Origin: a virus
Taxonomy: Duplodnaviria; Caudoviricetes
Direction: 5' to 3' (one strand)
IMG/VR virus record: IMGVR_UViG_3300032250_000391
Location: 32,103 to 96,102 of that record
Length of the DNA: 64,000 nucleotides
In this document: one piece after another, positions 1 through 64,000 of the stretch
Layout of the letters: each line of letters opens with the position of its first letter
How positions within the stretch are numbered: the first letter of the stretch is position 1
Program-made: the position numbers and the translations under genes
Notes under the pieces: model-generated
The model's input: only the letters and a program-made list of their open reading frames with translations
Told to the model about the DNA's origin: nothing
Databases searched by the model: none

Positions 1-1
1 A

Positions 2-277
2 TACATTGTCAATTTTTAAACCAAGTTCAGGCACGCCCTTTTCGGTCATTTCCGGCAAAGAAAGCTCAAAGGCAAAAGGCTGAAATTCAACCATTAGTCC
101 TGCATCTTGCGGCGCTTCTGTCTCTAGTCTTGCAGTTACTGGCGTAAAGTCTGAAACAACTCTAATTGGCGCCGTAAATGCTGGGTGTCTAATTTCTAAA
201 GTATTGACAACTACTACATCTGACGGAGCAGATGCGTATGCTTCTTTTAAAGCTTCGGACAAGGTGACATTTGGCAT
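2..277 (-). CDS. Phage minor tail protein, DUF1833-like (partial, runs off left edge)
   Basis: Manual translation MPNVTLSEALKEAYASAPSDVVVVNTLEIRHPAF...FAFELSLPE...LKIDNV; follows the distal-tail gene. Confidence 0.7.
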   Translation of the reverse strand, partial: MPNVTLSEALKEAYASAPSDVVVVNTLEIRHPAFTAPIRVVSDFTPVTARLETEAPQDAGLMVEFQPFAFELSLPEMTEKGVPELGLKIDNV

Positions 278-327
278 TAATATCTCTAATTAATAAGTTA
301 CAAGTGACTTATTATAATTAATAAGAA

Positions 328-705
328 CTAAGTTGGCAATGGTCTTGTTAAAACTTCCAAAGTTGCGGATACAGACCACCCAAATTCTCTGTGCGAGGCT
401 TTTGCTTCGTATGTATCTTTAAATCTGGCAAGGTATGTAGTTTGACCCATACCATTAACCAAACTAATATAAAACCAATTAGCGCCGTTTAAACAATCCA
501 CTTCATAAAACTTTTCAAATATTGCAAGCTGTGCAATAGTAAATTGCCAAACAACTTTAATTTCTGTAGGCGCAGAAATAAAACGACGGCGTACTTTAGC
601 TAAACCCGTTTCCATTTCCGTTCTGATATTAGTATTGCCAGGCTTAAAAGCGTAGTCATCCATTTGTACGTTTGGTAACGTGGTAGGGTAATTTGCTGGT
701 GGCAT
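328..705 (-). CDS. Distal tail / minor tail protein
   Basis: Directly after tape measure; RTEMETGLAKVRRRF motif typical of this position. Confidence 0.7.
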   Translation of the reverse strand: MPPANYPTTLPNVQMDDYAFKPGNTNIRTEMETGLAKVRRRFISAPTEIKVVWQFTIAQLAIFEKFYEVDCLNGANWFYISLVNGMGQTTYLARFKDTYEAKASHREFGWSVSATLEVLTRPLPT

Positions 706-3700
706 TATCTATAGCTCCCCATTGCTCTGTTTAATCCGTATGTTTTTTCCATAACGCTAGAAAGACTGCCTCTGCCCTTTGCTAGATTTTGAGAAATCTT
801 TCCTTCAACTTGCGCAATAATGACGTCAACATTCGTACTTCCGTCTGGATTTTGGCTTTCTCTTGTTTCTGTACCGGCTGGAGCATTGATAACATTTACT
901 GTTACGTTGCTTGCGCCTGAGTTGCCGCCTCTCATTGATACAGGTATTGTTCTGCCGTCAGGTAAAGGTACATAAGCTTCGTTCATGCTACCTTCGCCAA
1001 ATAGTGCTAACTGAGGGCTTTTGGCAATGCCTCCGCTTGCGTACTTACGAAGCTTCATTGCGCCCATACTGGTCATAATTCCGCCATTGGCAAAATCTGA
1101 ATATGACGGAACAAAGTCAGGTAACTCTTCATAACCGCTACCACCACCAAAGAAGTCAAGAATACCGTCTAAGAATCCACCACCTCCACCTCCGCCACCA
1201 CTCGCACCACCACCGTTAACTGCAATTTGATTTAATGCGACTGCGGCAGCATTTGCGGCATTAGCCACATAAGTCAAAGCGCCGGCTGCCGTTGATGAGG
1301 TTGCGGCTTGGGCAATACCTTCTATTGCTGATTGACCGAGACTGTCTGTAAGTACCTCTGCCTCGTCAGATGTGCCCTTGAAGATGCCTGTCAAATACTC
1401 CATACCTTTGGCAAGTAAGCTTTGGCTTTGCGTTGTTCCACTTTCATCTGCAACTTCAGGAGCTTTAGTTTCACCAAACATTCCGCCCACGATTTTTGTT
1501 AACTCGTCAACTCCGGTTTTGACAACGGCAGCTAACTGTTTTTGCATCGTAATACGTAAGATGTCAGTTAAGATAGAATCAACCAAACTGCTGAAGTTTA
1601 ATTTTCCAGTTTTAGTAAATTCCACGAAAGCATCAACTGAGGCATTTGCCCAATTGACAGAAGCTTCCTGCATTTGAGTAGTAACGTCTTGCCATTTTCT
1701 GCTCAATTGCTCCATTGGAGTTTCTGATTGGCGAGCAACATCTCTCTCAGTAGCCGCTCTAAGGCGATTATAATCATCTGTTAGTTTTTGTTTTGCCTGT
1801 TCGTGATTTGCCTGTAAAAGCATTTGTGCGTCGTAATTTTCTTTCAAGTTACGAAGACGAATTTCGCCCTCAGCACGAGCGCGTTCGGTAGCGTTCTCAA
1901 TCATTGAGATTTCTAACTGCTCTGCTTGTTTTTTGAACCCCTGAGCCATCTCAAGAGCTTTTGCGCCTCTTGTATTGTTGACTGTTTCATTTGCCGTGTC
2001 GTTGAATAATTTCATAGCGACGGCAGCATTTTCGGCAGATTGAGCACTGCTGTCCAAATAGCGCTGTAGAGCTTGGCGCTTCTCTTCAATGCCTGCCAAC
2101 ATTTTTGCATCAGCGCTTGAAGCGGCATTTGTGTCAGAATTATAGTTATCCAATGCCGCTTTATATTTTTCGTTGCCTTCTATCCACGCCGTTGTGAGCG
2201 AATCAAAAGCTTGACCGGCCTCATTAGCGGTTCTTTCAACGAAAGCTTTTGCATCTTGAATATCCTTAAGCATTCCTTGATTAATAATTTCTGCTCTAGC
2301 CGCGTCTATTTCTTGAGCGGTTGGCTTAACTTTTGTTTTCTTTTTGCCAACTTTAACTGTTTTATTGTATTCTCCGTTTTCTAAATCTGTGTTAAATTTA
2401 GCTAATTCTCCAAAAACATCATTTGTGTCTTTTATGGTTTCTGATAGCTTGGCGTTTTCCGCTTTTAAATTATCTGTAAATTCTTTAATTTTATTTACTG
2501 TAGACCCATTTCCGTTGGCGTTAGGGTCAGCTTTTGGTTGAAACACCAAACCATCATAGGCTTCTTGAGCTTGCTTTTTAAAATCTTCCTGCTCGTTTAT
2601 TAATTTTCGATTTGCATCTAACAACGCATTGTAGTCATTAATGGCGCGAGCTTGTAAAGGTTTGTTTTTTGAATCAACGCCTGACGCAAGTGTTTTTTCA
2701 ATCGCTTTGTTTTGGTCTGTATAAATTTTAATAGCAATGTCTGCCGTTTTTTTAGCAGATTCAATGGTCGCTTTACGAACTTCAATAGCCGCCTCTTCTT
2801 TATTTTTTGCGTTCTTTCTAATTAGCTCAGTTTCTTTGCCAAGTAAGCTTCTTGCGTTTACCTCAATTGCATCAATTTTTATTTCAGTTGCTCTAGTCTC
2901 TTGCGTTACGTAGTCTTTGGCTGAATTACTAATCGCTTGAGCTTCAGCTTTAGAAAGTGCATTTTGATTTTTTTCGAGTCTTGCGCTAATCTCCGATAAT
3001 TCGGCGCTAGTTTCTCTAATTTTGTAATTAGGCTTTGTTTCTTTTTTTGCATCCGCAATCTTTACAAGAGTGGCTAATTCGTAAGATAAAGTTTTAACTC
3101 TTTCTTTGTCCGCTTCAATTCCTATTTTTAATTGCTGTACATTTTCAAAAGATGCGTAGCCACCTTTAAGTGCGGCTAATGCGTCTTCCGCGCCACTAAT
3201 AGCCTTTTTCGCTTTGGAACCCCAAGCGTCCCACAAAACTGCACCCGCCGTGAGTGCGATTGCGAGAATGCCAAGAGGCCCACCTAAAAACGCAATGCCA
3301 CGCGAAGCAACGCCCATTGCTACAGCGCCGGCTCTCGCGGCAGTTCCCATTGCGGTAAGTGATACAGCAGTCCTTTGATTTGCGGCAACAATGGCAGCAG
3401 ATGATGCATTTGCGGCAGCAGCCATTTGAGCTTGCGATATAGCAAATTGCCTTGCATTTTGTTGAGCGGCTAATGCCAAAGCTCTTTGTGAATTCATCGT
3501 TGCGGTCGCTCTTGCAACGTCTACTGGAGTACCTCTGGTAGTAAATCCAGTTTGTAAAGAGCGTTCTGCCGCTAATCTTGCCTGGTTTCTTCTTAACGCA
3601 ATTGCCATTTCTGCGGCAGATGCCTGTGCGTATAATTCTACCCTAGCAAGAGAAATTGCTCTTTCGGCTGCTAAGGCGGCAACGTTTGCTTGATTTCTTG

Positions 3701-4865
3701 ACACAAGTGCTTGACGGTCTAGCATTATTCTAGATGCTTGAATAGTTCGCTCAGAAGCCAATGCGGCAGTCGCACGTTGCGTGTATACACCCAAAGCTAA
3801 TGTAAGGCCTTTAATGCCGTTATAAATGACTGAAGAGCCCCAAATAATTAGCAAGCCCTTACCAATCGATTTAATTTCTTCGCTGTATCGAATTACAAAG
3901 CTAATCGCCGCTTGTACTGCTTCCATCGTTGATACTAAAGCTTGACCAATATCAGATGCGAATTTTTTACCAGAATCGGATTGTAAAAATACGTTAAGAT
4001 TTCTTAACGATTCAGTAACGCCTTTGTAAAAACCACCCTCACCCACTTGATTGCCAAACAATGTAAAGTTAGTTTTTAACTTCTCCAATTGACCAAGCCA
4101 CGTATCTGCAAAAGCTTTTGCTGAATCGCCGTTACGCACACGCATCACAAAAAACATACGCTCTAAAGCAGTTGTAGATTCCACTTCGCCTTTGGAAATG
4201 TGTCTGACTAATTCTGCCATTGATAAGCCAGCGCCATCTGCCATATCCTGCATAGCGGTTGGAATTGCCTCACCAAGTTGTTGTCTCAATTCTTCCATTG
4301 AGATGACGCCCTTACCTGACATTTGCTGAATGGCTACAGAAGAGCGTTTTAGTAATTCGGATGAGCCACCAAATTTAGCTACAGAATCCACAAGAGTTTG
4401 TAACTTTCCGTCCATTGGGTCTAATCCAGCGGATTTCATTTTTACAAATGCGTCTGTTAAGGCATTGACTTCAAATGGCGCATTTTTAGCCATCTTAAAT
4501 ACAAACTCGCGACCTTGAATGGCGTCCAATGCTTTGCCTTGCTCGGTGGTCGCCTTGCTCAAGCCCTTCATCAGAAGTGTCATTTTTTCGATTTGCGCGG
4601 AGGCTTCAATTACCTTGCCGGCGGTTGCGCCAAACACGTCGCGAATATCGTAAAGGAAAAAGCGGAGCATACCGCCTGTGCGAATTAAGCTTGAGAAGGA
4701 TGCGCCAAGTCCTGTATAGCGGTCTTCTAGATTTTTGACGGAAGTGGCTGATGACCTAATAGTCTGAGTCAGTTCGCGGATGAGTTTTCCTGAGTTCTGT
4801 ACTTTGTAAGAGAACTCTTTATCATCAAGGGTCATTACTACTCTGATATCGCCCGCGACCGCCAT
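705..4865 (-). CDS. Tail tape measure protein
   Basis: 1386 aa, Ala-rich and coiled-coil; tape-measure motif QMSGKGVISMEELRQQLGE; C-terminal FANGG...GEGSMNEAYVPLPDG. Confidence 0.95.
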   Translation of the reverse strand: MAVAGDIRVVMTLDDKEFSYKVQNSGKLIRELTQTIRSSATSVKNLEDRYTGLGASFSSLIRTGGMLRFFLYDIRDVFGATAGKVIEASAQIEKMTLLMKGLSKATTEQGKALDAIQGREFVFKMAKNAPFEVNALTDAFVKMKSAGLDPMDGKLQTLVDSVAKFGGSSELLKRSSVAIQQMSGKGVISMEELRQQLGEAIPTAMQDMADGAGLSMAELVRHISKGEVESTTALERMFFVMRVRNGDSAKAFADTWLGQLEKLKTNFTLFGNQVGEGGFYKGVTESLRNLNVFLQSDSGKKFASDIGQALVSTMEAVQAAISFVIRYSEEIKSIGKGLLIIWGSSVIYNGIKGLTLALGVYTQRATAALASERTIQASRIMLDRQALVSRNQANVAALAAERAISLARVELYAQASAAEMAIALRRNQARLAAERSLQTGFTTRGTPVDVARATATMNSQRALALAAQQNARQFAISQAQMAAAANASSAAIVAANQRTAVSLTAMGTAARAGAVAMGVASRGIAFLGGPLGILAIALTAGAVLWDAWGSKAKKAISGAEDALAALKGGYASFENVQQLKIGIEADKERVKTLSYELATLVKIADAKKETKPNYKIRETSAELSEISARLEKNQNALSKAEAQAISNSAKDYVTQETRATEIKIDAIEVNARSLLGKETELIRKNAKNKEEAAIEVRKATIESAKKTADIAIKIYTDQNKAIEKTLASGVDSKNKPLQARAINDYNALLDANRKLINEQEDFKKQAQEAYDGLVFQPKADPNANGNGSTVNKIKEFTDNLKAENAKLSETIKDTNDVFGELAKFNTDLENGEYNKTVKVGKKKTKVKPTAQEIDAARAEIINQGMLKDIQDAKAFVERTANEAGQAFDSLTTAWIEGNEKYKAALDNYNSDTNAASSADAKMLAGIEEKRQALQRYLDSSAQSAENAAVAMKLFNDTANETVNNTRGAKALEMAQGFKKQAEQLEISMIENATERARAEGEIRLRNLKENYDAQMLLQANHEQAKQKLTDDYNRLRAATERDVARQSETPMEQLSRKWQDVTTQMQEASVNWANASVDAFVEFTKTGKLNFSSLVDSILTDILRITMQKQLAAVVKTGVDELTKIVGGMFGETKAPEVADESGTTQSQSLLAKGMEYLTGIFKGTSDEAEVLTDSLGQSAIEGIAQAATSSTAAGALTYVANAANAAAVALNQIAVNGGGASGGGGGGGGFLDGILDFFGGGSGYEELPDFVPSYSDFANGGIMTSMGAMKLRKYASGGIAKSPQLALFGEGSMNEAYVPLPDGRTIPVSMRGGNSGASNVTVNVINAPAGTETRESQNPDGSTNVDVIIAQVEGKISQNLAKGRGSLSSVMEKTYGLNRAMGSYR

Positions 4866-4874
4866 TTATTATCC

Positions 4875-5198
4875 TTAAAAGAGCATTTGTTTCAAATTAC
4901 TAAGACCTTCTTCATCGCGAACTGGCTTGTTAAAAACGACCATACCAACCTCGCTAATTAGAGAATCTCTCGTCTGTGCCGCAGACTCAGAATGTTGAGC
5001 ACTGGCTGCGACAGTTAGCCTACGAATATCATTCTGAGCATTTATTCGCTCAATACTCGTATTCATTAGCCAAAAACGTTTAAGAGGCATTTTTAATACT
5101 TCTAAATCAGTCATTCCATAAAAGGCACAAACACGACAAAAGAAGAAACCAAAATCAATGATTTCTTCTATTCCATCTGCGCCTTCTGTTAGTTTCCC
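4875..5198 (-). CDS. Tail assembly chaperone, gpT-like frameshift extension
   Basis: Open frame extends from the slippery site at 5192-5198 into ORF 4875..5114. Confidence 0.75.
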   Translation of the reverse strand, partial: GKLTEGADGIEEIIDFGFFFCRVCAFYGMTDLEVLKMPLKRFWLMNTSIERINAQNDIRRLTVAASAQHSESAAQTRDSLISEVGMVVFNKPVRDEEGLSNLKQMLF

Positions 5199-5515
5199 GA
5201 AACTTGTGCCTCTGTTACGGCATTTTTAATTTCATCAGGAACTTCGCCTCTAATAAAAGCGGAAATTGCATTTAGCTGTTCAAACGGTAATCCGCGAATC
5301 TCAGCTTCTTGCAAAGTAGGAATGGCGCGAGAAACCATTGTTACAATCGCATCTATCTGAGCTTTAGGACTTGAGTCTTTATCAAGTACATCTGCTGTAT
5401 TCATTGCTACCAGAAAGTCGTCTACCGACATTTCTTTAATTTCATGTGTTACGCCTTTAAGAACAATTTCTTTTCGCTCTTTTGCAAGACCATCCACGTT
5501 TAGAATTTTTGCCAT
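5189..5515 (-). CDS. Tail assembly chaperone, gpG-like
   Basis: Between tail tube and tape measure; ends in G GGA AAC TAA. Confidence 0.8.
   Translation of the reverse strand: MAKILNVDGLAKERKEIVLKGVTHEIKEMSVDDFLVAMNTADVLDKDSSPKAQIDAIVTMVSRAIPTLQEAEIRGLPFEQLNAISAFIRGEVPDEIKNAVTEAQVSGN
5192..5198 (-). other. Programmed -1 frameshift slippery heptamer G GGA AAC
   Basis: X XXY YYZ just before the gpG-like stop; the -1 frame is open and continuous with 4875..5114. Confidence 0.8.
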
Positions 5516-5556
5516 TTTTTATCTCTCCAGTTAGTAAAATAAATCTTTAAATCAAC

Positions 5557-5578
5557 ATGTACCCCCGAAGGGGTACAT
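5557..5578 (-). terminator. Hairpin after the major tail gene
   Basis: ATGTACCCC-CGAA-GGGGTACAT, a 9-bp stem with a UUCG loop on the minus strand. Confidence 0.6.
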
Positions 5579-5598
5579 TACACAGGGTTAGCTAGGTG

Positions 5599-6408
5599 TT
5601 ATGAAAGTAAAGCCATTGATACGCCAGCGGCAAATGAACCTGTACCAACGCTTACAGCACCTGTGCCGGCAATTGCGGCATCGTATGAAAGATGCAATGA
5701 ACAGGTTGTCGCTGAAATGAACTTCATGTAATACAATCTACGACCAACAACTCCAGTAGGGAATGCGCCGGTGGCATTAACTGCGGCTAGCATGACCATT
5801 TTGCCTGTCATCGCGTTAGTTAATCCTGTACTTACAGTCAATACGGTTGTAGCCATGGAAGTGACTGTGAATGTTTTAAGAACCGCGTCGGTAAATGGAT
5901 TTCCAGCGTAGAACAACATGTTTGACAATGGGTCAGGATAGCCAGTAAATTCTACGTTGAAAATACGTTCATTTTCTAACTGATAAGCAAACTGCAATGC
6001 ACCTGGAGTATTTGCCAAAGGAATGATTACTTCGTCTGAAAAGTCAAAGTCGTTCAATGATACTGGGTGAAGAGAAAGCAATTTAGAAGTAGAAAGTAAG
6101 TCAGCACCAATACCAGTGTCAACGCCTAAACGTTTATTAGTGGTACCTTCAATACCTACGGCGCCCACTCTTAATGGGAACATTGCAGCCATGTTTTCTA
6201 GAGTTGTTTCAGCTAAAGGCACTTTAACCTTTGCATCACGACCCATGATGAACTCGTTAATTGCGGTTTTACCGAATTGGTCTACTTCTATTCGATAAGT
6301 CATTGTAGCGACGCTGAATTCAACGCCGCCTTTAGTGTAACCAAGGTCTTCACCATTAAAGAAGACCTTGCAAACACCAAGTTTTACGTTTTTGGTACTT
6401 GATGGCAT
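5599..6408 (-). CDS. Major tail (tube) protein with C-terminal extra domain
   Basis: NVKLGVCKVFFNGEDLGYTKGGVEF motif; lies upstream of the chaperones. Confidence 0.8.
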   Translation of the reverse strand: MPSSTKNVKLGVCKVFFNGEDLGYTKGGVEFSVATMTYRIEVDQFGKTAINEFIMGRDAKVKVPLAETTLENMAAMFPLRVGAVGIEGTTNKRLGVDTGIGADLLSTSKLLSLHPVSLNDFDFSDEVIIPLANTPGALQFAYQLENERIFNVEFTGYPDPLSNMLFYAGNPFTDAVLKTFTVTSMATTVLTVSTGLTNAMTGKMVMLAAVNATGAFPTGVVGRRLYYMKFISATTCSLHLSYDAAIAGTGAVSVGTGSFAAGVSMALLS

Positions 6409-6497
6409 GATAGTTTTTCCTTTTGCAAAAGAGAAATGTTAATAAGTCATTGGTGACTTACAGAATATACCACAAAGACGACAATAAATCACTAACA

Positions 6498-6998
6498 TTA
6501 TTCATCATCTTCGTAGTCAGAATCGTCGCCAGAGCTAAAGCCTCTGCTTTGTATTAAGAGCCTAGACCTAGCTTCACTAAGCATAGAACTTACAGTTTGA
6601 GAAGTGGTGTCATCAGCGGCTCTTTCAAGATATTTTGGGCCAACTGTAACGCCAAGAGTACCTTGTTTAGCCAGTGATTTTTGTCCAAGTTTGTAAATGC
6701 CCTCGTGCATGCGCATTGCGTACTCGCCAACGGTATGTCCGCTTCTGTCATCTACGGGATAATTTTCGTCAACAAATACAAAAACATTTGTTCTGCCATT
6801 AATTCCGCTTCTATCGGTTTCCATAGTAATAGCTTGTTCCAAATTGCCTTCATCTACCGGAGCGTAATCTTTGGCTTTTTCTCGCATATTTCTGCCGCCT
6901 TCAATCATTTTTTTGGCAACACCCTTCTTTACATATTCGCCAGTTTGGCTAATTATGGCGATTAAAGAATCTATATCTGTGTCGAGCTTAATACCCAT
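6498..6998 (-). CDS. HK97 gp10-like neck/tail-completion protein
   Basis: AKDYAPVDEGNLEQAI...HEG...GPKYLERA motifs. Confidence 0.75.
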   Translation of the reverse strand: MGIKLDTDIDSLIAIISQTGEYVKKGVAKKMIEGGRNMREKAKDYAPVDEGNLEQAITMETDRSGINGRTNVFVFVDENYPVDDRSGHTVGEYAMRMHEGIYKLGQKSLAKQGTLGVTVGPKYLERAADDTTSQTVSSMLSEARSRLLIQSRGFSSGDDSDYEDDE

Positions 6999-7389
6999 CG
7001 GCGTCTGTTACCACAAAACAAATATCAAAGTTAATACTAAATTCGATGTTATTGCCCGGAGAGCCTCTAAACGATACTGGCTCATGTCTTGGTCTAACGT
7101 ATTTAATATAAATGGCGTCAAGTTGAGTATCTTCAAAAGTCAAAACGCTAAAAACGGCTCTAGACAATGTATCGCCTTGAGAATAGTTTTGAGCTTGAGT
7201 TCTGACAATAGCTTGAAATGATGCTTTTCTAAATTCTGGCAATTCATAGTCAATCTTTGTTCCAGTAAGCGGCGAACGAAGCAATATTCCCGTCTCGACC
7301 TCTGATGGAAATAAATTCAAGAATAAATTAGTGCCAGCTCTGGCTATGCCTGCATCTTCTATTACTCTAGCAATTGGAAGAAGGTTCAC
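6988..7389 (-). CDS. Tail terminator / neck protein
   Basis: Size and position in the head-tail block. Confidence 0.55.
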   Translation of the reverse strand: MNLLPIARVIEDAGIARAGTNLFLNLFPSEVETGILLRSPLTGTKIDYELPEFRKASFQAIVRTQAQNYSQGDTLSRAVFSVLTFEDTQLDAIYIKYVRPRHEPVSFRGSPGNNIEFSINFDICFVVTDADGY

Positions 7390-7392
7390 TGA

Positions 7393-7737
7393 TTACTCCC
7401 AGATATCACAAGTAATTTGATAGTGGTCTAAATTGCCAGATATTGAGTATCTTGGAAATTTACCGATAACTCTTAAATTTACGCCAGCAACGGCAACAAA
7501 ATCGTCAACATCGGCCTTTGTAGTTGCGAGAAATAATAGCTCTGCATCCGCTAGTCTTTCTCTAGCTGAACCCCTTGAAGCTGAAGCGTCTGCTCGAATA
7601 GGCGTTACGTCAGTAGTGGTAATTAATTTAACAATTGCGCACTTTTCTCTGTAAATAATGCCAACTTTAGGCTGACCATAGATATCTAGACCAGCATGTT
7701 TAGTTACCGTACATTTAAGATTAGGAATAAATAACAT
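7393..7737 (-). CDS. Head-closure / head-tail adaptor protein
   Basis: DIYGQP and terminal DHYQI motifs; probable start at MLFIPN (7737). Confidence 0.55.
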   Translation of the reverse strand: MLFIPNLKCTVTKHAGLDIYGQPKVGIIYREKCAIVKLITTTDVTPIRADASASRGSARERLADAELLFLATTKADVDDFVAVAGVNLRVIGKFPRYSISGNLDHYQITCDIWE

Positions 7738-8365
7738 TTGCGACCACCGTAGCTTGGGAATATGGGTGAAATAATTGAGCAACCACTTTTACTTGCTCGT
7801 TGTCTTTCGGGTCAAAAACTGCTCCATTATTTTGATGATTTGGGTCTGGATAGACTATCTTTCCGTAGTGCCCGTTAGTGGCTAATAAATCTACCGAAGA
7901 AACAAAATAAGTGTCCGTAGCAAACGAGCGAACTAAACCAACTACATAATTATTTGGGTCTAGAGACCTACCGCGAGTATCTCTAACGCGATAATCAAAC
8001 TCTCTATCTGTAAAGCCAGCTTTCTGACCAAATAAAGCGCCATTACGCAGTTTTGATTGATAGTGTCGAATGGAATCTGTTGTTAAAGCGTCTAGCTTGT
8101 TAATTAGTATTTCACGTAGCCCGTTAACGCGGTTTTTAGCGCTCTCAGAGACGCCATTTGCAGAAAGCGTCACATAGTCATTAATATGTCTTAAATATGC
8201 GTCATAGAAGCGATTAGACATGTTAGAGGCTTCTCTTGCAAACGTAGTTACAGTAAAAGCGTCTGTCTTGCCGTCGGCGGCTTTTTTTAAATACAAGGCA
8301 TAAATTGAGCGATGAAATAACTCATAACCCATCGCAACATTGTTCGCTACAATATCGCGGCTCAT
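7721..8365 (-). CDS. Virion morphogenesis protein (hypothetical)
   Basis: Coupled ORF in the head block. Confidence 0.5.
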   Translation of the reverse strand: MSRDIVANNVAMGYELFHRSIYALYLKKAADGKTDAFTVTTFAREASNMSNRFYDAYLRHINDYVTLSANGVSESAKNRVNGLREILINKLDALTTDSIRHYQSKLRNGALFGQKAGFTDREFDYRVRDTRGRSLDPNNYVVGLVRSFATDTYFVSSVDLLATNGHYGKIVYPDPNHQNNGAVFDPKDNEQVKVVAQLFHPYSQATVVANVIYS

Positions 8366-8367
8366 AC

Positions 8368-9204
8368 TTAACCTCTGCCTACGCGTCTAGTAAACGAAAT
8401 GTAGTAGCTCAAATAAGACAGAGCTTTGCTACATACTGGTAATTGCATTGGCTTTCCCTCTCTATATCTCTGAGACACTTCTCCAATAGTTGAACTAATT
8501 AAACCAGATTCTCTTTGGTCTTTGATAGGGTCGCTGCCAAGAATGGCGTCAGCTTCAGCCACTTGAGCCAATCTGAGCTTCTGTCTCATTTTTTCTGGCA
8601 GTGCCGCGTACTGAGCTGGCTTAAGTAAATCTAAGTTGCCGCCCAGGAACGCTACATTATTTTTAGAAATATACGGAGTCTCAAATTGCATATCGCCAAA
8701 ATAAGCGATGTTTGATTGGTCAAAATATCCAGTCAGCAAAGTAAAGTGCAGTTGCACGATGTGATGTCGGGCATCCATAAGTGCCGTAAGTCTGTCTTGT
8801 TCTGAAGCCGCATTCCACGCAGGAATATCTGATATTTCCATTCCTGTTAAAAGTGCTTGAGCGTAGGTCTGAAAAGAATTTTCACCGACAACCAATACTT
8901 GAGACGCCTCAATAACATAAGGGTATCTAATGGTTATTTGATTTTCGTCTTCAGTTAGATACAGTTCAATGTTGCGTAGCTCTCTAATACTGCCAGTTGC
9001 TAGAACGTTTTTTACGGCAAGCACCGTAATTGTCGCTTCACTACTGCCGGCAGAAAAGGAAGTTAAAGGCGTCAAGGCAAGAACTTCTACCTCGTCTTGG
9101 TTCACAACACGATAAGAAATCGCACTAACGTTGTAAGCATTACCTTCGGCGTCAGCGAGCGGAATAATAAGAGTTACATCTGAATTAGCGCGAAATATGT
9201 CCAT
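8368..9204 (-). CDS. Head-tail connector-like protein
   Basis: C-terminal GENSF.T..QA...W...AQ..EA...G..S.TIGEVS..Y pattern of connector proteins. Confidence 0.55.
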   Translation of the reverse strand: MDIFRANSDVTLIIPLADAEGNAYNVSAISYRVVNQDEVEVLALTPLTSFSAGSSEATITVLAVKNVLATGSIRELRNIELYLTEDENQITIRYPYVIEASQVLVVGENSFQTYAQALLTGMEISDIPAWNAASEQDRLTALMDARHHIVQLHFTLLTGYFDQSNIAYFGDMQFETPYISKNNVAFLGGNLDLLKPAQYAALPEKMRQKLRLAQVAEADAILGSDPIKDQRESGLISSTIGEVSQRYREGKPMQLPVCSKALSYLSYYISFTRRVGRG

Positions 9205-9206
9205 AA

Positions 9207-9632
9207 TTACTTACCTTCTTGAGCCTTTAAAATGCCGTCAATAAGTTCTTTGATTGATTTGCCTTTTACGCCTAAATTTTCAGCGATTGCACGCAAGCCA
9301 CTAATTCCGTCTTTGTCTGCGACTTTGCCCAAATCAACTTCCGAATAGAAAGCTGTTGTCGCTTCAATTACGGGTGTTTTTTCTTTTTCTACAGGCTGTT
9401 CTGCGGTAGGTCTGCCGTCTCCGATTATCGGAGCTGGAGTATTTGCATTATCTAAAATGCTTTGCGTTATACTTGGAGAAGTACCGTCTTCCCATTCAAC
9501 GTACATAAAACAACTGAGCTTAACGGCGTCAATTGTCAAAACGTCTTTTAAGCTTAAGCCGTTTTCAAAATCCATTACGCCCATCTGCCCTGAGTAAGTT
9601 TCGAAACCAGGCTCTTTAAGTCTTAATTTCAT
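9207..9632 (-). CDS. Hypothetical protein after major capsid
   Basis: ORF with RBS; C-terminal HeH-like LRAIAENLGVKGKSIKELI. Confidence 0.55.
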   Translation of the reverse strand: MKLRLKEPGFETYSGQMGVMDFENGLSLKDVLTIDAVKLSCFMYVEWEDGTSPSITQSILDNANTPAPIIGDGRPTAEQPVEKEKTPVIEATTAFYSEVDLGKVADKDGISGLRAIAENLGVKGKSIKELIDGILKAQEGK

Positions 9633-9651
9633 TTATCCTGTCCTTTATATG

Positions 9652-9678
9652 AAAAAGGGCGAGCCATTAGACTCGCCC
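9652..9678 (-). terminator. Rho-independent terminator after major capsid gene
   Basis: GGGCGAG/CTCGCCC stem followed by a T-tract on the minus strand. Confidence 0.7.
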
Positions 9679-9709
9679 TATTTTGTCGTCACCAGTGACT
9701 TACCACGTT

Positions 9710-10618
9710 TTAGATGTTTGTAACACCTTTAAGACGAGCAAGAGACTTAGTTGATTTTAGTGCCAAACCTGCATACCATTTCAAACGGATACGTGTAGCA
9801 TCTTTGTTTTGAACAGTACCAATGTTTTCAACAACTAAACCAGCGTTTTCACCGCCGTACAAGCCATGTAAGCCGTCAACTTCGTTTAAACGAGCCGCGT
9901 ATACAGAGCAAGTGTTAGAAACTGAAGTGCCTTGTGTTTCATCGCCTGGCAAGAATTCATTCATGATAACTGGAATGCCATTGTGAGTTAACATTGGGCG
10001 ACCGAAGTTTTCCAATTGTTGCATCACAGCGTCAGTACCGTAAGTTGCACGTAACAAAGTGCGGAATGCACGAATAGTGCCACGACGCATTACGATAACA
10101 TCTGGGCCGTTAGGTACAGTGTCACATAATTGGTCAAGCATAGCTAATGTTAATGCACCGCCGTTAGTGCCAGCGCTAACTAATTGGTTAGTGTTGTCAT
10201 TTAATACAGACAAACCATCGAATTGCTTCGCGTTAGTACCAGAGTTACCAGTAGCTACAGTTTGTTGGAAAGCGTAAGACAAAGCTTTTGCTTTCTTAGC
10301 AATCTGAATCGCCATTTGGTCGTTGGTGTCACCCATTGTTGTTTGTAGGAATTTGTCAACGTCAACGTCACCAGCCAAGATACGTAACTTAGTAACAACT
10401 TCAGTGAACGTAGCGGCGTTTTCGCTTACTGTGTCGTTAGGGTCTAAGAAATCTGCGGTTGGTAAAGCGTTTTCACGAGTATAGACATAAGCCTTACCGT
10501 TTACGCCAACAAAAGGCATTACTGCGAACAAGTCATCACGAGTGATGATTTGGTCAATTACACCAGAGATAAGCTGATTTGTACTCAGTTTCTCGGCTTC
10601 AACTCTAAGAAGAGCCAT
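9710..10618 (-). CDS. Major capsid protein (HK97 fold)
   Basis: 302 aa after scaffold; GDVDVDKF, FDGL and RLKWYAGLAL motifs. Confidence 0.9.
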   Translation of the reverse strand: MALLRVEAEKLSTNQLISGVIDQIITRDDLFAVMPFVGVNGKAYVYTRENALPTADFLDPNDTVSENAATFTEVVTKLRILAGDVDVDKFLQTTMGDTNDQMAIQIAKKAKALSYAFQQTVATGNSGTNAKQFDGLSVLNDNTNQLVSAGTNGGALTLAMLDQLCDTVPNGPDVIVMRRGTIRAFRTLLRATYGTDAVMQQLENFGRPMLTHNGIPVIMNEFLPGDETQGTSVSNTCSVYAARLNEVDGLHGLYGGENAGLVVENIGTVQNKDATRIRLKWYAGLALKSTKSLARLKGVTNI

Positions 10619-10690
10619 AATTTACTCCTTGATTTTAAAAAAGTTAAATTTGGAAACAGTAAGTAACTCGCTTAACTCACTAATGACTTA

Positions 10691-11605
10691 CTATATCACA
10701 CTTCCACCTGGTTTGCCAAGAGTTTTAAGACCCGCAGCAATTCTTCCAATTCCATCTAATTCGCTTGCTTTGTTGTCTTGTCTGCCAGTAGGTTTATTAC
10801 TGTCAGAGCCAGCACCAGGCTTCGCTTTAGACTTAAACAAGAAATCTTTATCAGGGTCGGATTCGACTACTTTACGAAGCGCTTCATCAAAACCAACATT
10901 GTTGCCATATTGGTCAACAATAGCTGTTCTGTTTTCTGCGCCTTTAGGCTTGTCGTAACCAATCACTTTACCGTCAACTACGTCAAAGTAGTCGCCGTAA
11001 ATAACGCGAGCTTTACTAGGCGTTAGAGTAAGTTCTTCGCTAATCAATTTAGATTGACTAAACTGAGTACCAACGGACAATTCGTTAATAGTAGAAAGTG
11101 CTTTTTGAAGATTTGTCTGGTTTTCTGTTACGCTGTTTTTAAGAGAATCAATCTCTTTAGCGTGTTCTTCTGCCATTCTTTGCTTTAATCGTTCCCAGTC
11201 ACCTTTGGCTTCGAGTTGTTGCTTTTCAGCAGACTCTCTTTCTTTCAGTAACGCACGAACAGAATCGGCATCAATGCCTTCAAATTTCTTGAGTTGCTCT
11301 TTCGCTTGAGCAAGCTCAGATTGTGTCTTGTCTAAAGATTCCTTCTTCTTCATTACTTCTTTAAGAAGTCGAGCCTCTTCGTCAGACAGCTTTCCTTTGC
11401 TATCGCTTTCGCCGCTAGTCTTACTTTGTTCGCCAGCTTTTTTACCTGTATCACCGCTTGTATTATTTGCGTCGCTCACGCTGTTTACAACATTGCCTGC
11501 GTCACTAGAATTATCACTAAGGCTACCGCCACTTGCACTGCCGTCTGCTCCATCACTTGCTTCGCTCATGTAACGAGCTAAGAAATTACGTGTAAATTTA
11601 CTCAC
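10691..11605 (-). CDS. Capsid scaffolding protein
   Basis: Acidic and coiled-coil, between portal and capsid. Confidence 0.75.
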   Translation of the reverse strand: MSKFTRNFLARYMSEASDGADGSASGGSLSDNSSDAGNVVNSVSDANNTSGDTGKKAGEQSKTSGESDSKGKLSDEEARLLKEVMKKKESLDKTQSELAQAKEQLKKFEGIDADSVRALLKERESAEKQQLEAKGDWERLKQRMAEEHAKEIDSLKNSVTENQTNLQKALSTINELSVGTQFSQSKLISEELTLTPSKARVIYGDYFDVVDGKVIGYDKPKGAENRTAIVDQYGNNVGFDEALRKVVESDPDKDFLFKSKAKPGAGSDSNKPTGRQDNKASELDGIGRIAAGLKTLGKPGGSVI

Positions 11606-11675
11606 TATCGTGCCTTTCAGACCATTCTCTTGGTCTAGTTATTTAAAAAATACCAACGAGTCTCTTCGTCGGCGT

Positions 11676-13268
11676 CTACCGAGCGTTCTGACCACCAGTG
11701 TTATTTAACGCTGATTGGGCAAAACTACCCTGAAGATTGGACGCAACCTCTGATACTCCCAAAGGCCACTCATTTTCAATTTCATCTTCAATTTGTTTTC
11801 GCAAATCTTTAGATAATTGAGGAAATAATTTATTGACTAATGCAATCATTTGTTGCCTGCGTACCGTGTGCGGGCCTTCCACCAACAGTAATCTGGCAGC
11901 CATGTCGATTTCGTCAAACAGCGTTCTTGTGTCGAAGCTATCTGGATAACTAACTAAGTCATTTTTGACTAACTCGTATTCACCGTTCCAGATTGCAACC
12001 AATAAAGTTAATTGATTTTCTACGCGCTCTAAGCTGTCTGCTTTAGTTGTTAATAGTGCGTTTACGCGCTCGAAGTCAAAAGCCTTGGCAACGCCAGAGC
12101 TATTATCAATACCGACTGCATTATCTTGCTTGGTGCGTTCACCGGCGAGACCTACAGTGTGGTAAATTTCATTAATAATCTTGTTAATAATGGAAAGAAT
12201 AAGTTCGGCTTGCTTGACGTCTGGAGACAAGTAAAAAGGCTGACTGCCGCTTTCACCGTCGTAAAGAAACACGCGTTTCGTGCCCATCTCAACTAATTTG
12301 GCATACATGTCTTCGCCAGGAAGAATGCCTTGAGCTGGCATTGCTAATTGTGAGAAAGTTTGGTCTTGTATAATGGCATCAAGGTTAGATAAGTAGTTTG
12401 CCACCGCTCTGTCTAGATAAGCGATGTCGTCAATCATTGACGAAGAGCCGTAAAGCTCATCCGTAATTGCATTATCGGCAAGAATCAACGGAACAACGCC
12501 AAGACCATGCACGCCGTTTGACTCCAGTAAAATAACTTTCCTTCTGCCTTCTTTAATTTCTTTAAAAAGAAACCATTCTGTTTTAGTCCACAAACGCCAT
12601 CTAACATCTTCTGAACCGCTCGAAACCATAGGGTCTTCGTCATCACGAACGCACTCCTCAATTAAAGCCCAGTTAAGTGCGCCTGAGCTATCGTAAGAAT
12701 AATCAAGTAACTGTTCGGGTCCGACAATGTATGCGTAGGTTTGAGCGCCTGCTCGTTTTTCGTCCGCAATAGAGGGACCTTCAATGGCTGGAGTTCTGTC
12801 AACAATAATGCCTATGCGACCAAAAATAGAAGTTTTCTTTGATACTTGGCGAATAAAATCTTTAACGTTTAGACCGCTACGGGTAGCGCTACTCCAGAAT
12901 TGCTTTACAGAGGCGGGAGCGTCTTCTTCATTCCGAAGAATGTTTTGCTTAAATAAATACTTGTTAACCAAGTCAACAACTTCACGCGTATGATTAAAGC
13001 GATAAGCGCGTTCTACGCGAGAGTTATACTCCAAGTCGCCTTCTTTAATGTAGCGGAAAATGTTGTCTTTAAACCATTCTCTACCACCTTCATAGGTTTC
13101 TTCTAAAAAATACCAATGCTTGCAGTTTTCTTCATACTCAGGATGACGACGGTCAACGAGTGTGCGAAGCTTTTTCTGGTCATCAGTTTGCGGCACAACC
13201 GTAGACTGAAAATCATCAGATTGAGGATATATAAAGGCAACTTGGCCTGGTTTAATTACGCTTGACAT
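11676..13268 (-). CDS. Portal protein
   Basis: 530 aa after terminase; HPEY..., HGLGVVP and SGVAK motifs. Confidence 0.85.
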   Translation of the reverse strand: MSSVIKPGQVAFIYPQSDDFQSTVVPQTDDQKKLRTLVDRRHPEYEENCKHWYFLEETYEGGREWFKDNIFRYIKEGDLEYNSRVERAYRFNHTREVVDLVNKYLFKQNILRNEEDAPASVKQFWSSATRSGLNVKDFIRQVSKKTSIFGRIGIIVDRTPAIEGPSIADEKRAGAQTYAYIVGPEQLLDYSYDSSGALNWALIEECVRDDEDPMVSSGSEDVRWRLWTKTEWFLFKEIKEGRRKVILLESNGVHGLGVVPLILADNAITDELYGSSSMIDDIAYLDRAVANYLSNLDAIIQDQTFSQLAMPAQGILPGEDMYAKLVEMGTKRVFLYDGESGSQPFYLSPDVKQAELILSIINKIINEIYHTVGLAGERTKQDNAVGIDNSSGVAKAFDFERVNALLTTKADSLERVENQLTLLVAIWNGEYELVKNDLVSYPDSFDTRTLFDEIDMAARLLLVEGPHTVRRQQMIALVNKLFPQLSKDLRKQIEDEIENEWPLGVSEVASNLQGSFAQSALNNTGGQNAR

Positions 13269-13308
13269 ATTTCTCCATTAAATCACGAGTGACTTACTTT
13301 TGCAAGTC

Positions 13309-14538
13309 TTATATTGACAAACCACCAACATGAACTTTACGCAAAGAATATTGGTGCTCTATTGCATAACCGAGCGCATCAGTCGAGTGTTCCTTGCTTT
13401 GCGTTTTATCTACTTCGCGCTCACCTTTTTTGTAAATTGTTTCTTCCAATGACTCAATTAAGTGCTTACATCTTGAGTCCACTCTAAGTCTAACCTCGCC
13501 CTGTGCGTTTTTTAACAATGCGTTTACCGAGTTAATTCGGTCAGCTACCGCTGGATGCTTGCGTCTAAAAAGAATTCTAGTAAAGCCTTTTTCTCTAAAA
13601 ATATCCAAGTCAGTTTCGCCGCGAGCATGCTGACGGCTGTTTGAAGCGGGGTCAGGAAAAATAACTATGTTGTTTTTTTGACGCCAATATTTTTTATCTA
13701 GCATGTTGCAAGTTTCTTCGGTGTTTGAACCAAAAAGAACAACTTCATCTATCGCCCATAGCTCGCCATTTGCTTGAGGCTGCAAAATAACGCTACTCAT
13801 TGGGTCAACGTTAAAGTCTTGTCCAACCCAAATTGGCAGTTCAGGATTAAACTCGTAATTACCGACATGCAGTTTTCTATCAAATGGATAATAAACTCGA
13901 CCCGACATGGTTTCGAAAGACGCTTCAAACTCTTGTCTAAAACTTTTTTCATCCATGTCTCTTCTGGCAGCTTCAATTTCGGCAATCGGAATAAAAGGAC
14001 TGGTAATGGTTGGAAACTGCCAACTCATCCATTGATTTGTCCCTTGATTTTCGTCTTCCTGACCAAGAATATATAAATCGTGCAGATGATTGTAGGCTTT
14101 TGGCGTGCCGATAAATAAACCGTGTCCGCCCGTAGAAGCCAAAGTTGGGCGCAAAACCTGTGTCCAGGCTTCTGGCTCAATGTCTTGAATTTCGTCCATA
14201 ACAAGCAAATGAATTCCAACACCGCGAAGACTGTCTGGATTATCGGCACCTTTAAGCTCAATAGTAGTTTTATTGATTAAAGTAATTGTCATGGTCGTTT
14301 CGTTTAGCTTTTTAATCCACTTTTTAGGCAGCACATCAAGAATTTCTTGCCACATAATTTGTTTTGCCATTCGATAAGACGGAGCAACGTACCAAATTTT
14401 GCGGTTCTTGATAGAGGCGTACTTAATCATAAGAGTGCGAGATAAAGCGGTCTTTCCCCAACGACGACCAGCCACCACAACTCTAAAACGATGCGGGGAC
14501 TTATATACTTCCATTTGTTTTGGATGGAGCGAAATCAA
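13309..14538 (-). CDS. terL: Terminase large subunit
   Basis: Walker A AGRRWGKT, Walker B LLVMDE, coupling motif GTP, nuclease GQDFN...DALGY. Confidence 0.95.
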   Translation of the reverse strand: MISLHPKQMEVYKSPHRFRVVVAGRRWGKTALSRTLMIKYASIKNRKIWYVAPSYRMAKQIMWQEILDVLPKKWIKKLNETTMTITLINKTTIELKGADNPDSLRGVGIHLLVMDEIQDIEPEAWTQVLRPTLASTGGHGLFIGTPKAYNHLHDLYILGQEDENQGTNQWMSWQFPTITSPFIPIAEIEAARRDMDEKSFRQEFEASFETMSGRVYYPFDRKLHVGNYEFNPELPIWVGQDFNVDPMSSVILQPQANGELWAIDEVVLFGSNTEETCNMLDKKYWRQKNNIVIFPDPASNSRQHARGETDLDIFREKGFTRILFRRKHPAVADRINSVNALLKNAQGEVRLRVDSRCKHLIESLEETIYKKGEREVDKTQSKEHSTDALGYAIEHQYSLRKVHVGGLSI

Positions 14539-15227
14539 TCTTCGTCCTCGTCAGATTCGGAATCATCAAATTTCATTTCATCCTTAGTATCAAGAACTTC
14601 TTCAAGAAGCTTTTCAGCGTCCCTCTGACCTGGCGCCGAGAAGTCTCTATTTCTAAGCTCTGCAATTTGTTCCTGACTTAGCTCGTTTACCACTAACTCT
14701 GGAATTACTCCGTCATCGTCTTTTTCGACATTTAAACCGAGTACAGCGTAACGCTCGGAGCGAGCTTTTTCTAATACACCCATCGCCAAATTTAAAGCCT
14801 TCATTGAGCCGGTAATAGTCGAAAACGCTCTGCCCTCTTTCTGAGATTTGGCAACTTCCATCCATGTCAACTTGGCAATTGCGGATGCCATGCGATAGTG
14901 GTCTTCTTTAGTCTCTTTAGTACGCTCGGCAGTAATAGAAGCCTCAGAAACAATTTTGTCTACCATCTTTTCGCGTACACGTTCTGTGATTTCTTCCGAC
15001 AATTCGCCCTTCTTAGCGCCACGAGCTTTCATCAGATTCATAATGGAGCGACCTGTACGTCCAAACTTCTTTCCTAATTGCTCAGACGTGTATTCGCCGC
15101 TCGCCCACATTGACTCTAATTGAATCAACTGACGTTCGCTTAATGGAGTTTTGCCAGTACCACCGCTACGCTTAGGCGTATGTAAGGTGTCTTCTGGAAT
15201 TTTAGTGTCTGCGGTTTTTTCGGTCAT
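14535..15227 (-). CDS. Terminase small subunit (putative)
   Basis: N-terminal HTH; overlaps the terL start. Confidence 0.7.
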   Translation of the reverse strand: MTEKTADTKIPEDTLHTPKRSGGTGKTPLSERQLIQLESMWASGEYTSEQLGKKFGRTGRSIMNLMKARGAKKGELSEEITERVREKMVDKIVSEASITAERTKETKEDHYRMASAIAKLTWMEVAKSQKEGRAFSTITGSMKALNLAMGVLEKARSERYAVLGLNVEKDDDGVIPELVVNELSQEQIAELRNRDFSAPGQRDAEKLLEEVLDTKDEMKFDDSESDEDED

Positions 15228-15235
15228 ACGAGACT

Positions 15236-15266
15236 AAAAAAGTGGGCGCAAGAGAAGAAGCGCCCA
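15236..15266 (-). terminator. Rho-independent terminator just upstream of terS
   Basis: TGGGCGC-N10-GCGCCCA followed by CTTTTTT. Confidence 0.75.
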
Positions 15267-15314
15267 TATTGCACACTAGGAGGAGAAACTTCATCGTATA
15301 GATGAGGCTTTTCT

Positions 15315-15342
15315 ATTATATTTAAAACGCCTAAAAAGTCAA
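15315..15342 (-). promoter_or_regulatory. Sigma70-like promoter (putative late promoter)
   Basis: TTGACT-N16-TATAAT, overlapped by the palindrome at 15339-15356. Confidence 0.6.
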
Positions 15343-15502
15343 TCATTAATGACTTAACAATATTAACCATAAAACCTTTATTTCCGCTTGTTTTACTGAA
15401 TTTGGATTAAAATACAATTACTTGGGGTTTCCCTTTATATATAATAAATTTTTAAATAAATAATATAAATAAATTATTAGATATAACATGGAAATAATTG
15501 GG

Positions 15503-15826
15503 TTAAATGTCTAACTCAAGTTGCAAGTCATCATCGTAAAAGTCTTCCATTATAGAAGTTGGTGCAACTTTGTTACTTTCAAAGTGTTGAACGCCTAACG
15601 GTGTTAATCCAATTAGCACGCGGTTTCTGCCTCTTCTTTTTTCCATACCAAGCTTTATTGCCCACTCATGACGAATCATAGTGCGCAAAGTAAACTGAAA
15701 CGCTTGCTTGGTTGTTTTGTAATCTAGTCGTTCTAAAATTTGGTCAAGGTCAACTGAAGATTTATCTTCGTTTCCCAAACTTAATACTTTCATAACATAC
15801 AAATGCTTTTCTGATGGGTATTCCAT
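15503..15826 (-). CDS. Winged-helix DNA-binding protein
   Basis: MarR-like wing and IGLTPLG motif. Confidence 0.6.
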   Translation of the reverse strand: MEYPSEKHLYVMKVLSLGNEDKSSVDLDQILERLDYKTTKQAFQFTLRTMIRHEWAIKLGMEKRRGRNRVLIGLTPLGVQHFESNKVAPTSIMEDFYDDDLQLELDI

Positions 15827-15827
15827 A

Positions 15828-16706
15828 TTATGCTTTCATTCTTAAAGGCTCATTAACGCCTTGTTTATCAAACTCTAAAACTGGAATTCTTTCTGGAATC
15901 TTGCGACCGCAATCTGGGTTTATGTACACTCCATAAAGCGGGCAAGCAAAAATTAACTGTTGTAGATTTTTAAGTAAGGCACCAATCGGCATTTCATCAA
16001 CGCGCTTAGTGCCATTCAGTCTAGCGTTTCCGCTTTTCTCCATAGAAGAGTAGCGGTAGTAAAAGTCACGCAAACCCTGTACAACGTTTTCACGAACGTG
16101 ATTGGGCATTGCTTCAATTTCTTCCATTACCGCAACATAATCATTTGGATTGCTTACAATGTAGCGTGTAAACAACTCCACTCCTCTTTCGTAGTTCGCA
16201 GAGCGCTTAGGCTTTGTAAACCTAAAACCCGCCTTTTGAGCAAATGGGTTAAAGCGGCTCATTGAACTTTGAAACTCTATATACCGCCAACCGCTCATGC
16301 GACACATAATGTTTTGCATGCGATAAGCAATACCTACGCCGCGATACATGGTGTCTAACACTAAACGACTGTTGGTTCGCATGTTGGCGTTTACCCAGTC
16401 GGCTCGATGTTGATTCATCATTCGAGTATCGAGACCGCTTTGATTAGGTCGCAAATGTGCAAAAACTTCATTCCTGCCAGAACTAAGCATCTTGGATACT
16501 GTTAACATTCCAACGCCAATAGTCTGACCGCGCAATACACAACGATAAAACGCTGGGCCTACTGGAATTTTTTCAGCTTTATAGTGAAGCTCATGCAGTA
16601 AATTCCAGTCATCTTTTGTGCCTCGTTCAACATAAATTTCTTTAAGCAGTGAAAAGGCATGATTGGAAGGCACACTGCGGCGCTCAATAAAAATATCCTC
16701 AGTCAT
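15828..16706 (-). CDS. GNAT-fold (Mom-like) acyltransferase, putative DNA modification enzyme
   Basis: LHY motif, SRLVLDTMYRGVGIA acyl-CoA loop, MSRFNPFAQKAGF. Confidence 0.65.
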   Translation of the reverse strand: MTEDIFIERRSVPSNHAFSLLKEIYVERGTKDDWNLLHELHYKAEKIPVGPAFYRCVLRGQTIGVGMLTVSKMLSSGRNEVFAHLRPNQSGLDTRMMNQHRADWVNANMRTNSRLVLDTMYRGVGIAYRMQNIMCRMSGWRYIEFQSSMSRFNPFAQKAGFRFTKPKRSANYERGVELFTRYIVSNPNDYVAVMEEIEAMPNHVRENVVQGLRDFYYRYSSMEKSGNARLNGTKRVDEMPIGALLKNLQQLIFACPLYGVYINPDCGRKIPERIPVLEFDKQGVNEPLRMKA

Positions 16707-17106
16707 TATTGGTTTTGGATTGTTTTAAGTTGAGACTGTTGCGCCATTCTTTTTTGTCAAAATTACTTGCCGTTAAGAATGAATCTATTCTGTGTGTGCG
16801 CATATTTTTTTGGTATAACTTTTCAATATGATGGTCATGCACGTAAATGCTAAGTGCAATTCCAATTGCACCGCCAATTGCCGAGACAATTAGCACCAAA
16901 ATATTGCCATTGACCGCATATTTAACAAATACGAACTGCGCAATGCTAATTCCTACGCTAGTCATTGCGGCTGCAAAATATTTACTTTTATGTACGTGTT
17001 TGCTTTGTAAGCCAAGTAAAAAAACCACCACAAAGCTAGAAGTAAACATTGCTAAGTAATCAATTAAATCAAACATTGACTGTTTCCTTGTATTCTCCAT
17101 CTGCAA
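16699..17106 (-). CDS. Small membrane protein
   Basis: Three hydrophobic segments. Confidence 0.6.
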   Translation of the reverse strand: MQMENTRKQSMFDLIDYLAMFTSSFVVVFLLGLQSKHVHKSKYFAAAMTSVGISIAQFVFVKYAVNGNILVLIVSAIGGAIGIALSIYVHDHHIEKLYQKNMRTHRIDSFLTASNFDKKEWRNSLNLKQSKTNND

Positions 17107-17737
17107 GCACTTTAATTTTTAATTTTTCTCTAAAGCGCTTTTCGATGTATAAAGTTGGCGCCAAATCATCAATTAAATCTGTATGTGTCGTTGCGACAAG
17201 CAACGTAACGCCTAAAGACCTGGCGACTTTCTGAATACTGAATGAAATGGCGGCAGCAGATACTCGGTCTAAAATGGCCATAAATTCATCCGCCACCCAT
17301 ACCGTTGCGTTGGACTCAATAAGCTTGGCTAAACGAAAGCGGTATTTTTGCCCGTCTGATAACTCTGCTGGCTTTCTAACAAACAAATAAGCGTCATTTA
17401 AACCAGCAATGGATAAGTATTTCATGGCTTCGTTAAGGTCTTTGCCAATTTGGTCAATAAGCGGCTTATCTTCAAACTGAACATCGTCAATATTCATGAC
17501 ATTTAAACCACTAATTTTCATTTGATTAGCAAGTTCACGAAGTAGAACGGTTTTGCCCGCTCCAGATTGACCCGTAATGTAAACAACATCGCCATCAAGC
17601 ACTTCTAATTCAAGCTCGTTAAAAATAACAAACTCTTTATCATCAAGACCTAGCCCAAAAGCCTCTGCAATTTCTAATACTCTGGCGCTTCGCTCCACAC
17701 GCGTTTGAAACTTTTTATTAATTACGTATTTAGTCAT
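17069..17737 (-). CDS. Stand-alone ABC-family ATPase
   Basis: GQSGAGKT, signature LSDGQ, VADEF, TTH. Confidence 0.85.
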   Translation of the reverse strand: MTKYVINKKFQTRVERSARVLEIAEAFGLGLDDKEFVIFNELELEVLDGDVVYITGQSGAGKTVLLRELANQMKISGLNVMNIDDVQFEDKPLIDQIGKDLNEAMKYLSIAGLNDAYLFVRKPAELSDGQKYRFRLAKLIESNATVWVADEFMAILDRVSAAAISFSIQKVARSLGVTLLVATTHTDLIDDLAPTLYIEKRFREKLKIKVLADGEYKETVNV

Positions 17738-17744
17738 TCGTGAC

Positions 17745-18401
17745 TTACCAACTTACAGACAAAGATTCAGCAAAGCTAACTAACGCTTCTGCGCCTTTTT
17801 TGCCTGTGCTAGATTCAACTTCTGCCATAAAGCGCGTCAAAGTGCGCTGAGAAGAGCCTGGCACCGTCTTAAAGCCAAAAACTTTGTAAAGAGGTATATC
17901 TTTGCTGTCTACGGCTTCGGCAGTCTCTCTGCTCGATTCTGTGTGCTTCTCAAGCTCATTATCAAGGTCATCTACAAAGCCGGCTAAATCTATCTCGCCT
18001 AAATCAGCATCCATAAAGTCTAATTCTTTGGAATCAAAAATTCCTTTAAGGTCGTATTCGAGCGAGGCAAGTTCTTGTTGTAGCTTTTCAGTGTCAATAT
18101 CTGAGATTGCTACTCGATTGTCAGCCAGTCTGGCAGCCCTAACTGCTTCAGGCGATAAATCTGCTCTGACGACCACAGGGACGGTAGCAAGACCAAGCTT
18201 GATTGCCGCCAATCGTCTTCCATGACCCTTGATGACAACGCCGTCAGCGTCAACAACAATAGGCTGGTCAAAGCCAAATTCTTTGATGGACTTTGCAATC
18301 TTCTCAATTTGCACATTGTCGTGATTTTTCGCATTAAGTTCGTATGGTTTGACATCATCAATTTTCCAATCTAATACTTTTATAAGTGTTTCTCTTGCCA
18401 T
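17745..18401 (-). CDS. ParB/Srx-like protein
   Basis: KPYELNAK.H, FGFDQPIVVD, GHGRRLAA, RLADNR. Confidence 0.85.
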   Translation of the reverse strand: MARETLIKVLDWKIDDVKPYELNAKNHDNVQIEKIAKSIKEFGFDQPIVVDADGVVIKGHGRRLAAIKLGLATVPVVVRADLSPEAVRAARLADNRVAISDIDTEKLQQELASLEYDLKGIFDSKELDFMDADLGEIDLAGFVDDLDNELEKHTESSRETAEAVDSKDIPLYKVFGFKTVPGSSQRTLTRFMAEVESSTGKKGAEALVSFAESLSVSW

Positions 18402-18565
18402 TAAGCGACTCTCTTCAGTAAAAGAATTTTTTTAGAAAATAAAGCGCCTTCTGAGTAGTCATCGGCGGCGGGTTCAAATTGGTCTGCATTTTCGCAGAAC
18501 TCACATACGTCTTCGTCTTCGCCATTAAATTGGCAATAATCACATTCTTCAAATCTATCAGTCAT
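18401..18565 (-). CDS. 54-aa Cys-rich (CxxC...CxxC) protein, missing from the ORF track
   Basis: MTDRFEECDYCQFNGEDEDVCEFCENADQF...; overlaps both flanking ParB genes. Confidence 0.6.
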   Translation of the reverse strand: MTDRFEECDYCQFNGEDEDVCEFCENADQFEPAADDYSEGALFSKKILLLKRVA

Positions 18566-19199
18566 CGTTAGTCACCAAGTAAACAAGAGCATTTCCAGCA
18601 TTCATAAGAGAATCATCGTCCATAAAACCTTGCGTTTTCATAATTGACTCAATAACCGACTGGACAGCGGCGGCATCTTCCATCGGAACTTTAAAACGCA
18701 TAATTTGATGGGTTTGTACCTTTGAGCTTGTCGGCAATATAGGCAGTTCATCGGAATCCGGTAATTCGAGTTCATCGAGCGATATACTAGTGCTAGAGAA
18801 TATTGAATTTAAGTCGTCGTTCGAGTAAGGCATGTATGAAGAGATATCTTCAAACTCGCCAAGCTCTTTTAAAAGTTCAGCCAATTGCAAAGTGTCATCA
18901 ATGCCGTATCTGCCGTTATCAACTAAACTAATTTCTTTCGCCTTGTCGTCAGATATTTTGCCAAGATTTATAATGGGAATCTCTTTAAAGCCCAGTCTAA
19001 TTGACGACTCAACTCGGTGTTCGCCGCCTAGAATCTGTAGCGCACCATTTGCCAACTCTCGACAAATAATTGGTTTAAACATGCCAAACCGCTTAACTGA
19101 GTTGTCCAGCTTTGTTTGGTTTTCAGGGTCGACCATATTTGTATTCCAAGGATTCTTGGTTAATTTTTTAGGGTCGATGGCTAAGTTTTTGATTTCCAT
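18558..19199 (-). CDS. ParB/Srx-like protein
   Basis: NPWNTN, FGMFKPII, GGEHR motifs. Confidence 0.85.
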   Translation of the reverse strand: MEIKNLAIDPKKLTKNPWNTNMVDPENQTKLDNSVKRFGMFKPIICRELANGALQILGGEHRVESSIRLGFKEIPIINLGKISDDKAKEISLVDNGRYGIDDTLQLAELLKELGEFEDISSYMPYSNDDLNSIFSSTSISLDELELPDSDELPILPTSSKVQTHQIMRFKVPMEDAAAVQSVIESIMKTQGFMDDDSLMNAGNALVYLVTNDD

Positions 19200-19271
19200 T
19201 AGGTTCCATATTGTTAATAAGTCATTGGTGACTTATACTACTCCAAATATTTTATAGAGGCAAGAGCTGAA

Positions 19272-20783
19272 TTGACTAAAAATATAACAATTGCTAATAA
19301 CGCCGTTACAGCGAAAGTCATGGACAACGACAAAGAGGCAAAATTTCTGGTTTCGTCCGCGCTTTCTTACAAAGTTTCTGGCTCAGAACACATGGATATG
19401 TTTAAAACAGGCTCATGGGACGGTCGCTCTTCCTTTTTTGATTGGAAAACTGCCACATTTCCAGCAGGCTTTGTGTCGCTCGTTCATGCCGCACTTCAAA
19501 AAGGCGGTTACACGGTTAATCGAGTTAGAAATCCTTTGCCTGCTCCGCTTGGAAAAGAAGAGTTCTGGGAAATTGATGACTTCGGTCTAGACCCGATGTA
19601 TGACTACCAGCCAGAAGTGGTTAATAAACTTCTAAAGTACGGTCAAATGATTGCACAGGTAGCAACGGGAGGCGGAAAATCACGAATTGCACGTCTTGCT
19701 TACGCCCGCATTAGACGCCCTACGCTTTTTATCACCACTCGCGGTGTTTTAATGTATCAAATGAAAGAAGCCGTCGAGGGTTACGGTTTTAAATGCGGAG
19801 TTATTGGTGACGGTACGCTTAGTGTAAGCCCTGAGTTTAATGTGGCGATGGTTCAAACAATCATTGCTCACATTAAAGCGCCTGATAGTTATGACTCCGT
19901 AGAAAAGCAAGCCGCTCAGGCAAAGCGCAGTGCTCGTATGATTAATTTCTTAGAGAAAATTGAGTTTATCATTCTAGAAGAAGCTCACGAGTCTAGCGGT
20001 AATAGTTACTACGACATCTTGCGCTATTGCAAGAACGCAAACTACCGTTTAGCACTTACAGCAACGCCATTTATGAAAGACGACGAAGAAGCAAACATGC
20101 GTCTTATGGGTTGCTCAGGACCAATCGGTATTGAAGTTTCTGAAAAGTTACTTATTGACCGTGGCATTTTGGCAAAGCCGTATTTCAAAGTCGTCAAGCT
20201 TACTCAGAAGCCAACTAAGCTGTACAAATCAACTCCCTGGCAAAAAGCCTACACTGTTGGCATAGTTAATAACGAATTTCGCAACGCTCACATTGTAAAA
20301 GAAGTTCAGATAGCCGCAAAAGTAGGTTTAACAACGATGATTCTTGTTCAGCAAACCAAGCACGGCGTAATACTTAACGAGATGCTTAAAGAAAAAGGCG
20401 TCATGTCCGATTACATTCACGGCGAGCACGACCAGTCAGAACGTAAAGAAGCTTTGCGTAAATTAGGCTGCGGAGAACTTTCAGTATTAATTGGAACGTC
20501 GATTCTAGATGTAGGCGTAGATGTTCCAGCCGTAGGCGTTATTATTTTAGCTGGTGGTGGAAAAGCCGAAGTAGCGCTTCGTCAACGTATTGGTCGAGGA
20601 CTAAGAAGAAAGAAAAAAGGAAAAAATGTTGCCTTAATAATTGATTTCTACGACGAACATAATAGCCATCTAAAAGACCACGCTAAAAACCGCATTAATA
20701 TTATTAAAAACACGCCGGGCTTTGGCGAAAATATAATGGAACCTAGCTTCTGTTTTTATAGAGATTTACTTTTAAAGAGGTGA
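19272..20783 (+). CDS. Superfamily 2 (DEAH) helicase
   Basis: ATGGGKS, EEAH, LTATP, GVDVP, QRIGRGLR. Confidence 0.9.
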   Translation: MTKNITIANNAVTAKVMDNDKEAKFLVSSALSYKVSGSEHMDMFKTGSWDGRSSFFDWKTATFPAGFVSLVHAALQKGGYTVNRVRNPLPAPLGKEEFWEIDDFGLDPMYDYQPEVVNKLLKYGQMIAQVATGGGKSRIARLAYARIRRPTLFITTRGVLMYQMKEAVEGYGFKCGVIGDGTLSVSPEFNVAMVQTIIAHIKAPDSYDSVEKQAAQAKRSARMINFLEKIEFIILEEAHESSGNSYYDILRYCKNANYRLALTATPFMKDDEEANMRLMGCSGPIGIEVSEKLLIDRGILAKPYFKVVKLTQKPTKLYKSTPWQKAYTVGIVNNEFRNAHIVKEVQIAAKVGLTTMILVQQTKHGVILNEMLKEKGVMSDYIHGEHDQSERKEALRKLGCGELSVLIGTSILDVGVDVPAVGVIILAGGGKAEVALRQRIGRGLRRKKKGKNVALIIDFYDEHNSHLKDHAKNRINIIKNTPGFGENIMEPSFCFYRDLLLKR

Positions 20784-20811
20784 TAGAATAGTCACTAGTA
20801 ACTTACTTTTA

Positions 20812-21054
20812 TTGGAGACCGTAATGCCATTCTCAGAACAATTTATTCAAAACATGGTAATTGTTATAGTCATAGCAGCCATTGCAATATTAATGACTCA
20901 GCCTTTAGCATTGTTTGGCATTCTTTTGCTAGGTCATCTTCCTCAAATTGAATACGAAGACCAAGAAGACGCCAGTTTAGTAGGCGAGCTTTTGCCAGGC
21001 GAGTATGACGGCGACGCAGTAGGATTCACTGGTAACATAAAAGATACCAAGTAA
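20812..21054 (+). CDS. Small membrane protein
   Basis: Hydrophobic N-terminal half, acidic tail; start may be at 20824. Confidence 0.5.
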   Translation: METVMPFSEQFIQNMVIVIVIAAIAILMTQPLALFGILLLGHLPQIEYEDQEDASLVGELLPGEYDGDAVGFTGNIKDTK

Positions 21055-21137
21055 AAACAAGCAATATAAGTAAATATGAAAGTATAATAAGCGAGTAAGT
21101 ATAATTTATTCGCTTTTACTTTTTATAGGCACAACAC

Positions 21138-21440
21138 ATGGAAAAATTCACGCTATCAATGGCGTTCAATACGACTGAACCACTAGAACAGGTCAACGAA
21201 ATATCACGTATTCATAATTGCGCACGCACCGACACCGTTATGACGCTTTTAGCGATGTATGACGCAGACGCCTTCAGCAAACAACTCCCCAAGACGATAG
21301 AGAAAAGAAAGCAAGAGAAGAAAATACTCATAGAGGAATCAAAGCGTAAGCGCAGAGAAACTCAAGAGCTTGCCGCATTGCTAAACAAGAATCCAGAACT
21401 TCTAGAACGCTTAAGAAAGGAGCTTGCCAATGACGACTAG
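21138..21440 (+). CDS. Hypothetical protein
   Basis: ORF overlapping the next gene. Confidence 0.55.
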   Translation: MEKFTLSMAFNTTEPLEQVNEISRIHNCARTDTVMTLLAMYDADAFSKQLPKTIEKRKQEKKILIEESKRKRRETQELAALLNKNPELLERLRKELANDD

Positions 21441-21759
21441 AAGATTTCCAACAACACCAAGAGACTTCGTTCAATGGTGCGTAGATAACGGTCATAGAAA
21501 CGTACTAACAGGCAAAGTACCACACGATATTAGAAACATTAAATCCATTGCCAATAGATACGGCTATGTCTGGAAAGATGACTTATTAAATCTGCCCACA
21601 AATATTCGAAGCACAGCAATGGCTATCGAAGAGATATCAGGCAAAACAAGTGAAGTCCCTGAGAAAACAGAAATCAAACCTACAGAATTAAAAGTAGTAA
21701 AAAAAGAAAAAGAACAACTACCTCCCGCAGTTCGAAGCGAAAATTGGGGAAGCTGGTAA
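21424..21759 (+). CDS. Hypothetical protein
   Basis: Ends in WGSW, like ORFs 36696..37157 and 45016..45639. Confidence 0.55.
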   Translation: MPMTTRRFPTTPRDFVQWCVDNGHRNVLTGKVPHDIRNIKSIANRYGYVWKDDLLNLPTNIRSTAMAIEEISGKTSEVPEKTEIKPTELKVVKKEKEQLPPAVRSENWGSW

Positions 21760-21839
21760 CGGCTTTTTATTTATTCATTATGATAAGTCATTTGTGATGT
21801 ATCTAACTGGCTTACAAATTTTAAGGCGCTTTACATTAA

Positions 21840-22073
21840 ATGAGAAAATCTAGAACTACTATCAGAGGACCAAGAATGACCAAATTAGAAAAAATTGTGC
21901 AGTATCTACACATGCTTCCAAAGCCAGTAAGATACTTCTTTTACTTGCTGTATTCGTTTGCAGCCTTAACGCTTTTCATGGTGGCTCTACCATTCGTCAT
22001 CATCGGTATCTTTAGCGCCTATCTATACTGCTTTGTTGCTGACCAATTTGAATCAATGAATTTCCCAAAGTAA
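21840..22073 (+). CDS. Small membrane protein
   Basis: Long hydrophobic stretch. Confidence 0.45.
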   Translation: MRKSRTTIRGPRMTKLEKIVQYLHMLPKPVRYFFYLLYSFAALTLFMVALPFVIIGIFSAYLYCFVADQFESMNFPK

Positions 22074-22098
22074 CTCTATTGGGCTTTAAGGAATGTAA

Positions 22099-22344
22099 AT
22101 GACTAAAGACGAAGCGTTAAAGATGGCTATTGATTATCTTCATGGAAATTACGTCGCTCATAGCGTAAGAAAAGTATCTCAAGGAGCATTAGTAGAACCA
22201 ATCAACGAAAATGGTCACTCTAAAGACGAAGCATTAAAGCTTGCACTGAATTTATTAGAATCAATGAAGACCGGAGCAGAAACATTTAGAGAATCCAGTC
22301 TCTGTACAGTTTGTAGTGCCATAGAAGAAGCATTAGAGCAGTAA
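22099..22344 (+). CDS. Hypothetical protein with duplicated KDEALK motif
   Basis: AAGGA RBS; internal repeat. Confidence 0.5.
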   Translation: MTKDEALKMAIDYLHGNYVAHSVRKVSQGALVEPINENGHSKDEALKLALNLLESMKTGAETFRESSLCTVCSAIEEALEQ

Positions 22345-22561
22345 CATAGTTCTACATATAAGCGTTTATTGCATGTATCACTTTTTTTGGATTTAATTGC
22401 GTATATAGAATGTATATACCTACTCATGTGTGCATTGGTCACCTATATAAGCGTTTATTACCGCTAGGTTTCTGTGGCTGTATAAGGGTCACTTTATTTA
22501 GCTAGGAAATTAGGCGCCTACCCCACCCTGTGCGGTCGCCCCTCCCTAAGAGTGACCGCTT

Positions 22562-22594
22562 GCTAAACAGTATAAACTATTTATACTGTTTAGC
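22562..22594. terminator. Inverted repeat where the two transcription directions converge
   Basis: GCTAAACAGTATAAA-CTA-TTTATACTGTTTAGC, a 15-bp stem. Confidence 0.55.
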
Positions 22595-22609
22595 GATACT
22601 GCTTAAAAT

Positions 22610-23191
22610 TTAAGCAAAATGCACAATTTTAGCAAGACGGTCGCGCGTCGCGATATCTTTAAAAGCTTGTAATTTTGCTTTGTTGTCATAAGTGATTAAG
22701 TTAGCGTATTGTAGCATTTTGCGAGTGCTAGACGCTTGAGTGCTAGACGTCGAAGTCGCGATATGTAATTGATTTTTACGCAAGCTTAAGTCGCTATCAT
22801 TAAGCGCAATAGCTTTGCTCATACCTTTTTGTATTTGCTCATTAGTCGCGCTATCTTTAAGCAATAACATCGATGTGATGTAATTGCGCGTATATCTATC
22901 AAGTGAGTCGATATTTTGAGATAACGTTTTTAAAAGCTTGAAATACTTGATAATTGCTTTTTGAGCAAAATAGTTTGTATTATTGTCATCTGTGATTGCG
23001 ATGATTGACGCGATTGAATTAAAATCAATTTTTTCGTTATGCATAACAGTCGCAAGATGCACTGTAAATAATGATTGAGCTTGTTTTAATTCTTTAGTCA
23101 TATTATCGTTTTTAGATTGTGCGATGCGTGAATCTAAAGAGTTATTGATAGCGTTGAAAATTGAGTTAATAGCTGATTGTGTTTTAGTCAT
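22610..23191 (-). CDS. Putative winged-helix regulator in a GG/CC-depleted island
   Basis: 193 aa with no Pro, no Trp and one Gly; motif similarity to 35497..36273. Confidence 0.7.
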   Translation of the reverse strand: MTKTQSAINSIFNAINNSLDSRIAQSKNDNMTKELKQAQSLFTVHLATVMHNEKIDFNSIASIIAITDDNNTNYFAQKAIIKYFKLLKTLSQNIDSLDRYTRNYITSMLLLKDSATNEQIQKGMSKAIALNDSDLSLRKNQLHIATSTSSTQASSTRKMLQYANLITYDNKAKLQAFKDIATRDRLAKIVHFA

Positions 23192-23246
23192 TTTAAATCT
23201 ACCTTGTAATTAATTAATAAAAGTGTTGTTGTGTACAACAGTTATA

Positions 23247-23276
23247 ACTATACGCTCATTTAAAAAAATGTAAATA
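23247..23276 (-). promoter_or_regulatory. Sigma70-like promoter for 22610..23191
   Basis: TTTACA-N16-TATAGT with AT-rich upstream DNA; no GCC box. Confidence 0.5.
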
Positions 23277-23350
23277 CTTTTAAGCATAAAAACACTAAAA
23301 AAAATAAAAATAAATTGCTTGACATGGTTTAAATTCTATGCGGCAAAATA

Positions 23351-23440
23351 CGCTTAGGCAGTGCGGATGAGGAGTGTCCGCGTTTAGGCGTTGGATGAGG
23401 ACGATTCGCGTTTAGGCACTCAAATGAGAATCGTCCGCAT
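23351..23440 (+). repeat. Three degenerate ~27-bp tandem repeats
   Basis: CGC(GT)TTAGGC...ATGAG(G/A)A units. Confidence 0.6.
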
Positions 23441-23489
23441 CGGCGGTAGGCATCAGCTGCCTACAAAAGCCTAGGCGGCTTTCAAGGAC

Positions 23490-23672
23490 GCTACCCGTAC
23501 CTATAGGTCACCAGCTACCCTCACCTGTAGGTCACCAGCTGCCCATACATCCTTGGCAGTAGGAATAGATTGCTACCCATACGTCATTACACACCCATAC
23601 ACCAAGGACTGGCTGGCTACCCGCACCTATGCCCATCTATCCATAAAACAGGCATCACATAGCTACCCGTAC
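23490..23672 (+). repeat. GCTACCC(A/G)TAC repeat cluster, first three at 24-bp period
   Basis: Copies at 23490, 23514, 23538, ~23572, ~23616, ~23662. Confidence 0.7.
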
Positions 23673-23781
23673 ACTCTACGGCTGGTTTTAGTGAGTAAGT
23701 GATACAAAGACCTAGGAAAAGTAAATGAACGCGTTCTAGGGCTATTACTGCAAGCCCTAGAGTATTAAATAACAGCCCTAC

Positions 23782-24027
23782 TTAAGCGAAGTGTAAGTCT
23801 GCGTAAGACCAATCGTCATAGCGTTGGCGATGTACTTTCTTGCTATTGAGGAATTTATCTGTATCGCATGCCCAATCATAGTCGTCCTCTTCAACATCAA
23901 GAATTGGCACTGCTTTAGCAATTTTAGGTTCTACTGCAAGAAAATCTACGTAGATAACGCTAGGCGGCTCTGCTAGATACTCCACTTCAACACCGTAGTT
24001 ATTGGACTCGTTTAACTCTTGATTCAT
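23782..24027 (-). CDS. Hypothetical acidic protein
   Basis: AGGAG RBS; GCC-box promoter upstream. Confidence 0.55.
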   Translation of the reverse strand: MNQELNESNNYGVEVEYLAEPPSVIYVDFLAVEPKIAKAVPILDVEEDDYDWACDTDKFLNSKKVHRQRYDDWSYADLHFA

Positions 24028-24259
24028 GATACTGCTCCTAGTAAGTGATTAAATATGTAGTGATTTGCTACAACTTCATTGTAAGCACTCAGTTTAGGCG
24101 CGTGGATGGCACTACTTAGGCAGAGTAAAAGCGATAGATAAAGGCTTAGGCGTTTAAGAATTGCGGATTGATTCCATGGCCTGCGGATGACATTAGATAG
24201 CCTTGGCCGAGAGCCTGTGGCCTAAAAGGGAGAACCCTTTGGCCTGATACTGAAATAGC

Positions 24260-24409
24260 CTAGTTACTAATGCAGGCTCTAGTGATGATTGCCGTGCCTA
24301 GAATTACCATCATGAGCCAAAGCCAGCCTACGCCATTCTCTAGCAACTGTGAAACGCCAATGGTTAGAATAATGCCGCCTAGAACGGTTAAGGAATTGTT
24401 GTAGTTCAT
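24260..24409 (-). CDS. 49-aa membrane peptide
   Basis: MNYNNSLTVLGGIILTIGVSQLLENGVGWLWLMMVILGTAIITRACISN; AGGAG RBS. Confidence 0.55.
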   Translation of the reverse strand: MNYNNSLTVLGGIILTIGVSQLLENGVGWLWLMMVILGTAIITRACISN

Positions 24410-24501
24410 AGTATTACTCCTAAATAAACACCCAAGAAAATTGTTAAGTAAACGCCAATCATTAGTAAGGCGGCGCCATCGGTAAAATATCTGTTTCTCA
24501 T
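24406..24501 (-). CDS. 31-aa membrane peptide
   Basis: MRNRYFTDGAALLMIGVYLTIFLGVYLGVIL; AGGAGG RBS; ATGA overlap with the next gene. Confidence 0.55.
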   Translation of the reverse strand: MRNRYFTDGAALLMIGVYLTIFLGVYLGVIL

Positions 24502-24745
24502 TTTTCCTCCTAAGTCAGTAGTGACTTATCAATTAAAATAAAACTTTGGACATCACACGCTCATGAAATTTTCTTTCCCTACGTGTTCTGATTGCATGCT
24601 CAATAAGAGAGGCAATGCCAAGAAATCCGCATAAGCCTGTAATAAATACTAAAATTAAAATTAAGTTTTCCATCTTGTTTCTCCTTTTGTTTGTTTAACC
24701 ACAATTTCATTATATAGAGCGATGTCAGGCACGAGAACAGGCAGT

Positions 24746-24868
24746 TTAATTAAAAAGCAAGTAGCCTACGAAGTACAAAACAATCAAGGTAGGCAAAGAT
24801 ACGACGATAACGTTAATTAGGGTGAAAATGGCGGTAAATAAATTGCCAACTTTGTCAAAAATATTCAA
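24746..24868 (-). CDS. 40-aa membrane peptide (TTG start)
   Basis: MNIFDKVGNLFTAIFTLINVIVVSLPTLIVLYFVGYLLFN; AGGAG RBS. Confidence 0.45.
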   Translation of the reverse strand: MNIFDKVGNLFTAIFTLINVIVVSLPTLIVLYFVGYLLFN

Positions 24869-25128
24869 TACATACTCCTATAGTCGTTTAACTGATGCTT
24901 CATTATATCGACAAAATTCAGGGAATTATCTTGGCAAAAAACACTGCCAAATGCCTAGGCAACTTTTAAGGCATTTTCATTCTTACTTTCCTATAGGCAA
25001 CACCTTCAATTCCTAAGCCTGGCTTCATTCTTAAAAAACGCCTAATCTCTCACATAGGAGCTACCCATACAATTTTGTCACCACTCAGCCTAATATTTAT
25101 TTCATGGAAGCTAGCCGTACATCATTGA

Positions 25129-25296
25129 CTAGCCATACACGTCCATCTCCGTCTCCTCTTCCTCTTCAATTTCCTCAAGATAGTCAGGCTTATACTTGTC
25201 TTTGCGAATGTAAGTCTCCTTAAGCCGTAAGTCTTCCTCTACTCGCATACGGTATTTAGGCGTTCTTAAATCTTTGTGTATAAGTGACTGCTTCAT
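25129..25296 (-). CDS. ArfA-like small protein, probably leaderless
   Basis: MKQSLIHKDLRTPKYRMRVEEDLRLKETYIRKDKYKPDYLEEIEEEEETEMDVYG; TATACT 6 nt before ATG, no SD. Confidence 0.55.
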   Translation of the reverse strand: MKQSLIHKDLRTPKYRMRVEEDLRLKETYIRKDKYKPDYLEEIEEEEETEMDVYG

Positions 25297-25897
25297 GTGT
25301 TTAGTATAGAAAAGAAAGTTAGGGCAAGCTACAGGCGGAATAATGGCTAATGAATATATTGAGTTAATTGTTTTTAAACAAATAGAGGCTTCTGGGAGAG
25401 GAAACCTAAAACTGAAAGATAAGCCCCCCCAAACCCCCCATGCCTATAGACACGTTGACCGAAGGGTTCAAGGTATGCCATCTAGCGTTCTATTAGTATC
25501 AATCCAAAAGCCTAGGCTTCTGTACAAGTCAAACCAACAAAACTGAAAGACAAGCCCCCAGAAAGAAAGAGAAAACTCCCTAGGCATTACATTTGGCTCT
25601 AATCAGGGCTTACACGTTGCCTGTGGCTCAATGGTTTAATGCTTCGGAAACCAAATCATGTTATTAGTATAAATATGGACTTTAGGTAAGTCAATAGTGA
25701 CTTATCAATTACCTAAAAATAGTTCACAACTGGTGCCATGGCAATGGCCTGCGATTACTGTCGCAGCCTAAGCCTGGTGGCCTGGCATTGGAATCTGAAA
25801 CTGGCTGTAGGTGGCCTGTAGTGTGTAAGTGAAAATCTAATTAGCCTAACGATTGAAGAGAGGTTCACTCCTCACCCCCAATCACTTACATATCTGC

Positions 25898-26281
25898 CTA
25901 ACCTTCTTCCTCTGTCCACTCTTTATATCTTAAGGCATCTATCTTGTTCACCATCCACATCAGTTCTTCTCTGAGGCTTTCAAACCGTTCTTTATTTTCC
26001 ATGTCAATTATTGGTCTTTCATTACTGCCTGGAAACTTATAAAGCTCAATCATATCTAGGAGAATATTCTTTAAAGTAAACTTTGCGCCTACAATAACTT
26101 GTTTGTATTCCTCATTATCAAAATGGCTGATGGCTTCTAACACTTCGTCCTCAGCCCATAGGCTTGAAATTGTGTAGCTAAATATGTTTTTGCCATCTAC
26201 AAAGTCCCTTTCTATCAGAACTCCTTCATCCTCAATGTAACGATAGGTGCCATTTTTAATTGTCTTTTTTCCACTTGCCAT
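25898..26281 (-). CDS. Hypothetical protein
   Basis: ORF with RBS in the early region. Confidence 0.6.
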   Translation of the reverse strand: MASGKKTIKNGTYRYIEDEGVLIERDFVDGKNIFSYTISSLWAEDEVLEAISHFDNEEYKQVIVGAKFTLKNILLDMIELYKFPGSNERPIIDMENKERFESLREELMWMVNKIDALRYKEWTEEEG

Positions 26282-26331
26282 TTATTGCCCTCTTTAGCCT
26301 ACGGTTTATTTATTGCCGTTGTTCTTTACTT

Positions 26332-26526
26332 TTAGTTTAGCCTTACGCCTTTTATTAAACTCAGCTCGTCATTCCTGTACTCAAGACGGCTTTCAGGATA
26401 TTCCCATTCCGAGTCCAAATCATCAATGACGATATTCCTACCGTGATTATAGACTTCAACTACTTTGCCTTTGATGTTTTGGTCTATTACTTCGACGATA
26501 TCGCCTAAGCTGAAAATATTGCTCAT
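26332..26526 (-). CDS. Small SH3/KOW-like protein
   Basis: FSLGDIVEV...GKVVEV pattern; AAGGAG RBS. Confidence 0.55.
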   Translation of the reverse strand: MSNIFSLGDIVEVIDQNIKGKVVEVYNHGRNIVIDDLDSEWEYPESRLEYRNDELSLIKGVRLN

Positions 26527-26600
26527 GCCATCTCCTTAATTAGTTTTGTTTCGATAGTTTATTATCACAGTTAATTTCAGGCGAGAGAACCGGCACTTAA

Positions 26601-26927
26601 CTACTGCCTAGCTACCGTTTCAAAGGCTTTATTGATGTCTTTTAAATTATCGTAAGTCCAAGCATCAATAAAATCTACGCCTTCGGGCAGTTCATTATAG
26701 GAAAAGTCCTCATCCGAAACGCAAATGCGCTCACAGGCGACGCCTTCGACATAATTGTTATACTCGTCCATTGAGCGAAAGACGTTGTAATAGCCATGCT
26801 TGTCCAAATAGACAAAGGCTATGGAATCCTTGTCCTCTACTGCCCTAGCAATTAAGAATTGTCCTACGCCGCAGTCCTCGCAATAAAGCCACTCGACTTT
26901 ATCGTCAAAGTCCTTGTATGTGTTCAT
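26601..26927 (-). CDS. Hypothetical protein
   Basis: ATGA-coupled ORF. Confidence 0.6.
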   Translation of the reverse strand: MNTYKDFDDKVEWLYCEDCGVGQFLIARAVEDKDSIAFVYLDKHGYYNVFRSMDEYNNYVEGVACERICVSDEDFSYNELPEGVDFIDAWTYDNLKDINKAFETVARQ

Positions 26928-27250
26928 GCTATCTCCTTTGGAATATCAACTTCGTGTCCTAACTTATTTGCGACGTAGCACCGCATGGCGGCTATTAGTG
27001 GACTTGAGCCACAGAAAAAATCAGGCGTGTTTATGCTATTTCCAAAGGCAGCACACCATTCTTGACCTTTCCATATCTGCATGCCTTCATGCTCAATAAT
27101 TGGACCGCCTTGTGCCCAATCTTCTGTAGGCACATAGTAATCTCCGTTTTCTAAAATAATTACTTGGTCTATTTCTACATTTAGGCTTTGACACTTTGCC
27201 ACAGCCCAATCAAGCGCCATGCCTGTTAGTTCTGATGTTTCAATTTTCAT
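26924..27250 (-). CDS. NinX/DUF2591-family phage protein
   Basis: ELTGMALDWAVA, PTEDWAQGGPIIE, PLIAAMRCYV. Confidence 0.75.
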   Translation of the reverse strand: MKIETSELTGMALDWAVAKCQSLNVEIDQVIILENGDYYVPTEDWAQGGPIIEHEGMQIWKGQEWCAAFGNSINTPDFFCGSSPLIAAMRCYVANKLGHEVDIPKEIA

Positions 27251-27251
27251 T

Positions 27252-27581
27252 TTACTTCTCCTTTAGATAATCTTGCATTGCCTCAAAATAATTGTTCGCA
27301 TCTTGCTCTAGGCTAAAAGTTAGCTTGTAGTCCAAAGCCTCGTACTGCACTTCACCGCTTGGCATTTCCTCATACTGAATTGCGATGTCTTGGCTGCTTT
27401 CCCAATACGGTGTGGCATAAACCACTTCCATGAACTCCTCTTCTGGCATTGGTCTGCACCAAAAGATTGAGCCTGTGTGTTCTTCGCTATCAATAGTCCA
27501 ACCATGTAGCGATTTTCTTTGCCTTAGTAACTCTTTGAGTAGGCTATCTATGTATACTTCCAAGTCCTCTTGTGTGTTCAT
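27252..27581 (-). CDS. Hypothetical protein
   Basis: AAGGAG RBS; first gene after a GCC-box promoter. Confidence 0.6.
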   Translation of the reverse strand: MNTQEDLEVYIDSLLKELLRQRKSLHGWTIDSEEHTGSIFWCRPMPEEEFMEVVYATPYWESSQDIAIQYEEMPSGEVQYEALDYKLTFSLEQDANNYFEAMQDYLKEK

Positions 27582-28036
27582 TTTCTCTCCTTTACTTGAT
27601 GCTTTTATTATCTCAAACAGACTTAGGGCGGTACACAGGCACTTGCTAGTTGCCTGACTTGATTTAAAGCGTTTTAAGCGTTTATTTTTTTAGCGTATAC
27701 CGTCATATAGACTAACTTAGGTGGACGAGCTGTAGCGTTAGGTAGAGCGGTTCCTAGAGCATACTTATCGCTTGATGCATACGCAAAAAAGTGCTTGCCC
27801 TAAGTTGTATAATGCCTATGAAACGCAAACACAATTTAGGCTTCGCAAGTCATTGATTTTATTGGACAAATAAAAAGGTAGGCAAAAAAATGCCTGAATA
27901 GACTCGGAGATGGCTAATTCAGGCTTATTTCGGGATTAAGGACTATAGCGTTTTACTGCTATATCTCATTATATACAGGGTTTTATTTATATTGCTAGGC
28001 AATGTGAATTTACGCTCCTAGGCAATGTATAGACGG

Positions 28037-28062
28037 AAAAAAGGCGGGGTCACAAGTCCCGC
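28037..28062 (-). terminator. Rho-independent terminator
   Basis: GGCGGG-N9-CCCGCC-TTTTTT. Confidence 0.7.
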
Positions 28063-28163
28063 CCTACTGCTTTTCCAACGGTAATCACTCCGTTATTTAC
28101 TTACAAGGTGGCAATTATACGATACCGCCAAAACGTTTTATTATTGTATTCCAAAAAGTGTTT

Positions 28164-28343
28164 TTATTGCAAGCCACATGCCTCTAAAAATGTGCTTGTT
28201 TGGAATGCGTAGTTGTCCTGTCTAAGTGCATACGCCACCTGCAAGACTGCATTTTTGTAGGCTTCGAGTTGTTGCTCGTTTGTCGGTCTTGCCTGCTTAA
28301 CTTTTTCGGCTATTGCAATGTAGGTTTTTCTTGAAGCTGCCAT
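28164..28343 (-). CDS. Hypothetical protein
   Basis: Probable start MAASRK after AAGGAG. Confidence 0.55.
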   Translation of the reverse strand: MAASRKTYIAIAEKVKQARPTNEQQLEAYKNAVLQVAYALRQDNYAFQTSTFLEACGLQ

Positions 28344-28353
28344 AGTATTCTCC

Positions 28354-28647
28354 TTAGTAGTCGATTTCAGGAATGTTAAAACCTTTGGTCGCGGCATACG
28401 CTTGAAGCTCGCCTACGACACCGTTTAGATAGCGAGCCTTCGCTATTATTTCACCGCGAGGCAATTCGCCATCGCAACTCAGATTTTCAGGGCTAAGTTT
28501 GGAACTCAAAGAGTTTGCCAAGCGTTTGCAGTCCTTCTCGCTCAAGTCGTAGGGATTGTAAGTAGCGTCTTTGCCAAAGATAGCGTCCCAATCGTTTTGT
28601 TGTTCGCAGTATTGGATTAAATTTCTCATGGTTTTCTCCTTATGCAA
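28354..28647 (-). CDS. Hypothetical protein
   Basis: LSPENLSCDGE motif seen in phage early proteins. Confidence 0.6.
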   Translation of the reverse strand: MHKEKTMRNLIQYCEQQNDWDAIFGKDATYNPYDLSEKDCKRLANSLSSKLSPENLSCDGELPRGEIIAKARYLNGVVGELQAYAATKGFNIPEIDY

Positions 28648-28963
28648 TTACTGGCTTGAAGCCAAAGTTGTCGACGATGTAAAAGCCTTCGTTTTCGTCA
28701 TTTTTGTTTAGCCAAATTAAATCTCCGACCGAAGTAGAGCGATAATTTTTCCTACCGCCCATCACTTCGACGCCTTCGTTTTCTGACCAATGCTCGTCAA
28801 TGGAATTAGTCAAATCAAAGGCGTCAGCTAAAATTCTGTCCTTTAGCAAGTCACGATTATTAAGAAAGGCAACTGGCTCGTAATCGTTTAAGTCGACACG
28901 CGTTGGCGTCTTGCCAAGATAACCTTCAAATTTTTTCTTTTGCATAACTATGGCTGAGTACAT
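28640..28963 (-). CDS. YodL-like protein
   Basis: RSTSVGD...YIVDNFGF. Confidence 0.5.
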   Translation of the reverse strand: MYSAIVMQKKKFEGYLGKTPTRVDLNDYEPVAFLNNRDLLKDRILADAFDLTNSIDEHWSENEGVEVMGGRKNYRSTSVGDLIWLNKNDENEGFYIVDNFGFKPVIA

Positions 28964-29037
28964 TTCCTTCTCCTTTATTAGTGTTGCTCTGTCGATTTAG
29001 TTATTATGACGAAGTAAGTCAGGCGTGACTAATGGCA

Positions 29038-29289
29038 CTAAGTAAATAAAGCAAGTTGCCAATCAGAGTCTTCTTTGATAGGGTCAAAGACAATTTCGAA
29101 GTCTTCGTTTGGCGGTCCAATTTCCATTGTAAAAAAGTCCTGCGCCCAATTCTGAGGCGTATAGTCGCGGTAAGCCCATAGAAGCGTGTCATAGAAATAG
29201 CCTCTATCCTGCTCGCATGAATACATCACGGCATCTAGGACTAACTTTTTAGCCTCAGAAACGGTTATTTTGGTTTTAGGTCTACTCAT
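29038..29289 (-). CDS. Hypothetical protein
   Basis: Coupled ORF. Confidence 0.55.
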   Translation of the reverse strand: MSRPKTKITVSEAKKLVLDAVMYSCEQDRGYFYDTLLWAYRDYTPQNWAQDFFTMEIGPPNEDFEIVFDPIKEDSDWQLALFT

Positions 29290-29561
29290 GAGAGTGCCTC
29301 CTTTATTCTTTCTAAATTCACGCAGGAATAATTCATCGGATACTTTTCTTCAAATTTAGGGACGACGAGCATAGCCCATATATACGCCTGCTCCGTATCT
29401 GTCAGTTCCGAAGGCTCGTATACGTTAGTCATGTCCATTTTCATATTTAAGCCCGCCTCTGACGAGAGAATTGGCGCCGCCCAAAGATAGTCCTCATACG
29501 CGAAGTAGGCGTTACCGTCGTTATGATTGTAAAAAGCCTTAACAAAAGTTTTGTCAGTCAT
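29286..29561 (-). CDS. Hypothetical protein
   Basis: AGGAG RBS. Confidence 0.55.
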   Translation of the reverse strand: MTDKTFVKAFYNHNDGNAYFAYEDYLWAAPILSSEAGLNMKMDMTNVYEPSELTDTEQAYIWAMLVVPKFEEKYPMNYSCVNLERIKEALS

Positions 29562-29569
29562 GATTTCTC

Positions 29570-29839
29570 CTAAAATGAGTAAGGGGCGTAATTGCGAATT
29601 GGCGAGTCTTTGGAAAGCGATATATGCTCCTTAAACTCGTACTCAATTCCTCTGTCTTTGAGAGCGCCAATAAATAAAGAGGCGTCGCAGTCTTCCTCTA
29701 AGTAGACGTAATCGCCTCTGGCGTAAGAGTAGTAGGAAATCTTGTCATCAATTCCAAACTGCTCCAACATACGTTTCTCGACCTTGAGCCAACCATGTCC
29801 AGGGTCCGAATAAAAATCTAATTGCATTGTCATCTCCAC
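29570..29839 (-). CDS. Conserved phage/plasmid hypothetical protein
   Basis: SDPGHGWLKV...YLEEDCD motif. Confidence 0.6.
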   Translation of the reverse strand: MEMTMQLDFYSDPGHGWLKVEKRMLEQFGIDDKISYYSYARGDYVYLEEDCDASLFIGALKDRGIEYEFKEHISLSKDSPIRNYAPYSF

Positions 29840-29908
29840 TCTCCTTGTGATTATTTGCTACATTTATAATTGTAGATATCCGATACAGGCGTGTAAATCA
29901 CGAATGAC

Positions 29909-30187
29909 TTACTGCCTAAGAGATGCCAATTTCACAAATCTAGGGCGCATATAATAGTTTTGCGCCTCGATGCAATTGCGGATACTGGCGGCAAACTGAT
30001 GCCTTTTGCCATCGGCATTAGCCAGCTCCATCATTGTGACTGCAATAAAGATGGCAACAAGAGGCTTTTTGTTGTGCAGATGCTCAAGGACTGCGCCTCG
30101 ATTACCGTTAAGCCAACTCTCATAAAGTTCGGATATTTCCTCTTCCTCAATTTCAAACTCTGCAACTTTTTCTTTAGGCGATTTCAT
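29909..30187 (-). CDS. Hypothetical protein
   Basis: GGAGG RBS. Confidence 0.5.
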   Translation of the reverse strand: MKSPKEKVAEFEIEEEEISELYESWLNGNRGAVLEHLHNKKPLVAIFIAVTMMELANADGKRHQFAASIRNCIEAQNYYMRPRFVKLASLRQ

Positions 30188-30653
30188 GTAATTCCTCCAT
30201 CCATTCCGGTATGTTTCGATATTTCCAATGTGCGATATGTGCTTTGTGTAGCCTGTAATAAGTACGATAGGCTGTCACGGCGTCAGGATGCTTGCACTCG
30301 TCAGGCATCGCTTGTGCAAACGGTGTCATGCCAATGGGTATAGCTTTGGGTGGCGGACTCCAGATGCTTTCGATGACTGACTGACAGGCATGTCGCTTGT
30401 CGTAGCGGTAGGAATATTCTGCACACAGTTCCAAGCCCAACTCGACTAGCCACTGGTAATTTTCCTTGCTTTGCCTAGCCCAAACTGTGCAGGGATGATT
30501 TGGATAGGCTGGCTTGTATTGAGAATAACCGCCAAGCAGATGATGGGCTGTGGACAGCATTTGTGCAGTTTCCAACGGCATTTTGACTATATGCTTGTCC
30601 AAGTGAAGCCTTGCGGCCTCAATCGGTTCGTAATCTAGGACAAAAATGTTCAT
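30174..30653 (-). CDS. Pyrimidine-dimer DNA glycosylase (DenV-like family)
   Basis: MNIFVLD...DKHIVKMPLETAQMLST, NHPCTVW, AQAMPD. Confidence 0.75.
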   Translation of the reverse strand: MNIFVLDYEPIEAARLHLDKHIVKMPLETAQMLSTAHHLLGGYSQYKPAYPNHPCTVWARQSKENYQWLVELGLELCAEYSYRYDKRHACQSVIESIWSPPPKAIPIGMTPFAQAMPDECKHPDAVTAYRTYYRLHKAHIAHWKYRNIPEWMEELHEIA

Positions 30654-30901
30654 TGAAATTCGACTCCAACAAAGAAGCCCATCATGATTAAGGCGGCAGA
30701 TACTTTTCTTGGTAATTCGTATACGCCATCGTAATCTCGTAGGGTGACTTGCGTTTCGTCAATCACACTTGTTTCATCCTCAAACCACAAGCCACCGCCT
30801 GTGCCAGTTTTTTGATGCTCAAAGAATCCATAATTAGCCTGTGAGTCAACTTGCACGTCCCAATCGCCAACTGTTAGTTTTTTGTCAAAGTTATATGCCA
30901 T
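30650..30901 (-). CDS. Hypothetical protein
   Basis: GGLWF...DYDGVYELP motif; RBS. Confidence 0.6.
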   Translation of the reverse strand: MAYNFDKKLTVGDWDVQVDSQANYGFFEHQKTGTGGGLWFEDETSVIDETQVTLRDYDGVYELPRKVSAALIMMGFFVGVEFQ

Positions 30902-30977
30902 TTTGTTTCTCCTTGTAATTGATTAACCACAATTACATTTTAAAGATTAGATTCAGGCGCGTCGGGTGGCAGTTTCG

Positions 30978-31217
30978 CTAAATCGTAGGAATCACAGATA
31001 GGTCATCGTCGCTTGTAAAGAGAGCGCCTGCGTTATTACCTTCATCGTCTTGGGACGAAAAAATATGCGAGCCATCGCTAAAGAAAATGACCAAAGACCT
31101 TTGATACCAGCCTAAGTTGTCCATTTCGTCGCTTGTTAAATAGCGAACTGAGGCAACTGTTTTGCCGACTAGAAACGCAGAGGCAGACGCCTCCCAAGAT
31201 TTAATTAATTTGTCCAA
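30978..31217 (-). CDS. Hypothetical protein
   Basis: SQDDEGNNAGALF motif; AAGGAG RBS. Confidence 0.6.
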   Translation of the reverse strand: MDKLIKSWEASASAFLVGKTVASVRYLTSDEMDNLGWYQRSLVIFFSDGSHIFSSQDDEGNNAGALFTSDDDLSVIPTI

Positions 31218-31375
31218 AATTTACTCCTTTATATACATACGAACTGTGTCGCCAAAACCTAGCAACTTAAGGGCAAAAGCATCTGCTTCTGCCTGTGAGT
31301 CAAACTCTTCCTCACGCCACTTGCGAAGCTCTGTCCATGAATTTTTGGAATACTCAACTACATAATAAACTTTGG

Positions 31376-31600
31376 TCATCTCATTGCTCCTTTATGTGAA
31401 CTGTTTAAGCCTAGCAATAAGCTAGGGTCTGTTACTAAAATATAATTGCTTTTGGGCATCGGCACGACACAATGCTTTATTTTCCTAGCATTACTTTCGC
31501 CACAATCCATGCAGACCTTGTAGCCTAGCAAGCCTCGTCTGCCATCTACCGCCTCACCGCATTGCCTACAGTCAAACGACTCACTCATAACTCCTCCCAT
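31376..31600 (-). CDS. Small zinc-finger protein
   Basis: CxxC...CxxC. Confidence 0.6.
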   Translation of the reverse strand: MGGVMSESFDCRQCGEAVDGRRGLLGYKVCMDCGESNARKIKHCVVPMPKSNYILVTDPSLLLGLNSSHKGAMR

Positions 31601-31788
31601 CTAGCCATCATTTCGCCTAAATCTACTACTGGCGCGTCATCGCTGACGTTGTACCAGAGGCAATAGGGGTCGTTGTTTTGCTTTAAATTTGCTTGGCTAA
31701 CATTCTGCTGCCAATCAATTTTTTCTTGCTCTGCCTGCCATACCGCTTTTACTCTACCCATAACTGACTCCTCCTCTTTCGTAGCCAA
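31585..31788 (-). CDS. Hypothetical protein
   Basis: Coupled ORF. Confidence 0.45.
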   Translation of the reverse strand: MATKEEESVMGRVKAVWQAEQEKIDWQQNVSQANLKQNNDPYCLWYNVSDDAPVVDLGEMMARWEEL

Positions 31789-31990
31789 CTACATTAAAAT
31801 CGCCATGATTGCCAATGATTGAAAGATTAGGGTTGTCATCAAAGTAATAGAAAATGGCATCGTCATCCTCGCCTTCAACCCCGTTCCACTCGCCAATAGC
31901 CGCCCTAGCGGTATAAATGTAGTCGTCCACAGGCTCGCCATTTGCTTCATTTGCCCACTTAAAGTGAATAACAATATGTTCAATAGCCAT
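31754..31990 (-). CDS. Hypothetical acidic protein
   Basis: AAGGAG RBS. Confidence 0.55.
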   Translation of the reverse strand: MAIEHIVIHFKWANEANGEPVDDYIYTARAAIGEWNGVEGEDDDAIFYYFDDNPNLSIIGNHGDFNVVGYERGGVSYG

Positions 31991-31999
31991 AACTTCTCC

Positions 32000-32263
32000 T
32001 TAACTATGAAAACCAAAATGGTCATCGTGCCAAACAGCTCCAATGCTGTAACGGCAATCGCCGTCATCGGTATCAAAGAAGGCTGCATTTATCTCGCAAT
32101 GCTTGGCGTCAATCCAAATCTTGACGATTGGATAGCTAAAATTCCAAGTGCTTAAATAACCTAGAGCGCGATAAACTTCTTTGTCATTTTTGCCTACGTT
32201 AATCATCAAGTTTGTCATGTCGACTGCGTTAAACTGATAATCCACTCGCCTTGCGTCTGTCAT
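32000..32263 (-). CDS. Hypothetical protein
   Basis: GAGGAG RBS; first gene after a GCC-box promoter. Confidence 0.6.
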   Translation of the reverse strand: MTDARRVDYQFNAVDMTNLMINVGKNDKEVYRALGYLSTWNFSYPIVKIWIDAKHCEINAAFFDTDDGDCRYSIGAVWHDDHFGFHS

Positions 32264-32600
32264 GTGATTTCTCCTCTAGTTGCTTTGTTGATGTATTCAT
32301 TATGAACAGATATTTAAGGCACTAAAAGTGGCATATTGCTATATATATCAGGCACTTGCAGACGTATTAGCCTAAAATATAAAAGATAAATGTCTTAGCC
32401 AATGTTTAAACGACTTCTAAACTTAAGCCTCATATTTCCCGCGTAGGTGTGACGTTTTACTATTAATCTGACAGTCTGATATTCGCTTGAAATTTAAACG
32501 TCACACCTATCGTTTACACGATTAGGCAATCGACAAAATCGACACACGCCTTGGCAATATTGCAGATACAAAAAAGCCGACGTTAGTCAGCTTTTCTTTT

Positions 32601-32987
32601 CTACCACCAAGAGTCGTAGACGACCGCCTTACCATCTGCGATAGCTTGGCGAGCTTTCGCAATAAAGCCTAAGTCGGCTTCCACCGATTCTTCATCAGGC
32701 GGAAAGTTACCGAAAAAGAATCCTGTTGTTTCGGGCAACGCCTTACCTTGAACCGCTCGCTCCAATTCATCAAGGTCATTATCCGTAAGCCTCAAGGTAT
32801 CGCAGTTAAAGGTCGATGAAAGACCGCCTTTGTGTGCGTAAAGTTGATGCATCCAACCATGCAAGTCGTGATGCTTACGCCAATAAAACAGTTCTTCTCT
32901 TGGCTCGCTCTCTGGAATTTCTAAATCCACTTGCTGATTGCCTACTGCTTCGGCATTTACTAAATAAGCATACATATCTAATCCCAT
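32601..32987 (-). CDS. Conserved phage hypothetical protein
   Basis: MGLDMY...YWRKHHDLHGWM...TGFFFG...YDSWW. Confidence 0.7.
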   Translation of the reverse strand: MGLDMYAYLVNAEAVGNQQVDLEIPESEPREELFYWRKHHDLHGWMHQLYAHKGGLSSTFNCDTLRLTDNDLDELERAVQGKALPETTGFFFGNFPPDEESVEADLGFIAKARQAIADGKAVVYDSWW

Positions 32988-33052
32988 ACTCTTCTCCTTA
33001 GTGTGTTGTGTTTCGACAATGAAATGATATTAAATAAGGGTAGGCGTGTAAA

Positions 33053-33496
33053 TCACTGGTGACTTACTGCCTTCTCAATGCCAATTTGTTTATTTTCTTG
33101 AGCCAAACCCCATTCAAGTTCGTTATGTACTTTACGCTCGACAGACAAAAGCCAATCAAGGTCATCGCCGTCCTGCCAAACTTCTACATCATCAAACTCT
33201 TCGCCTATTCGAACAAACTCGGCATTAAGTCCCGCCTCTGATGCCGTCATGTAAAACTTTTCTAGGTGAACAATTTCAGGATAGTTGAGGGTGTACCATT
33301 TGATGCCTTCGGCATTAAAGGAAAAGTATTTGATATTGCCATCCTCGCTTACGATAACTTTAGTCTTAGGAATGATATAACTTAGGTCTAAACCCTCATC
33401 ATCAATCACGTCTTTGGCAAAGTAGTTGTCAAAGTGCCTTTGAAACCTTGACGGTTCGCCATAAACCACTATTGATACCTCGCTCCTATATCCCAT
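33053..33496 (-). CDS. Hypothetical protein
   Basis: MGYRSEV...KWY...FVRIGEEFDD motif. Confidence 0.65.
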   Translation of the reverse strand: MGYRSEVSIVVYGEPSRFQRHFDNYFAKDVIDDEGLDLSYIIPKTKVIVSEDGNIKYFSFNAEGIKWYTLNYPEIVHLEKFYMTASEAGLNAEFVRIGEEFDDVEVWQDGDDLDWLLSVERKVHNELEWGLAQENKQIGIEKAVSHQ

Positions 33497-33725
33497 ACTC
33501 GCTCTCCTCTTCTAGTTCTGAATAACTGGAAAATGCGCTGGAAACAGGGTCGCTGCCATCATGCTCTGCCATTTGCTTAAAAATGTCCGCCACAAAGCCA
33601 TCTTCGTCTGCTTTGATTTGAATGACGCCTGGCCTGCCTTCCTTGACAATATAAAGGTATTGGTCGTCATAAGCTTGGACAACCCAACCTTCGCCTACGT
33701 ACTGCATTTCTTTAGATTCAATCAT
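33486..33725 (-). CDS. Hypothetical protein
   Basis: Coupled ORF. Confidence 0.55.
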   Translation of the reverse strand: MIESKEMQYVGEGWVVQAYDDQYLYIVKEGRPGVIQIKADEDGFVADIFKQMAEHDGSDPVSSAFSSYSELEEESEYGI

Positions 33726-34069
33726 GCCGATTGCCTCACTTTCTCTGAAATTAAATTAAGCGACTCATGCACTAAATCAACGGCATCTTGACTATGACCG
33801 CCAATATGCCAATTACGAATATCCCAAACAGCCATACCGTCTCTGCCACAATAGTTGCGTCCATCTTTCCAGTTATAGATTGTTGCCACAGTGCCGTCAT
33901 CGCCTACAATGACCCATTCCGCATCGACCTTATAACCGTCGCCATCAGTCGGTTCGCCAAATGCCTCTAACAATTCGACATAATTGGCATTAATGTAACC
34001 TTGAAGCGACGTGCCGTTGACTGACGCCCAATGACCTTTAATGTTCTGTACAGCCTGAAACCATTTCAT
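33722..34069 (-). CDS. Hypothetical protein
   Basis: GTSLQG...FGEP...ATIYNWK...WHIGG motif. Confidence 0.65.
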   Translation of the reverse strand: MKWFQAVQNIKGHWASVNGTSLQGYINANYVELLEAFGEPTDGDGYKVDAEWVIVGDDGTVATIYNWKDGRNYCGRDGMAVWDIRNWHIGGHSQDAVDLVHESLNLISEKVRQSA

Positions 34070-34106
34070 TTTAAACTCCTTAGTTAGTAGTGACTTACTA
34101 AAATCA

Positions 34107-34649
34107 TTATGAAGATTGAAGATAGGCGCGTAAAGTGGCGGAATTAGAATTTAAAGCGGCAATGGCCGCCCTCTCTTCGCACTCTTTAATGATTGCCTCC
34201 ATCAGACTGATATAGTCTTGGGCATCTTCTACGCCGCCTAACTCTTCTGCTTGTTGGATTGTATTTATAACTTCCTCATAGATGACTGACGCGCTATAGG
34301 AAAGGTGAATGAGTTTGCCTGCCGTGTCAATTTCATCGTCGACAGACAGACTGATAAAAATGCCATCATCGTCAAATGGCACTTCTGTAATAAAGTAGCC
34401 AAGACGATTGACGAAGTGCCAGCCTGCCTGAATGAAAACTTTGTCATCCTCTTCGCCATACGTCCAGATTGTATTTGGCGCTTGAGCCTTAACGAAGTCT
34501 AATTCTTCGCCGTAGGTTTCAAACATGATGCCATCGAATGATGCGTTATCATCCAAATGGTTTTTTATTGGTTTATATTTTTCCTCCCACATTTCGATGC
34601 TGAGGGCTTGTTTTGGCGTTTCTAACATACTTTTCTCCTTAGAATTCAC
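34107..34649 (-). CDS. Hypothetical protein
   Basis: FETYGEEL...GWHFVNRLGYFIT motif. Confidence 0.6.
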   Translation of the reverse strand: MNSKEKSMLETPKQALSIEMWEEKYKPIKNHLDDNASFDGIMFETYGEELDFVKAQAPNTIWTYGEEDDKVFIQAGWHFVNRLGYFITEVPFDDDGIFISLSVDDEIDTAGKLIHLSYSASVIYEEVINTIQQAEELGGVEDAQDYISLMEAIIKECEERAAIAALNSNSATLRAYLQSS

Positions 34650-35025
34650 TTGGCAACAACATTACGTTGTCGATTAAATAAAACTTCCACTCGCCTTCGG
34701 GACAGTCAGTAAACTCAATGCGCTTGCCTGCCAGAATACCGTCGTTGCCATCCGTCAGTTCAAGCACAGCCTCAGAGTCTTGCACGTTTAAAAAGACGGA
34801 CATAAATCGGTTTTCTGCCTGTAACTTATTAAACTCTGTAGCCATAATGTCTAAGAACCAATAAGCGCCATTGCCTGCGTTCTCAGCAAAATACTTAACG
34901 CCATCCGTATAATGAAATTTCCTATTAAAGAAGTGGCGATACCATTTTTCCGAACCTGTGAACTGCGAAAGTGAGCCTTTTAATTCTACTGCGTCTATCA
35001 TAATAGTTTCTCCTCTATAAGTCAT
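34639..35025 (-). CDS. DUF6876-like protein
   Basis: LSQFTGSE.WYRH...YTDGV...AYW.LD...FTDCP...LLPSE. Confidence 0.6.
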   Translation of the reverse strand: MTYRGETIMIDAVELKGSLSQFTGSEKWYRHFFNRKFHYTDGVKYFAENAGNGAYWFLDIMATEFNKLQAENRFMSVFLNVQDSEAVLELTDGNDGILAGKRIEFTDCPEGEWKFYLIDNVMLLPSEF

Positions 35026-35368
35026 TAGTGATTTACAATTATAATAATATATCCAGAAATTAGGCGCGTCTTAGGCAACATTTTGGCTGTTTTAGCTTAA
35101 AAAGTGACTTAAAGCGCACATTTTTGCACCCCAGTCGCAAGCCTGTTGTTTTAACGCTCTACAAGCTCACCACTAAACTTAGCTATACCGTCATATAGCT
35201 TTAATCAAATAAACGTCACACCTACGCGGGAAAATCACTTCCTACTGATTATCTTTAGGCTTATTTAATCATTTGGCTCTATAGTTTGTATGTAATAAAG
35301 TCCAATATATTAAAGACAAGCAATTTTGCCTGTTATAAATAACAAACTAACTCCTAAAGGAAATTATC

Positions 35369-35440
35369 ATGTGGACATCTCCATCAGCTACTGAAATGCG
35401 TTTTGGCTTTGAAGTTACAATGTACGTAATGAACAAGTAA
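35369..35440 (+). CDS. pqqA: PQQ precursor peptide PqqA (prophage-borne, missing from the ORF track)
   Basis: MWTSPSATEMRFGFEVTMYVMNK with the ExxxY motif (EVTMY); AAAGGA RBS; terminator follows. Confidence 0.93.
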   Translation: MWTSPSATEMRFGFEVTMYVMNK

Positions 35441-35463
35441 TTCCTTGGAATTGCTTTGAGTAA

Positions 35464-35494
35464 ACAAAAGGGGCTTACGCCCCTTTGTCTTTTG
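35464..35494. terminator. Bidirectional terminator between pqqA and 35497..36273
   Basis: AAAGGGGC-TTAC-GCCCCTTT. Confidence 0.75.
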
Positions 35495-35496
35495 CA

Positions 35497-36273
35497 CTAG
35501 ATGCCCAACTGCGAACGAGCCTTAGCTAACATCACGCTATCAGGATTCATAATCATGCGACCCTTCTCCTTGACGGTAATCTTGTAGAATGGAAACAGCA
35601 TGAACACTTGATTAGCCTGTGAACGTGCGGTACCCAAACTGTACGGTTTAGCCAACAAGTCTTGTTGCAAGTTACCTTTGTCGCCTGATGTCAGTTCATT
35701 TTCTGTCACCAACACGGTGAAGGCACGACGCATAATCTCGTTTAGCTTGCCACCCTTGCTATACCAGTCCAACAACTGAGCAGCCTTCTCACCGACTTTC
35801 TTAGCCAACTTAGTGTCGATGTCTGAAAGAATTTGTTCCTGACGAGCCTTAAGCGTATCGGCATCAAGTGTTGCGTCGGACATTTCCAATATCAAGAAGT
35901 CGCTAACTTTGTCGCCTAACTTATGCTTGATACGCTCAGATTTCTTGGAGAAGAAGATACGTTCCTTTTTCTCTTTAACTTCTTTTGGTTCTTTTGCTAC
36001 TTTTGGTGCTTTTGCTTTTTTAGCTGGCTTTTCTACGACTGCTACTTCCACCGTATCTGAGCCTGCTGGTTGCTCTGCGTAAGCGGCAATCATGGCTTCG
36101 TCTTTTACTGCACCAGCCACTGCCATTTCAATGTCTGCTTCGGATATTGACGGAATGTCCTCGATGACCGTTTCGTCAATTACATCGTCATCCAACTTAG
36201 CTAACAATTCATCCAATAAACCGCTATCTACAAAGTCCGCTTCTACTTTTTTAACAATCTGTGCTTTTGCCAT
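35497..36273 (-). CDS. Putative DNA-binding protein with C-terminal winged helix
   Basis: Acidic/Lys-rich N-terminus; KPYSLGTARSQANQ helix motif. Confidence 0.65.
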   Translation of the reverse strand: MAKAQIVKKVEADFVDSGLLDELLAKLDDDVIDETVIEDIPSISEADIEMAVAGAVKDEAMIAAYAEQPAGSDTVEVAVVEKPAKKAKAPKVAKEPKEVKEKKERIFFSKKSERIKHKLGDKVSDFLILEMSDATLDADTLKARQEQILSDIDTKLAKKVGEKAAQLLDWYSKGGKLNEIMRRAFTVLVTENELTSGDKGNLQQDLLAKPYSLGTARSQANQVFMLFPFYKITVKEKGRMIMNPDSVMLAKARSQLGI

Positions 36274-36635
36274 ATTTAAATCTCCTTAGTCTATAAGTGT
36301 GTCGTTTCGCGACAATTAAAGTTTACGTCCAGTTATAAGGCGAGTAAATCATTAGTGACTAACTGCCTTAAACTCTATGACTTCGCTCTTTTATCTCTCC
36401 GTCATGTTTCACATTATGATTGCCCGATACAGGCGTGTGAACAGGCAGTTATTAGTGACTTAGGAGCAAAAACCAGCACTACATATATATGAAGCGCGTG
36501 TGCGCGAATACCGTATAGATTTAGGCATGTCTACAGGCAGTTTTGTTTGGACTTTGGCAGTAAAATGCCTTGGAATACGAGCCTATACAAAAATGGCGCT
36601 CCATTTAAAAAGCGCCAATCTTGTATATGGAAATG

Positions 36636-36694
36636 TACCCATACATCTATACAGGAAGCTACCCATACATCTATACAGGAAGCTACCCATACAT
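36636..36694 (+). repeat. 24-bp tandem repeat x2.5
   Basis: TACCCATACATCTATACAGGAAGC at 36636 and 36660, partial at 36684. Confidence 0.85.
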
Positions 36695-36695
36695 T

Positions 36696-37157
36696 CTACC
36701 AACTCCCCGCTATAAAACTTGTAGCCTCAGAAGAGCGAGGAATGTCGGGGTCTGGCGGTGGAGGTGGCGCTAGATTATTGGCGACTTCGTAAAACTTTTC
36801 CTGCCCTGATATATCTTTTTTCATATCGCAATAGGTGTAGTTAATCAAAAAATCTTGGTAACACTTTGTCGCCTCTTCTACATTCTTGCATTTTTTTGAG
36901 CTAAAAGGGTCATTAACCCAGCGTCCATCTACATTTGTTTTAACAGTAAGTTCGTATGGCGTCCAATAATCAGGAGTTGCGTTAGGGTCAATTCTGCCAT
37001 GCCATAAGACGCTTACCCAATATTCGCCATTGGAATATTCAAGAACTCTACAGTAGTCTTTGTCGTTAAAAAGCCTTTGATGACTTGCTATGCTTAAAAA
37101 CTTGCCATTTTTATCTATAAATGGCGTTGCTGATTTAGCCATTAGTTTCCTCTTCAT
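36696..37157 (-). CDS. Hypothetical protein
   Basis: ORF ending in AGSW. Confidence 0.55.
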   Translation of the reverse strand: MKRKLMAKSATPFIDKNGKFLSIASHQRLFNDKDYCRVLEYSNGEYWVSVLWHGRIDPNATPDYWTPYELTVKTNVDGRWVNDPFSSKKCKNVEEATKCYQDFLINYTYCDMKKDISGQEKFYEVANNLAPPPPPDPDIPRSSEATSFIAGSW

Positions 37158-37455
37158 CTATCTTCTTTATCAGCTCTCTGGCTTCTTTTAGGGTTAATCT
37201 TACAACTTTGGTAGAAGAAGGAAGCTCTCTATCGAGTCCGCTGGCGTAACCGGCAACGCCTATTATTGGCAAAACTGTGTACGTTCTTAGTAGCACCCAA
37301 ATTCCGCCAATAAACGCTCTAAATGTTGGATAAATCATGCAGATGAATAATGCCTTTGGCAGCCACACAATTGGCATACAAATGCCAATCCATAATGATT
37401 GCAAATAGCTTTTATTTTTAACAGGAATAATTTGCCACACTTCTGGAAACCACAT
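37135..37455 (-). CDS. Membrane protein
   Basis: Hydrophobic segments. Confidence 0.5.
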   Translation of the reverse strand: MWFPEVWQIIPVKNKSYLQSLWIGICMPIVWLPKALFICMIYPTFRAFIGGIWVLLRTYTVLPIIGVAGYASGLDRELPSSTKVVRLTLKEARELIKKIDEEETNG

Positions 37456-37532
37456 TGTTGCCTCTCTACCGTTCGGTAATAAATATATAAATAAACCGCC
37501 TAACTACGCCTAAAAAATACCGCTCGGTAAGC

Positions 37533-38099
37533 CTAAGCGGCTTTCTTCTCTTCTATAACTTTGTCTAAATGGCTTTGAAAAAAACCCATACGATGTGCCT
37601 CTTTGAAGGCTGCCATCATTACTTGCACATCGTACAATGCTCCATGCGCCTGCTCCATGTCATATTGAATTCCTAGCGCAAAGCAAAGCTCTTTAAGGCT
37701 AGAGTTTTTACCAAGCGGAGTTGCCCATCGACTGTTTTTCATGGTGCAAAAAGAATTAATCTTTGGAAACAAAGCCGATTGCTCTAGTTCGTGCTTAATA
37801 AAGGGAATATCAAAGTCCGCGTTGTGTGCTATTACAAGGTCTGACACTTCCAATACCTTTGCAATCGTTGGTGCAAATTCTGCAAATAATGGCTTGCTTG
37901 CAAGTTCTTCATACGTAATGCCGTGAATCTCTTGCGCCTTAGCCGAAATTGCTCTTTCTGGATTAAAGCGCCAAACACGCTCCGCCTTGAGCTTCATGCT
38001 TGGAAATTCCAACATGACAATAGCCAACTCAATAATCTTATGTCCGTCCGAAAATTCAAGTCCAGTCGTTTCAACGTCTAGCCCTGTAATAATCGCCAT
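37533..38099 (-). CDS. DEDDh 3'-5' exonuclease (DnaQ-like)
   Basis: LDVETTG, AHNADFD, HGALYD. Confidence 0.9.
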   Translation of the reverse strand: MAIITGLDVETTGLEFSDGHKIIELAIVMLEFPSMKLKAERVWRFNPERAISAKAQEIHGITYEELASKPLFAEFAPTIAKVLEVSDLVIAHNADFDIPFIKHELEQSALFPKINSFCTMKNSRWATPLGKNSSLKELCFALGIQYDMEQAHGALYDVQVMMAAFKEAHRMGFFQSHLDKVIEEKKAA

Positions 38100-38259
38100 T
38101 TACTTTTTCTCCACAAAAAAAGGACATTGACCATTAAGTTTTTTAATTGGAGGCGCAATAAACCACGTTACTATGCCGCTCACAGGCGCATTTGGGTCTG
38201 CAAATCGCTCACATACAGTATGTGGGCCACAGGCAAATTGACACTTGCTATTTGAAAAA

Positions 38260-38460
38260 TTATCGTTCATTTATATATGCCATTTCTATGTAATCAATAA
38301 TCTGCTTATCTACCAATCCAGCCAGACAGTCATACATCGTGCCTAACGCTATGCTGAATTCCTTATCTGTTAATTCGCCACGACCATGACGACCAAGCTG
38401 CCTCTCAAGCGTCTCAATAGCCTTGCGGTTGATTTCCTCATACAGGGTAGGTACTGACAT
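38260..38460 (-). CDS. Hypothetical protein
   Basis: GAGGA RBS; GCC-box promoter upstream. Confidence 0.55.
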   Translation of the reverse strand: MSVPTLYEEINRKAIETLERQLGRHGRGELTDKEFSIALGTMYDCLAGLVDKQIIDYIEMAYINER

Positions 38461-38546
38461 TTATATTCCTCTCTATAAATATGCATAACTTAAATCTTAT
38501 ACAGCTATTTCAGGCAAGTAAATCATGAATGACTTATCGCCTCACA

Positions 38547-39173
38547 TCAATGAAACCGCATGCCTTTATCTTTTAGATTTTCAATGTTTTCATAGTCCCT
38601 GATTAAAACTTTGTTTACCACGAACTTTAACGCCTCTACTCGCTCTTCAATTTTCGTCGTGCGTCTAGGCAAATAAAAATGCGAAGATGAATTATATTCA
38701 CCTACAAGCAATCCAAGCATAATTGTGTTTAAGTGCTCCATATACGCCGGATTTGCTGGTGCTTTTCCTTTCGCGTCGACAATTTCAATGGCTGGCTGTA
38801 TCAGCGTAAGGCACATAAACCTTTTGTTACTTTCCTCAAAACAGCGGTGAAAGTATTTAGTAAATTCCTTGCTCTGCTCTAGGGTTACATTTTCTCTTTG
38901 TATATCTGCAATCGTATAAGCCAACATATCTATCGGCGTTCTATCGGTAACAAATGTGCCCGCACACTGACTGTATTTGGCAACTGCATCATCTAGGATT
39001 GCATTTTGAATAATCATTCTTGTAGTAAAATCATAGTCAACTTTTGGGCTATAGCCTAAACGCTCAAAAACTGCCGAACTTGCCGTCTCTACGTATGGCA
39101 CTTGAGTTTCTTCAGCATAAGCTTTGGCTAATGTGGTTTTGCCAGTTCTATGGGCGCCAACTAGCCCTATCAT
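38547..39173 (-). CDS. P-loop nucleotide kinase-like protein (AAA_28 type)
   Basis: GAHRTGKTT, TDRTPIDMLAY. Confidence 0.7.
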   Translation of the reverse strand: MIGLVGAHRTGKTTLAKAYAEETQVPYVETASSAVFERLGYSPKVDYDFTTRMIIQNAILDDAVAKYSQCAGTFVTDRTPIDMLAYTIADIQRENVTLEQSKEFTKYFHRCFEESNKRFMCLTLIQPAIEIVDAKGKAPANPAYMEHLNTIMLGLLVGEYNSSSHFYLPRRTTKIEERVEALKFVVNKVLIRDYENIENLKDKGMRFH

Positions 39174-39586
39174 TGCTTGTCGGCTCTTTCCTGCGCAGCC
39201 TTATCCGAATAACCGTTCTGGTAACGCACTCCTAATTTTGCAATATTGGCTGACAAAGTTTCTTCGCGAGTGATGCCAAAGCCTTGACGTAAACCTTCCA
39301 TGTAAAATTCTATGTCACCTAATTCTTCAATCACATTTTCGCGGTCAATTGGCTTGTTATAAATAACGTGCTTTTTAATGGCATCAAGCAACTCGCCCGC
39401 TTCTCCCGCTACGCCAACCGCCATGTGCAAAGCGTGAGCTTTTTCAGGCACAAGAGTTTTGATAATTTCTTCGCCAGACTTTGCTAACGCCTTCACCATT
39501 TCATCGTGCTTAATTTCCATTTTTACTCCTTTTCTGTTTGTATTCCAGTAATGCAAAACCTTATGCGCTCTTATCATTTTGTTCAT
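39170..39586 (-). CDS. MazG-like nucleotide pyrophosphohydrolase
   Basis: GEAGELLDAIKK...EELGD...NIAKL..RY; real start probably MEIKHD. Confidence 0.85.
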   Translation of the reverse strand: MNKMIRAHKVLHYWNTNRKGVKMEIKHDEMVKALAKSGEEIIKTLVPEKAHALHMAVGVAGEAGELLDAIKKHVIYNKPIDRENVIEELGDIEFYMEGLRQGFGITREETLSANIAKLGVRYQNGYSDKAAQERADKQ

Positions 39587-40407
39587 TTAAATGACTGCTC
39601 AATTAGTTTCCTATATTGAGTCCATTGTTTGAAGTTTCCAAACAGTTCAGGGTCAGAGCCTGGCACTGCCTGATGTTCGAAGGGGCTTGCATGAATTGGT
39701 CTTGAACCAACCAATCTATCGCAAAGCTGGATTTCATCTTCAATCGTTGCCTTAGAGCCGTCATGCTTTAGGTAACTCACACGGCAACAACGTGCAGGCG
39801 AAATCTTCAATAAGTTTTCTAAGGAGTTATTGGCACGCTCTTCATCTGTCACGTAAGGCAGATGCCAGTCATTTTTGTCAGAAGAGTCCGAACCTCTTAA
39901 AACAGGCTCAGATTTGCTCATGGCATTTAGCATTTGCAAGGCTAACTCGTGAATTTCAGGCTGTGCATCCGAGTGCGCTCTAAGTTCTGTAAAGTTATCA
40001 AATTCTGTGGCAGTCATTACGACGTGAATATGTTGAAACGGCTCAAGAATACGATTGGCTACTTGCTTATGAAGCCCTAATGCGTTCATCGCCTCTGCCA
40101 CGTCAGCAGCCTTATTTGCCGCATCCAGCCATAGACTTTTAGCAGTTTCTAACTCTTCGCCAGTAAACTCTTCAGAAGCCTGCATGCCAGCTTGATTTTT
40201 ACCCCAATGAATAGGCGCCGCAGGCTCATTACGAACCATCTCTAGCATCTTCTTAACAGGAATAGCTCGCGAGGAACTAGCGTTACGACTAAAAAGCCTA
40301 TGAGTCATCATTTCGCTATGAATAAATCTTGGATAGACTAAATGTAATGTGGTAATTCTATTGCCACTCCGATTAATCGAGTCGGCTATAATTTTCGCTT
40401 GAATCAT
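39583..40407 (-). CDS. thyX: FAD-dependent thymidylate synthase
   Basis: THRLFSRNASSSRAIP, LRAHSDAQPEI, HASPFEH. Confidence 0.85.
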   Translation of the reverse strand: MIQAKIIADSINRSGNRITTLHLVYPRFIHSEMMTHRLFSRNASSSRAIPVKKMLEMVRNEPAAPIHWGKNQAGMQASEEFTGEELETAKSLWLDAANKAADVAEAMNALGLHKQVANRILEPFQHIHVVMTATEFDNFTELRAHSDAQPEIHELALQMLNAMSKSEPVLRGSDSSDKNDWHLPYVTDEERANNSLENLLKISPARCCRVSYLKHDGSKATIEDEIQLCDRLVGSRPIHASPFEHQAVPGSDPELFGNFKQWTQYRKLIEQSFK

Positions 40408-40482
40408 GTATGCCTTGATAGTATAAGTTATTAGTGACTTATTATTATATACCGTAAATCATTTAAATTGCTCGGCAATCTT

Positions 40483-40559
40483 TGGTATCCCAAGAGGGAG
40501 TCGAACCCCCAACCTACGGAGTAGAAATCCGTTGCTCTATCCAATTGAGCTATTGGGAC
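40483..40559 (-). tRNA. tRNA-Arg(UCU), phage-encoded, CCA included
   Basis: GTCCCAA acceptor, ACGGA-TTTCTAC-TCCGT anticodon arm, GGTTCGACTCC T-arm. Confidence 0.92.
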
Positions 40560-40561
40560 AT

Positions 40562-40656
40562 GTAACTTACAACAGACCGCCCTACTTAGACTAAGGAGGA
40601 GATAAGCATGATAGAACGGTCTGAGGTTTCGGCTAATAAAGCCTCGTCAGAGTTAC
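40562..40656 (-). ncRNA. Type I hammerhead ribozyme
   Basis: GUAACU-CUGACGA-GGCU(UUAUU)AGCC-GAAA-C...stem III...GUA^AGUUAC; all core nucleotides present; predicted cut between 40568 and 40567. Confidence 0.82.
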
Positions 40657-40849
40657 TGAGTTAGCGTTGTGCGCTTTGTCGATGTCTTATTATATCTAGC
40701 GTTAGCAGGGAAAAGTCAGTAAACGACAACTTGCCTTAACAAATACCTAAGAAAAATCTGTAAAATGAAAGACACACTCCAGCAATAATAAACGCGCAAG
40801 TTACCGCCTCTAGAGTGTGTTTAATTTTTAACCACTTCGACATTCGCAT

Positions 40850-41881
40850 TTACCACTCCAGCGTACCACCGACGGCGTAAGCCTTTACTTTTGATTCAAA
40901 GAAATTGGATTCTTCGCCGTTGATATTACTGAACTGTTCAACCCATGCCACTGGATTCTTCACGCCTGGATACAGAGGCGTCATTCCAATCATTGCTAGT
41001 CTTTGATTGGCTAAATGTCGAATGTAATCGTCAATAATTGCATCTGTAAGTCCTAGAACACCGCCACTGATTAAATACTTGCCCCACATCGTTTCAAGAT
41101 TAACTGCTTCCCTAAAGAGCTTGTGAGCGTCGGCATAGAACTGTTCGTCAAATATCTCAGGGTTTTCTTGTTGAAGTGTTTTAAACATATTCACAAATAC
41201 ATTTAAATGGACAACCTCGTCGCGCTGAATAAATCGAATCATATCGGCTGAACCTAACATCTTACCTGTACGTGCAAGCGTGTAAAAAGCCAAAAAGCCT
41301 GAGTAGAAGTAAATGCCTTCTAAAATGATATTAGCAATTACCGCCATGCCAAAGTTACGAGGACTAAAATCTTTGCCTAATATTGCACTCTGAGCCAAAA
41401 TGTAATCGTTTTTATTGGCAAGAATATTATCTCTAGCAAAAGTGGTATACACCTCGAATGGATTCGAGCTAATTGCTTCAATCATCGTACTATAGGCGTC
41501 AACGTGAAGGGCTTCTTCAAAAGCCTGACGTGAGATAAGCATTGATACCTCTGGCGACGTAATATGCTCGCCAATATTAAATACCAAATTGTTAAACTGA
41601 ATGCCATCAAGATTAGATAAAAAAGCCAATGCCTTATCAAACATACTGCGGTTTGAGCTTGTTAGGTTTTTATAGTCTTTAATGTCGCGTGATAAATCCA
41701 CCTCGGAAGCGAACCAAGTATTAGAAAGCATCAGTTTCCAGATGTCTCTAGTCCAAGCGTGCTTTAGCGGGCTAATTGCCATTAAATTGCTGGACGGGCC
41801 AGCTATGAGTCGCCTTTGATTCACATCGAAGGCAGATAAATCGTAATCCATTTTAATCTCCAGTTGAGAACGGGGCATCAC
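40850..41881 (-). CDS. nrdB: Ribonucleotide reductase class Ia beta subunit
   Basis: EEALH, EGIYFYSGF, RDEVVH, NFFE; probable start MDYDL. Confidence 0.92.
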   Translation of the reverse strand: MMPRSQLEIKMDYDLSAFDVNQRRLIAGPSSNLMAISPLKHAWTRDIWKLMLSNTWFASEVDLSRDIKDYKNLTSSNRSMFDKALAFLSNLDGIQFNNLVFNIGEHITSPEVSMLISRQAFEEALHVDAYSTMIEAISSNPFEVYTTFARDNILANKNDYILAQSAILGKDFSPRNFGMAVIANIILEGIYFYSGFLAFYTLARTGKMLGSADMIRFIQRDEVVHLNVFVNMFKTLQQENPEIFDEQFYADAHKLFREAVNLETMWGKYLISGGVLGLTDAIIDDYIRHLANQRLAMIGMTPLYPGVKNPVAWVEQFSNINGEESNFFESKVKAYAVGGTLEW

Positions 41882-41934
41882 TGCCCCGCCGTTTAGTTAT
41901 AATTCATTAGTGACTTACTTAATAGGACAAACTT

Positions 41935-44199
41935 TTACTGGCAACTTTCGCAATCAGGGTTATCTATGCTACAAAACTTATTTTCTGGCTCTGCTGTTTC
42001 GATAATTTCCTGTTTAATAACTTCATTCTTGCTGTCGCCTAATTCTTTACTTTGCGAACGTAGGTAGTAGGTTGTCTTTAATCCTAACTTCCATGCTTGC
42101 ATGTACATTTGAGCTAGGTCACTACCTCTAATAGAGGACTTCACAAATAGATTAGTTGATTGCGCTTGGTCAATCCATTTCTGACGAACTGCGGCAGCTC
42201 TAATCAGCCAATGTTGGTCAATCTCAAACGCTTCCTTACATAATTCAGGACGACCGTAAGATAACGATGGGTCTACCACAACAAAACTGCCAGATAAGTT
42301 TGTCTTCGTGTACTGACGTTTAAAAATAGGCTCAATGCATGGCGTCGTTCCAACAATATTGCTAATCGTTGCAGTTGGTGCGATTGCCATTACATTACTG
42401 TTACGCATACCCTGCTTTTTAATCTTCTCAGCCAAACCATTCCAATCCATCGTACTGTGTCTGTCACGCGCAGTATCAATCGGCATAATGCCTTGACTCC
42501 ATTTAGAACCCTCAAATGAAGAGTAAATGCCTTTTTCTGCCGCCAAGTCTGACGAAGCCTCGATTGCATAAAAGCTCCACGCTTCAAATAAATCATCAGC
42601 CAATTGAAGATGATGCTCTGACTCCCAATCAATACCTTCTTTAACGAGCCACTCTGTGTAACCCATTACGCCAAGTCCAATAGGGCGATGGCGAGTGTTA
42701 GACCTCTCTGCTCGTTTGGATGGATAGAAGTTAATATCAATCACGTTGTCCAACATACGAATGGCAGTGCGAACTGTTTCACGCAAATGCGCTTGGCTGG
42801 TCATTTTAATTAGATTAATTGAACCTAAATTACATACCGCAGTTTCGTCATCGGAAGTGTTTAATGTAATTTCAGTACATAGGTTAGAGTTATGAATAAC
42901 GCCAACATGCGATTGAGGATTGCGGCGATTACATTCGTCTTTAAAAGTAATCCACGGGTGCCCTGTTTCAAACAAAGAAGTAAGAATTTTTTTCCACACT
43001 TCTAATGCTGTTACTTGCTTGCGAAACTTGCCTGCCGCCTCTAGCTCTTCGTAGCGAGCCTTAAATTCATCGCCGTAAAGCTCATGTAACTCAGGATATT
43101 CGCCTGGACTAAAGAAACTCCACACGCCGTTGCTTTCTACGCGCTCTAACATTAAGTCAGGAATCCACAGTGCAGGAAAAATATCATGCGTTCTGCGTCT
43201 TTCGTCGCCACTGTTTTTCTTCAAGTCGATAAACTCGTACAAATCAGGATGCCACGGTTCCAAGTAAGCCGCGAAAGCACCATTGCGCTTACCGCCTTGA
43301 TTGACGGCAATTGCCGTATCGTTAAATACTTTTAAATAAGGGACGATACCGCTAGACTTACCATTGGTTGATTTAATATGGTCGCCCTCAGAACGCACTC
43401 GTGTCCAATCTGTACCAATGCCGCCAGCAAACTTAGATAGGTTAGCGCACTCTTGAATTGTTCCAAAGATACTTGCATAACGATTGACCTCATTAATATC
43501 GCCTTCATAGTCGATGCTATCCGCCACAGTGTTGAGATAGCATGATGAAAGTTGCGAATGGTTAGTGCCTGCATTAAATAAAGTAGGCGTAGATGACATA
43601 AATTCAAACTTGGACAGGACGTTATAGAATCTAATTGTTGCCGCAGTCCTGTTTTTCTCTTTAAGAGCCAAGCCCATTGCCACGCGCATAAACATGTGCT
43701 GAGGCAACTCAATAATCTTGCCTTTCTTGCCTACGTCACCGTCTTCTCTAACCAAGTAACGGTCAACCAATGTTTGCAAGCCAAGATATGTGAACTGTAG
43801 GTCACGATTGCTCACAACAACGGCATTTAACGATTCCAAGTCAAAGTCCAATAATTCTTTATTCACGCGACCAAGCGACACGCCTCGCTCGATATAGGAG
43901 CGCAATGTAGGATATTCAGTATTGTTGGATACTTCTTTGTAAATTGTTTGAAGCAATAGACGAGCAGCCACAAATGTGTATTGCGGTTGTTCTACGCTAA
44001 TTAGAGTTGAGGCTGACTTAATTAATGCCTGATGAATATCCGACGACCTAATGCCGTCAAATGCCATCAAGTGCGTTGCAGTTTCCAACTCAGATTGAGA
44101 TACATCCAATCCTTCGCATGCCCAATTTGCTACCTTGTGGATTTTTTCGACAGAAAAAGGCTCCACACTGCCATCACGCTTGATGACCTTAATATCCAT
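41935..44199 (-). CDS. nrdA: Ribonucleotide reductase class Ia alpha subunit with ATP cone
   Basis: VIKRDG, STPTLFNAG, SNLCTEI, VCNLGS, APTAT, KTTYY, CESC. Confidence 0.95.
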   Translation of the reverse strand: MDIKVIKRDGSVEPFSVEKIHKVANWACEGLDVSQSELETATHLMAFDGIRSSDIHQALIKSASTLISVEQPQYTFVAARLLLQTIYKEVSNNTEYPTLRSYIERGVSLGRVNKELLDFDLESLNAVVVSNRDLQFTYLGLQTLVDRYLVREDGDVGKKGKIIELPQHMFMRVAMGLALKEKNRTAATIRFYNVLSKFEFMSSTPTLFNAGTNHSQLSSCYLNTVADSIDYEGDINEVNRYASIFGTIQECANLSKFAGGIGTDWTRVRSEGDHIKSTNGKSSGIVPYLKVFNDTAIAVNQGGKRNGAFAAYLEPWHPDLYEFIDLKKNSGDERRRTHDIFPALWIPDLMLERVESNGVWSFFSPGEYPELHELYGDEFKARYEELEAAGKFRKQVTALEVWKKILTSLFETGHPWITFKDECNRRNPQSHVGVIHNSNLCTEITLNTSDDETAVCNLGSINLIKMTSQAHLRETVRTAIRMLDNVIDINFYPSKRAERSNTRHRPIGLGVMGYTEWLVKEGIDWESEHHLQLADDLFEAWSFYAIEASSDLAAEKGIYSSFEGSKWSQGIMPIDTARDRHSTMDWNGLAEKIKKQGMRNSNVMAIAPTATISNIVGTTPCIEPIFKRQYTKTNLSGSFVVVDPSLSYGRPELCKEAFEIDQHWLIRAAAVRQKWIDQAQSTNLFVKSSIRGSDLAQMYMQAWKLGLKTTYYLRSQSKELGDSKNEVIKQEIIETAEPENKFCSIDNPDCESCQ

Positions 44200-44445
44200 A
44201 ATGCTTCCTTGTTGTTGTGTTTAATTGTGTTTGATACGTAAACCTAATTATAGTTATGTCATTAATGACTTACCATATAAGCGAAATTAAAAAACTTCAC
44301 TTTTTTCGGAAGCCGATTTTGACTTCTTTGGCTTGTACTCTAGACCTTGAGGCGTTTACTCTGGACTTTATGAGTCGAAATTATTTTCTTTATTCCAAAA
44401 ATAATTTCTCTGTCATAAATTATACATTACTTGTGACTTATTTAA

Positions 44446-45006
44446 TTAGGCAACTTTCGCTGACTTTAGCATGGCTACAGCCTGCTTAAATTGTTGAGTG
44501 TTCAGTCCTGCATAGACGGCGGCGACGGCATCTGCCAGATGTTCGTTTGCAAGTATTGGCTTGCCCGCTCTAAGTAACCAGTTTGCATCAGGATGCAATG
44601 CAGTAGCCCACTCAATCATCTCTTCTTTTGCCGCCTGTTTATCACCCGTTGCGGCAATCTTCACTTCGTATGGAGTCAGCTGTATCATCGGCACCGGACA
44701 TGCGGCAAGTACACCTACGCAAATACCGTAACTTGCCATTGCTCTTGCACTTTGCGAGCCTACCGGCACCTCTACAAAGGCAAATGTTGCATCTTTGCAC
44801 TCATGTACTAAGGCGTCATGAAGTAACTGCGCTCTATTTAAGTCGTCGGAGTTCTTGCGAACGACTTTGGCTGCCTTCTTATCTGTCTCTGTTGTGGTGA
44901 GAACCAATTTAACAATTTCTACTTTGTTTGTTTCTATGTCTACCAAGGCATGTGCAAAGCCAAAATTTCTCAATGCAGGGTCAACGCCAACTATTTTTAT
45001 CTTCAT
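44446..45006 (-). CDS. RuvC-like Holliday junction resolvase
   Basis: VGVDP..RNFG, FVE, VKIAATG...KEEM, HLADA. Confidence 0.8.
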   Translation of the reverse strand: MKIKIVGVDPALRNFGFAHALVDIETNKVEIVKLVLTTTETDKKAAKVVRKNSDDLNRAQLLHDALVHECKDATFAFVEVPVGSQSARAMASYGICVGVLAACPVPMIQLTPYEVKIAATGDKQAAKEEMIEWATALHPDANWLLRAGKPILANEHLADAVAAVYAGLNTQQFKQAVAMLKSAKVA

Positions 45007-45015
45007 ACTTTTCCT

Positions 45016-45639
45016 TTACCATGAACCAAAATTTTTATCGCCCTGAGCTTCGTAACGCTCCGAGGCTTCTTTTTCTAAGACTACTGCCAACTTCTTCGCA
45101 TCGGTCAAAACTCTGTCATTATGCTCATTCATTAATCTATCGTGCCAACTGTCAAAACCCGTTAAGTATTTGCTGGCTTCAAGCTTTGAAAGCTCTGCCG
45201 TCTTGCCCTTCCATCCTTGAACATTGAAAACGAATATCGTCGATTTTCTTCCTTTATAGACTCTCTTTATCGAAAATTTCTCACCGCCAAATACTTTCTT
45301 TTTGGCAAAAGTGCCGTCATCGCCTTTCACAGTGACTGAGCCTGGTTGGTCATAAATAAAAGACTCAGTAAATTTTTCGGTATTAATAAGGCTATTTATT
45401 CTGAACAAGGCACTCTGTTCTTCGTGCTCCGATACGTCTTCTACTGCCTCGGCAGACTCTTCGTGACCACTCATGTGAGCCTTCCAAATAGCCTCTATTC
45501 CTTTTTCATCTTCTTCTGAAATAAAGTCCAAACTTGACCTTTTAACTTTGGAAGTAGGCTCAATTTTCGTGTCAATCTCCATATCGGCGATTGCATCGGC
45601 AAGTTTTAACCAATCATCATCATCTTTATCGGAACCCAT
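45016..45639 (-). CDS. Hypothetical protein
   Basis: Coupled ORF ending in FGSW. Confidence 0.6.
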   Translation of the reverse strand: MGSDKDDDDWLKLADAIADMEIDTKIEPTSKVKRSSLDFISEEDEKGIEAIWKAHMSGHEESAEAVEDVSEHEEQSALFRINSLINTEKFTESFIYDQPGSVTVKGDDGTFAKKKVFGGEKFSIKRVYKGRKSTIFVFNVQGWKGKTAELSKLEASKYLTGFDSWHDRLMNEHNDRVLTDAKKLAVVLEKEASERYEAQGDKNFGSW

Positions 45640-47561
45640 TAGCTTAACGCTCCTTCAACTTCTGAGTAGCCGTCTTTTTTGGTAATGGTCGCAACGTTAT
45701 CTATCCAATCGGTCAGTGAGTTATGACTAATGACCAAAACTGTGCCTTTTTCTTTTGCTTTGTCGTTTAAAATGCTCATTAAACGTTCTAAGCCTGCATC
45801 GTCTAAGGCGTGGTCTACCTCGTCTCCAATCCACATCTCGATTGATTTAGTCGCTCTGCTGGAAACCAAATCTTGAAGAGCTAAAGCACAGGCAAGTCTC
45901 ACCTTGCGTTTCTCGCCTCCAGACATTCCACCAAAAGAATCGGCTCCTTTGTCATTTTCGACATCTACGGAGAATTTCTCACGTATCTCGCCTTTAGCTG
46001 TTCGTGACAAGGTAGACCAAATGGCACTAATATTTCCGTCAGACAAAATGCCTAGATAATGTGCTGTGCGGTCATTCAAGAAAGGCGTTACAGTATCCAA
46101 AATATGCGCTCTAACTCCTGCTGGACTAAATACCTTAACAGTATCGCGGTATACCTCTAGACCCCTATCTAAGTCGACAATTTTGGCAACGTCTATATCC
46201 AAAGCTACTTTTGCCTCCGCTAACTTCTTCTCAAACTCTCTAACTGTATCTTCGTAAGGATTTACAGCCTTCTCTAGCTCTTCTAACTGCCTTTTAGCCT
46301 CATTAGCATCTCTTCTCGCTAAAGTTGCGCGGTCATCCTTCTTAACTGCATCAGCAATAGCTTCAGCAAGCTCATTTCCTCGCTTGATAAGCTCACCAAA
46401 TGAAATATTCGGTAACTTGTCTATCTCTGCTTTTAAAATCGCTTCCTGCTCGTCTAAAAGCGTCTTAATGGCTTTAATTTTTTCTAATTCCTCGTTACTT
46501 TTCTCTAACTTTTTATGCAAGGCGTTTACAAGCTCTTCGCCGTCATGCTCCGTGTAAGGTTTTCCACACTCTTTACACTTTTTGCCTTTACGGCTTCCGA
46601 TACTCTCGATGGACTCGTTAATCTCATTAATATCTCTTACTCTCTCGCTCTCCTTAGACTTAATAAATATTTTTTTGTATGAAAGCTCGCCAAGCTTTAA
46701 CTCTAGCTTTTTCTTCGGCTCTTCGCTCTTGCTAATTTCAGCCATGTTGTCGATATTTTCTTGGCGCTTGGTAATAAGTTCCTTCAGAATTGCTTCGTCA
46801 ATACGTTCGTCAATCGTCAGTTTTAAAGCCTTTAACTTCTCAATTAAAAGGGCTTTCTTATCTTTGATGCTATTGGCATGAGAAGAGCCCCAACTTTCAC
46901 GCTTAACTTCAAAGTCCTTTAACGTGTCATATTGGCGCGTATACATAACCAATGCTGTCTCGTGACTTGCCTTTGCCGCGTCTAATGCACTGCCTTGCTT
47001 GAGTAATTCGCCTCTAGCTAACTCGTAAGCCTGAGAGAGTCGAGTAACGCCGGCAGCCTCTTCAATCAGCAACTTCAATTGCTTGTCGGTCATTGATGGA
47101 ATATCAGGCATCTTTTCCTGACCAGCATAAATTGCGGAGATAAATACTTCGTATGAGCATCCTAAGATTTGCTCTACAACGGCTTGCGTTTCTTTATCTG
47201 TGCCTTTGGTAATGTCTCCACCGTCTGAAGCTAGGACATGTAGTGCGTTCTTGTTAAGTTCATGCTTGCGATGGCGAGATATTAAGTACCGCTTATCTCC
47301 ATCAACAATGTCCACACTTACAAGGCAATCTTTTTTAGCTTTAACGTTGACTACGGCATCGCCAGAAACGCCTCTAGCTGTTTCGCCGTAAAGTACCCAA
47401 CAAAGTGCGTCTACTATTGATGACTTGCCTGCACCATTGGACTTTGCACTAGGGTCATCAAGGTTTAAACCTTGCACCAATATCAAGCCCTTGTCAGCAA
47501 GTGACAATGAGGCTTTACCAATGGTAAGAAAGTTTTTAATCTCTAGTGTGTTGAATTTCAT
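45639..47561 (-). CDS. SbcC/Rad50-like ATPase
   Basis: NGAGKSS, CKEC zinc hook, MSGGE, GDE. Confidence 0.9.
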   Translation of the reverse strand: MKFNTLEIKNFLTIGKASLSLADKGLILVQGLNLDDPSAKSNGAGKSSIVDALCWVLYGETARGVSGDAVVNVKAKKDCLVSVDIVDGDKRYLISRHRKHELNKNALHVLASDGGDITKGTDKETQAVVEQILGCSYEVFISAIYAGQEKMPDIPSMTDKQLKLLIEEAAGVTRLSQAYELARGELLKQGSALDAAKASHETALVMYTRQYDTLKDFEVKRESWGSSHANSIKDKKALLIEKLKALKLTIDERIDEAILKELITKRQENIDNMAEISKSEEPKKKLELKLGELSYKKIFIKSKESERVRDINEINESIESIGSRKGKKCKECGKPYTEHDGEELVNALHKKLEKSNEELEKIKAIKTLLDEQEAILKAEIDKLPNISFGELIKRGNELAEAIADAVKKDDRATLARRDANEAKRQLEELEKAVNPYEDTVREFEKKLAEAKVALDIDVAKIVDLDRGLEVYRDTVKVFSPAGVRAHILDTVTPFLNDRTAHYLGILSDGNISAIWSTLSRTAKGEIREKFSVDVENDKGADSFGGMSGGEKRKVRLACALALQDLVSSRATKSIEMWIGDEVDHALDDAGLERLMSILNDKAKEKGTVLVISHNSLTDWIDNVATITKKDGYSEVEGALS

Positions 47562-48589
47562 AGTTCAATAACCTCTTCGAGCAACTTGGCACAATTAAGA
47601 GCAAGTGCTTCTTTATTTTCAAACTCTCCTGTATCAATAAAGCTTTTTACTGAAGCCTCCAATGTCAGCCCACTTTTGACGCTTGTCGTTCTTGCTTCTT
47701 TGGATTCTTTAACGGACTGAATGATGACTCCTTCTGCACCGCAGTCATCTATAAGCCAGTTTCTTAACTCTTGTAACTTGGCTGCTTTATTTTCTTTTGT
47801 TTTAATGCGAATGTAATTTCCGTCTACTATTAATGGCACATCTTTCTCTGGAGTGTCGCCATGAATGTCAACGAAAGCTGGAGCACGACTCATACGCCAA
47901 ACAACTTTATCTTCATGAACAATTAAGAAGCCAGCTTTGGCGCCAACGTCAGACCATGTTTGGTGAGTTAAAGCGCCAATCGAATACACGGAATTATCAA
48001 AGTCTTTATGATTGTGATAGTGCCCACTAAATACTCGCTTGTAGCCAAGCTTGGAAAGGTAGTCTGCGGTTAGACCGTGACTAGGCAGACCATAAATAAC
48101 GTCATCAATTGGTGCGTGAAGTATTAAGTCGCCAGTTGCTACCGGACTTGCGGCTTTTAGTATCTCTTTTAACTCTTTAACGCTATTAAACCAGGGAATA
48201 TAGGACAGCATTGCGCCGTCAGATATAGGCGAGTTAATAACTTTACAGCCTGCTCGCTCAAGTGCTGTAATGGCAGAGCTAACACGGTCTGCGTTTTTGC
48301 CTTCTAGGTCATGATTGCCAGCTAAGATTTCAATCTCAAAGCCGTCATCAGTGAGTTCAGAAAATAAATCCATAACAGGATTGAGTACGCTAGGCGCAAG
48401 TGAGCCACGAACGTGAAACACATCGCCTGCAATGACTAACTTGTTACCGCCTGCATCTCTTACTTCCTGCGAACATCTTCTAACCTCGTCTAGTTGAATT
48501 TGCAGGCGCGAATTGATACCTCTTTCATTCGTAGATGAAAATGCACTCCACGAATGAAAGTGAATATCTGCCATTAAGCCGTAAATCAT
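47558..48589 (-). CDS. SbcD/Mre11-like metallophosphoesterase nuclease
   Basis: DIH, GDVFH, GNHD, GHYH. Confidence 0.9.
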   Translation of the reverse strand: MIYGLMADIHFHSWSAFSSTNERGINSRLQIQLDEVRRCSQEVRDAGGNKLVIAGDVFHVRGSLAPSVLNPVMDLFSELTDDGFEIEILAGNHDLEGKNADRVSSAITALERAGCKVINSPISDGAMLSYIPWFNSVKELKEILKAASPVATGDLILHAPIDDVIYGLPSHGLTADYLSKLGYKRVFSGHYHNHKDFDNSVYSIGALTHQTWSDVGAKAGFLIVHEDKVVWRMSRAPAFVDIHGDTPEKDVPLIVDGNYIRIKTKENKAAKLQELRNWLIDDCGAEGVIIQSVKESKEARTTSVKSGLTLEASVKSFIDTGEFENKEALALNCAKLLEEVIEL

Positions 48590-48683
48590 TTGTTTTTTAC
48601 TAGGTCGCGCATAACCTACGCCTCTCTATCGTTTCTTGATTCTTCTAGTATATATTAATAAGTCAGGAGTGACTTATGGAAGT

Positions 48684-49151
48684 TTACATAGACATACTGG
48701 CTTCTATCTTTTTATCTGATATGGTTTTTACTTTGGTTACAAAGTTGTCACAGGTTACAAAGACTTGCTTTTGGTATGGTGGATTTTCATCTCTATACAT
48801 TAACTCTCTAAAATCTTCTATGCGAATAATATAGTAGGTAGATGTTGCCTTTCTAAAAAAAGACAGTAGAGATACCTCTAGGCTTTCAAGCAACTCTAAT
48901 ACGCTTTCATCGAGTCCCCAGCTTGCCTTTTTCTTAGCAAAGGCAAGCGCTAATGTTGGCTCTCTTCCTCTGTATATGTGGTCTTCCTTACGTTCGCTGT
49001 CGTAATACCTATAATCCACTTTTTTATCTTTAATAACCGAGCGAATTTGCCCGAAAGTTTTCCAAGTTCCTGTCTCAAAAGCTTGAAGGTCTTCTATAGT
49101 CTGTCCTTTTTTACTTTTTTTAGAAATCTGTAACCTTAAGTCCAATGCCAT
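48684..49151 (-). CDS. Hypothetical protein
   Basis: ORF in the replication operon. Confidence 0.55.
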   Translation of the reverse strand: MALDLRLQISKKSKKGQTIEDLQAFETGTWKTFGQIRSVIKDKKVDYRYYDSERKEDHIYRGREPTLALAFAKKKASWGLDESVLELLESLEVSLLSFFRKATSTYYIIRIEDFRELMYRDENPPYQKQVFVTCDNFVTKVKTISDKKIEASMSM

Positions 49152-49491
49152 CTTTTAATTTCCTTAAACAAATTACTGTTGTTAGTTTAGTATCGGTCAT
49201 AATATGAGGCCCGTAAATCTTGAACATGAGCTTGCCTAAGTCAATTGCACCAAGTCCTGTATGGTTCTTGTATGCATACTTTTCCAGCATTTCGTTCAAG
49301 TGTCCTTTGTGAAGCTCTGTTACTTCCGCAATGGATACAATTTCTTTAGTCTTCTCATTCATGATAGCCACATGCTCACCGACGACGAGTGTTTTAAACC
49401 ACTTGCCACCAATTCTGAATGTGTTGTAGTGCCCTTCTAAGCCCACTAGTGGCGGTACAAATCCGATAACGTACATCTCCAAACTCCACAC
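49120..49491 (-). CDS. Hypothetical protein (ASCH/PUA-like)
   Basis: NTFRIG...VGE pattern. Confidence 0.5.
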   Translation of the reverse strand: MWSLEMYVIGFVPPLVGLEGHYNTFRIGGKWFKTLVVGEHVAIMNEKTKEIVSIAEVTELHKGHLNEMLEKYAYKNHTGLGAIDLGKLMFKIYGPHIMTDTKLTTVICLRKLKDGIGLKVTDF

Positions 49492-49587
49492 ATAAAATCA
49501 ATTATAGAGTTCGGAATAATTAAATTACATTTTTAAGACAAATGATTTTGAAAATAATAATGAACTAGTTTCAGTAAACTAATCCTC

Positions 49588-50595
49588 TTAGTCAATTGGC
49601 ACCAAAGCAATCAGCTCTTTTTCCAATTTCTCTGACTCAATCTTCTCAATCAAGGCTTTGCGGTAATAGCTCTTACCATCCGTCCATGTAACGCGAGAGC
49701 CGCCTGACGCGATAATCTTCTTATCGACCAAGTAATCAAGCAATGAGCCAGTATTATCAAAATAACCACTACCATCCGGCTTAAACATAAAGCGCATTTC
49801 AGTTTCTTGGAATGGACGTGTAAGTTTACTTTTTACAATTTTGACCGTAATTACTTGCCCTGTGAGTTCTTTGCCGTCGCCTTTGTCTTCGATGATACGT
49901 TTACGAGCCAATTGAATACGTGATGTCGCAAAAAACTCCATAGATTGACCACCTGGAGTAGTAGTTGGGTCTCCATAAACGACGCCTGGCTTGGTACGAA
50001 TTTGATTAAGATAAAGTAAAGTCATGTTAAAGTCTTCGGCAAACTGAGCCATTAATTTTAACGTTTGAGAGGTAGCACGAGCCAATGCTGTGGAGTCGTT
50101 CATGTTGTATTCGTCTATGACTTTTTCAAGGACAGAGCGCGGTATCATTGCGGCAACTGAGTCAAATACAACTAAAATTGGAGCTTCCGCTGAAATAGCT
50201 TTTGACTCACGAATAGTCTTAGCTGCCAGAGCCGCAATTTTGTTGCTTTCTTCCCAAGTGCGAGGCTGTTTGTAAATCCATTGCGGAAAGGCATCATTTA
50301 ATCCATTAAGTTTAGCCATGCTTAAATCAAAGCTACGCTCGTGGTCCATAAACATTGCTACACCACCAACTCTCTGTGCTTCAATCATTAACTTCATCGC
50401 AATAGCAGTCTTGCCTGAGCTAGATGGCCCAAACATTTCAGTAATACGACCACAAGCGATACCGCCATCGTATTTGCCGCTAATAATTTTATTTAGTGGC
50501 GGATAACCTGTATCTAAAAAGTGCTTTACTTCTTGTTTATCTGAATTACCTCCAATTGCTTTTTCTAATTCTTTTGCTAAATCTGCCATACTCAT
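49588..50595 (-). CDS. recA: RecA-family recombinase
   Basis: GRITEMFGPSSSGKT, VFDSVAA, NQIR, TTPGG. Confidence 0.92.
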   Translation of the reverse strand: MSMADLAKELEKAIGGNSDKQEVKHFLDTGYPPLNKIISGKYDGGIACGRITEMFGPSSSGKTAIAMKLMIEAQRVGGVAMFMDHERSFDLSMAKLNGLNDAFPQWIYKQPRTWEESNKIAALAAKTIRESKAISAEAPILVVFDSVAAMIPRSVLEKVIDEYNMNDSTALARATSQTLKLMAQFAEDFNMTLLYLNQIRTKPGVVYGDPTTTPGGQSMEFFATSRIQLARKRIIEDKGDGKELTGQVITVKIVKSKLTRPFQETEMRFMFKPDGSGYFDNTGSLLDYLVDKKIIASGGSRVTWTDGKSYYRKALIEKIESEKLEKELIALVPID

Positions 50596-51503
50596 AATGC
50601 TTCTCCTGTAAATGGAATTACAAATTCGTCAAACTTTGCCAAAATAGAACTAAAGGCAAAGCGCATACATATTTCTCTAAATGCTTCTAGGTCAATCGCG
50701 CCGTTAATCACCTCTTTATTAGCGAAGTCGATGCGGTCAATTGAGCTATAAAGGCTCATTAAATGAATGTTCCGAACAAATGTTTGGTGAGCTTCTTTGT
50801 TTGCATGAAAGTCTCTAAGCGCCTTGCACTCGGTGATAACTTCTTCTGCTGGTGTCTTAATAAAATTTAAAGCTGAACCGTACTTGTCCAGTAGGTCTTT
50901 TGCCCTCTTTTCGCCTACGCCTCCTACGCCGCCAATCGTGTCTGAGTTATCGCCTTGCAGTGCTTTGCTTTCTACGAAGGCTCTGCTCGTCTTGTAGCCT
51001 GTAAACGCAAGAAAGCGTTTTGCATCCACGTATTCGTCACGAATAGGGTCATACCAGTCGACTTGCGGTGTGATTAACTGCAACCAATCTTTGTCACCCG
51101 TCGCTAGTATCACTTTAGAATTTGGCTCTGCTGTAAGCTTCTTGCTGAAGTAGGCAGCAAGGTCGTCCGCTTCTGAATTGAATACCGTGATTTGCTTAAC
51201 GCCCAGAGCCTTTAAGCCTTCTACAATGAAAGGACGCTGTGTCTTATAAGCGTCACGCTCTGCCTTTTTTTCAGGCGTAGACTCACGATTACTTTTGTAG
51301 GTTGGAAGAAGTTCGTATCTCCACTTTGCTCTGCCGTCCCACAACACCAAGCAGTCTGTAGGTTTAAATGTGCGTTTAAGTTGAGCAATAGACTTGAATG
51401 TGCCAAAGATTGCCTGCGTTTGTTGGTCGCCCGCAGATAACTTAGCGGCATAATTGCTTGAATAACCAAGTGCATTGCCGTCAATAACTAATGTTGTTTT
51501 CAT
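50592..51503 (-). CDS. 5'-3' exonuclease / flap endonuclease
   Basis: IDGN, YKSNR, EADD, GDKD, GDNSD..GVGGVGEKRA. Confidence 0.9.
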   Translation of the reverse strand: MKTTLVIDGNALGYSSNYAAKLSAGDQQTQAIFGTFKSIAQLKRTFKPTDCLVLWDGRAKWRYELLPTYKSNRESTPEKKAERDAYKTQRPFIVEGLKALGVKQITVFNSEADDLAAYFSKKLTAEPNSKVILATGDKDWLQLITPQVDWYDPIRDEYVDAKRFLAFTGYKTSRAFVESKALQGDNSDTIGGVGGVGEKRAKDLLDKYGSALNFIKTPAEEVITECKALRDFHANKEAHQTFVRNIHLMSLYSSIDRIDFANKEVINGAIDLEAFREICMRFAFSSILAKFDEFVIPFTGEAL

Positions 51504-51560
51504 AACGTGCCTTTAAAAGAAAAGCGTGAACAGGAATAACCCACTCACGCCTTTATTACG

Positions 51561-52442
51561 TTATTTCAAATCAGCCAATAGTTTGCTTAGTTCGTCGTCT
51601 ACTGGTGCTTCATCATCTAAATGATTCGCAAACTCCGCATCCAGAATTTTAGATTTTATCGCCGGTACAACGCCTTTTTCTACAGCTCGTAAATCTTCTT
51701 CGTCATCCTCGAAGTCCACTGAAGATACAGTCTTGGTCAAACGGTTTGTTTGATTTTCTGCTGGCAGTATACCTACTATTGCATGTATCGCAGTTAAGGC
51801 GCGATTACGCTCATCATTTGATTCCAGAGCGACGTAAGCGTCCAAGTCATGCAATCTTTTTAATGTTTCTGGACTTACTTTTGCAGATTTAGGTGCTGGC
51901 TGAACTGTATATTCAGTAGTTTGCTTGCCCTGACCTTTACGAGTAATCAAGATGTCCATACCTTCGTCTAAACTCAGCATGTCCATACCTTCTTCTCCCC
52001 AAGTGTCCATAATTTCTATCACATTTTGAAATACGCTAGGAGCCAACTCAAGAATTACTGGTGTGTTTGCGTCTTGGCTCCATGCGCTACGATTAAGAGC
52101 GTTTACTAAAACTCGGCTACTTGGTTTAGCATCTTTTAAAGCGGCGATTACGTCATCGTTTGTTGCGCTGTTCATGGCATTTGCCAGCCCATCACAGACA
52201 GCACAAGGCTTGCCGAATGTGCGGTCAGCGCAAATATTAACTGCTTTTACTTTGGTATCTAAACCCTTGATGTAGTGCTGTCCAAAATCATGCCAGAATT
52301 GTTCGCCTTCCTTGCGCCAAGTTGGCAGAATGCGAAATTGATTTTTTCCATCTTGCGGTTTGGTAGGTCTTTCACGCTGTCCAGACTGCACTTTAAGTTG
52401 ATTTTTTTTGTCGCGAATTAGTGCCATTAAGTTTTCGTTCAT
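51561..52442 (-). CDS. Single-stranded DNA-binding protein (gp32-like)
   Basis: FRILP, CAVC, acidic C-terminal tail. Confidence 0.7.
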   Translation of the reverse strand: MNENLMALIRDKKNQLKVQSGQRERPTKPQDGKNQFRILPTWRKEGEQFWHDFGQHYIKGLDTKVKAVNICADRTFGKPCAVCDGLANAMNSATNDDVIAALKDAKPSSRVLVNALNRSAWSQDANTPVILELAPSVFQNVIEIMDTWGEEGMDMLSLDEGMDILITRKGQGKQTTEYTVQPAPKSAKVSPETLKRLHDLDAYVALESNDERNRALTAIHAIVGILPAENQTNRLTKTVSSVDFEDDEEDLRAVEKGVVPAIKSKILDAEFANHLDDEAPVDDELSKLLADLK

Positions 52443-52558
52443 AATTTTTCCTTTTCTGTTTCATAGATGCCTTTTTGGTATAAACCTTTTCAGCGAATTT
52501 TTACTACACTTTATTATACGTCACCAATGACTTATAATTATAGGCAACATAATACTGC

Positions 52559-53185
52559 CTAATTGGCACTAAGTTTCTCTGCCAGTTTTCTACGCCTCTC
52601 GTCACGCTCCTCTGTGTCCATTACGCGTAAAGTGCCTTTCATTTCCTCGCGGTCACTAATTGCTAACTGCACCAACATATCTCTTTTTTGTTTAAATGAC
52701 TCAAGGACATCTTTAGCGAATGAAGAATTGGTACGCGCATCAATCAAACGACTCTGAGCGGCACCCCAACGACTGTCAGATACAACCGCCTGACGCACCA
52801 TTGCCTCTGTAACTTTGCCGCCAGCTTCAGCCAAGCTCTCACGATGTTCTCCGTCAAGTTTCGACTCCAGAATTTCAAAAGAAGCCTTTAACTTCTCATA
52901 CTGAGCTTGTGCCTGTGCGGCAGTCCATGCGTAACGAGCAAACAGTCCTGCTTGACTAATCAAGCCGTTATCTAAGTCGGTCTGATTAATGGCAATGTCG
53001 ATTGCTAGTTGCTTTGGGTCTACCGCGAAAGCCGATTTTGCCGTTGCTTCGGCTGCCTTGACTTCTGGTTTTGGTACAGCTTTTACTGGCTCTTCTAGCT
53101 CTGCCAATAAAGCTAATTCTTCCTCTGAAATTGATACCTCACTCATAATTTTCTCCTTAGTTGTGTTGTTCTCTAGTTTTAACAT
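52559..53185 (-). CDS. Coiled-coil protein (UvsY-like, tentative)
   Basis: Between SSB and polymerase; probable start MSEVS. Confidence 0.5.
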   Translation of the reverse strand: MLKLENNTTKEKIMSEVSISEEELALLAELEEPVKAVPKPEVKAAEATAKSAFAVDPKQLAIDIAINQTDLDNGLISQAGLFARYAWTAAQAQAQYEKLKASFEILESKLDGEHRESLAEAGGKVTEAMVRQAVVSDSRWGAAQSRLIDARTNSSFAKDVLESFKQKRDMLVQLAISDREEMKGTLRVMDTEERDERRRKLAEKLSAN

Positions 53186-53220
53186 TATACATCACTTGTG
53201 ACTTATATATTCAGGCAACA

Positions 53221-56200
53221 TTATGTTTCATCCGAATACTCTTCAGCTTCTTCTTCATACACTTCTTCCGCACTATCCACCTTGACTCCAATTAACTCTG
53301 CCGCCTTTGCTAGTACCGAGTTAAGCACTTTAACTTTGGATGCGTCAAAAGCGATTTGCGCAGGATTAATACCGCATACGATTGAGGCATCTAAACTTGC
53401 TAAATAAACTGTCTTGCCCACTACATCGCCAACTGTTTTGACGCTTGGCAAAAAGTAACGTATAGACGCTGAACCCAACGCAACAATAATTGGCGGTTTA
53501 AGCGCTTCAATCTCGCGCTTTAAGTAACCAACGCAATTGTTAATTTGAGAGTTCTCAAGTTGCTTGCCTGACTTTGGCGCTTTAACTAACGATGTCACAT
53601 ATATATCGCTCTGACTTAGACCAAATTCACGTAAGCCTGCTTTGATATAAGCGGCGGCATCACCCTCAAACAACTTGCCTTCTTTCTCTTCATGCCAGTT
53701 TGGAGAGTCAACAACTATCATCATCTTGGCGCTAGAACCCAAGCGAGGAAACGGATGCGAAGACTCTGACAAATTGCAAAGCTCACAGGCTTTAACTTCC
53801 GTCATAATGCGGACAATTTTCTTCTTACTAATGTCGCTTAAATCAAGAGGTCTATCAGCTTTTACGGACTCATGGATTAATCCTGGCAGAAGCTCCAATT
53901 GGTCTTTCAATCTGTCTGCATGGTCTGGCGCTAAACCACCTTTGATTGCATACATTGCGCCTACACGCTCAAGGTTATCTCTATGACGGACGTTGACTTT
54001 GGTCTTGTTAATGTGTTCCAACATGTGCTCTTCGTTTTTAAACAATCCGCCAGCTTTAGCACGCCCTTCCATAATATGATTGGTCACGTTCTCTGAAATG
54101 CCTTTAACTGTCTGGAAAGGCGCAAGTAATGAACCATCTTCACCAATCTCAAATAGATTAGATGAATAGTTTATGTTAGGCGGTAAAGCCTTGATACCTT
54201 TCTTCTTAGCATCAGCAATTAGCATCGCCATTTTGTCTTCAAAGTCTGACTTATCAAGAACAACGGTCATACTTGCGGCATAGAACTCCGCTGGATACAT
54301 TGTCTTGAGTGCCATCGTCCAGTAAGAAATAATGGAGTATTCAACTGAGTGTGACTTGTTAAAACCGTAACTAGCAAACGCCGAAATCTTGTCAAATATC
54401 TCGTTTGCTAGGCTGTCATCCACTTCGTTAGTCTTAAAGCAACCATCAACCCACTTGTCTCGCATGGCAGCCATACCGTCTTTATCTTTCTTACCCATCA
54501 CTTTACGTAGCTTATCTGCTTCCGCCATCGTAAAGCCCGCCAAGTCTCGTGCCACTTGCATGACTGACTCTTGGTAAATCATTACGCCATTAGTATCTTT
54601 TAACGCTGTCTCAAGTACAGGATGGTCGTAATAAACTGACTTTGCACCCTGCTTGACCTTAACATAATCATCCATCATGCCAGAGTCCATTGGACCTGGA
54701 CGATAAAGAGCGGTTGCGGCAGCCAAGTCATCAAATGTTAGCTTAACGCCCATTGCTAATGACTTAAGTAACGAACGCATACCTCCAGACTCAAACTGAA
54801 ATACACCAACCGTATCGCCCTCTTCGAACGCTCTCAGGACATTGCGGTCATCAAGCGATAGGTCTAAGTAGTTGAGGTCTACTCCATGACGCTTCTTAAC
54901 ATATTGCCTGCCAAGCTCAAGCACATCTAAGGTCGCTAAACCCAAAATATCCATCTTAATTAACCCAAAGCTTTCGACTGTATTTTTGTCCCAATTAACG
55001 ACTGAACCCCCTGTACGAGTTTCCACGACTGCACGTTCAACAAGAGGCTCACCCGCTACAACTACGCCTGCGGCATGCTGTCCTAAAGAGCGCATCGCTC
55101 CTTCAAGTCTTGTCGCGTGATTCCAAACAATTGGATAATCACTTCTAAATTTATCAATTTCTGGAACTTGATTTGCCGCCAAGTCTAAACTAAGCGGTGA
55201 GCCGTGCTCTTTAGGTACAAGCTTTGAGCATGAATAATTAAATGGAAGCATGTTGTAAACGCGAGCAACGTCACGCAAGGCGGAAGAAGAAGCCAATGTT
55301 GAGTAGTTACTAATGCCTGCTACGTATTCTGTACCATACTTATCGCGTAGGTACTCAATAATCATGTGACGCTTGGAACTCATAAAGTCCAAGTCAGCAT
55401 CGGGCAAGTCTAGACGTTCGGGATTAATAAAACGCTCAAATAATAAACCAAAACGAATAGGGTCAACTTCTGTAATGCCCATTAAATAAGCAACTAGAGA
55501 ACCACCAACAGAGCCGCGTCCTGGCCCTACAATAATCTCATTTGACTTAGCCCACTTTACAATGTCCTGCACCAATAAAAAGTACCCTGCGAAGCCCATG
55601 TCACGCAGTACGCCAAGCTCATAAGAAAGACGAGTTTTGTACTCTTCTAAATTTTCTGGCTGATAGCCAAGCACTCGCTTGGTCAGACGTTCGCTCCAGC
55701 CCACTTTAACCTTTGCAACTAAAGTGGCAAACTCATTCTCTGCCATCTTAGGCAAACATGGTGCTTGTTTCTTAAACTCATACTTAGCTAAGTCCACAAG
55801 AACTTGCATATTCTTTAACCCTGAAAGCCAAAAGTCATCGAATATTTCTTGCTCAAGTCCGTATAACTCCGTCATTCTCAGAGATGCCTGTTGCGCTTTT
55901 TTTGATAGAAAATCTGGCGAACAAAATGCGAAGTCACGAATGTGCGGAATGCTACGCGTTGGAGAGTCAATCTTTTGTTGTGCTGTAATTACACCAAGAA
56001 TATCGCGAGTATCAGCATCATTAAGCTCCTTGTACATGACAGGGTAAGTAACCAATGTGTTTAGCGCCTGCTCGTAAACTAATTTTATTGCTTTATGATT
56101 GAGTGTATTGAATAGCGGTGTATCAATTGGTACAAGCTCTACAAACGTTTTAGACGCACCAAATTTATCAACTAGCTTCGTCACTATGTCTTCATACTGG

Positions 56201-56643
56201 TCGTCGTGAAAGACGCTATAAAAGTCACCCGTAGACACTGCTATGCCATCTGCATCGAGTGCAAGCACATCTTCTAACCCTACGCGAGAGTGGTAGTAAA
56301 AATGCTCTGCGGTATTGGCTTTAGATAACATACGCATCACTGACTTCATGCCTGCTTCGTTTAGCACATAAACCTTTAACTGATAAGATGGATTAAAATC
56401 CACCTTTCTAGCAAGAGGGTCTAAGTAGACGCGAATTCTGCAACCTACAATGGGTTTAATGCCTTCCGCTTTGAGCTTGTCAAAGAATAATGGCATAGAA
56501 GATACAGTCATCATGTCCATAACCGCAACTGACTCGTATCCAAATTGTTTTGCTTTCGTTACGATATCCGACACTTGAAGCATGGACTCGCCAATACTGA
56601 AGTCGCTTCTAACGGAGAGCGCGTGTTTTAAATTAATCGTCAT
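53221..56643 (-). CDS. dnaE: DNA polymerase III alpha subunit with C-terminal UDG-like domain
   Basis: PHP domain, GPGRGSVGGS, PDADLDF, HAAG, KMDILGL, YGFNKSH; C-terminal CxxC...REIEALKPPIIVALG. Confidence 0.92.
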   Translation of the reverse strand: MTINLKHALSVRSDFSIGESMLQVSDIVTKAKQFGYESVAVMDMMTVSSMPLFFDKLKAEGIKPIVGCRIRVYLDPLARKVDFNPSYQLKVYVLNEAGMKSVMRMLSKANTAEHFYYHSRVGLEDVLALDADGIAVSTGDFYSVFHDDQYEDIVTKLVDKFGASKTFVELVPIDTPLFNTLNHKAIKLVYEQALNTLVTYPVMYKELNDADTRDILGVITAQQKIDSPTRSIPHIRDFAFCSPDFLSKKAQQASLRMTELYGLEQEIFDDFWLSGLKNMQVLVDLAKYEFKKQAPCLPKMAENEFATLVAKVKVGWSERLTKRVLGYQPENLEEYKTRLSYELGVLRDMGFAGYFLLVQDIVKWAKSNEIIVGPGRGSVGGSLVAYLMGITEVDPIRFGLLFERFINPERLDLPDADLDFMSSKRHMIIEYLRDKYGTEYVAGISNYSTLASSSALRDVARVYNMLPFNYSCSKLVPKEHGSPLSLDLAANQVPEIDKFRSDYPIVWNHATRLEGAMRSLGQHAAGVVVAGEPLVERAVVETRTGGSVVNWDKNTVESFGLIKMDILGLATLDVLELGRQYVKKRHGVDLNYLDLSLDDRNVLRAFEEGDTVGVFQFESGGMRSLLKSLAMGVKLTFDDLAAATALYRPGPMDSGMMDDYVKVKQGAKSVYYDHPVLETALKDTNGVMIYQESVMQVARDLAGFTMAEADKLRKVMGKKDKDGMAAMRDKWVDGCFKTNEVDDSLANEIFDKISAFASYGFNKSHSVEYSIISYWTMALKTMYPAEFYAASMTVVLDKSDFEDKMAMLIADAKKKGIKALPPNINYSSNLFEIGEDGSLLAPFQTVKGISENVTNHIMEGRAKAGGLFKNEEHMLEHINKTKVNVRHRDNLERVGAMYAIKGGLAPDHADRLKDQLELLPGLIHESVKADRPLDLSDISKKKIVRIMTEVKACELCNLSESSHPFPRLGSSAKMMIVVDSPNWHEEKEGKLFEGDAAAYIKAGLREFGLSQSDIYVTSLVKAPKSGKQLENSQINNCVGYLKREIEALKPPIIVALGSASIRYFLPSVKTVGDVVGKTVYLASLDASIVCGINPAQIAFDASKVKVLNSVLAKAAELIGVKVDSAEEVYEEEAEEYSDET

Positions 56644-56664
56644 TAAATAATATCCATAAAATTG

Positions 56665-57192
56665 TTATAGCGTGGCACGCATTACTCCAGAGCTATCTAC
56701 TCGTCCTACTTTTAGAGCTTCTATTACTTTTGTTGCCATCGAAACATGAGAGGCTGCCGTGCCATCCGACCAATCCAACTCTTCGATATAAATCGCTTTC
56801 AATTCTTTTTTTGTAAAGCCTTTGTTAAGTTGATTGATAGCAATATTCATAAATCGAGGAGTGCATTTTGCTTTGCCTTTAACACTTAATGCTTGCTTAA
56901 TATCTTCCAACTCTTTAGATAGCTTCATAGCAATTGGTCTAACTTTAACTGGTAGTCTGTCAAATGAGATTGCGTCAGAGATAAGTCTATACGAAGAATT
57001 TAGGGCTTTTTCAGGCAGTTTAGACCGCTCAAAAGATTGAATTTTTAATCTAACCTTTTCGCCATTAGTCTTTGCCAGAAGCTTACATTCATCTTTCCAA
57101 GAGCAAGAATTACAAAGCTTTGGCACTGAGTTGTATATAACAAAGGAGCCAAAGCATCCAGGCTTAAACGGTGTCATTTTTTGTAGTGCCAT
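56665..57192 (-). CDS. Zn-finger plus winged-helix protein
   Basis: PGCFG...CNSC...C; WSDGTAASHV. Confidence 0.6.
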   Translation of the reverse strand: MALQKMTPFKPGCFGSFVIYNSVPKLCNSCSWKDECKLLAKTNGEKVRLKIQSFERSKLPEKALNSSYRLISDAISFDRLPVKVRPIAMKLSKELEDIKQALSVKGKAKCTPRFMNIAINQLNKGFTKKELKAIYIEELDWSDGTAASHVSMATKVIEALKVGRVDSSGVMRATL

Positions 57193-57851
57193 AAAGAGTT
57201 ATCACCAACCGCTTTTCTCAGCTCCTCTTTAATTTTTTCCGTCTCTGTTCTAGAGAAGCCATAATATTTAGCAATAAGTTTCACATCTATTTGTTTTGGA
57301 AAGCTTGTACGAATACCTTCTTCGTGCGCCCGCTCGGCATAATTTTTTCTTTCTTCGAACTCTTGAACTAATCTAAGTCCTGGCTTAATCAAACATTTAA
57401 GAACCATTCTTGCCTTAAGGCTTAGAGTTTCAACCAACTCAAACGCATCCTCTTGTATTTCAAGTATCTCTGAAGGCGTAGCGTCTTCACTTGGAATAAT
57501 TTCGTAAAGACTAAAGTCACCATCTTCTTCGTTAGAAGCGATTTCCTCCAAACTTGTGGTCTTAACGGCTCTCGCTTGAGCGTCAATAATTTTGAGGCAT
57601 TCATTTCGCATCGCCGACACGTAGTAAGTAGAAAAGCGATTGCCTGATTGTCTGTTAAACTTTTCTACTGCGTGGCTAAAAGTCATTAAACATAACTGAA
57701 CAACGTCGTCGCATTCCATATAAAAGATACCAACAGACTCCAAAATCCTTAGAGTCTTGCCCGCAACACTATGGATAAGTTTCATGTTGTGTTCGATGCT
57801 GAACTGGTCATGTTCAGCGCCAAACTTCTCATTACGTGGAAGTGCATTCAT
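57174..57851 (-). CDS. Sigma-70-family-like protein
   Basis: Region 2-like DVVQ...AVEKFN..SGNRFSTY. Confidence 0.7.
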   Translation of the reverse strand: MNALPRNEKFGAEHDQFSIEHNMKLIHSVAGKTLRILESVGIFYMECDDVVQLCLMTFSHAVEKFNRQSGNRFSTYYVSAMRNECLKIIDAQARAVKTTSLEEIASNEEDGDFSLYEIIPSEDATPSEILEIQEDAFELVETLSLKARMVLKCLIKPGLRLVQEFEERKNYAERAHEEGIRTSFPKQIDVKLIAKYYGFSRTETEKIKEELRKAVGDNSLWHYKK

Positions 57852-59065
57852 TACACTTTACCGAAAATGCGCTGTGCCATTCCGTCAACTACTTCGCGGT
57901 CGGCTCTTGTCATCTTGTTAATAAATGCCAGACTCAAACCTGTACGCCAAGAACCACGACGCATACCGATTTTAGCGGCATTAATTAATGCGCGAGGACT
58001 AACTGGCTTGCTAATTCTGTTAGCGCCGTAAGCTTCACGAATAGATGTACCAAACTCGATAAGCTTTTCTGCATCCTCTTTTAAGATGCCAGCTTGGTTA
58101 ATTAAGATTTGAGTCTCTACCTTTGCTGGCATATATTTGACTTCAACTACAATGCCAAAACGGTCATAGTTCGCTTCGTTTTGAATGTTGGTACCTTGAT
58201 ACAGTCCAGTCTCGTCGCCAGAACCGTTTGTATTTCCTGTAGCAACAAAGCGAAAGTTTGGATGCGGTTTAATAACGCGATTAGCTTGGTCAGCCTCCTT
58301 AATTACAAGTGACTTACCCTCAAGCACGGGTTGATATACGGACAATACGGACGGAATACCGAAGTCGTATTCGTCAGCCATGTAAGTCCATCCATACTTC
58401 ATTGCTAAAGCTAATGGACCCAACTCGAATACGGTATGCCCTTCTTTGACAGTCCATTGACCGACAATGTGACTTTCTTCCGTATTGACCGTGTGCTGTA
58501 CACGAATGATTGGACGGTTAGTACGTCCAGAGACTTGCTCAAATAAAGTAGACTTACCAGTGCCTGCATGTCCCCACGCATAGACTGGAATGTTAAGCTC
58601 TAGTCCAAGTAGTACGTTTTTAAGAATTTCGATATCAAAGATGTAACCATCGTCAATCTCTGGAACCATGTCTGAATGTTGCTCGGAGCTTGATAACAAT
58701 GAAACCGATATTGGTTCGCCGCGACTATTCATGGCAGCTTTAACTTTGCCCAGTCCAAATAACTCATGCATCGAACGTTTAATTACTCCGTCTTTTGGAA
58801 CAAAAGTTGTGACGGTCGCGGCTGAAGCGCCTGCCATTTCTACAATTGCGCCATCCTCTTTCTTAGCATGTAAAAAATCGGCTAAACGACTTTTAGCTAA
58901 TTCGCTCATTAAAGGTGCATCTGGAAACTCAGCTTGATAACGCTCTACAGTCCAGCCGTCATGCTCTTTTAAATGTAGTTGAACCGCATGTACGGATGCT
59001 CCGCATATCTGACACGTAATTTTTTCACTCATGTTTTTCTCCTTAATCGTCCGGTGTTTACTCAC
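57851..59065 (-). CDS. MoxR/CbbQ-type AAA+ ATPase (CobS-like) with N-terminal C2H2 finger
   Basis: GHAGTGKS, ADEYD, ATGNT, DRF, SPR; probable start MSEKITC. Confidence 0.85.
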   Translation of the reverse strand: MSKHRTIKEKNMSEKITCQICGASVHAVQLHLKEHDGWTVERYQAEFPDAPLMSELAKSRLADFLHAKKEDGAIVEMAGASAATVTTFVPKDGVIKRSMHELFGLGKVKAAMNSRGEPISVSLLSSSEQHSDMVPEIDDGYIFDIEILKNVLLGLELNIPVYAWGHAGTGKSTLFEQVSGRTNRPIIRVQHTVNTEESHIVGQWTVKEGHTVFELGPLALAMKYGWTYMADEYDFGIPSVLSVYQPVLEGKSLVIKEADQANRVIKPHPNFRFVATGNTNGSGDETGLYQGTNIQNEANYDRFGIVVEVKYMPAKVETQILINQAGILKEDAEKLIEFGTSIREAYGANRISKPVSPRALINAAKIGMRRGSWRTGLSLAFINKMTRADREVVDGMAQRIFGKV

Positions 59066-59137
59066 TTGCTACAGTCACTATATTAGTGACTAATACTAGG
59101 CAAAACAAGTCACCAGTGACTTATTTATATAGGCAAG

Positions 59138-61210
59138 TTAATTGAGCAGTAGGTCTTTTAACTGACGCACTACCGTACTTGGTAAATCATTGATGTTTTC
59201 CAACACCACATTGCGTTTATAGTAGTCTTTAACGCTGTCCGACTGAATACCAATGCCTACAATTTTGGTACCGCTACTTTCAATCTGGCTTACAACTTTT
59301 GTTAGATTACCTCTTTGCTGATGTCCGCTACCACTACAGCACGGAGCACCGTCTGAAAGCACCATAATTATTTTTCCAGTTTCTCTACGTTGCATTAACC
59401 GACGTGCGGCTATTTCTAAACATTCACCATCGACGTTTTGAGATAGCCTAATATGCGGAAGATAAGCAAAACGTTTTTTGATGTCAATGGTCATGCGGTC
59501 ATTAAAGCTCTTAACTACTGGCATATAAATTCGGTCACGTCGTGAAAAATTACGTCCCAATTTTATTTGGGCGTCTTGAACTTCTTGCTCAGTAATTTTT
59601 GTTTTAACATCCTTGAATGAACCACGACTGTCTCCGTACACTCCATCAGTTGTAAAACCAATCACCTCGTGAGATATTTGCAATCTATCCAATACAGAGG
59701 ACATTGCATAAGCGGCTTGAGCGGCAGTGTAGATACGTCCACCTCCGGACATTGAGCCTGAACAGTCAATGACCAACGAAACAGCAACATCCTTGCTCTG
59801 ACTCTCATGCTTGCGTCGGAACACACGACTATCGTTAACTGCCAAACGTGCAAGGTTGGCGGCGTGAAGTCGTCCTGAGCGATGTCCGCTAGTCCAGCTT
59901 GAATACGAACGAGCAGTAATGGCACGCTCTAAGTCTTTTTGAAGTGGAGCGACTATGTGGTCTACCTTATTTTGCAAATCAGTTAGGTATTCTTCATACC
60001 ATCTAGTTATTTTTAATGGTTCAATGACATCTTCGTCTTTGGAGTACACAATATACTCAGAGTCTTTAAGGGCTTCGATTGTGCTGTCTGCGATAGCGCC
60101 AGAAACAGCGGCTTCAAAGTCCGCCTCTTTCATTGCTTTCTCAAACTCGTCAGGAGAAAATGTTGCACCCTTACCCCTGTCATCGCTCGCGTCAGGGTTA
60201 GAAGAAGCTTCGCCCTCTTTAGTTTCGCTATCGCCAGCAGTGTAGGTTTCATGACTGTCGTCATCATCTTTTTTGTCATCCGATTTATCTGAGCCTTCCG
60301 AGCTTTCTGAGCTTTCGCCCTTCTCGCTTTTTTCACCCTCACTATGGTCGCTTGGTTCTTTATCATCGCTTGGGTCTCTGTCATGTGTTTCATCTGAGCT
60401 TCCTTCGTCGTCTATAGGTTCATCGTCAGAGTCAGCTTCCATTTTGTCGCCAGAAGATGACCCAGTAGTATCGGCTTCCGTATCATCGGATGCTTTCTTT
60501 TTGTGAGTGCTTTTTCCACCAGTACCTCTATCTTCGGGCGTGTCACCGTCACCGCCCATCTTGTCTTTTGGTGGAGTCTCAAGCGCTGCCTTCATTTCTA
60601 CCGCAATATCGTAAGCATCCTGCGTCGACTGCATTTCGCCGATACGTCTAATTAAGTCTGCTCCACAGCGGTCGATAACTTCTTCAAACAAGTACCACTT
60701 GTCATTCATGTAATTTTGGAATAGTTTCTGACCCGCCCAAGCGCGAATGGCTGGCACCATTAAAATCATTACTGATTTTTTGAAATCCATTTTTGACATT
60801 GATTCGTTAAATGCTGGCGTTGTATAACGCTCAAGAAAGAACTCACCAACTTTCTGTAGATTCCAAGCGGAACCGTCAAACTTTTTGGTCATACAAATCT
60901 CAATACGCGGGTCTTCAAGCGTATTAAGGTAATTCATAACGCCCTCTTTATGACCTCTGTTTAATACGCCGAAATCTGAAAACAGGATATGCGCAACTTC
61001 GTGGTCTAAAAACCCTTGAATTGCATTAATAAGTGCTTCGTCGGCATTGTCCGGAATGTAAGGAAGATTAACGCGAACTGGCTTACCAGAAGAGTCACTT
61101 TGTACGAAAGCGTTGACTCCACTTTGAGTTACTTTAATTCCTTGTCCTGAGATGATTTGGGTAATTTTTACTACCGCATCCCTTAAAACATCTATTCTAC
61201 TGATTGCCAT
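59138..61210 (-). CDS. vWA-domain partner protein (CobT-like) with N-terminal HExxH
   Basis: HEVAH, acidic linker, DCSGSM MIDAS, LSDG. Confidence 0.85.
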   Translation of the reverse strand: MAISRIDVLRDAVVKITQIISGQGIKVTQSGVNAFVQSDSSGKPVRVNLPYIPDNADEALINAIQGFLDHEVAHILFSDFGVLNRGHKEGVMNYLNTLEDPRIEICMTKKFDGSAWNLQKVGEFFLERYTTPAFNESMSKMDFKKSVMILMVPAIRAWAGQKLFQNYMNDKWYLFEEVIDRCGADLIRRIGEMQSTQDAYDIAVEMKAALETPPKDKMGGDGDTPEDRGTGGKSTHKKKASDDTEADTTGSSSGDKMEADSDDEPIDDEGSSDETHDRDPSDDKEPSDHSEGEKSEKGESSESSEGSDKSDDKKDDDDSHETYTAGDSETKEGEASSNPDASDDRGKGATFSPDEFEKAMKEADFEAAVSGAIADSTIEALKDSEYIVYSKDEDVIEPLKITRWYEEYLTDLQNKVDHIVAPLQKDLERAITARSYSSWTSGHRSGRLHAANLARLAVNDSRVFRRKHESQSKDVAVSLVIDCSGSMSGGGRIYTAAQAAYAMSSVLDRLQISHEVIGFTTDGVYGDSRGSFKDVKTKITEQEVQDAQIKLGRNFSRRDRIYMPVVKSFNDRMTIDIKKRFAYLPHIRLSQNVDGECLEIAARRLMQRRETGKIIMVLSDGAPCCSGSGHQQRGNLTKVVSQIESSGTKIVGIGIQSDSVKDYYKRNVVLENINDLPSTVVRQLKDLLLN

Positions 61211-61325
61211 TTATTCTCTCCGAATGTTAGTCACTAATGAATGACTACATAATAGAATAAAAAAGCAGGCTTGTGCTATTACCCGCTTTAAATGCCTTAC
61301 TACTGCCTAGTATTGTATTTGGATA

Positions 61326-61508
61326 TTACAGAATTTTAAAAGAGCTGCCAATTGAAGATGCTACCACTATAGTAGGAGTCTGATTATGCAAAACTTCATG
61401 AACAACGGCATGACCAACATCTTTGGTGCTCAATACAACACCTAAATCCATGATTTCAGACAAATCTTCATCAGAAATAACTTCCACAGTTTTAGTTTTA
61501 ATAACCAC
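61326..61508 (-). CDS. Hypothetical protein
   Basis: GAGGAG RBS. Confidence 0.5.
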   Translation of the reverse strand: MVIKTKTVEVISDEDLSEIMDLGVVLSTKDVGHAVVHEVLHNQTPTIVVASSIGSSFKIL

Positions 61509-61782
61509 TTTTGAACTCCTCGCTGGATTATGTGTTTATAATTTTTAGTGATTAGTTACCAGTTAATAACTTTCGCACTAATTTTTCTTTATTATTACAA
61601 TTTCTATTATATATATAAAAAAAATTATAGTGCAACAAATTATCAGCAATTAGTGAACTTTTTTTTGGAGAGTATTGGGTGTATTTTTAAATTTAATAGC
61701 AATTCGTATATTTTTAGTAATATAATTCAGTAGTGAGTATTTATTTTAACTTGCCAGCACACAGAAAAGGAGAGGAATTATA

Positions 61783-62202
61783 ATGATTGAAACTACTATT
61801 GCCAAGCAACATTTGCCAAAAGTACCGCAATATCTTAGCGCTCAAATTCAGATTTCAGGATTAAGGCAAAAGGACATTGCGGACGCTCTTGGCTATACAA
61901 AACCAAACATTATCACCATGTTTAAGCAAGGTCTTACCAAGCTGCCAATTGAGAAAGTTGGTGCATTGGCTAAAGTCTTAGGCGTTGACCCTGTGTATCT
62001 GCTTCGCGTGGTTATGAATGACTACATGCCTGGCACATACAATGCAATTATTTCTATCTTTGGTCAAGAACCAATTACCGAAAACGAAATGCAAATTATT
62101 AAAAAAATAAGGACTTTAAGTAACGGTAGCAATCCAGAGTTAGAAGACGGCGATAGAGAAGCAAACAAAAAATTGGAAGAATTTGTTGAAATATTGATTT
62201 AA
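61783..62202 (+). CDS. XRE-family HTH regulator (putative prophage repressor)
   Basis: RQKDIADALGY..PNIITMFKQG..KLP; divergent from the replication operon. Confidence 0.8.
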   Translation: MIETTIAKQHLPKVPQYLSAQIQISGLRQKDIADALGYTKPNIITMFKQGLTKLPIEKVGALAKVLGVDPVYLLRVVMNDYMPGTYNAIISIFGQEPITENEMQIIKKIRTLSNGSNPELEDGDREANKKLEEFVEILI

Positions 62203-62208
62203 ATATTT

Positions 62209-62239
62209 TAAAACCACAATTTTTTTCTTGTGGTTTTTG
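62209..62239 (+). terminator. Terminator after the repressor gene
   Basis: AAAACCACAA-loop-TTGTGGTTTT. Confidence 0.55.
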
Positions 62240-62353
62240 ATTGTGCAAAATAATAAGTCATTAGTTATTTACTTTATTTTTTCCTTAATTTATCATTAAA
62301 TAATTACTTACAGGAGAAGAATATCATCGGCACGATGAACATTCACTAGGCTA

Positions 62354-62533
62354 ATGAAAAACGTATACAAGATTGATGATGTAATGGCGATGCTGGATAT
62401 TAAAAGTAGAGCAACTTTTTGGCGCAAACGTAAGAGCGGCTTTATTCCTGCTCCAGACATTAATACTGGACACCCTAGATGGTTCAGAGCTACTTTAGAG
62501 AAGCACTTACCCAATCTGACCACCAACTCATAA
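62354..62533 (+). CDS. AlpA-like excisionase / recombination directionality factor, missing from the ORF track
   Basis: MKNVYKIDDVMAMLDIKSRATFWRKRKSGFIPAPDINTGHPRW...; overlaps the integrase 3' end convergently. Confidence 0.8.
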   Translation: MKNVYKIDDVMAMLDIKSRATFWRKRKSGFIPAPDINTGHPRWFRATLEKHLPNLTTNS

Positions 62534-63620
62534 GTTTAATTCGCTCTTCCAGATATTCTGCGCGATTGTAGGCTGCTCTAACTAAGTTCGTCTCTTTGTG
62601 AGCTAACTGCCTCTCGATAACATCATGAGCGAATGATGACCTTTCATTGAGAATGGTAGAAGCAAGCGCCCTGAAACCATGCACTGTCATCTTGCCTCTA
62701 TAACCTAGGCGATAAAGAGCGTAAAGCATTGTGTTCTCAGAAATAGGTTTGCCTTTTCTCAATGGTGATTGAAAAACAAATTCGTAGTCACCATTGAACA
62801 CCTCAATCTCCTTTAGTATGCTTAAAGCAAAGTCGGACAAAGGAACAACATGAGACAGATTCATTTTCATTCGTTCTTCGGGTATTACCCAGAACCGTTT
62901 ATCTTTGATTTCAGACCAACGCATGTAGCGTAACTCGCTAGAGCGGACAAAAACTAACGAGGCAAAGATAAGCCCATACCGAGTTACAGGCTCATCATAA
63001 GAGTTTATAGCTTTCATTAACGTCGCCATTTCGTCTATCTCAACGCAGTTCATGTGCTTCTTTTTTGGTGTCTGCAATACTCTAGACAATCCTGTCGCGC
63101 TATGGGACTCTATCTCTCCCTCGTCTACCAGCCAATCAAACATCTGTCTTAGGTGCGTTCCTACGCGGTGTGCCGTCTCGATAATGCCGCCCTCTTGCAC
63201 TGTCTTAACAATGCCCACTAAATGCGCTCGTTTAATAGTATCTATCGGCATGTTGCCAATTGTAGGCGACACAAACGTATCAATGCGGTAAACCACTTGT
63301 TGTTTGTGCTTAATGTTCTTAAGTTCTGGAAGTTTGTGTAAATACCACTTTCTTTTCATTTCATCGAAAGTAGGCAGTGTTTTTACCGTAACTTGGGTTA
63401 ATTCAATTTTGAAGGCGTTAAGTAGAAGTCTGGCATCGGCTACGCCAATGTCTGGGTATCTGCCGAATGTTTTGGTTTGTTGTTTACCGTTCTTTACATA
63501 ATTGAAACGCCAACTCTTTGTACCCGATGGCAAGATTTCAATATACAAGCCGTGGCCGTCTGTCAGCTTGTAAGGTTTAGCTTGAGGCTTAGAACCGTCA
63601 ATTTTCTTGTTAGTAATCAT
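62490..63620 (-). CDS. int: Tyrosine integrase (P4-like, arm-binding domain)
   Basis: YKLTDGHGL, VRSSE, HGFR, LAH, AAYNR. Confidence 0.95.
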   Translation of the reverse strand: MITNKKIDGSKPQAKPYKLTDGHGLYIEILPSGTKSWRFNYVKNGKQQTKTFGRYPDIGVADARLLLNAFKIELTQVTVKTLPTFDEMKRKWYLHKLPELKNIKHKQQVVYRIDTFVSPTIGNMPIDTIKRAHLVGIVKTVQEGGIIETAHRVGTHLRQMFDWLVDEGEIESHSATGLSRVLQTPKKKHMNCVEIDEMATLMKAINSYDEPVTRYGLIFASLVFVRSSELRYMRWSEIKDKRFWVIPEERMKMNLSHVVPLSDFALSILKEIEVFNGDYEFVFQSPLRKGKPISENTMLYALYRLGYRGKMTVHGFRALASTILNERSSFAHDVIERQLAHKETNLVRAAYNRAEYLEERIKLMSWWSDWVSASLK

Positions 63621-63789
63621 GGTATCAGTTTTCTATGCCATTAGTCATACCATGAGGATACTTGAAACAGAATGGTATAGACTGAAACATAGCTAAACAG
63701 TTGTGAACGTTGTAAGCCTTGTACTATATAGGCTATCGAAATGAAATGAAACAGTTTTGAATATTTTTGAATAGTGTGAAATAAAGCAT

Positions 63790-63863
63790 TGGAGGCGCGA
63801 GCCGGAGTCGAACCGGCCTAAACGGCTTTGCAGGCCGCGGCATAACCGCTTTGCTATCGCGCC
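63790..63863 (-). tRNA. tRNA-Cys(GCA), host; probable attachment site
   Basis: GGCGCGA acceptor, CTGCAAA anticodon loop, GGTTCGACTCC, CCA. Confidence 0.95.
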
Positions 63864-63962
63864 TTAAAGAACAACAACTAAATTAAACAAAGTGCCTAAA
63901 ATTTAGATGCCTCAAACTAAAACGGCGAAAGCATGCATGCATTCGCCGTATCATTTATTATT

Positions 63963-64000
<38 letters not shown>

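Follow-up and report, generated by a model that had tools for sequence, protein, structure and literature searches.

A tailed-phage transcription unit purged of the three-base word GGV on both strands, and its possible role as a blind spot for a phage-specified reader of DNA

A gene can survive a reader of short sequence words by lacking the word, as is the case for ACA-less mRNAs, which resist MazF. The transcription unit described here would follow the same logic, although the MazF case concerns RNA and a single strand, whereas here both strands are purged equally. Three-base words with one excluded base are typical enzyme sites (such as the CCD of Nt.CviPII), and the motifs of DpdA are GA and GGC, as in phage CAjan. 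A two- to three-base reader of the kind at work in DpdA/7-deazaguanine modification would explain the purge of a 3-bp word; here, however, TGT/DpdA, QueC and FolE were not found. The first-step-transfer DNA of T5 and the transcription-entered left end of T7 each hold a few genes that are read first by unaided host polymerase. Their likeness to the present case lies in the sigma70-type promoters found here, which are consensus matches, and we know of no description of a word-free composition for these early regions.

Activators that replace the -35 element include T4 MotA, which acts at middle promoters and combines an N-terminal activation domain with a double-wing DNA-binding domain, and PhoB, which binds pho boxes 10 bp upstream of the -10 element. 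The locus resembles these systems in that the promoters around it have no -35 but carry a box 10 nt ahead of the -10 element, and in that a predicted DNA-binding protein is encoded behind a plain sigma70 promoter; it differs in that the protein has no sequence or fold homology to MotA among the matches listed (MotA is absent from the structural ones), its winged helix resembling MarR, ArsR and ORC-type domains at the fold level only. Iteron-binding Rep initiators (RepA/RepE/Pi) have two tandem winged-helix domains, belong to a Rep_3-type family and are encoded by a gene flanked by iterons. Repeat arrays flank the present gene as well, yet a single winged helix is modelled, the N-terminal half of the protein is helical, and a search of the protein for Rep families gave zero matches.

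Avoidance of short motifs by phages, be it of restriction sites or of a CC PAM, shares with the present case a short word that selection has made underrepresented on both strands alike, and type I-F-targeted Pseudomonas phages are reported to show such CC-PAM depletion genome-wide (PMC12174588). Known motif avoidance is, however, mild and spread over the genome, whereas the avoidance reported here is total within a single 0.8-kb transcription unit, to which it is limited, and extends to the amino-acid composition of the product; the sparing of ACC/GGT, moreover, does not fit a CC PAM.

A transcription unit almost free of GG and CC

The window that we analysed is a stretch of 64,000 nucleotides (positions 32,103 to 96,102 of the IMG/VR record IMGVR_UViG_3300032250_000391), and the locus of interest within it appears to be one autonomous transcription unit, in which a 193-aa gene with an AGGT ribosome site stands between a host-sigma70-type promoter and a hairpin. 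On the minus strand, a sigma70-like promoter (TTTACA-16-TATAGT, 10/12 matches to the consensus; 23247..23274) lies in an AT-rich leader (21% GC), followed by the ribosome-binding site CAAGGTAGAT (23197..23206), in which the sole GG is followed by T, and by the gene itself (22610..23191), whose product is helical in its N-terminal half and has a winged-helix domain at the C terminus. Directly past the stop codon is a perfect 15-bp inverted repeat with a 3-nt loop and without a clear U-tract (22562..22594), a putative terminator or insulator that would separate the unit from the convergent helicase operon.

Between 22559 and 23325 there are three GG/CC dinucleotides (at 22639, 22824 and 23202), compared with 38.3 under a mononucleotide expectation (Poisson P(X<=3) = 2.5e-13, or 4.8e-11 once scaled to the genome-wide observed/expected ratio of 0.85). 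All three stand in GGT/ACC, and GCC, GGC, GGA, TCC, GGG, CCC, TGG and CCA are each absent from this interval. The unit is the sole such trough across the 96,102-bp genome of this temperate phage: in 500-bp windows, its GG/CC observed/expected ratio falls to 0.03-0.09, whereas the genome averages 0.85 (sd 0.15) and goes no lower than 0.45 elsewhere. The preliminary description had asserted this scarcity, including the GGT/ACC context and the lack of GCC and GGC, and the depletion remains significant after correction for composition. Counted as the word GGV (GG without T at the third base; complement, BCC), the genome holds 5,114 sites at a mean spacing of 18.8 bp, and the longest run that is free of GGV/BCC on both strands, 798 bp from 22544 to 23342, coincides with the unit; the runner-up is 163 bp. 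The purge spans the promoter, the ribosome site, the 193-aa gene and the hairpin, and its borders match the limits of the transcription unit.

The promoter had been described as ordinary and sigma70-like, unlike those of its neighbours, and this description stands: a sigma70-type promoter is kept in relatives too, and the neighbouring promoters are of the GCCTRA box type. Ordinary host-driven expression does not require the purge, as a CI-like HTH_3 gene adjoining the integrase has a GG/CC ratio of 0.99 and the ribosome site GGAGAGG. The integrase gene is normally written too, and a general need of host-read or lysogenic genes for such a composition was therefore rejected.

Level and word of the purge

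The protein contains no Pro, no Trp and one Gly (5.9, 2.1 and 13.3, respectively, are expected at the phage's average composition), in agreement with the composition first reported for it. The purge works at the DNA level rather than by way of the protein. For a gene encoding this protein with the phage's codon usage, 19.5 +/- 4.1 GG/CC would be expected, whereas 2 are present (0/20,000 simulations were as low); shuffling the gene's own synonymous codons yields 6.4 (p=0.011). Many codons end in C or G, yet ACC, GCC, TCC, AGG and CGG are all missing, and codon-junction tests are significant for the window gene and for most of its purged relatives. It is thus scarcely credible that the composition is a by-product, whether of a helical protein that needs no Gly, Pro or Trp or of an AT-rich gene imported from another genome. 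The unit is indeed AT-rich and these residues are scarce throughout the protein family, but significance is strong in the synonymous and junction tests, the purge extends to the non-coding leader, the ribosome site and the hairpin, normally written copies in related phages (13 and 8 Gly) show that the fold tolerates glycine, and the genome position of the trait is constant throughout the phage group. Avoidance of particular tRNAs or amino acids was likewise ruled out by the purged codon junctions and non-coding DNA.

Comparison of 12 related genes with their flanks resolves the word that is avoided. Gene/flank ratios are 0.11 for GCC/GGC, 0.17 for GGA/TCC, 0.18 for CCA/TGG and 0.29 for CCC/GGG, with all CC/GG trinucleotides other than ACC/GGT at 0.11-0.40 of flank usage, and 0.78 for ACC/GGT. 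GGT makes up 60% of the leftover GG, compared with 24% in the flanks (p=7e-31), and GGV-free runs of 0.9-1.6 kb retain 11-25 GGT/ACC. The preliminary description had proposed that a motif containing GG/CC is avoided; avoidance of a short word is upheld, but it does not extend to every GG/CC, the word being GGV/BCC with ACC/GGT nearly normal. Two other candidates were discarded on these grounds: avoidance of a CC/NGG PAM, as ACC/GGT is spared although every CC/GG is a potential PAM, and avoidance of UV or oxidative damage, as TT is abundant (113 copies) and the tolerance of GGT would be left unaccounted for.

The purge is also symmetric between strands. On the sense strand of the 12 related genes, GGT accounts for 69/111 leftover GG and ACC for 67/114 leftover CC, and because sense GG and sense CC are purged equally, the word would be read on DNA, whether double-stranded or from either strand. 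For the same reason we rejected readers that act on RNA, such as CsrA and nucleases like RegB or MazF. In the place of the missing dinucleotides stand 48 GC and 35 CG (18.7 expected each), with CT, TC, AG and GA at or below expectation. These counts bear on the idea of a local mutation pressure, in which a CC-specific cytosine deaminase or similar damage erodes an exposed or highly transcribed unit and which we regard as very improbable. A uracil-DNA glycosylase domain is fused to the phage's DnaE polymerase, and the unit has less GC than the DNA on either side of it, both here and in most relatives, as such erosion would predict; however, GC and CG rather than the deamination products CT, TC, AG and GA replace GG and CC (the family-wide table agrees), the effect is equal on both strands, the borders coincide with the transcription unit, and purifying selection on the protein family is evident (close homologs have a mean column identity of 82%). 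The GC/CG replacement and the strand symmetry together ruled out deaminase erosion.

Counterpart genes in related phages

A search with the subfamily alignment gave 17 loci with counterpart genes. In about a dozen related phages (100-118 kb, 41-67% GC), the counterpart gene is purged of GGV too, and the purged gene keeps the same genome position across the phage group; the expectation that orthologs would keep the depletion is thus confirmed, for the same word and with varying strength. The longest GGV-free runs reach 1561 bp in L013, 923 bp in L012, 732 bp in L002, 627 bp in L004 and 578 bp in L011, phages in which the mean GGV spacing is 11-20 bp. The purge is only about half as complete in four members (L010, L014, L015, L016), and two loci are unpurged, one of them (L017) a 23%-complete fragment and the other (L018) from a distant member. 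Most of the purged copies have TTGnnn-16/17-TAnnnT sites upstream, which are sigma70-like by consensus match only, and the ribosome sites in relatives are AGGT or GAGGT, not GGAG. Because the purge is kept in phages of 41-67% GC, a reader would more probably be phage-borne than host-specific.

Megablast of window positions 15000-35000 against the phage collection returned zero matches, as did tblastn of that collection with the proteins P0001, P0036 and P0006; zero matches were likewise found in viral contigs searched with the window protein, the alignment A1, P0005 and P0036, and in metagenome and genome contigs searched with A1.

Two of the related phages, L007 and L008, carry two copies of the gene with the same recognition helix, of which one is purged and one is normally written. 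The copy at the position of the window gene has 9 GG/CC versus 40 expected in L007 (9029-9622) and 31 versus 41.7 in L008 (7901-8479), where two GGV-free runs (324 and 304 bp) between 8018 and 8694 cover most of the gene. The upstream copy sits behind phage-type promoter arrays and is normally written in both phages (75 GG/CC versus 78 expected in L007), with 13 Gly in L007 and 8 in L008. The idea that the purge is demanded by the product's own specificity was rejected, as the unpurged copies share the recognition helix.

The spread of the trait over lineages bears on evasion of host defence, under which a GG/CC-reading system (a nicking or frequent-cutting restriction system, or CRISPR with a CC/NGG PAM) would be evaded because the unit's product has to survive or to be made ahead of the rest. 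Purge strength does vary by lineage, the purge is symmetric on double-stranded DNA as such an explanation would have it, and there is precedent in the CC-PAM depletion of type I-F-targeted phages (PMC12174588). We nonetheless consider host defence an improbable cause: ACC/GGT is hardly depleted despite containing the full CC/GG PAM, one protected gene cannot shield a genome with 5,114 GGV/BCC sites, and the trait is kept at 41-67% GC, implying very different hosts. Nor are other restriction-type palindromes avoided; TCGCGA, GATATC, AAGCTT, GACGTC and ATCGAT are all present in the unit, as had been pointed out in the preliminary description in arguing against generic restriction avoidance.

The encoded regulator, its surroundings and the putative reader

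On its AlphaFold model (pLDDT 96.5), the 193-aa protein has one winged helix, in which a helix-turn-helix is followed by a beta-hairpin wing, and the modelled structure identifies it as the phage group's conserved winged-helix DNA-binding regulator, DNA binding being a prediction. The recognition helix carries the family signature STSSTQASSTRKML with an invariant STxSTQxSSTR. Residues 95-193 match RosR (Z 9.0, 2.3 A over 79 residues), AF1382 and the winged-helix domains of ORC1/Cdc6 score Z 8.1-8.5 and MarR-family regulators about Z 8.0, all of these being likenesses at the level of the fold only. The protein has zero family matches in Pfam and NCBIfam, zero matches at E<=1 in a PDB sequence and profile search and zero at E<=0.001 in Foldseek against the PDB; Rfam gave zero matches in the region of the unit and in 8 related loci. 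The three closest homologs (68-80% identity, including UFOVP26_57) are free of Gly, Pro and Trp, and some family members have Lys/Ala/Pro-rich, histone-H1-like tails.

The unit is bracketed by conspicuous sequence elements. Facing into it on the plus strand is a border element (22477..22560) composed of GGCTGTATAAGGG, a GG/CC-rich stretch (with a C-rich tract at 22521-22546) and CCTAAGAGTGACCG, which is kept across the phage group in the form GGCTGTATAAGGGG ... GGAACGAGGAAGG ... CTAAGACTTCGG plus a T-run. On the other side is a dense array of TAGGC/GCCTA words (23352..23480), the core of the GCCTRA promoter box, with a 25-nt direct repeat (23365-23417) and a 20-nt inverted repeat (23394-23441), and then, within the 590 bp of non-coding DNA that precede the unit, six plus-strand copies of GCTACCCGTAC at spacings of 24-46 bp (23490..23672), an array that looks iteron- or operator-like. 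In the promoters nearby, which lack a -35, a GCCTRA box precedes a TATAAT-like -10 element by a constant 10 nt; the GCCTA core of the box is conserved throughout the phage group, as is the recognition helix. We infer that the 193-aa protein is the factor that binds these boxes.

This arrangement also invites an explanation by regulatory insulation, namely that the unit is kept free of words to which its winged-helix product or a phage sigma-directed polymerase could bind, such that internal or antisense starts, roadblocks and self-silencing would be averted. The promoter and operator words of the group are indeed built on BCC/GGV (GCCTRA boxes, TAGGC, CCTATAAGG and TCTCCTAGGAGA arrays) and bracket the unit in dense arrays in the window and in relatives; GCC/GGC, the core of the box, is the most depleted trinucleotide; the box keeps its fixed distance from the -10 element, and its core is conserved together with the recognition helix. 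The phage encodes its own sigma factor (57174-57851), and the histone-H1-like tails of some members go with a fold that also resembles the globular domains of linker histones. Dodging words of 6-9 bp, however, requires neither the total removal of GGV nor the loss of Gly, Pro and Trp. The purge also takes in TCC, CCA and CCC, which form no part of the window's box, the frequent array word TATAAGGTT holds the tolerated GGT, and an identical recognition helix is encoded without any purge by the normal copies in L007 and L008. We consider insulation rather unlikely.

Our preferred reading, offered tentatively and with considerable doubt, is that a phage-specified activity reads the 3-bp word GGV and that the unit serves as its blind spot. 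Selection would hold both strands of the unit GGV-free, and the activity would read GGV on double-stranded DNA and act on whatever other DNA the infected cell contains; it would more likely be an enzyme that modifies bases, marks DNA or nicks it than a protein that coats DNA. A starter copy of the regulator, read by the host, would offer this activity nothing to act on, and unaided host RNA polymerase could thereby always express it. We infer that such a reader exists and is encoded by the phage, and that the unit is read first in infection. The pairs of purged and normal copies in L007 and L008 support the blind spot, as only the position-equivalent copy is purged. Counting against it are the GGV-rich early and middle genes, which need to be expressed from the same DNA, the uneven strength of the purge among relatives (some half-purged, some unpurged), and the empty searches for DpdA/TGT, QueC, FolE and methyltransferases.

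More broadly, and with the same degree of doubt, several unrelated tailed-phage groups may use a so far undescribed activity to mark or attack all duplex DNA in the infected cell at a word of 2-3 bases, with a word-free, 'lexically immune' starter cassette that alone stays readable for naive host polymerase. If true, this would amount to a new principle by which phages control genes and mark self from non-self, and in this phage group the marking would work without any known modification pathway. We found nothing in print that resembles a GG/CC-free cassette. A conserved purge that costs a protein three amino acids would be the footprint of a very powerful sequence reader, and would disclose its specificity (duplex DNA with GG and any third base but T). 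Natural controls for testing are provided by the second copies that are written normally and by the lineages in which the purge is partly relaxed. Were the reader enzymatic, it would offer a new DNA tool for short motifs, and word-free design would be a useful rule for genes that are to work inside infected cells.

Profile searches for a candidate reader covered the known modification pathways. DpdA/TGT (PF01702) gave zero matches in this genome and in five 100%-complete relatives, whereas the control genomes all matched; QueC (PF06508) and FolE (PF01227) gave zero matches in this genome (QueD and QueE lay outside the search), as did the C5, N6/N4 and Dam methyltransferase domains (PF00145, PF01555, PF02086). 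Judging from the sequence, the 7-deazaguanine pathway cannot explain the purge here, and any modification would have to be of a different kind. The preliminary description had named a block of ParB, ABC and GNAT genes as a candidate. The 292-aa member of this block occurs in 10/10 relatives tested, but its presence is independent of whether the first-found copy is purged and hence does not discriminate; its assignment to GNAT was not confirmed, as Pfam and NCBIfam gave zero matches, PHROG 886 annotates it as an ABC ATP-binding subunit and only Atlas features lean toward GNAT. The ParB-like proteins match just the ParB-like part of PHROG 498, which is annotated as a methyltransferase. The genome itself, an uncultured virus contig, is 97% complete and classed as linear, without end repeats; in relatives with end repeats, the gene lies at varying distances from the record ends.

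A gene unit nearly devoid of GG and CC

Between 22557 and 23326 there are only three GG/CC dinucleotides (22639, 22824 and 23202, the same positions counted in the preliminary description), versus 38 predicted from base composition (Poisson P = 2.5e-13). In 500-bp sliding windows the observed/expected GG/CC ratio is 0.03–0.09 across this trough, against a genome mean of 0.85 (sd 0.15); the next lowest value elsewhere in the genome is 0.45, leaving the trough as the sole such region. G and C themselves are present, with GC and CG dinucleotides at more than twice expectation (48 and 35 vs 18.7 each), and every restriction-type palindrome that had been listed as evidence against generic restriction avoidance does occur within the trough.

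The trough covers a single minus-strand unit, the final one in a long leftward gene block and convergent with a rightward helicase operon (19272–22344). The ordinary sigma70-like promoter claimed for it was located by sequence match as TTTACA-16-TATAGT (23274–23247, minus strand) and is followed on that strand by a purged, non-coding leader of 21% GC, the ribosome site CAAGGTAGAT and a 193-aa gene (22610–23191), with a perfect 15-bp hairpin (22562–22594) at the end of the unit. On the 3′ side of the purged unit, and facing into it, lies a conserved element (22477–22560, plus strand) that consists, in order, of a promoter-like GGCTGTATAAGGGG, GGAACGAGGAAGG, a hairpin around CTAAGACTTCGG and a T-run. 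This element has counterparts in related IMG/VR loci (alignment A4: L011 6690–6815, minus strand; L010, L012, L013, L014, L005, L006, L007 and L008) and no match in Rfam; it might encode a small RNA, or else serve the convergent helicase operon as insulator and terminator. A 590-bp non-coding region carries six copies of GCTACCCGTAC at 24–46 bp spacings (23490–23672), which may serve as an iteron-like origin of replication or as a set of operators.

The purge works at the DNA level, by selection. Pro and Trp are absent from the protein and Gly occurs once (5.9, 2.1 and 13.3 expected, respectively), and given this protein and the phage's codon usage, 19.5 ± 4.1 GG/CC are predicted where two are seen (0 of 20,000 simulations so low); when the synonymous codons of the gene are shuffled among themselves, 6.4 arise instead of 2 (p=0.011). 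C-ending codons are common (ATC 12, AAC 8, AGC 6, GAC 5, CGC 4) and ACC, GCC and TCC are never used, and the purge extends to the non-coding leader and the hairpin. Mutation pressure and the absence of any DNA-level meaning are, taken together, very improbable explanations. In the window gene and related genes GG/CC give way to GC/CG, not to CT, TC, AG or GA, which disfavours erosion by a cytosine deaminase.

The avoided word in related phages

Via a subfamily alignment we gathered 17 related loci from IMG/VR that carry a counterpart of the 193-aa gene, several of them from complete 108–118 kb genomes or one 93%-complete 102 kb genome. Their gene order is that of the window (small-gene block, family gene, convergent helicase operon), and in most a sharp GG/CC trough lies over the family gene and its flanks, so that orthologs do keep the depletion; in every purged copy GG/CC falls far under the prediction from protein and local codon usage (p<0.0005). 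The purge is merely partial in L010, L014, L015 and L016, and absent from L017 (a fragment, 23% complete) and the distant L018.

The avoidance of GG/CC described previously is thus real and conserved, but the avoided word is GGV/BCC (GG followed by any base except T, and its complement), GGT/ACC being spared. GGT makes up 60% of the remaining GG in purged genes versus 24% in flanks (p=7e-31). In the sense strand GG and CC behave alike (GGT, 69 of 111 remaining GG; ACC, 67 of 114 remaining CC), making the purge strand-symmetric. Gene/flank ratios are 0.11 for GCC/GGC, 0.17 for GGA/TCC, 0.18 for CCA/TGG and 0.29 for CCC/GGG, whereas ACC/GGT stays at 0.78. The longest GGV-free run is 798 bp in the window genome (mean spacing 18.8 bp), 1561 bp in L013 (19.5 bp), 923 bp in L012 (10.9 bp), 732 bp in L002 (18.5 bp), 627 bp in L004 (19.6 bp) and 578 bp in L011 (12.0 bp). 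Ribosome sites in the relatives read AGGT or GAGGT in place of GGAG, and the empty run takes in a neighbouring small gene in L013 (129-aa) and L002 (111-aa), as it does small membrane peptides in L011, L014 and L015. Small hydrophobic peptides (28–66 aa) are encoded inside the GG/CC-poor zone directly downstream of the purged regulator gene in L011 (6634–6720), L014 (6652–6783) and L015 (6479–6679), with none in the window.

A predicted winged-helix protein and the GCCTRA promoters

The 193-aa protein has no family match in Pfam or NCBIfam and weak matches to two PHROGs of unknown function. Searching 1.84 billion representatives with a profile yielded 52 relatives, in all of which an LDxYT motif occurs together with an S-T-x-S-T-Q-x-S-S-T-R helix that never varies; the family is Gly-, Pro- and Trp-poor overall (several members have none across 182–263 residues), and several relatives have Lys/Ala/Pro-rich N-terminal tails. 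AlphaFold, given the relatives' alignment, models residues 95–193 as a winged helix (pLDDT 96.5) that best matches RosR (Z 9.0; 2.3 Å, 79 residues), with further matches to ORC1/Cdc6 winged-helix domains (Z 8.1–8.5) and to MarR-family regulators and linker-histone globular domains (Z 7.9–8.0). In this predicted fold, the conserved helix takes the place of the recognition helix.

As claimed, neighbouring promoters are unlike that of the purged gene: those of the other leftward units lack a -35 and have a TATAAT-like -10 preceded, exactly 10 nt upstream, by a GCCTRA box. The pattern has 25 matches versus 15.1 ± 3.7 expected, and an offset analysis agrees; matches to (C)GCCTRA-box promoters lie on the minus strand across 24078–61270 (e.g., 24709, 24902, 29869, 30937 and 40689), in a layout resembling T4 middle promoters and pho boxes. 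We infer that the 193-aa protein is the factor for these boxes, where it would act in place of a -35 element as PhoB or MotA do, because box core and recognition helix are both conserved, a TAGGC array adjoins the gene and the purged gene itself has a plain host-type promoter.

The GCCTA core is abundant in relatives too, as GCCTAGGA. Two kinds of word array occur there: tandem CCCTATAAGGTT arrays (3–6 copies, ~22–34 bp apart) ahead of the small-gene block, and arrays of GTCTCCTATAAGAC with the palindrome TCTCCTAGGAGA immediately upstream of the purged unit. These arrays lie at L011 4200–4330, L012 180–340, L008 5650–5760 and L010 4560–4630, and also at L011 5620–5740, L012 1820–1910 and L008 7680–7735. 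TATAAGG occurs only five times in total across the window genome. The purge might insulate the unit from this group's own BCC-based regulatory vocabulary, self-binding by the product included, a reading we consider possible, if rather unlikely.

Paired copies and candidate readers

Two loci, L007 and L008, hold two gene copies each, which are 59% and 49% identical and share their recognition helix. The upstream copies stand behind phage-type CCTATAAGG arrays and are normally written (in L007, 75 GG/CC vs 78 expected, and 13 Gly), whereas the copies positioned like the window gene are purged: that of L007 has 9 GG/CC (40 expected), and most of the second L008 copy (7901–8479) is covered by two GGV-free runs (324 and 304 bp) across 8018–8694. 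As copies sharing a helix differ in this way, the constraint is tied to the unit's position and role, not to the protein fold; together with the conserved sigma70-like promoters, the pairs suggest that the purged unit is a starter copy that has to stay legible while the remaining DNA does not.

A three-base word with one base excluded, symmetric on duplex DNA, looks more enzyme-like than regulator-like in specificity. We tentatively favour the reading that the unit is a blind spot for some word-reading activity: such an activity would act on GGV in duplex DNA, and the unit would offer it no word, so that the starter copy stays readable. Persistence of the trait across phages of 41–67% GC suggests that the phage itself brings the reader; a host defence reading the word seems improbable, and readings beyond those named take the remaining probability. 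Avoidance of a CRISPR CC or NGG PAM is excluded, as ACC/GGT is spared, and an RNA-acting reader is unlikely given strand symmetry. Nor is the purge something that host-read or lysogenic genes need in general, since normal writing is seen in the integrase (GG/CC ratio 0.82) and in the CI-like gene (0.99, with GGAGAGG as ribosome site). No TGT/DpdA, QueC, FolE or DNA methyltransferase (C5, N6/N4 or Dam) domains were found in the window phage genome, nor TGT in five complete relatives; a link to 7-deazaguanine modification therefore fails for this phage. Genome-wide PAM depletion has been reported (PMC12174588); we found nothing in the literature comparable to a locally word-free gene unit. The present case, a clear example without a deazaguanine pathway, supplies the exact avoided word and, in nature, purged copies paired with unpurged ones.

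The preliminary description had proposed the ParB/ABC/GNAT block as a candidate modifier. This ParB-ParB-ABC-292-aa block is conserved in 10/10 relatives tested (the 292-aa protein at 45–65% identity), so co-occurrence cannot judge its role, and the GNAT identity of the 292-aa protein was not confirmed: Atlas features lean towards GNAT, and PHROG 886 annotates it as an ABC ATP-binding subunit. Besides the 292-aa protein, the terminase-adjoining operon (15503–19199, minus strand) encodes a pair of ParB-like proteins, an ABC-type ATPase that stands alone and a small, holin-like membrane protein (PHROG 7045).

The source record, an uncultured virus (96,102 bp, 97% complete; the window is its right-hand 64 kb), is a large temperate siphovirus-type phage encoding a tape-measure protein, large terminase, DnaB, a DnaG-like primase, ligase, ribonucleotide reductase, ThyX, RecA, a gp32-like protein and SbcCD-like proteins, with an integrase adjoining a tRNA-Cys gene and the CI-like HTH_3 gene beside the integrase. 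Its DnaE-type polymerase III alpha subunit (53221–56643, minus strand) is fused to a C-terminal uracil-DNA glycosylase domain (residues 970–1099). The phage's own sigma factor (57174–57851, minus strand; Sigma70_r2, with ECF- or SigK-like matches under cut-off) is flanked by the DnaE gene on one side and a CbbQ/CobT-like AAA plus VWA pair on the other. A T4 DenV-like pyrimidine-dimer DNA glycosylase (30174–30653, minus strand) suggests that UV repair is important to this phage.

Follow-up and report, generated by a model that had tools for sequence, protein, structure and literature searches.

A stand-alone pqqA cassette in a temperate prophage of a Methylotenera-like host, a putative moron or auxiliary metabolic gene

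Lakes, coastal seas and sediments harbour abundant Methylophilaceae, whose entry point for C1 carbon is provided by PQQ-dependent methanol dehydrogenases, with PQQ serving as cofactor of the periplasmic MxaF- and XoxF-type enzymes. PQQ synthesis starts from the precursor peptide PqqA, which PqqD binds and in which the radical-SAM enzyme PqqE forms a cross-link; PqqB and PqqC then carry out the trimming and finishing, and one PqqA peptide is consumed per PQQ. Methylophilaceae genomes carry 3–12 copies of pqqA and one pqqBCDE (Beck et al. 2014, PMC4109929), and in a PQQ overproducer, orphan pqqA copies were transcribed at a high level (PMC9851590). Viral PqqA was described in Lake Baikal viruses of methylotrophs, population VP_266, and was proposed as an auxiliary metabolic gene (AMG) that helps their Methylophilaceae hosts to oxidise methanol (Coutinho et al. 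2020, Microbiome 8:163, PMC7678222).

The locus described here lies in a 96,102-bp IMG/VR record (CheckV, 97% complete), of which the final 64 kb, hereafter the window, was analysed as one stretch; coordinates refer to the window unless given as record positions. Like the Baikal viruses of VP_266, the element encodes PqqA without the maturation genes. The Baikal virus, a metagenomic contig, also has a gene for a methanol dehydrogenase, which the window prophage lacks; the latter differs further in being temperate and integrated, its att sites being defined and its host lineage identified. The nearest genome among 361 Methylophilaceae genomes, found by searching with the left host flank of the record, is referred to as G349 (complete, 2.13 Mb).

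The pqqA gene and its cassette

The ORF at 35369–35440 (plus strand, 23 codons and a stop) encodes the PQQ precursor peptide MWTSPSATEMRFGFEVTMYVMNK (23 aa), exactly as claimed in the initial annotation of this DNA. The peptide spans all 19 positions of the Pfam PqqA profile PF08042, scoring 38.8 bits (E = 8.8e-10, cut-off 21.1), and scores 34 bits with TIGR02107, the NCBIfam equivalog profile for the PQQ precursor (cut-off 20). The Glu/Tyr pair that is converted to PQQ is present as E15-V-T-M-Y19 (E15-x3-Y19), and the cross-linked core is intact. By these profile matches the ORF is confirmed as a genuine pqqA, and the phage PqqA would be expected to be converted to PQQ.

The ribosome-binding site and terminator assigned earlier were both recovered. 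A Shine-Dalgarno sequence, AAGGA, lies at 35357–35361 (plus strand), 7 nt ahead of the ATG, and the 16 nt before the ATG are the same as in three host copies from G349 (L261–L263), bar one variable base. A bidirectional intrinsic terminator occupies 35467–35494 on both strands, with an 8-bp G+C-rich stem (35467–35486), a 4-nt loop and T-runs; the stem begins 26 nt past the pqqA stop, and the plus-strand T-run reaches 35494. Since the stem is read as a terminator on both strands, it is also predicted to terminate the convergent phage gene at 35497–36273 (minus strand), which encodes a 258-aa protein of phrog_3932, function unknown, with no Pfam match and no match among the 361 Methylophilaceae genomes.

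Upstream, the divergent phage gene at 34639–35025 (minus strand) encodes a 128-aa DUF6876 protein, and a single GCC-box match just upstream of it, at 35044–35065 (minus strand), is a candidate phage-type promoter of the class that the initial annotation had proposed for this phage. This assignment leaves approximately 300 bp as the upstream and leader region of the pqqA cassette (35066–35356, plus strand), the presumed site of its promoter. The region has a GC content of 35.5% versus 41.3% for the window, gave no match in a scan upstream of pqqA for the sigma-70 consensus, and bears a weak resemblance to the element found upstream of host pqqA copies. A weak leader hairpin lies at 35316–35333 (plus strand, motif ACAAGYAATYTTGCYTGT), 36–53 nt before the ATG; as a significant structure it was unsupported, with a z of -1.1 from folding alone.

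All long ORFs between 22610 and 63620 lie on the minus strand, forming a block of approximately 40 kb, so that the pqqA cassette is antisense to its surroundings, in agreement with the opposite orientation reported for it. In keeping with a moron, the gene has its own terminator and is seated between two leftward phage operons, and with its leader and RBS it would form its own transcription unit. Given the antisense orientation and the insulating terminator, transcription of the cassette is most likely independent of the lytic programme. The reading we favour, and regard as probable from the sequence, is that pqqA acts as a self-contained moron or AMG that adds PQQ precursor in a Methylotenera-like lysogen.

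Recurrence in viruses, selection and source of the variant

A tblastn search of phages, the check proposed in the initial annotation, was run against GenBank and found pqqA in nine isolates of Methylophilales/Methylophilaceae phages and in one uncultured virus. The isolates are Venkman (MT375522), MEP301 (MW452941), P19250A (KX815270), MEP401, MEP402 and four Melnitz phages (MZ577095–98). Most of the matching records have nothing annotated at pqqA (in Venkman, it sits between gp27 and gp26, where no gene is annotated), and the papers describing these isolates leave it unmentioned; being too short for gene callers, pqqA is missing from most annotations of cultured methylophages and from most AMG surveys. 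In Melnitz MZ577097, pqqA at record positions 76140–76205 (plus strand) lies beneath an opposite-strand 96-nt 'hypothetical protein', which is probably a mis-call.

For a census of IMG/VR, a degenerate DNA pattern for the core MRFGFEVTMY was used, and the motif was found in at least 120 contigs. Among the matches listed, 43 copies are antisense to both flanks and 33 are co-oriented, and local gene content separates the loci into 19 single-linkage groups, with the window prophage as a singleton. In the 50 longest records among the matches listed, pqqB and true pqqE were each found in none, and a methanol-dehydrogenase-type enzyme in one. A 72-kb viral contig (approximately 20% complete) carries pqqA together with a 628-aa PQQ-dependent dehydrogenase of the methanol/ethanol type (608 bits, above cut-off), a combination that the Lake Baikal virus also has.

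Selection was assessed on 100 distinct viral coding sequences among the matches listed, for which pN/pS, calculated over codons not fixed by the search pattern and pooled over non-independent pairs, was 0.29, versus 0.41 for cellular copies. The ORF, start codon, Pro5 and tail are intact in all 100 sequences, and among the matches listed Pro5 is invariant in viral copies despite four codons being in use. These patterns indicate that viral pqqA is under purifying selection, and that the gene appears to follow host lifestyle rather than phage ancestry and to be kept intact. As expected for an AMG, a homologue of a host gene is thus recurrent and conserved in viruses of the host group. The earlier proposal of an AMG or moron boosting PQQ supply fits both the recurrence and the purifying selection in phages, with the boost itself a predicted consequence.

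The same data bear on whether the cassette could be a neutral passenger, captured from the host chromosome by illegitimate recombination, conferring no benefit and maybe silent. Such a capture would be easy to envisage, since the cassette is tiny, many dispersed copies are available in the host lineage, and the consensus scan recognised no promoter. Additionally, five relatives of the 258-aa neighbour were found in IMG/VR, all distant (44–61% identity), and pqqA is present nowhere in their records, which suggests that the gain was recent or lineage-specific. Absence from related phages is also what a moron would show, although as a test this is coarse, the relatives being distant and of high GC content (57–62%; three of the records are complete). 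Recurrence across numerous unrelated phage backgrounds and in nine GenBank isolates, the intact ORF, start, Pro5 and tail with the low pN/pS, and the retention of RBS and terminator in the window all argue against a passenger, and we consider that explanation unlikely.

Comparison with the flanks of host copies, also suggested in the initial annotation, placed the closest DNA matches in the first sample among the G349 copies, at 95.7% identity over 94 nt (the CDS, the RBS region and a few bases more). This likeness fades within approximately 20 nt on either side of the CDS, and the upstream region and terminator sequence in the window are unlike those of the sampled host copies. Positions 4 and 6 distinguish the window peptide (S4/S6) from the common host type (T4/A6). 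A pattern search for Ser6 found it in 23 of 361 family genomes, with one copy each, and six Methylophilaceae genomes (2.5–2.8 Mb) encode exactly the window peptide; one chromosomal S4/S6 CDS differs from the window CDS by two synonymous changes. In eight genomes examined, the Ser6 copies occupy one conserved chromosomal locus with housekeeping neighbours (peptidase U32, ribosomal protein S4 and TonB/ExbB, from one annotated genome), and the ORFs flanking genomic Ser6 copies have no proteins in common with the window prophage. Ser6 was rejected as a prophage marker on the grounds of this housekeeping locus, and the idea that nonsynonymous changes in the T4/A6 host type gave rise to the window copy was dropped, because a chromosomal S4/S6 class lies two synonymous bases away. 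From this near-identity, the S4/S6 chromosomal class is the likely source of the phage variant.

Ser6 was found in 34 of 110 viral copies among the matches listed, versus 0 of 111 sampled genomic copies, and phages may therefore preferentially carry this variant. The leader hairpin motif is common to the window and six viral pqqA cassettes among the matches listed, and is present in none of the 111 genomic cassettes. This sharing hints at cassette swapping among phages. An extended proposal, which we hold to be quite unlikely, is that phages favour and exchange one version of pqqA, marked by Ser6 and the phage-type leader hairpin and tuned to win PqqD/PqqE or to evade host regulation, and that in temperate phages it would act as a lysogenic-conversion gene raising PQQ in the lysogen. 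If true, phage traffic would help to explain the many dispersed pqqA copies in Methylophilaceae.

The over-representation of Ser6, which lies ahead of the cross-linked core, and a leader hairpin type common only to viral cassettes would also suit interference, in which the phage peptide or leader RNA titrates PqqD/PqqE or a regulator, so that host PQQ synthesis is rewired or blocked, or the phage copy prioritised. We regard this as very unlikely. Six species encode precisely this peptide as a native variant on the chromosome, at a housekeeping locus, which marks it as a probable genuine substrate and not a decoy; the Glu/Tyr core is intact; and by blocking PQQ the phage would deprive itself of energy on which it depends. 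The peptide is therefore discussed below as a putative added precursor, carried as a moron or AMG.

Integration at tRNA-Cys and the host PQQ pathway

PHROG matches in the element include a tape measure protein, portal, large terminase, DnaE-type DNA polymerase, an exonuclease subunit, both RNR subunits, thymidylate synthase (ThyA), SbcCD and an integrase, and pqqA is flanked on either side by phage genes, with none of this being host flank, as is expected of an AMG. An Rfam scan of the window found two tRNAs only, one of which, the phage tRNA-Arg(UCU) at 40483–40559 (minus strand), lies between the thymidylate synthase and RNR genes. In the replication region, a CobS-like AAA+ protein (AAA_5 / CbbQ_C) and a CobT-like VWA protein are encoded as a pair at 57851–61210 (minus strand), a pair present in many large phages.

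The tyrosine integrase (62490–63620, minus strand; phrog_1, E = 8.6e-59) faces the 3′ end of a tRNA-Cys(GCA) gene (about 63788–63863, minus strand), and this 3′ end carries a 17-bp att core, ATTGGAGGCGCGAGCCG (63788–63804). The only other occurrence of the core is at record positions 2696–2712, outside the window. In G349, the attB site is empty: the left flank (93.4% identity) and right flank (97.7% identity) are directly joined, and the 17-bp core at tRNA-Cys is all that the two alignments have in common, with tRNA-Gly following. The integrase, the tRNA-Cys, the 17-bp repeat and the empty attB together define a prophage of approximately 93.2 kb; from pqqA it is approximately 28 kb to the right att site and 64 kb to the left one. 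The term prophage used in the initial annotation is upheld, the element being truly temperate and integrated at tRNA-Cys. In the left host flank (record 1–2268), a putative exoprotein-like ORF of more than 756 aa, with homologues across Methylophilaceae, adjoins the left att site.

These boundaries also weigh on two further explanations. The first takes pqqA as a patch of homology, used for recombination or integration with host copies and not as a gene, since 72 nt nearly identical at up to nine chromosomal sites could support homologous exchange. Integration occurs at tRNA-Cys, 28 kb away, with the empty site proven, and an att site at pqqA was rejected on this basis; the likeness to host copies ends approximately 20 nt beyond the CDS, and constraint at the codon level points to a translated product, making this role highly improbable. 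The second, that host DNA was mis-assembled or mis-binned into the viral record, a misassembly against which the initial annotation had warned, draws on the fact that IMG/VR proviruses can hold host flanks, as this record does at both ends, but is scarcely credible for a gene that lies between phage genes deep inside an att-bounded prophage whose host flanks are precisely bounded by the empty site. The probable role thus remains that of a moron or AMG, for which the host pathway is considered next.

Profile searches gave no match to PqqB, PqqC, PqqD or PqqE in the window, as had been stated, nor in the whole 96,102-bp record, and no match to a PQQ-dependent alcohol/methanol dehydrogenase in the whole 96,102-bp record. 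With tblastn, the G349 PqqB–E proteins matched nothing significant in the record or in 120 viral pqqA loci among the matches listed; as a positive control, the same queries matched 25–35 of 120 genomic pqqA loci. The host pathway was read from the relative G349, at 93–98% identity in the flanks. A host lacking pqqBCDE, which the initial annotation had named as evidence against its proposal, is not what this genome suggests: G349 carries pqqA-B-C-D-E, with PqqB–E all above their NCBIfam cut-offs. The pqq operon region of G349 aligns at 86.7% identity with a MAG named Methylotenera sp., and the host is accordingly taken to be Methylotenera-like, within Methylophilaceae.

G349 also contains nine dispersed pqqA copies above cut-off, which encode one identical peptide and each have their own terminator. 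Five other Methylophilaceae genomes carry 3–7 copies, giving an overall range of 3–9 per genome, alongside the published 3–12 (PMC4109929), and the several near-identical family copies mentioned in the initial annotation are in line with these counts. Two of the G349 copies (L261 and L263, of L260–L267) share a repeated context of 715 nt at 90% identity.

Proposed function and comparison with known systems

Since the phage is without maturation genes, the 23-aa product could act only as extra substrate for the host PqqD/PqqE, PqqB and PqqC. Under the favoured reading, the cassette would be expressed in the lysogen as a moron, possibly in lytic growth too, and added or sustained precursor supply would feed into methanol-derived energy. 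The promoter, the timing of expression, and the gains in PQQ and in fitness are steps that we infer. A tenth copy may bring little to a host that perhaps has nine already, and because PQQ is recycled, the supply of precursor is not necessarily limiting for as long as an infection lasts. Were the role correct, a phage gene feeding the sole consumable step of PQQ synthesis would tie infection or lysogeny to methanol turnover, and the prophage provides a temperate example with an exact integration site, in a host lineage that has cultured members.

By analogy, the arrangement resembles cyanophage psbA (D1), in that the phage would supply a consumable part of a host energy system and the host machinery the rest. 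The psbA gene, however, codes for a full enzyme subunit and is known to be expressed in infected cells, whereas the product here would be a sacrificial peptide substrate. With the orphan pqqA cassettes of Methylophilaceae chromosomes, the window cassette has in common the peptide family, a near-identical RBS and the layout of one gene with its own terminator; it differs in sitting in a mobile prophage. With the cultured methylophages it shares a stand-alone 23-codon pqqA (peptide 73–96% identical), which in Venkman, as in the window, is antisense to all neighbours; these isolates, of 35–142 kb, differ in having no local gene context in common with the window prophage. Phage pqqA has been known since 2020, and what is new here is its temperate context and exact integration site, to which are added the host lineage and the likely chromosomal source of the variant.

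Follow-up and report, generated by a model that had tools for sequence, protein, structure and literature searches.

What does a self-cleaving ribozyme do when the next gene downstream is a tRNA? The purpose of bacterial and phage hammerheads has been a question since thousands were catalogued in 2011, and a link between hammerhead and tRNA gives an output that can be assayed, namely the 5' end of the tRNA, how much tRNA is made and how far it depends on RNase P. Perreault et al. 2011 (PMC3088659) proposed that phage hammerheads break long transcripts down to gene-length pieces. We analyzed a 64,000-nucleotide stretch (hereafter the window) of the Caudoviricetes record IMGVR_UViG_3300032250_000391, in which a promoter, a hammerhead and a tRNA-Arg(UCU) had been predicted to form one transcription unit. 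The source is a 96-kb uncultured virus with an estimated completeness of 97%, and the window is its 3' two-thirds. Our preferred reading, which we consider reasonably probable, is that the locus carries a genuine and probably active type I hammerhead in the leader of the tRNA, drawn from a widespread phage family whose members are sited just upstream of genes.

A type I hammerhead in the leader of tRNA-Arg(UCU)

The hammerhead and the tRNA lie on the minus strand, after the genes nrdA, nrdB and a 37-codon ORF (orf37) and before thyX (Table 1). The product of orf37 is hydrophobic and membrane-spanning in appearance, possibly that of a small translationally coupled gene. A second phage tRNA, tRNA-Cys(GCA), is found at 63790-63863 (minus), at a distance of 137 nt from where the contig ends, and the sequence available upstream of it showed no hammerhead.

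Table 1 Features of the hammerhead-tRNA locus and its surroundings, in window coordinates.
Feature	Position	Strand	Remarks
nrdA	44199-41935	minus	
nrdB	41881-40850	minus	
37-codon ORF (orf37)	40849-40736	minus	ATG overlaps nrdB stop (TAAATG)
Non-coding stretch, 330 nt	between 37-codon ORF and thyX	minus	home of hammerhead and tRNA-Arg
Promoter-like CCCT-N12-TATAAT	40710-40689	minus	perfect TATAAT -10 hexamer at 40694-40689
Stem I, 5' strand GUAACU	40656-40651	minus	preceded by family-conserved A40657
Catalytic core CUGACGA (C3-A9)	40650-40644	minus	fits CUGANGA consensus
Stem II hairpin GGCU-UUAUU-AGCC	40643-40631	minus	closing pair G10.1-C11.1
Core GAA (G12 A13 A14)	40630-40628	minus	A15.1 = 40627
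Stem III, 59 nt	40627-40569	minus	A15.1-U16.1, C15.2-G16.2, then 2x2 internal loop (CU/UU); MFE fold
Stem III distal helix, 13 bp	40623-40611 with 40585-40573	minus	MFE fold
Stem III loop, 25 nt	40610-40586	minus	contains CCUCCUUA
GUA cleavage triplet	40570-40568	minus	A17 = 40568
Predicted scissile bond GUA|A	between 40568 and 40567	minus	from hammerhead geometry
Stem I, 3' strand AGUUAC	40567-40562	minus	
Leader AGUUACAU, 8 nt	40567-40560	minus	between predicted cut and tRNA; position -1 = U
tRNA-Arg(UCU), encoded CCA	40559-40483	minus	ARAGORN; Rfam RF00005, 69.4 bits
thyX	40407-39583	minus	MazG-like gene and AAA ATPase downstream

The type I hammerhead is complete and occupies 40656-40562 of the minus strand. 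All 13 conserved core positions were intact (C3 U4 G5 A6 N7 G8 A9, G12 A13 A14 and an H17 other than G), as were all three core-adjacent Watson-Crick pairs (G40643-C40631, U40651-A40567 and A40627-U40569). By the criteria that Perreault et al. 2011 set for accepting a hammerhead (PMC3088659) it qualifies, with a full core and core-adjacent mispairs absent. The unconstrained minimum free energy (MFE) structure of a 106-nt stretch took the hammerhead shape (-30.2 kcal/mol, z -2.6), with stems II and III closed at the junction and stem I open, as in type I. In a longer sequence context, a weak competing hairpin (UCAG...CUGA) took up the core. Each element of the ribozyme was found where it had been predicted, in a shape that folding recovers unaided, and on this modeling we regard the motif as real. 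The predicted cut likewise held up: an alternative GUC|U register at 40575/40574, the choice of our covariance model R1 (see below), reached only -10.9 kcal/mol under constrained folding versus -30.2 kcal/mol for GUA|A.

The stem III loop (40586-40610, minus) contains CCUCCUUA, which is identical to the anti-Shine-Dalgarno end of 16S rRNA. On the plus strand, the same region reads AAGGAGG-N8-ATG, the start of an 18-codon ORF from 40608.

ARAGORN and Rfam agreed on the tRNA-Arg(UCU), and the leader AGUUACAU accounts for the 8 nt that had been proposed between the predicted cut and tRNA position +1. The 3' strand of stem I lies wholly inside this leader and the tRNA starts at 40559, so that the cut does not fall at +1. 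Bacterial RNase P prefers a U at position -1. Among arginine codons in the long ORFs of the phage, AGA is used most (30%), and an efficient supply of tRNA-Arg(UCU) therefore plausibly matters.

Family membership and chance level

A 20-base signature comprising the core, stem II and GAAAC (CTGANGAGGCT-N5-AGCCGAAAC) had matches in at least 120 viral contigs, and 122 of the 128 signature matches listed were complete hammerheads. By its sequence, the window hammerhead belongs to this very large phage type I family, which has the stem II GGCU-UxAxU-AGCC. Seventy-two family members made up alignment A1 and covariance model R1. Stem I covaried strongly in A1: double-change cells numbered 202, compared to 49 in shuffles, and the paired fraction of cells was 99.9%. 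The window shared with A1 a number of residues that the search pattern had left unfixed, namely an invariant A and a G just before stem I, C-A after stem I, a G-C outer pair and the U-x-A-x-U of loop II. It also had the subfamily traits of the A1 consensus: a 6-bp stem I, GAAAC, and G-U before H17.

R1 scored the window hammerhead at 45 bits (E 7.6e-9) and aligned it in a different register. The score is partly circular, since the core and stem II pattern used to collect the members came from the window itself. It was the sole match of R1 in the window and in the whole 96-kb phage, and 527 kb of unrelated phage control loci (~1 Mb of strands) gave no match. Stem III is continuous in family members, whereas in the window it is broken by the 2x2 internal loop after the second pair; GUA sites and long stem III inserts are also present in some family members. 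Members of the subfamily typically lie 10-35 nt upstream of a ribosome-binding site (RBS) and ATG, and a second subfamily (stem II GCYGG-UGARAUU-CCRGC) almost always has the same placement relative to an RBS and start codon. The window hammerhead departs from this position in being followed after 8 nt by a tRNA instead of an RBS-led ORF, and none of the 128 subfamily hammerheads among the matches listed had a tRNA within 260 nt.

Among the Rfam hammerhead models, the best match to the feature was a partial one to RF00008 (17 bits, E 0.69), below the gathering score, and these models also miss canonical phage hammerheads. At the gathering score, Rfam 15 made no hammerhead calls in 11 loci with canonical phage type I hammerheads; L107, L085 and L096 are among those overlooked. 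The absence of an Rfam hit at our locus consequently carries little weight, and the same misses mean that standard pipelines in effect leave this large family without annotation. Phage PaP3, cited for a variant hammerhead by Perreault et al. (PMC3088659), yielded no hammerhead by the descriptor used here or by Rfam. HDV-family models had no match in 40400-40800 at E <= 10.

We searched for homologs of the locus by gene and by pattern. In 80 loci of ThyX relatives (<=64% identity), the region upstream of thyX had no hammerhead and hardly ever a tRNA, and NrdB was at most 42% identical to that of any cultured phage. Phages Mithridates and Astolliot, which have a similar tRNA-Arg, had no hammerhead upstream of it. 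A pattern of a hammerhead followed by a UAGCUCA D-arm had no matches in viral contigs, five in metagenome contigs (all chance, without a tRNA) and four in genome contigs (none homologous). The hammerhead-tRNA-Arg locus is a singleton across the viral, metagenome and genome collections searched, and because no homologous locus was found there is no covariation evidence for the window copy itself.

These results bear on two readings in which the locus would hold no working ribozyme. A chance resemblance in an AT-rich intergenic region would be consistent with the loose descriptors, which found 0.2 matches per shuffled window, and with a score below Rfam gathering. Against it, the strict descriptor (stem I >=6, stem II >=4, stem III >=2 and the full core) found 0.025 matches per dinucleotide-shuffled window on both strands, a figure that leaves out the 13-bp distal helix and the family-specific loop and flank residues; together with the R1 score, the empty control strands and Rfam's failure on canonical members, this makes chance very improbable. 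We also think it improbable, though conceivable, that the hammerhead is a decayed or inactive relic, for example from a recombination that brought in the tRNA, in which cleavage is blocked by the break in stem III or by the lack of a tertiary contact. The internal loop lies two pairs from the core, the competing hairpin appears in longer context, the copy is a singleton without conservation, and inactive hammerhead-like RNAs were listed by Perreault et al. (PMC3088659). However, decay should have cost it some of the 13 core positions, three core-adjacent pairs and family loop and flank residues, all of which are intact; the 13-bp distal helix would hold stem III together; and both the GUA site and the long stem III insert have precedents in family members.

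Hammerheads beside tRNAs in other phages

Scans anchored on the hammerhead core and the T-loop found further contigs with a hammerhead ahead of a tRNA. The predicted cut coincided exactly with tRNA +1 in about a dozen of them, mostly at tRNA-Tyr (L203, L208, L210, L211, L214, L216, L231, L243, L256 and L257). In L223 the tRNA is tRNA-His and the predicted cut keeps G-1, and in L229 it is tRNA-Gly with a 1-nt offset. In the exact fusions, the 3' strand of stem I is the 5' strand of the acceptor stem, and the 5' strand of stem I covaries with it across contigs, with pairs that include CCUGU/GCAGG, CCUAC/GUAGG, CUGGC/GCCAG, CUACC/GGUAG and CUGCC/GGCAG. Judging by these sequences, such fusions would make a tRNA 5' end, bearing a 5'-OH, without RNase P.

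Two other contigs are the nearest analogues of the 8-nt leader design in the window. In both, stem III is long and the cleavage site is GUA, and the predicted cut lies 6 nt before tRNA-Leu in L269 and 18 nt before tRNA-Pro in L289. A search of cultured phages with the L269 query matched the tRNA-Leu only, and Stenotrophomonas phage Moby, which has the tRNA-Tyr in common with the fusions, has no hammerhead. In five contigs (L220, L245, L251, L265 and L297) a hammerhead with the stem I GGCACA/UGUGUC precedes ~100 nt of conserved sequence that is not a tRNA and closes with a T-loop-like GGUUCGA. In L262 and L291, a structured-looking stretch of ~95 nt separates the cut of a long-stem-III hammerhead from tRNA-Pro; neither ARAGORN nor Rfam called a tRNA in it.

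The window and the exact fusions thus share a type I hammerhead directly 5' of a phage tRNA, with a tRNA or its precursor as the downstream product. They differ in that the fusions would be cut at +1 (at G-1 for tRNA-His) without RNase P, whereas the window copy would leave 8 nt. Hammerheads before phage tRNAs are apparently a wider and undescribed habit, of which the window, because its leader would remain, represents a milder form. It is also the weaker case in having no relatives for a conservation test. In freely accessible full-text literature, including Perreault et al. 2011, the theta-ribozyme paper, a 2019 ribozyme review and papers on cyPhyRNA-seq and permutation, we found no natural hammerhead described on the 5' side of a tRNA.

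Transcription, processing and relation to known systems

The original prediction placed a promoter for the unit at CCCT-N12-TATAAT, and this part stood only in part. The string is present and falls within a class of sites, SCCT-N12-BANAAT, that is enriched in the phage (15 sites versus 3.65 +/- 1.75 in shuffles, with 0 of 100 shuffles reaching 15). The minus strand (24078-40710) has 12 of these sites, all 12 outside long ORFs and most 25-50 nt before an RBS and ATG. These distributions suggest that SCCT-N12-BANAAT is likely a phage-specific promoter class without a -35 element. Ten of the other 11 sites on the minus strand have a YGCC box ~10 nt further upstream, which the site at 40710 lacks. 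A sigma-70 promoter was rejected, as a consensus scan came back empty and no -35 was present at 16-18 nt (the best, CTGACT, is 19 nt from the -10). A promoter of its own for the hammerhead-tRNA unit is plausible from the sequence, and we take it to be roughly an even call. A separate transcription unit that yields a ~115-nt 5' RNA, also part of the prediction, is likewise something that we infer. A candidate terminator after nrdB was rejected as well: its hairpin carries a large loop, did not reach significance (z -1.4) and lies inside the 37-codon ORF. As it is unconvincing as a terminator, read-through from nrdA-nrdB-orf37 may also supply the unit.

Two copies of ATATAATAA, at 40442-40450 and 40687-40695 (minus), flank the hammerhead-tRNA unit, the former 35 nt before thyX. 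The count of 3 versus 1.1 expected is not significant alone. The pair may represent two -10 elements, or the insertion of the 245-bp unit may have duplicated the sequence.

Under our preferred reading, transcription would begin at the CCCT-N12-TATAAT site ~30 nt upstream, arrive by read-through from nrdA-nrdB-orf37, or both, and the ribozyme would fold and cut co-transcriptionally at GUA|A (40568/40567). Cleavage during transcription is possible since the ribozyme is complete before the tRNA is transcribed. A 2',3'-cyclic phosphate would terminate the upstream product, on which type I geometry would retain almost the entire ribozyme, including stem II and the 13-bp stem III. The downstream product would be a pre-tRNA with a 5'-OH and a leader, AGUUACAU, in which AU follows the 6-nt strand of stem I. 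Melting of the 6-bp stem I would leave this leader single-stranded, and host RNase P could then remove it. The cut would in this way uncouple the tRNA from upstream RNA and provide a short, defined and unstructured leader, the tRNA counterpart of the role proposed for phage hammerheads before protein genes. Freeing the tRNA precursor from upstream RNA with a short leader is, we infer, the most likely role. RNase P would still be required here, and this would consequently be a leader-trimming variant and not a replacement for RNase P.

One caveat to the preferred reading is that RNase P alone could mature tRNA-Arg, with the ribozyme dispensable for the 5' end. The adjacency itself could be incidental, as the lack of a tRNA within 260 nt of any of the 128 subfamily members among the matches listed would suggest. 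A fuller version of that thought, which we hold to be unlikely but worth keeping in view, is an active hammerhead that serves the upstream RNA by giving a structured, cyclic-phosphate 3' end to the nrdA-nrdB-orf37 message or to the ~115-nt RNA, the tRNA being merely the next gene. Its product might be a stable small RNA with a stem III loop that mimics the anti-Shine-Dalgarno sequence. This would fit the retention of nearly the whole type I ribozyme on the 5' product, the CCUCCUUA in the stem III loop, the same 0/128 count and the general processing of long phage transcripts proposed by Perreault et al. (PMC3088659). On the other hand, the 8-nt spacing and the U at -1 argue against a random placement, as does the finding that unrelated phages repeatedly have hammerheads at or just before tRNA 5' ends, and the anti-Shine-Dalgarno match was spotted post hoc in a region whose plus strand reads as an RBS and ATG with an 18-codon ORF. 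We conclude from these sequence comparisons that the adjacency of hammerhead and tRNA is real and probably meaningful. A more speculative and doubtful extension joins both functions in a bifunctional unit under one phage promoter: ribozyme-driven 5' maturation of tRNA-Arg, through a leader already shortened by the ribozyme, along with a stable ~115-nt cyclic-phosphate RNA whose exposed anti-Shine-Dalgarno loop could act on ribosome-binding sites, with sister systems that replace RNase P.

Taken with the fusions at +1, the window suggests that phages mature their own tRNAs with ribozymes on both sides, hammerheads at the 5' side and HDV-like theta ribozymes at the 3' side, and that such maturation may in some cases bypass host RNase P. 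This has a bearing on how phages take over translation, and the hammerheads are natural parts for tRNA or guide RNA release. The arrangement has an artificial parallel: Fechter et al. 1998 reportedly engineered cis-hammerhead-tRNA transcripts for in vitro tRNA production. In these too a hammerhead stands 5' of a tRNA and self-cleavage releases the tRNA, but the constructs are synthetic and designed for a cut exactly at +1, whereas the window copy is natural and would leave a leader.

With the phage and prophage type I hammerheads described previously (PMC3088659; Rfam clan CL00010), the window shares the core, a three-helix junction whose open arm is stem I, and its location between genes of a phage operon; the role proposed for them, the division of long phage transcripts, would be common to both. 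It differs from them in having a tRNA downstream and not an RBS-led ORF, GUA in place of the usual GUC, and an unusually long stem III (59 nt) interrupted by a 2x2 internal loop. Theta ribozymes are HDV-like and sit at the 3' trailers of phage tRNAs, and the paper that describes them does not mention hammerheads (Kienbeck et al. 2024, PMC10879173); the original prediction was correct that they trim these trailers in phages. Both they and the window hammerhead are small self-cleaving ribozymes with a cut beside a phage tRNA, which implies ribozyme-assisted maturation. The window differs in having a hammerhead and not an HDV-like nested double pseudoknot that cuts at its own 5' end, a predicted cut in the 5' leader and not the 3' trailer, and an environmental phage as its setting, with no suppressor tRNA.
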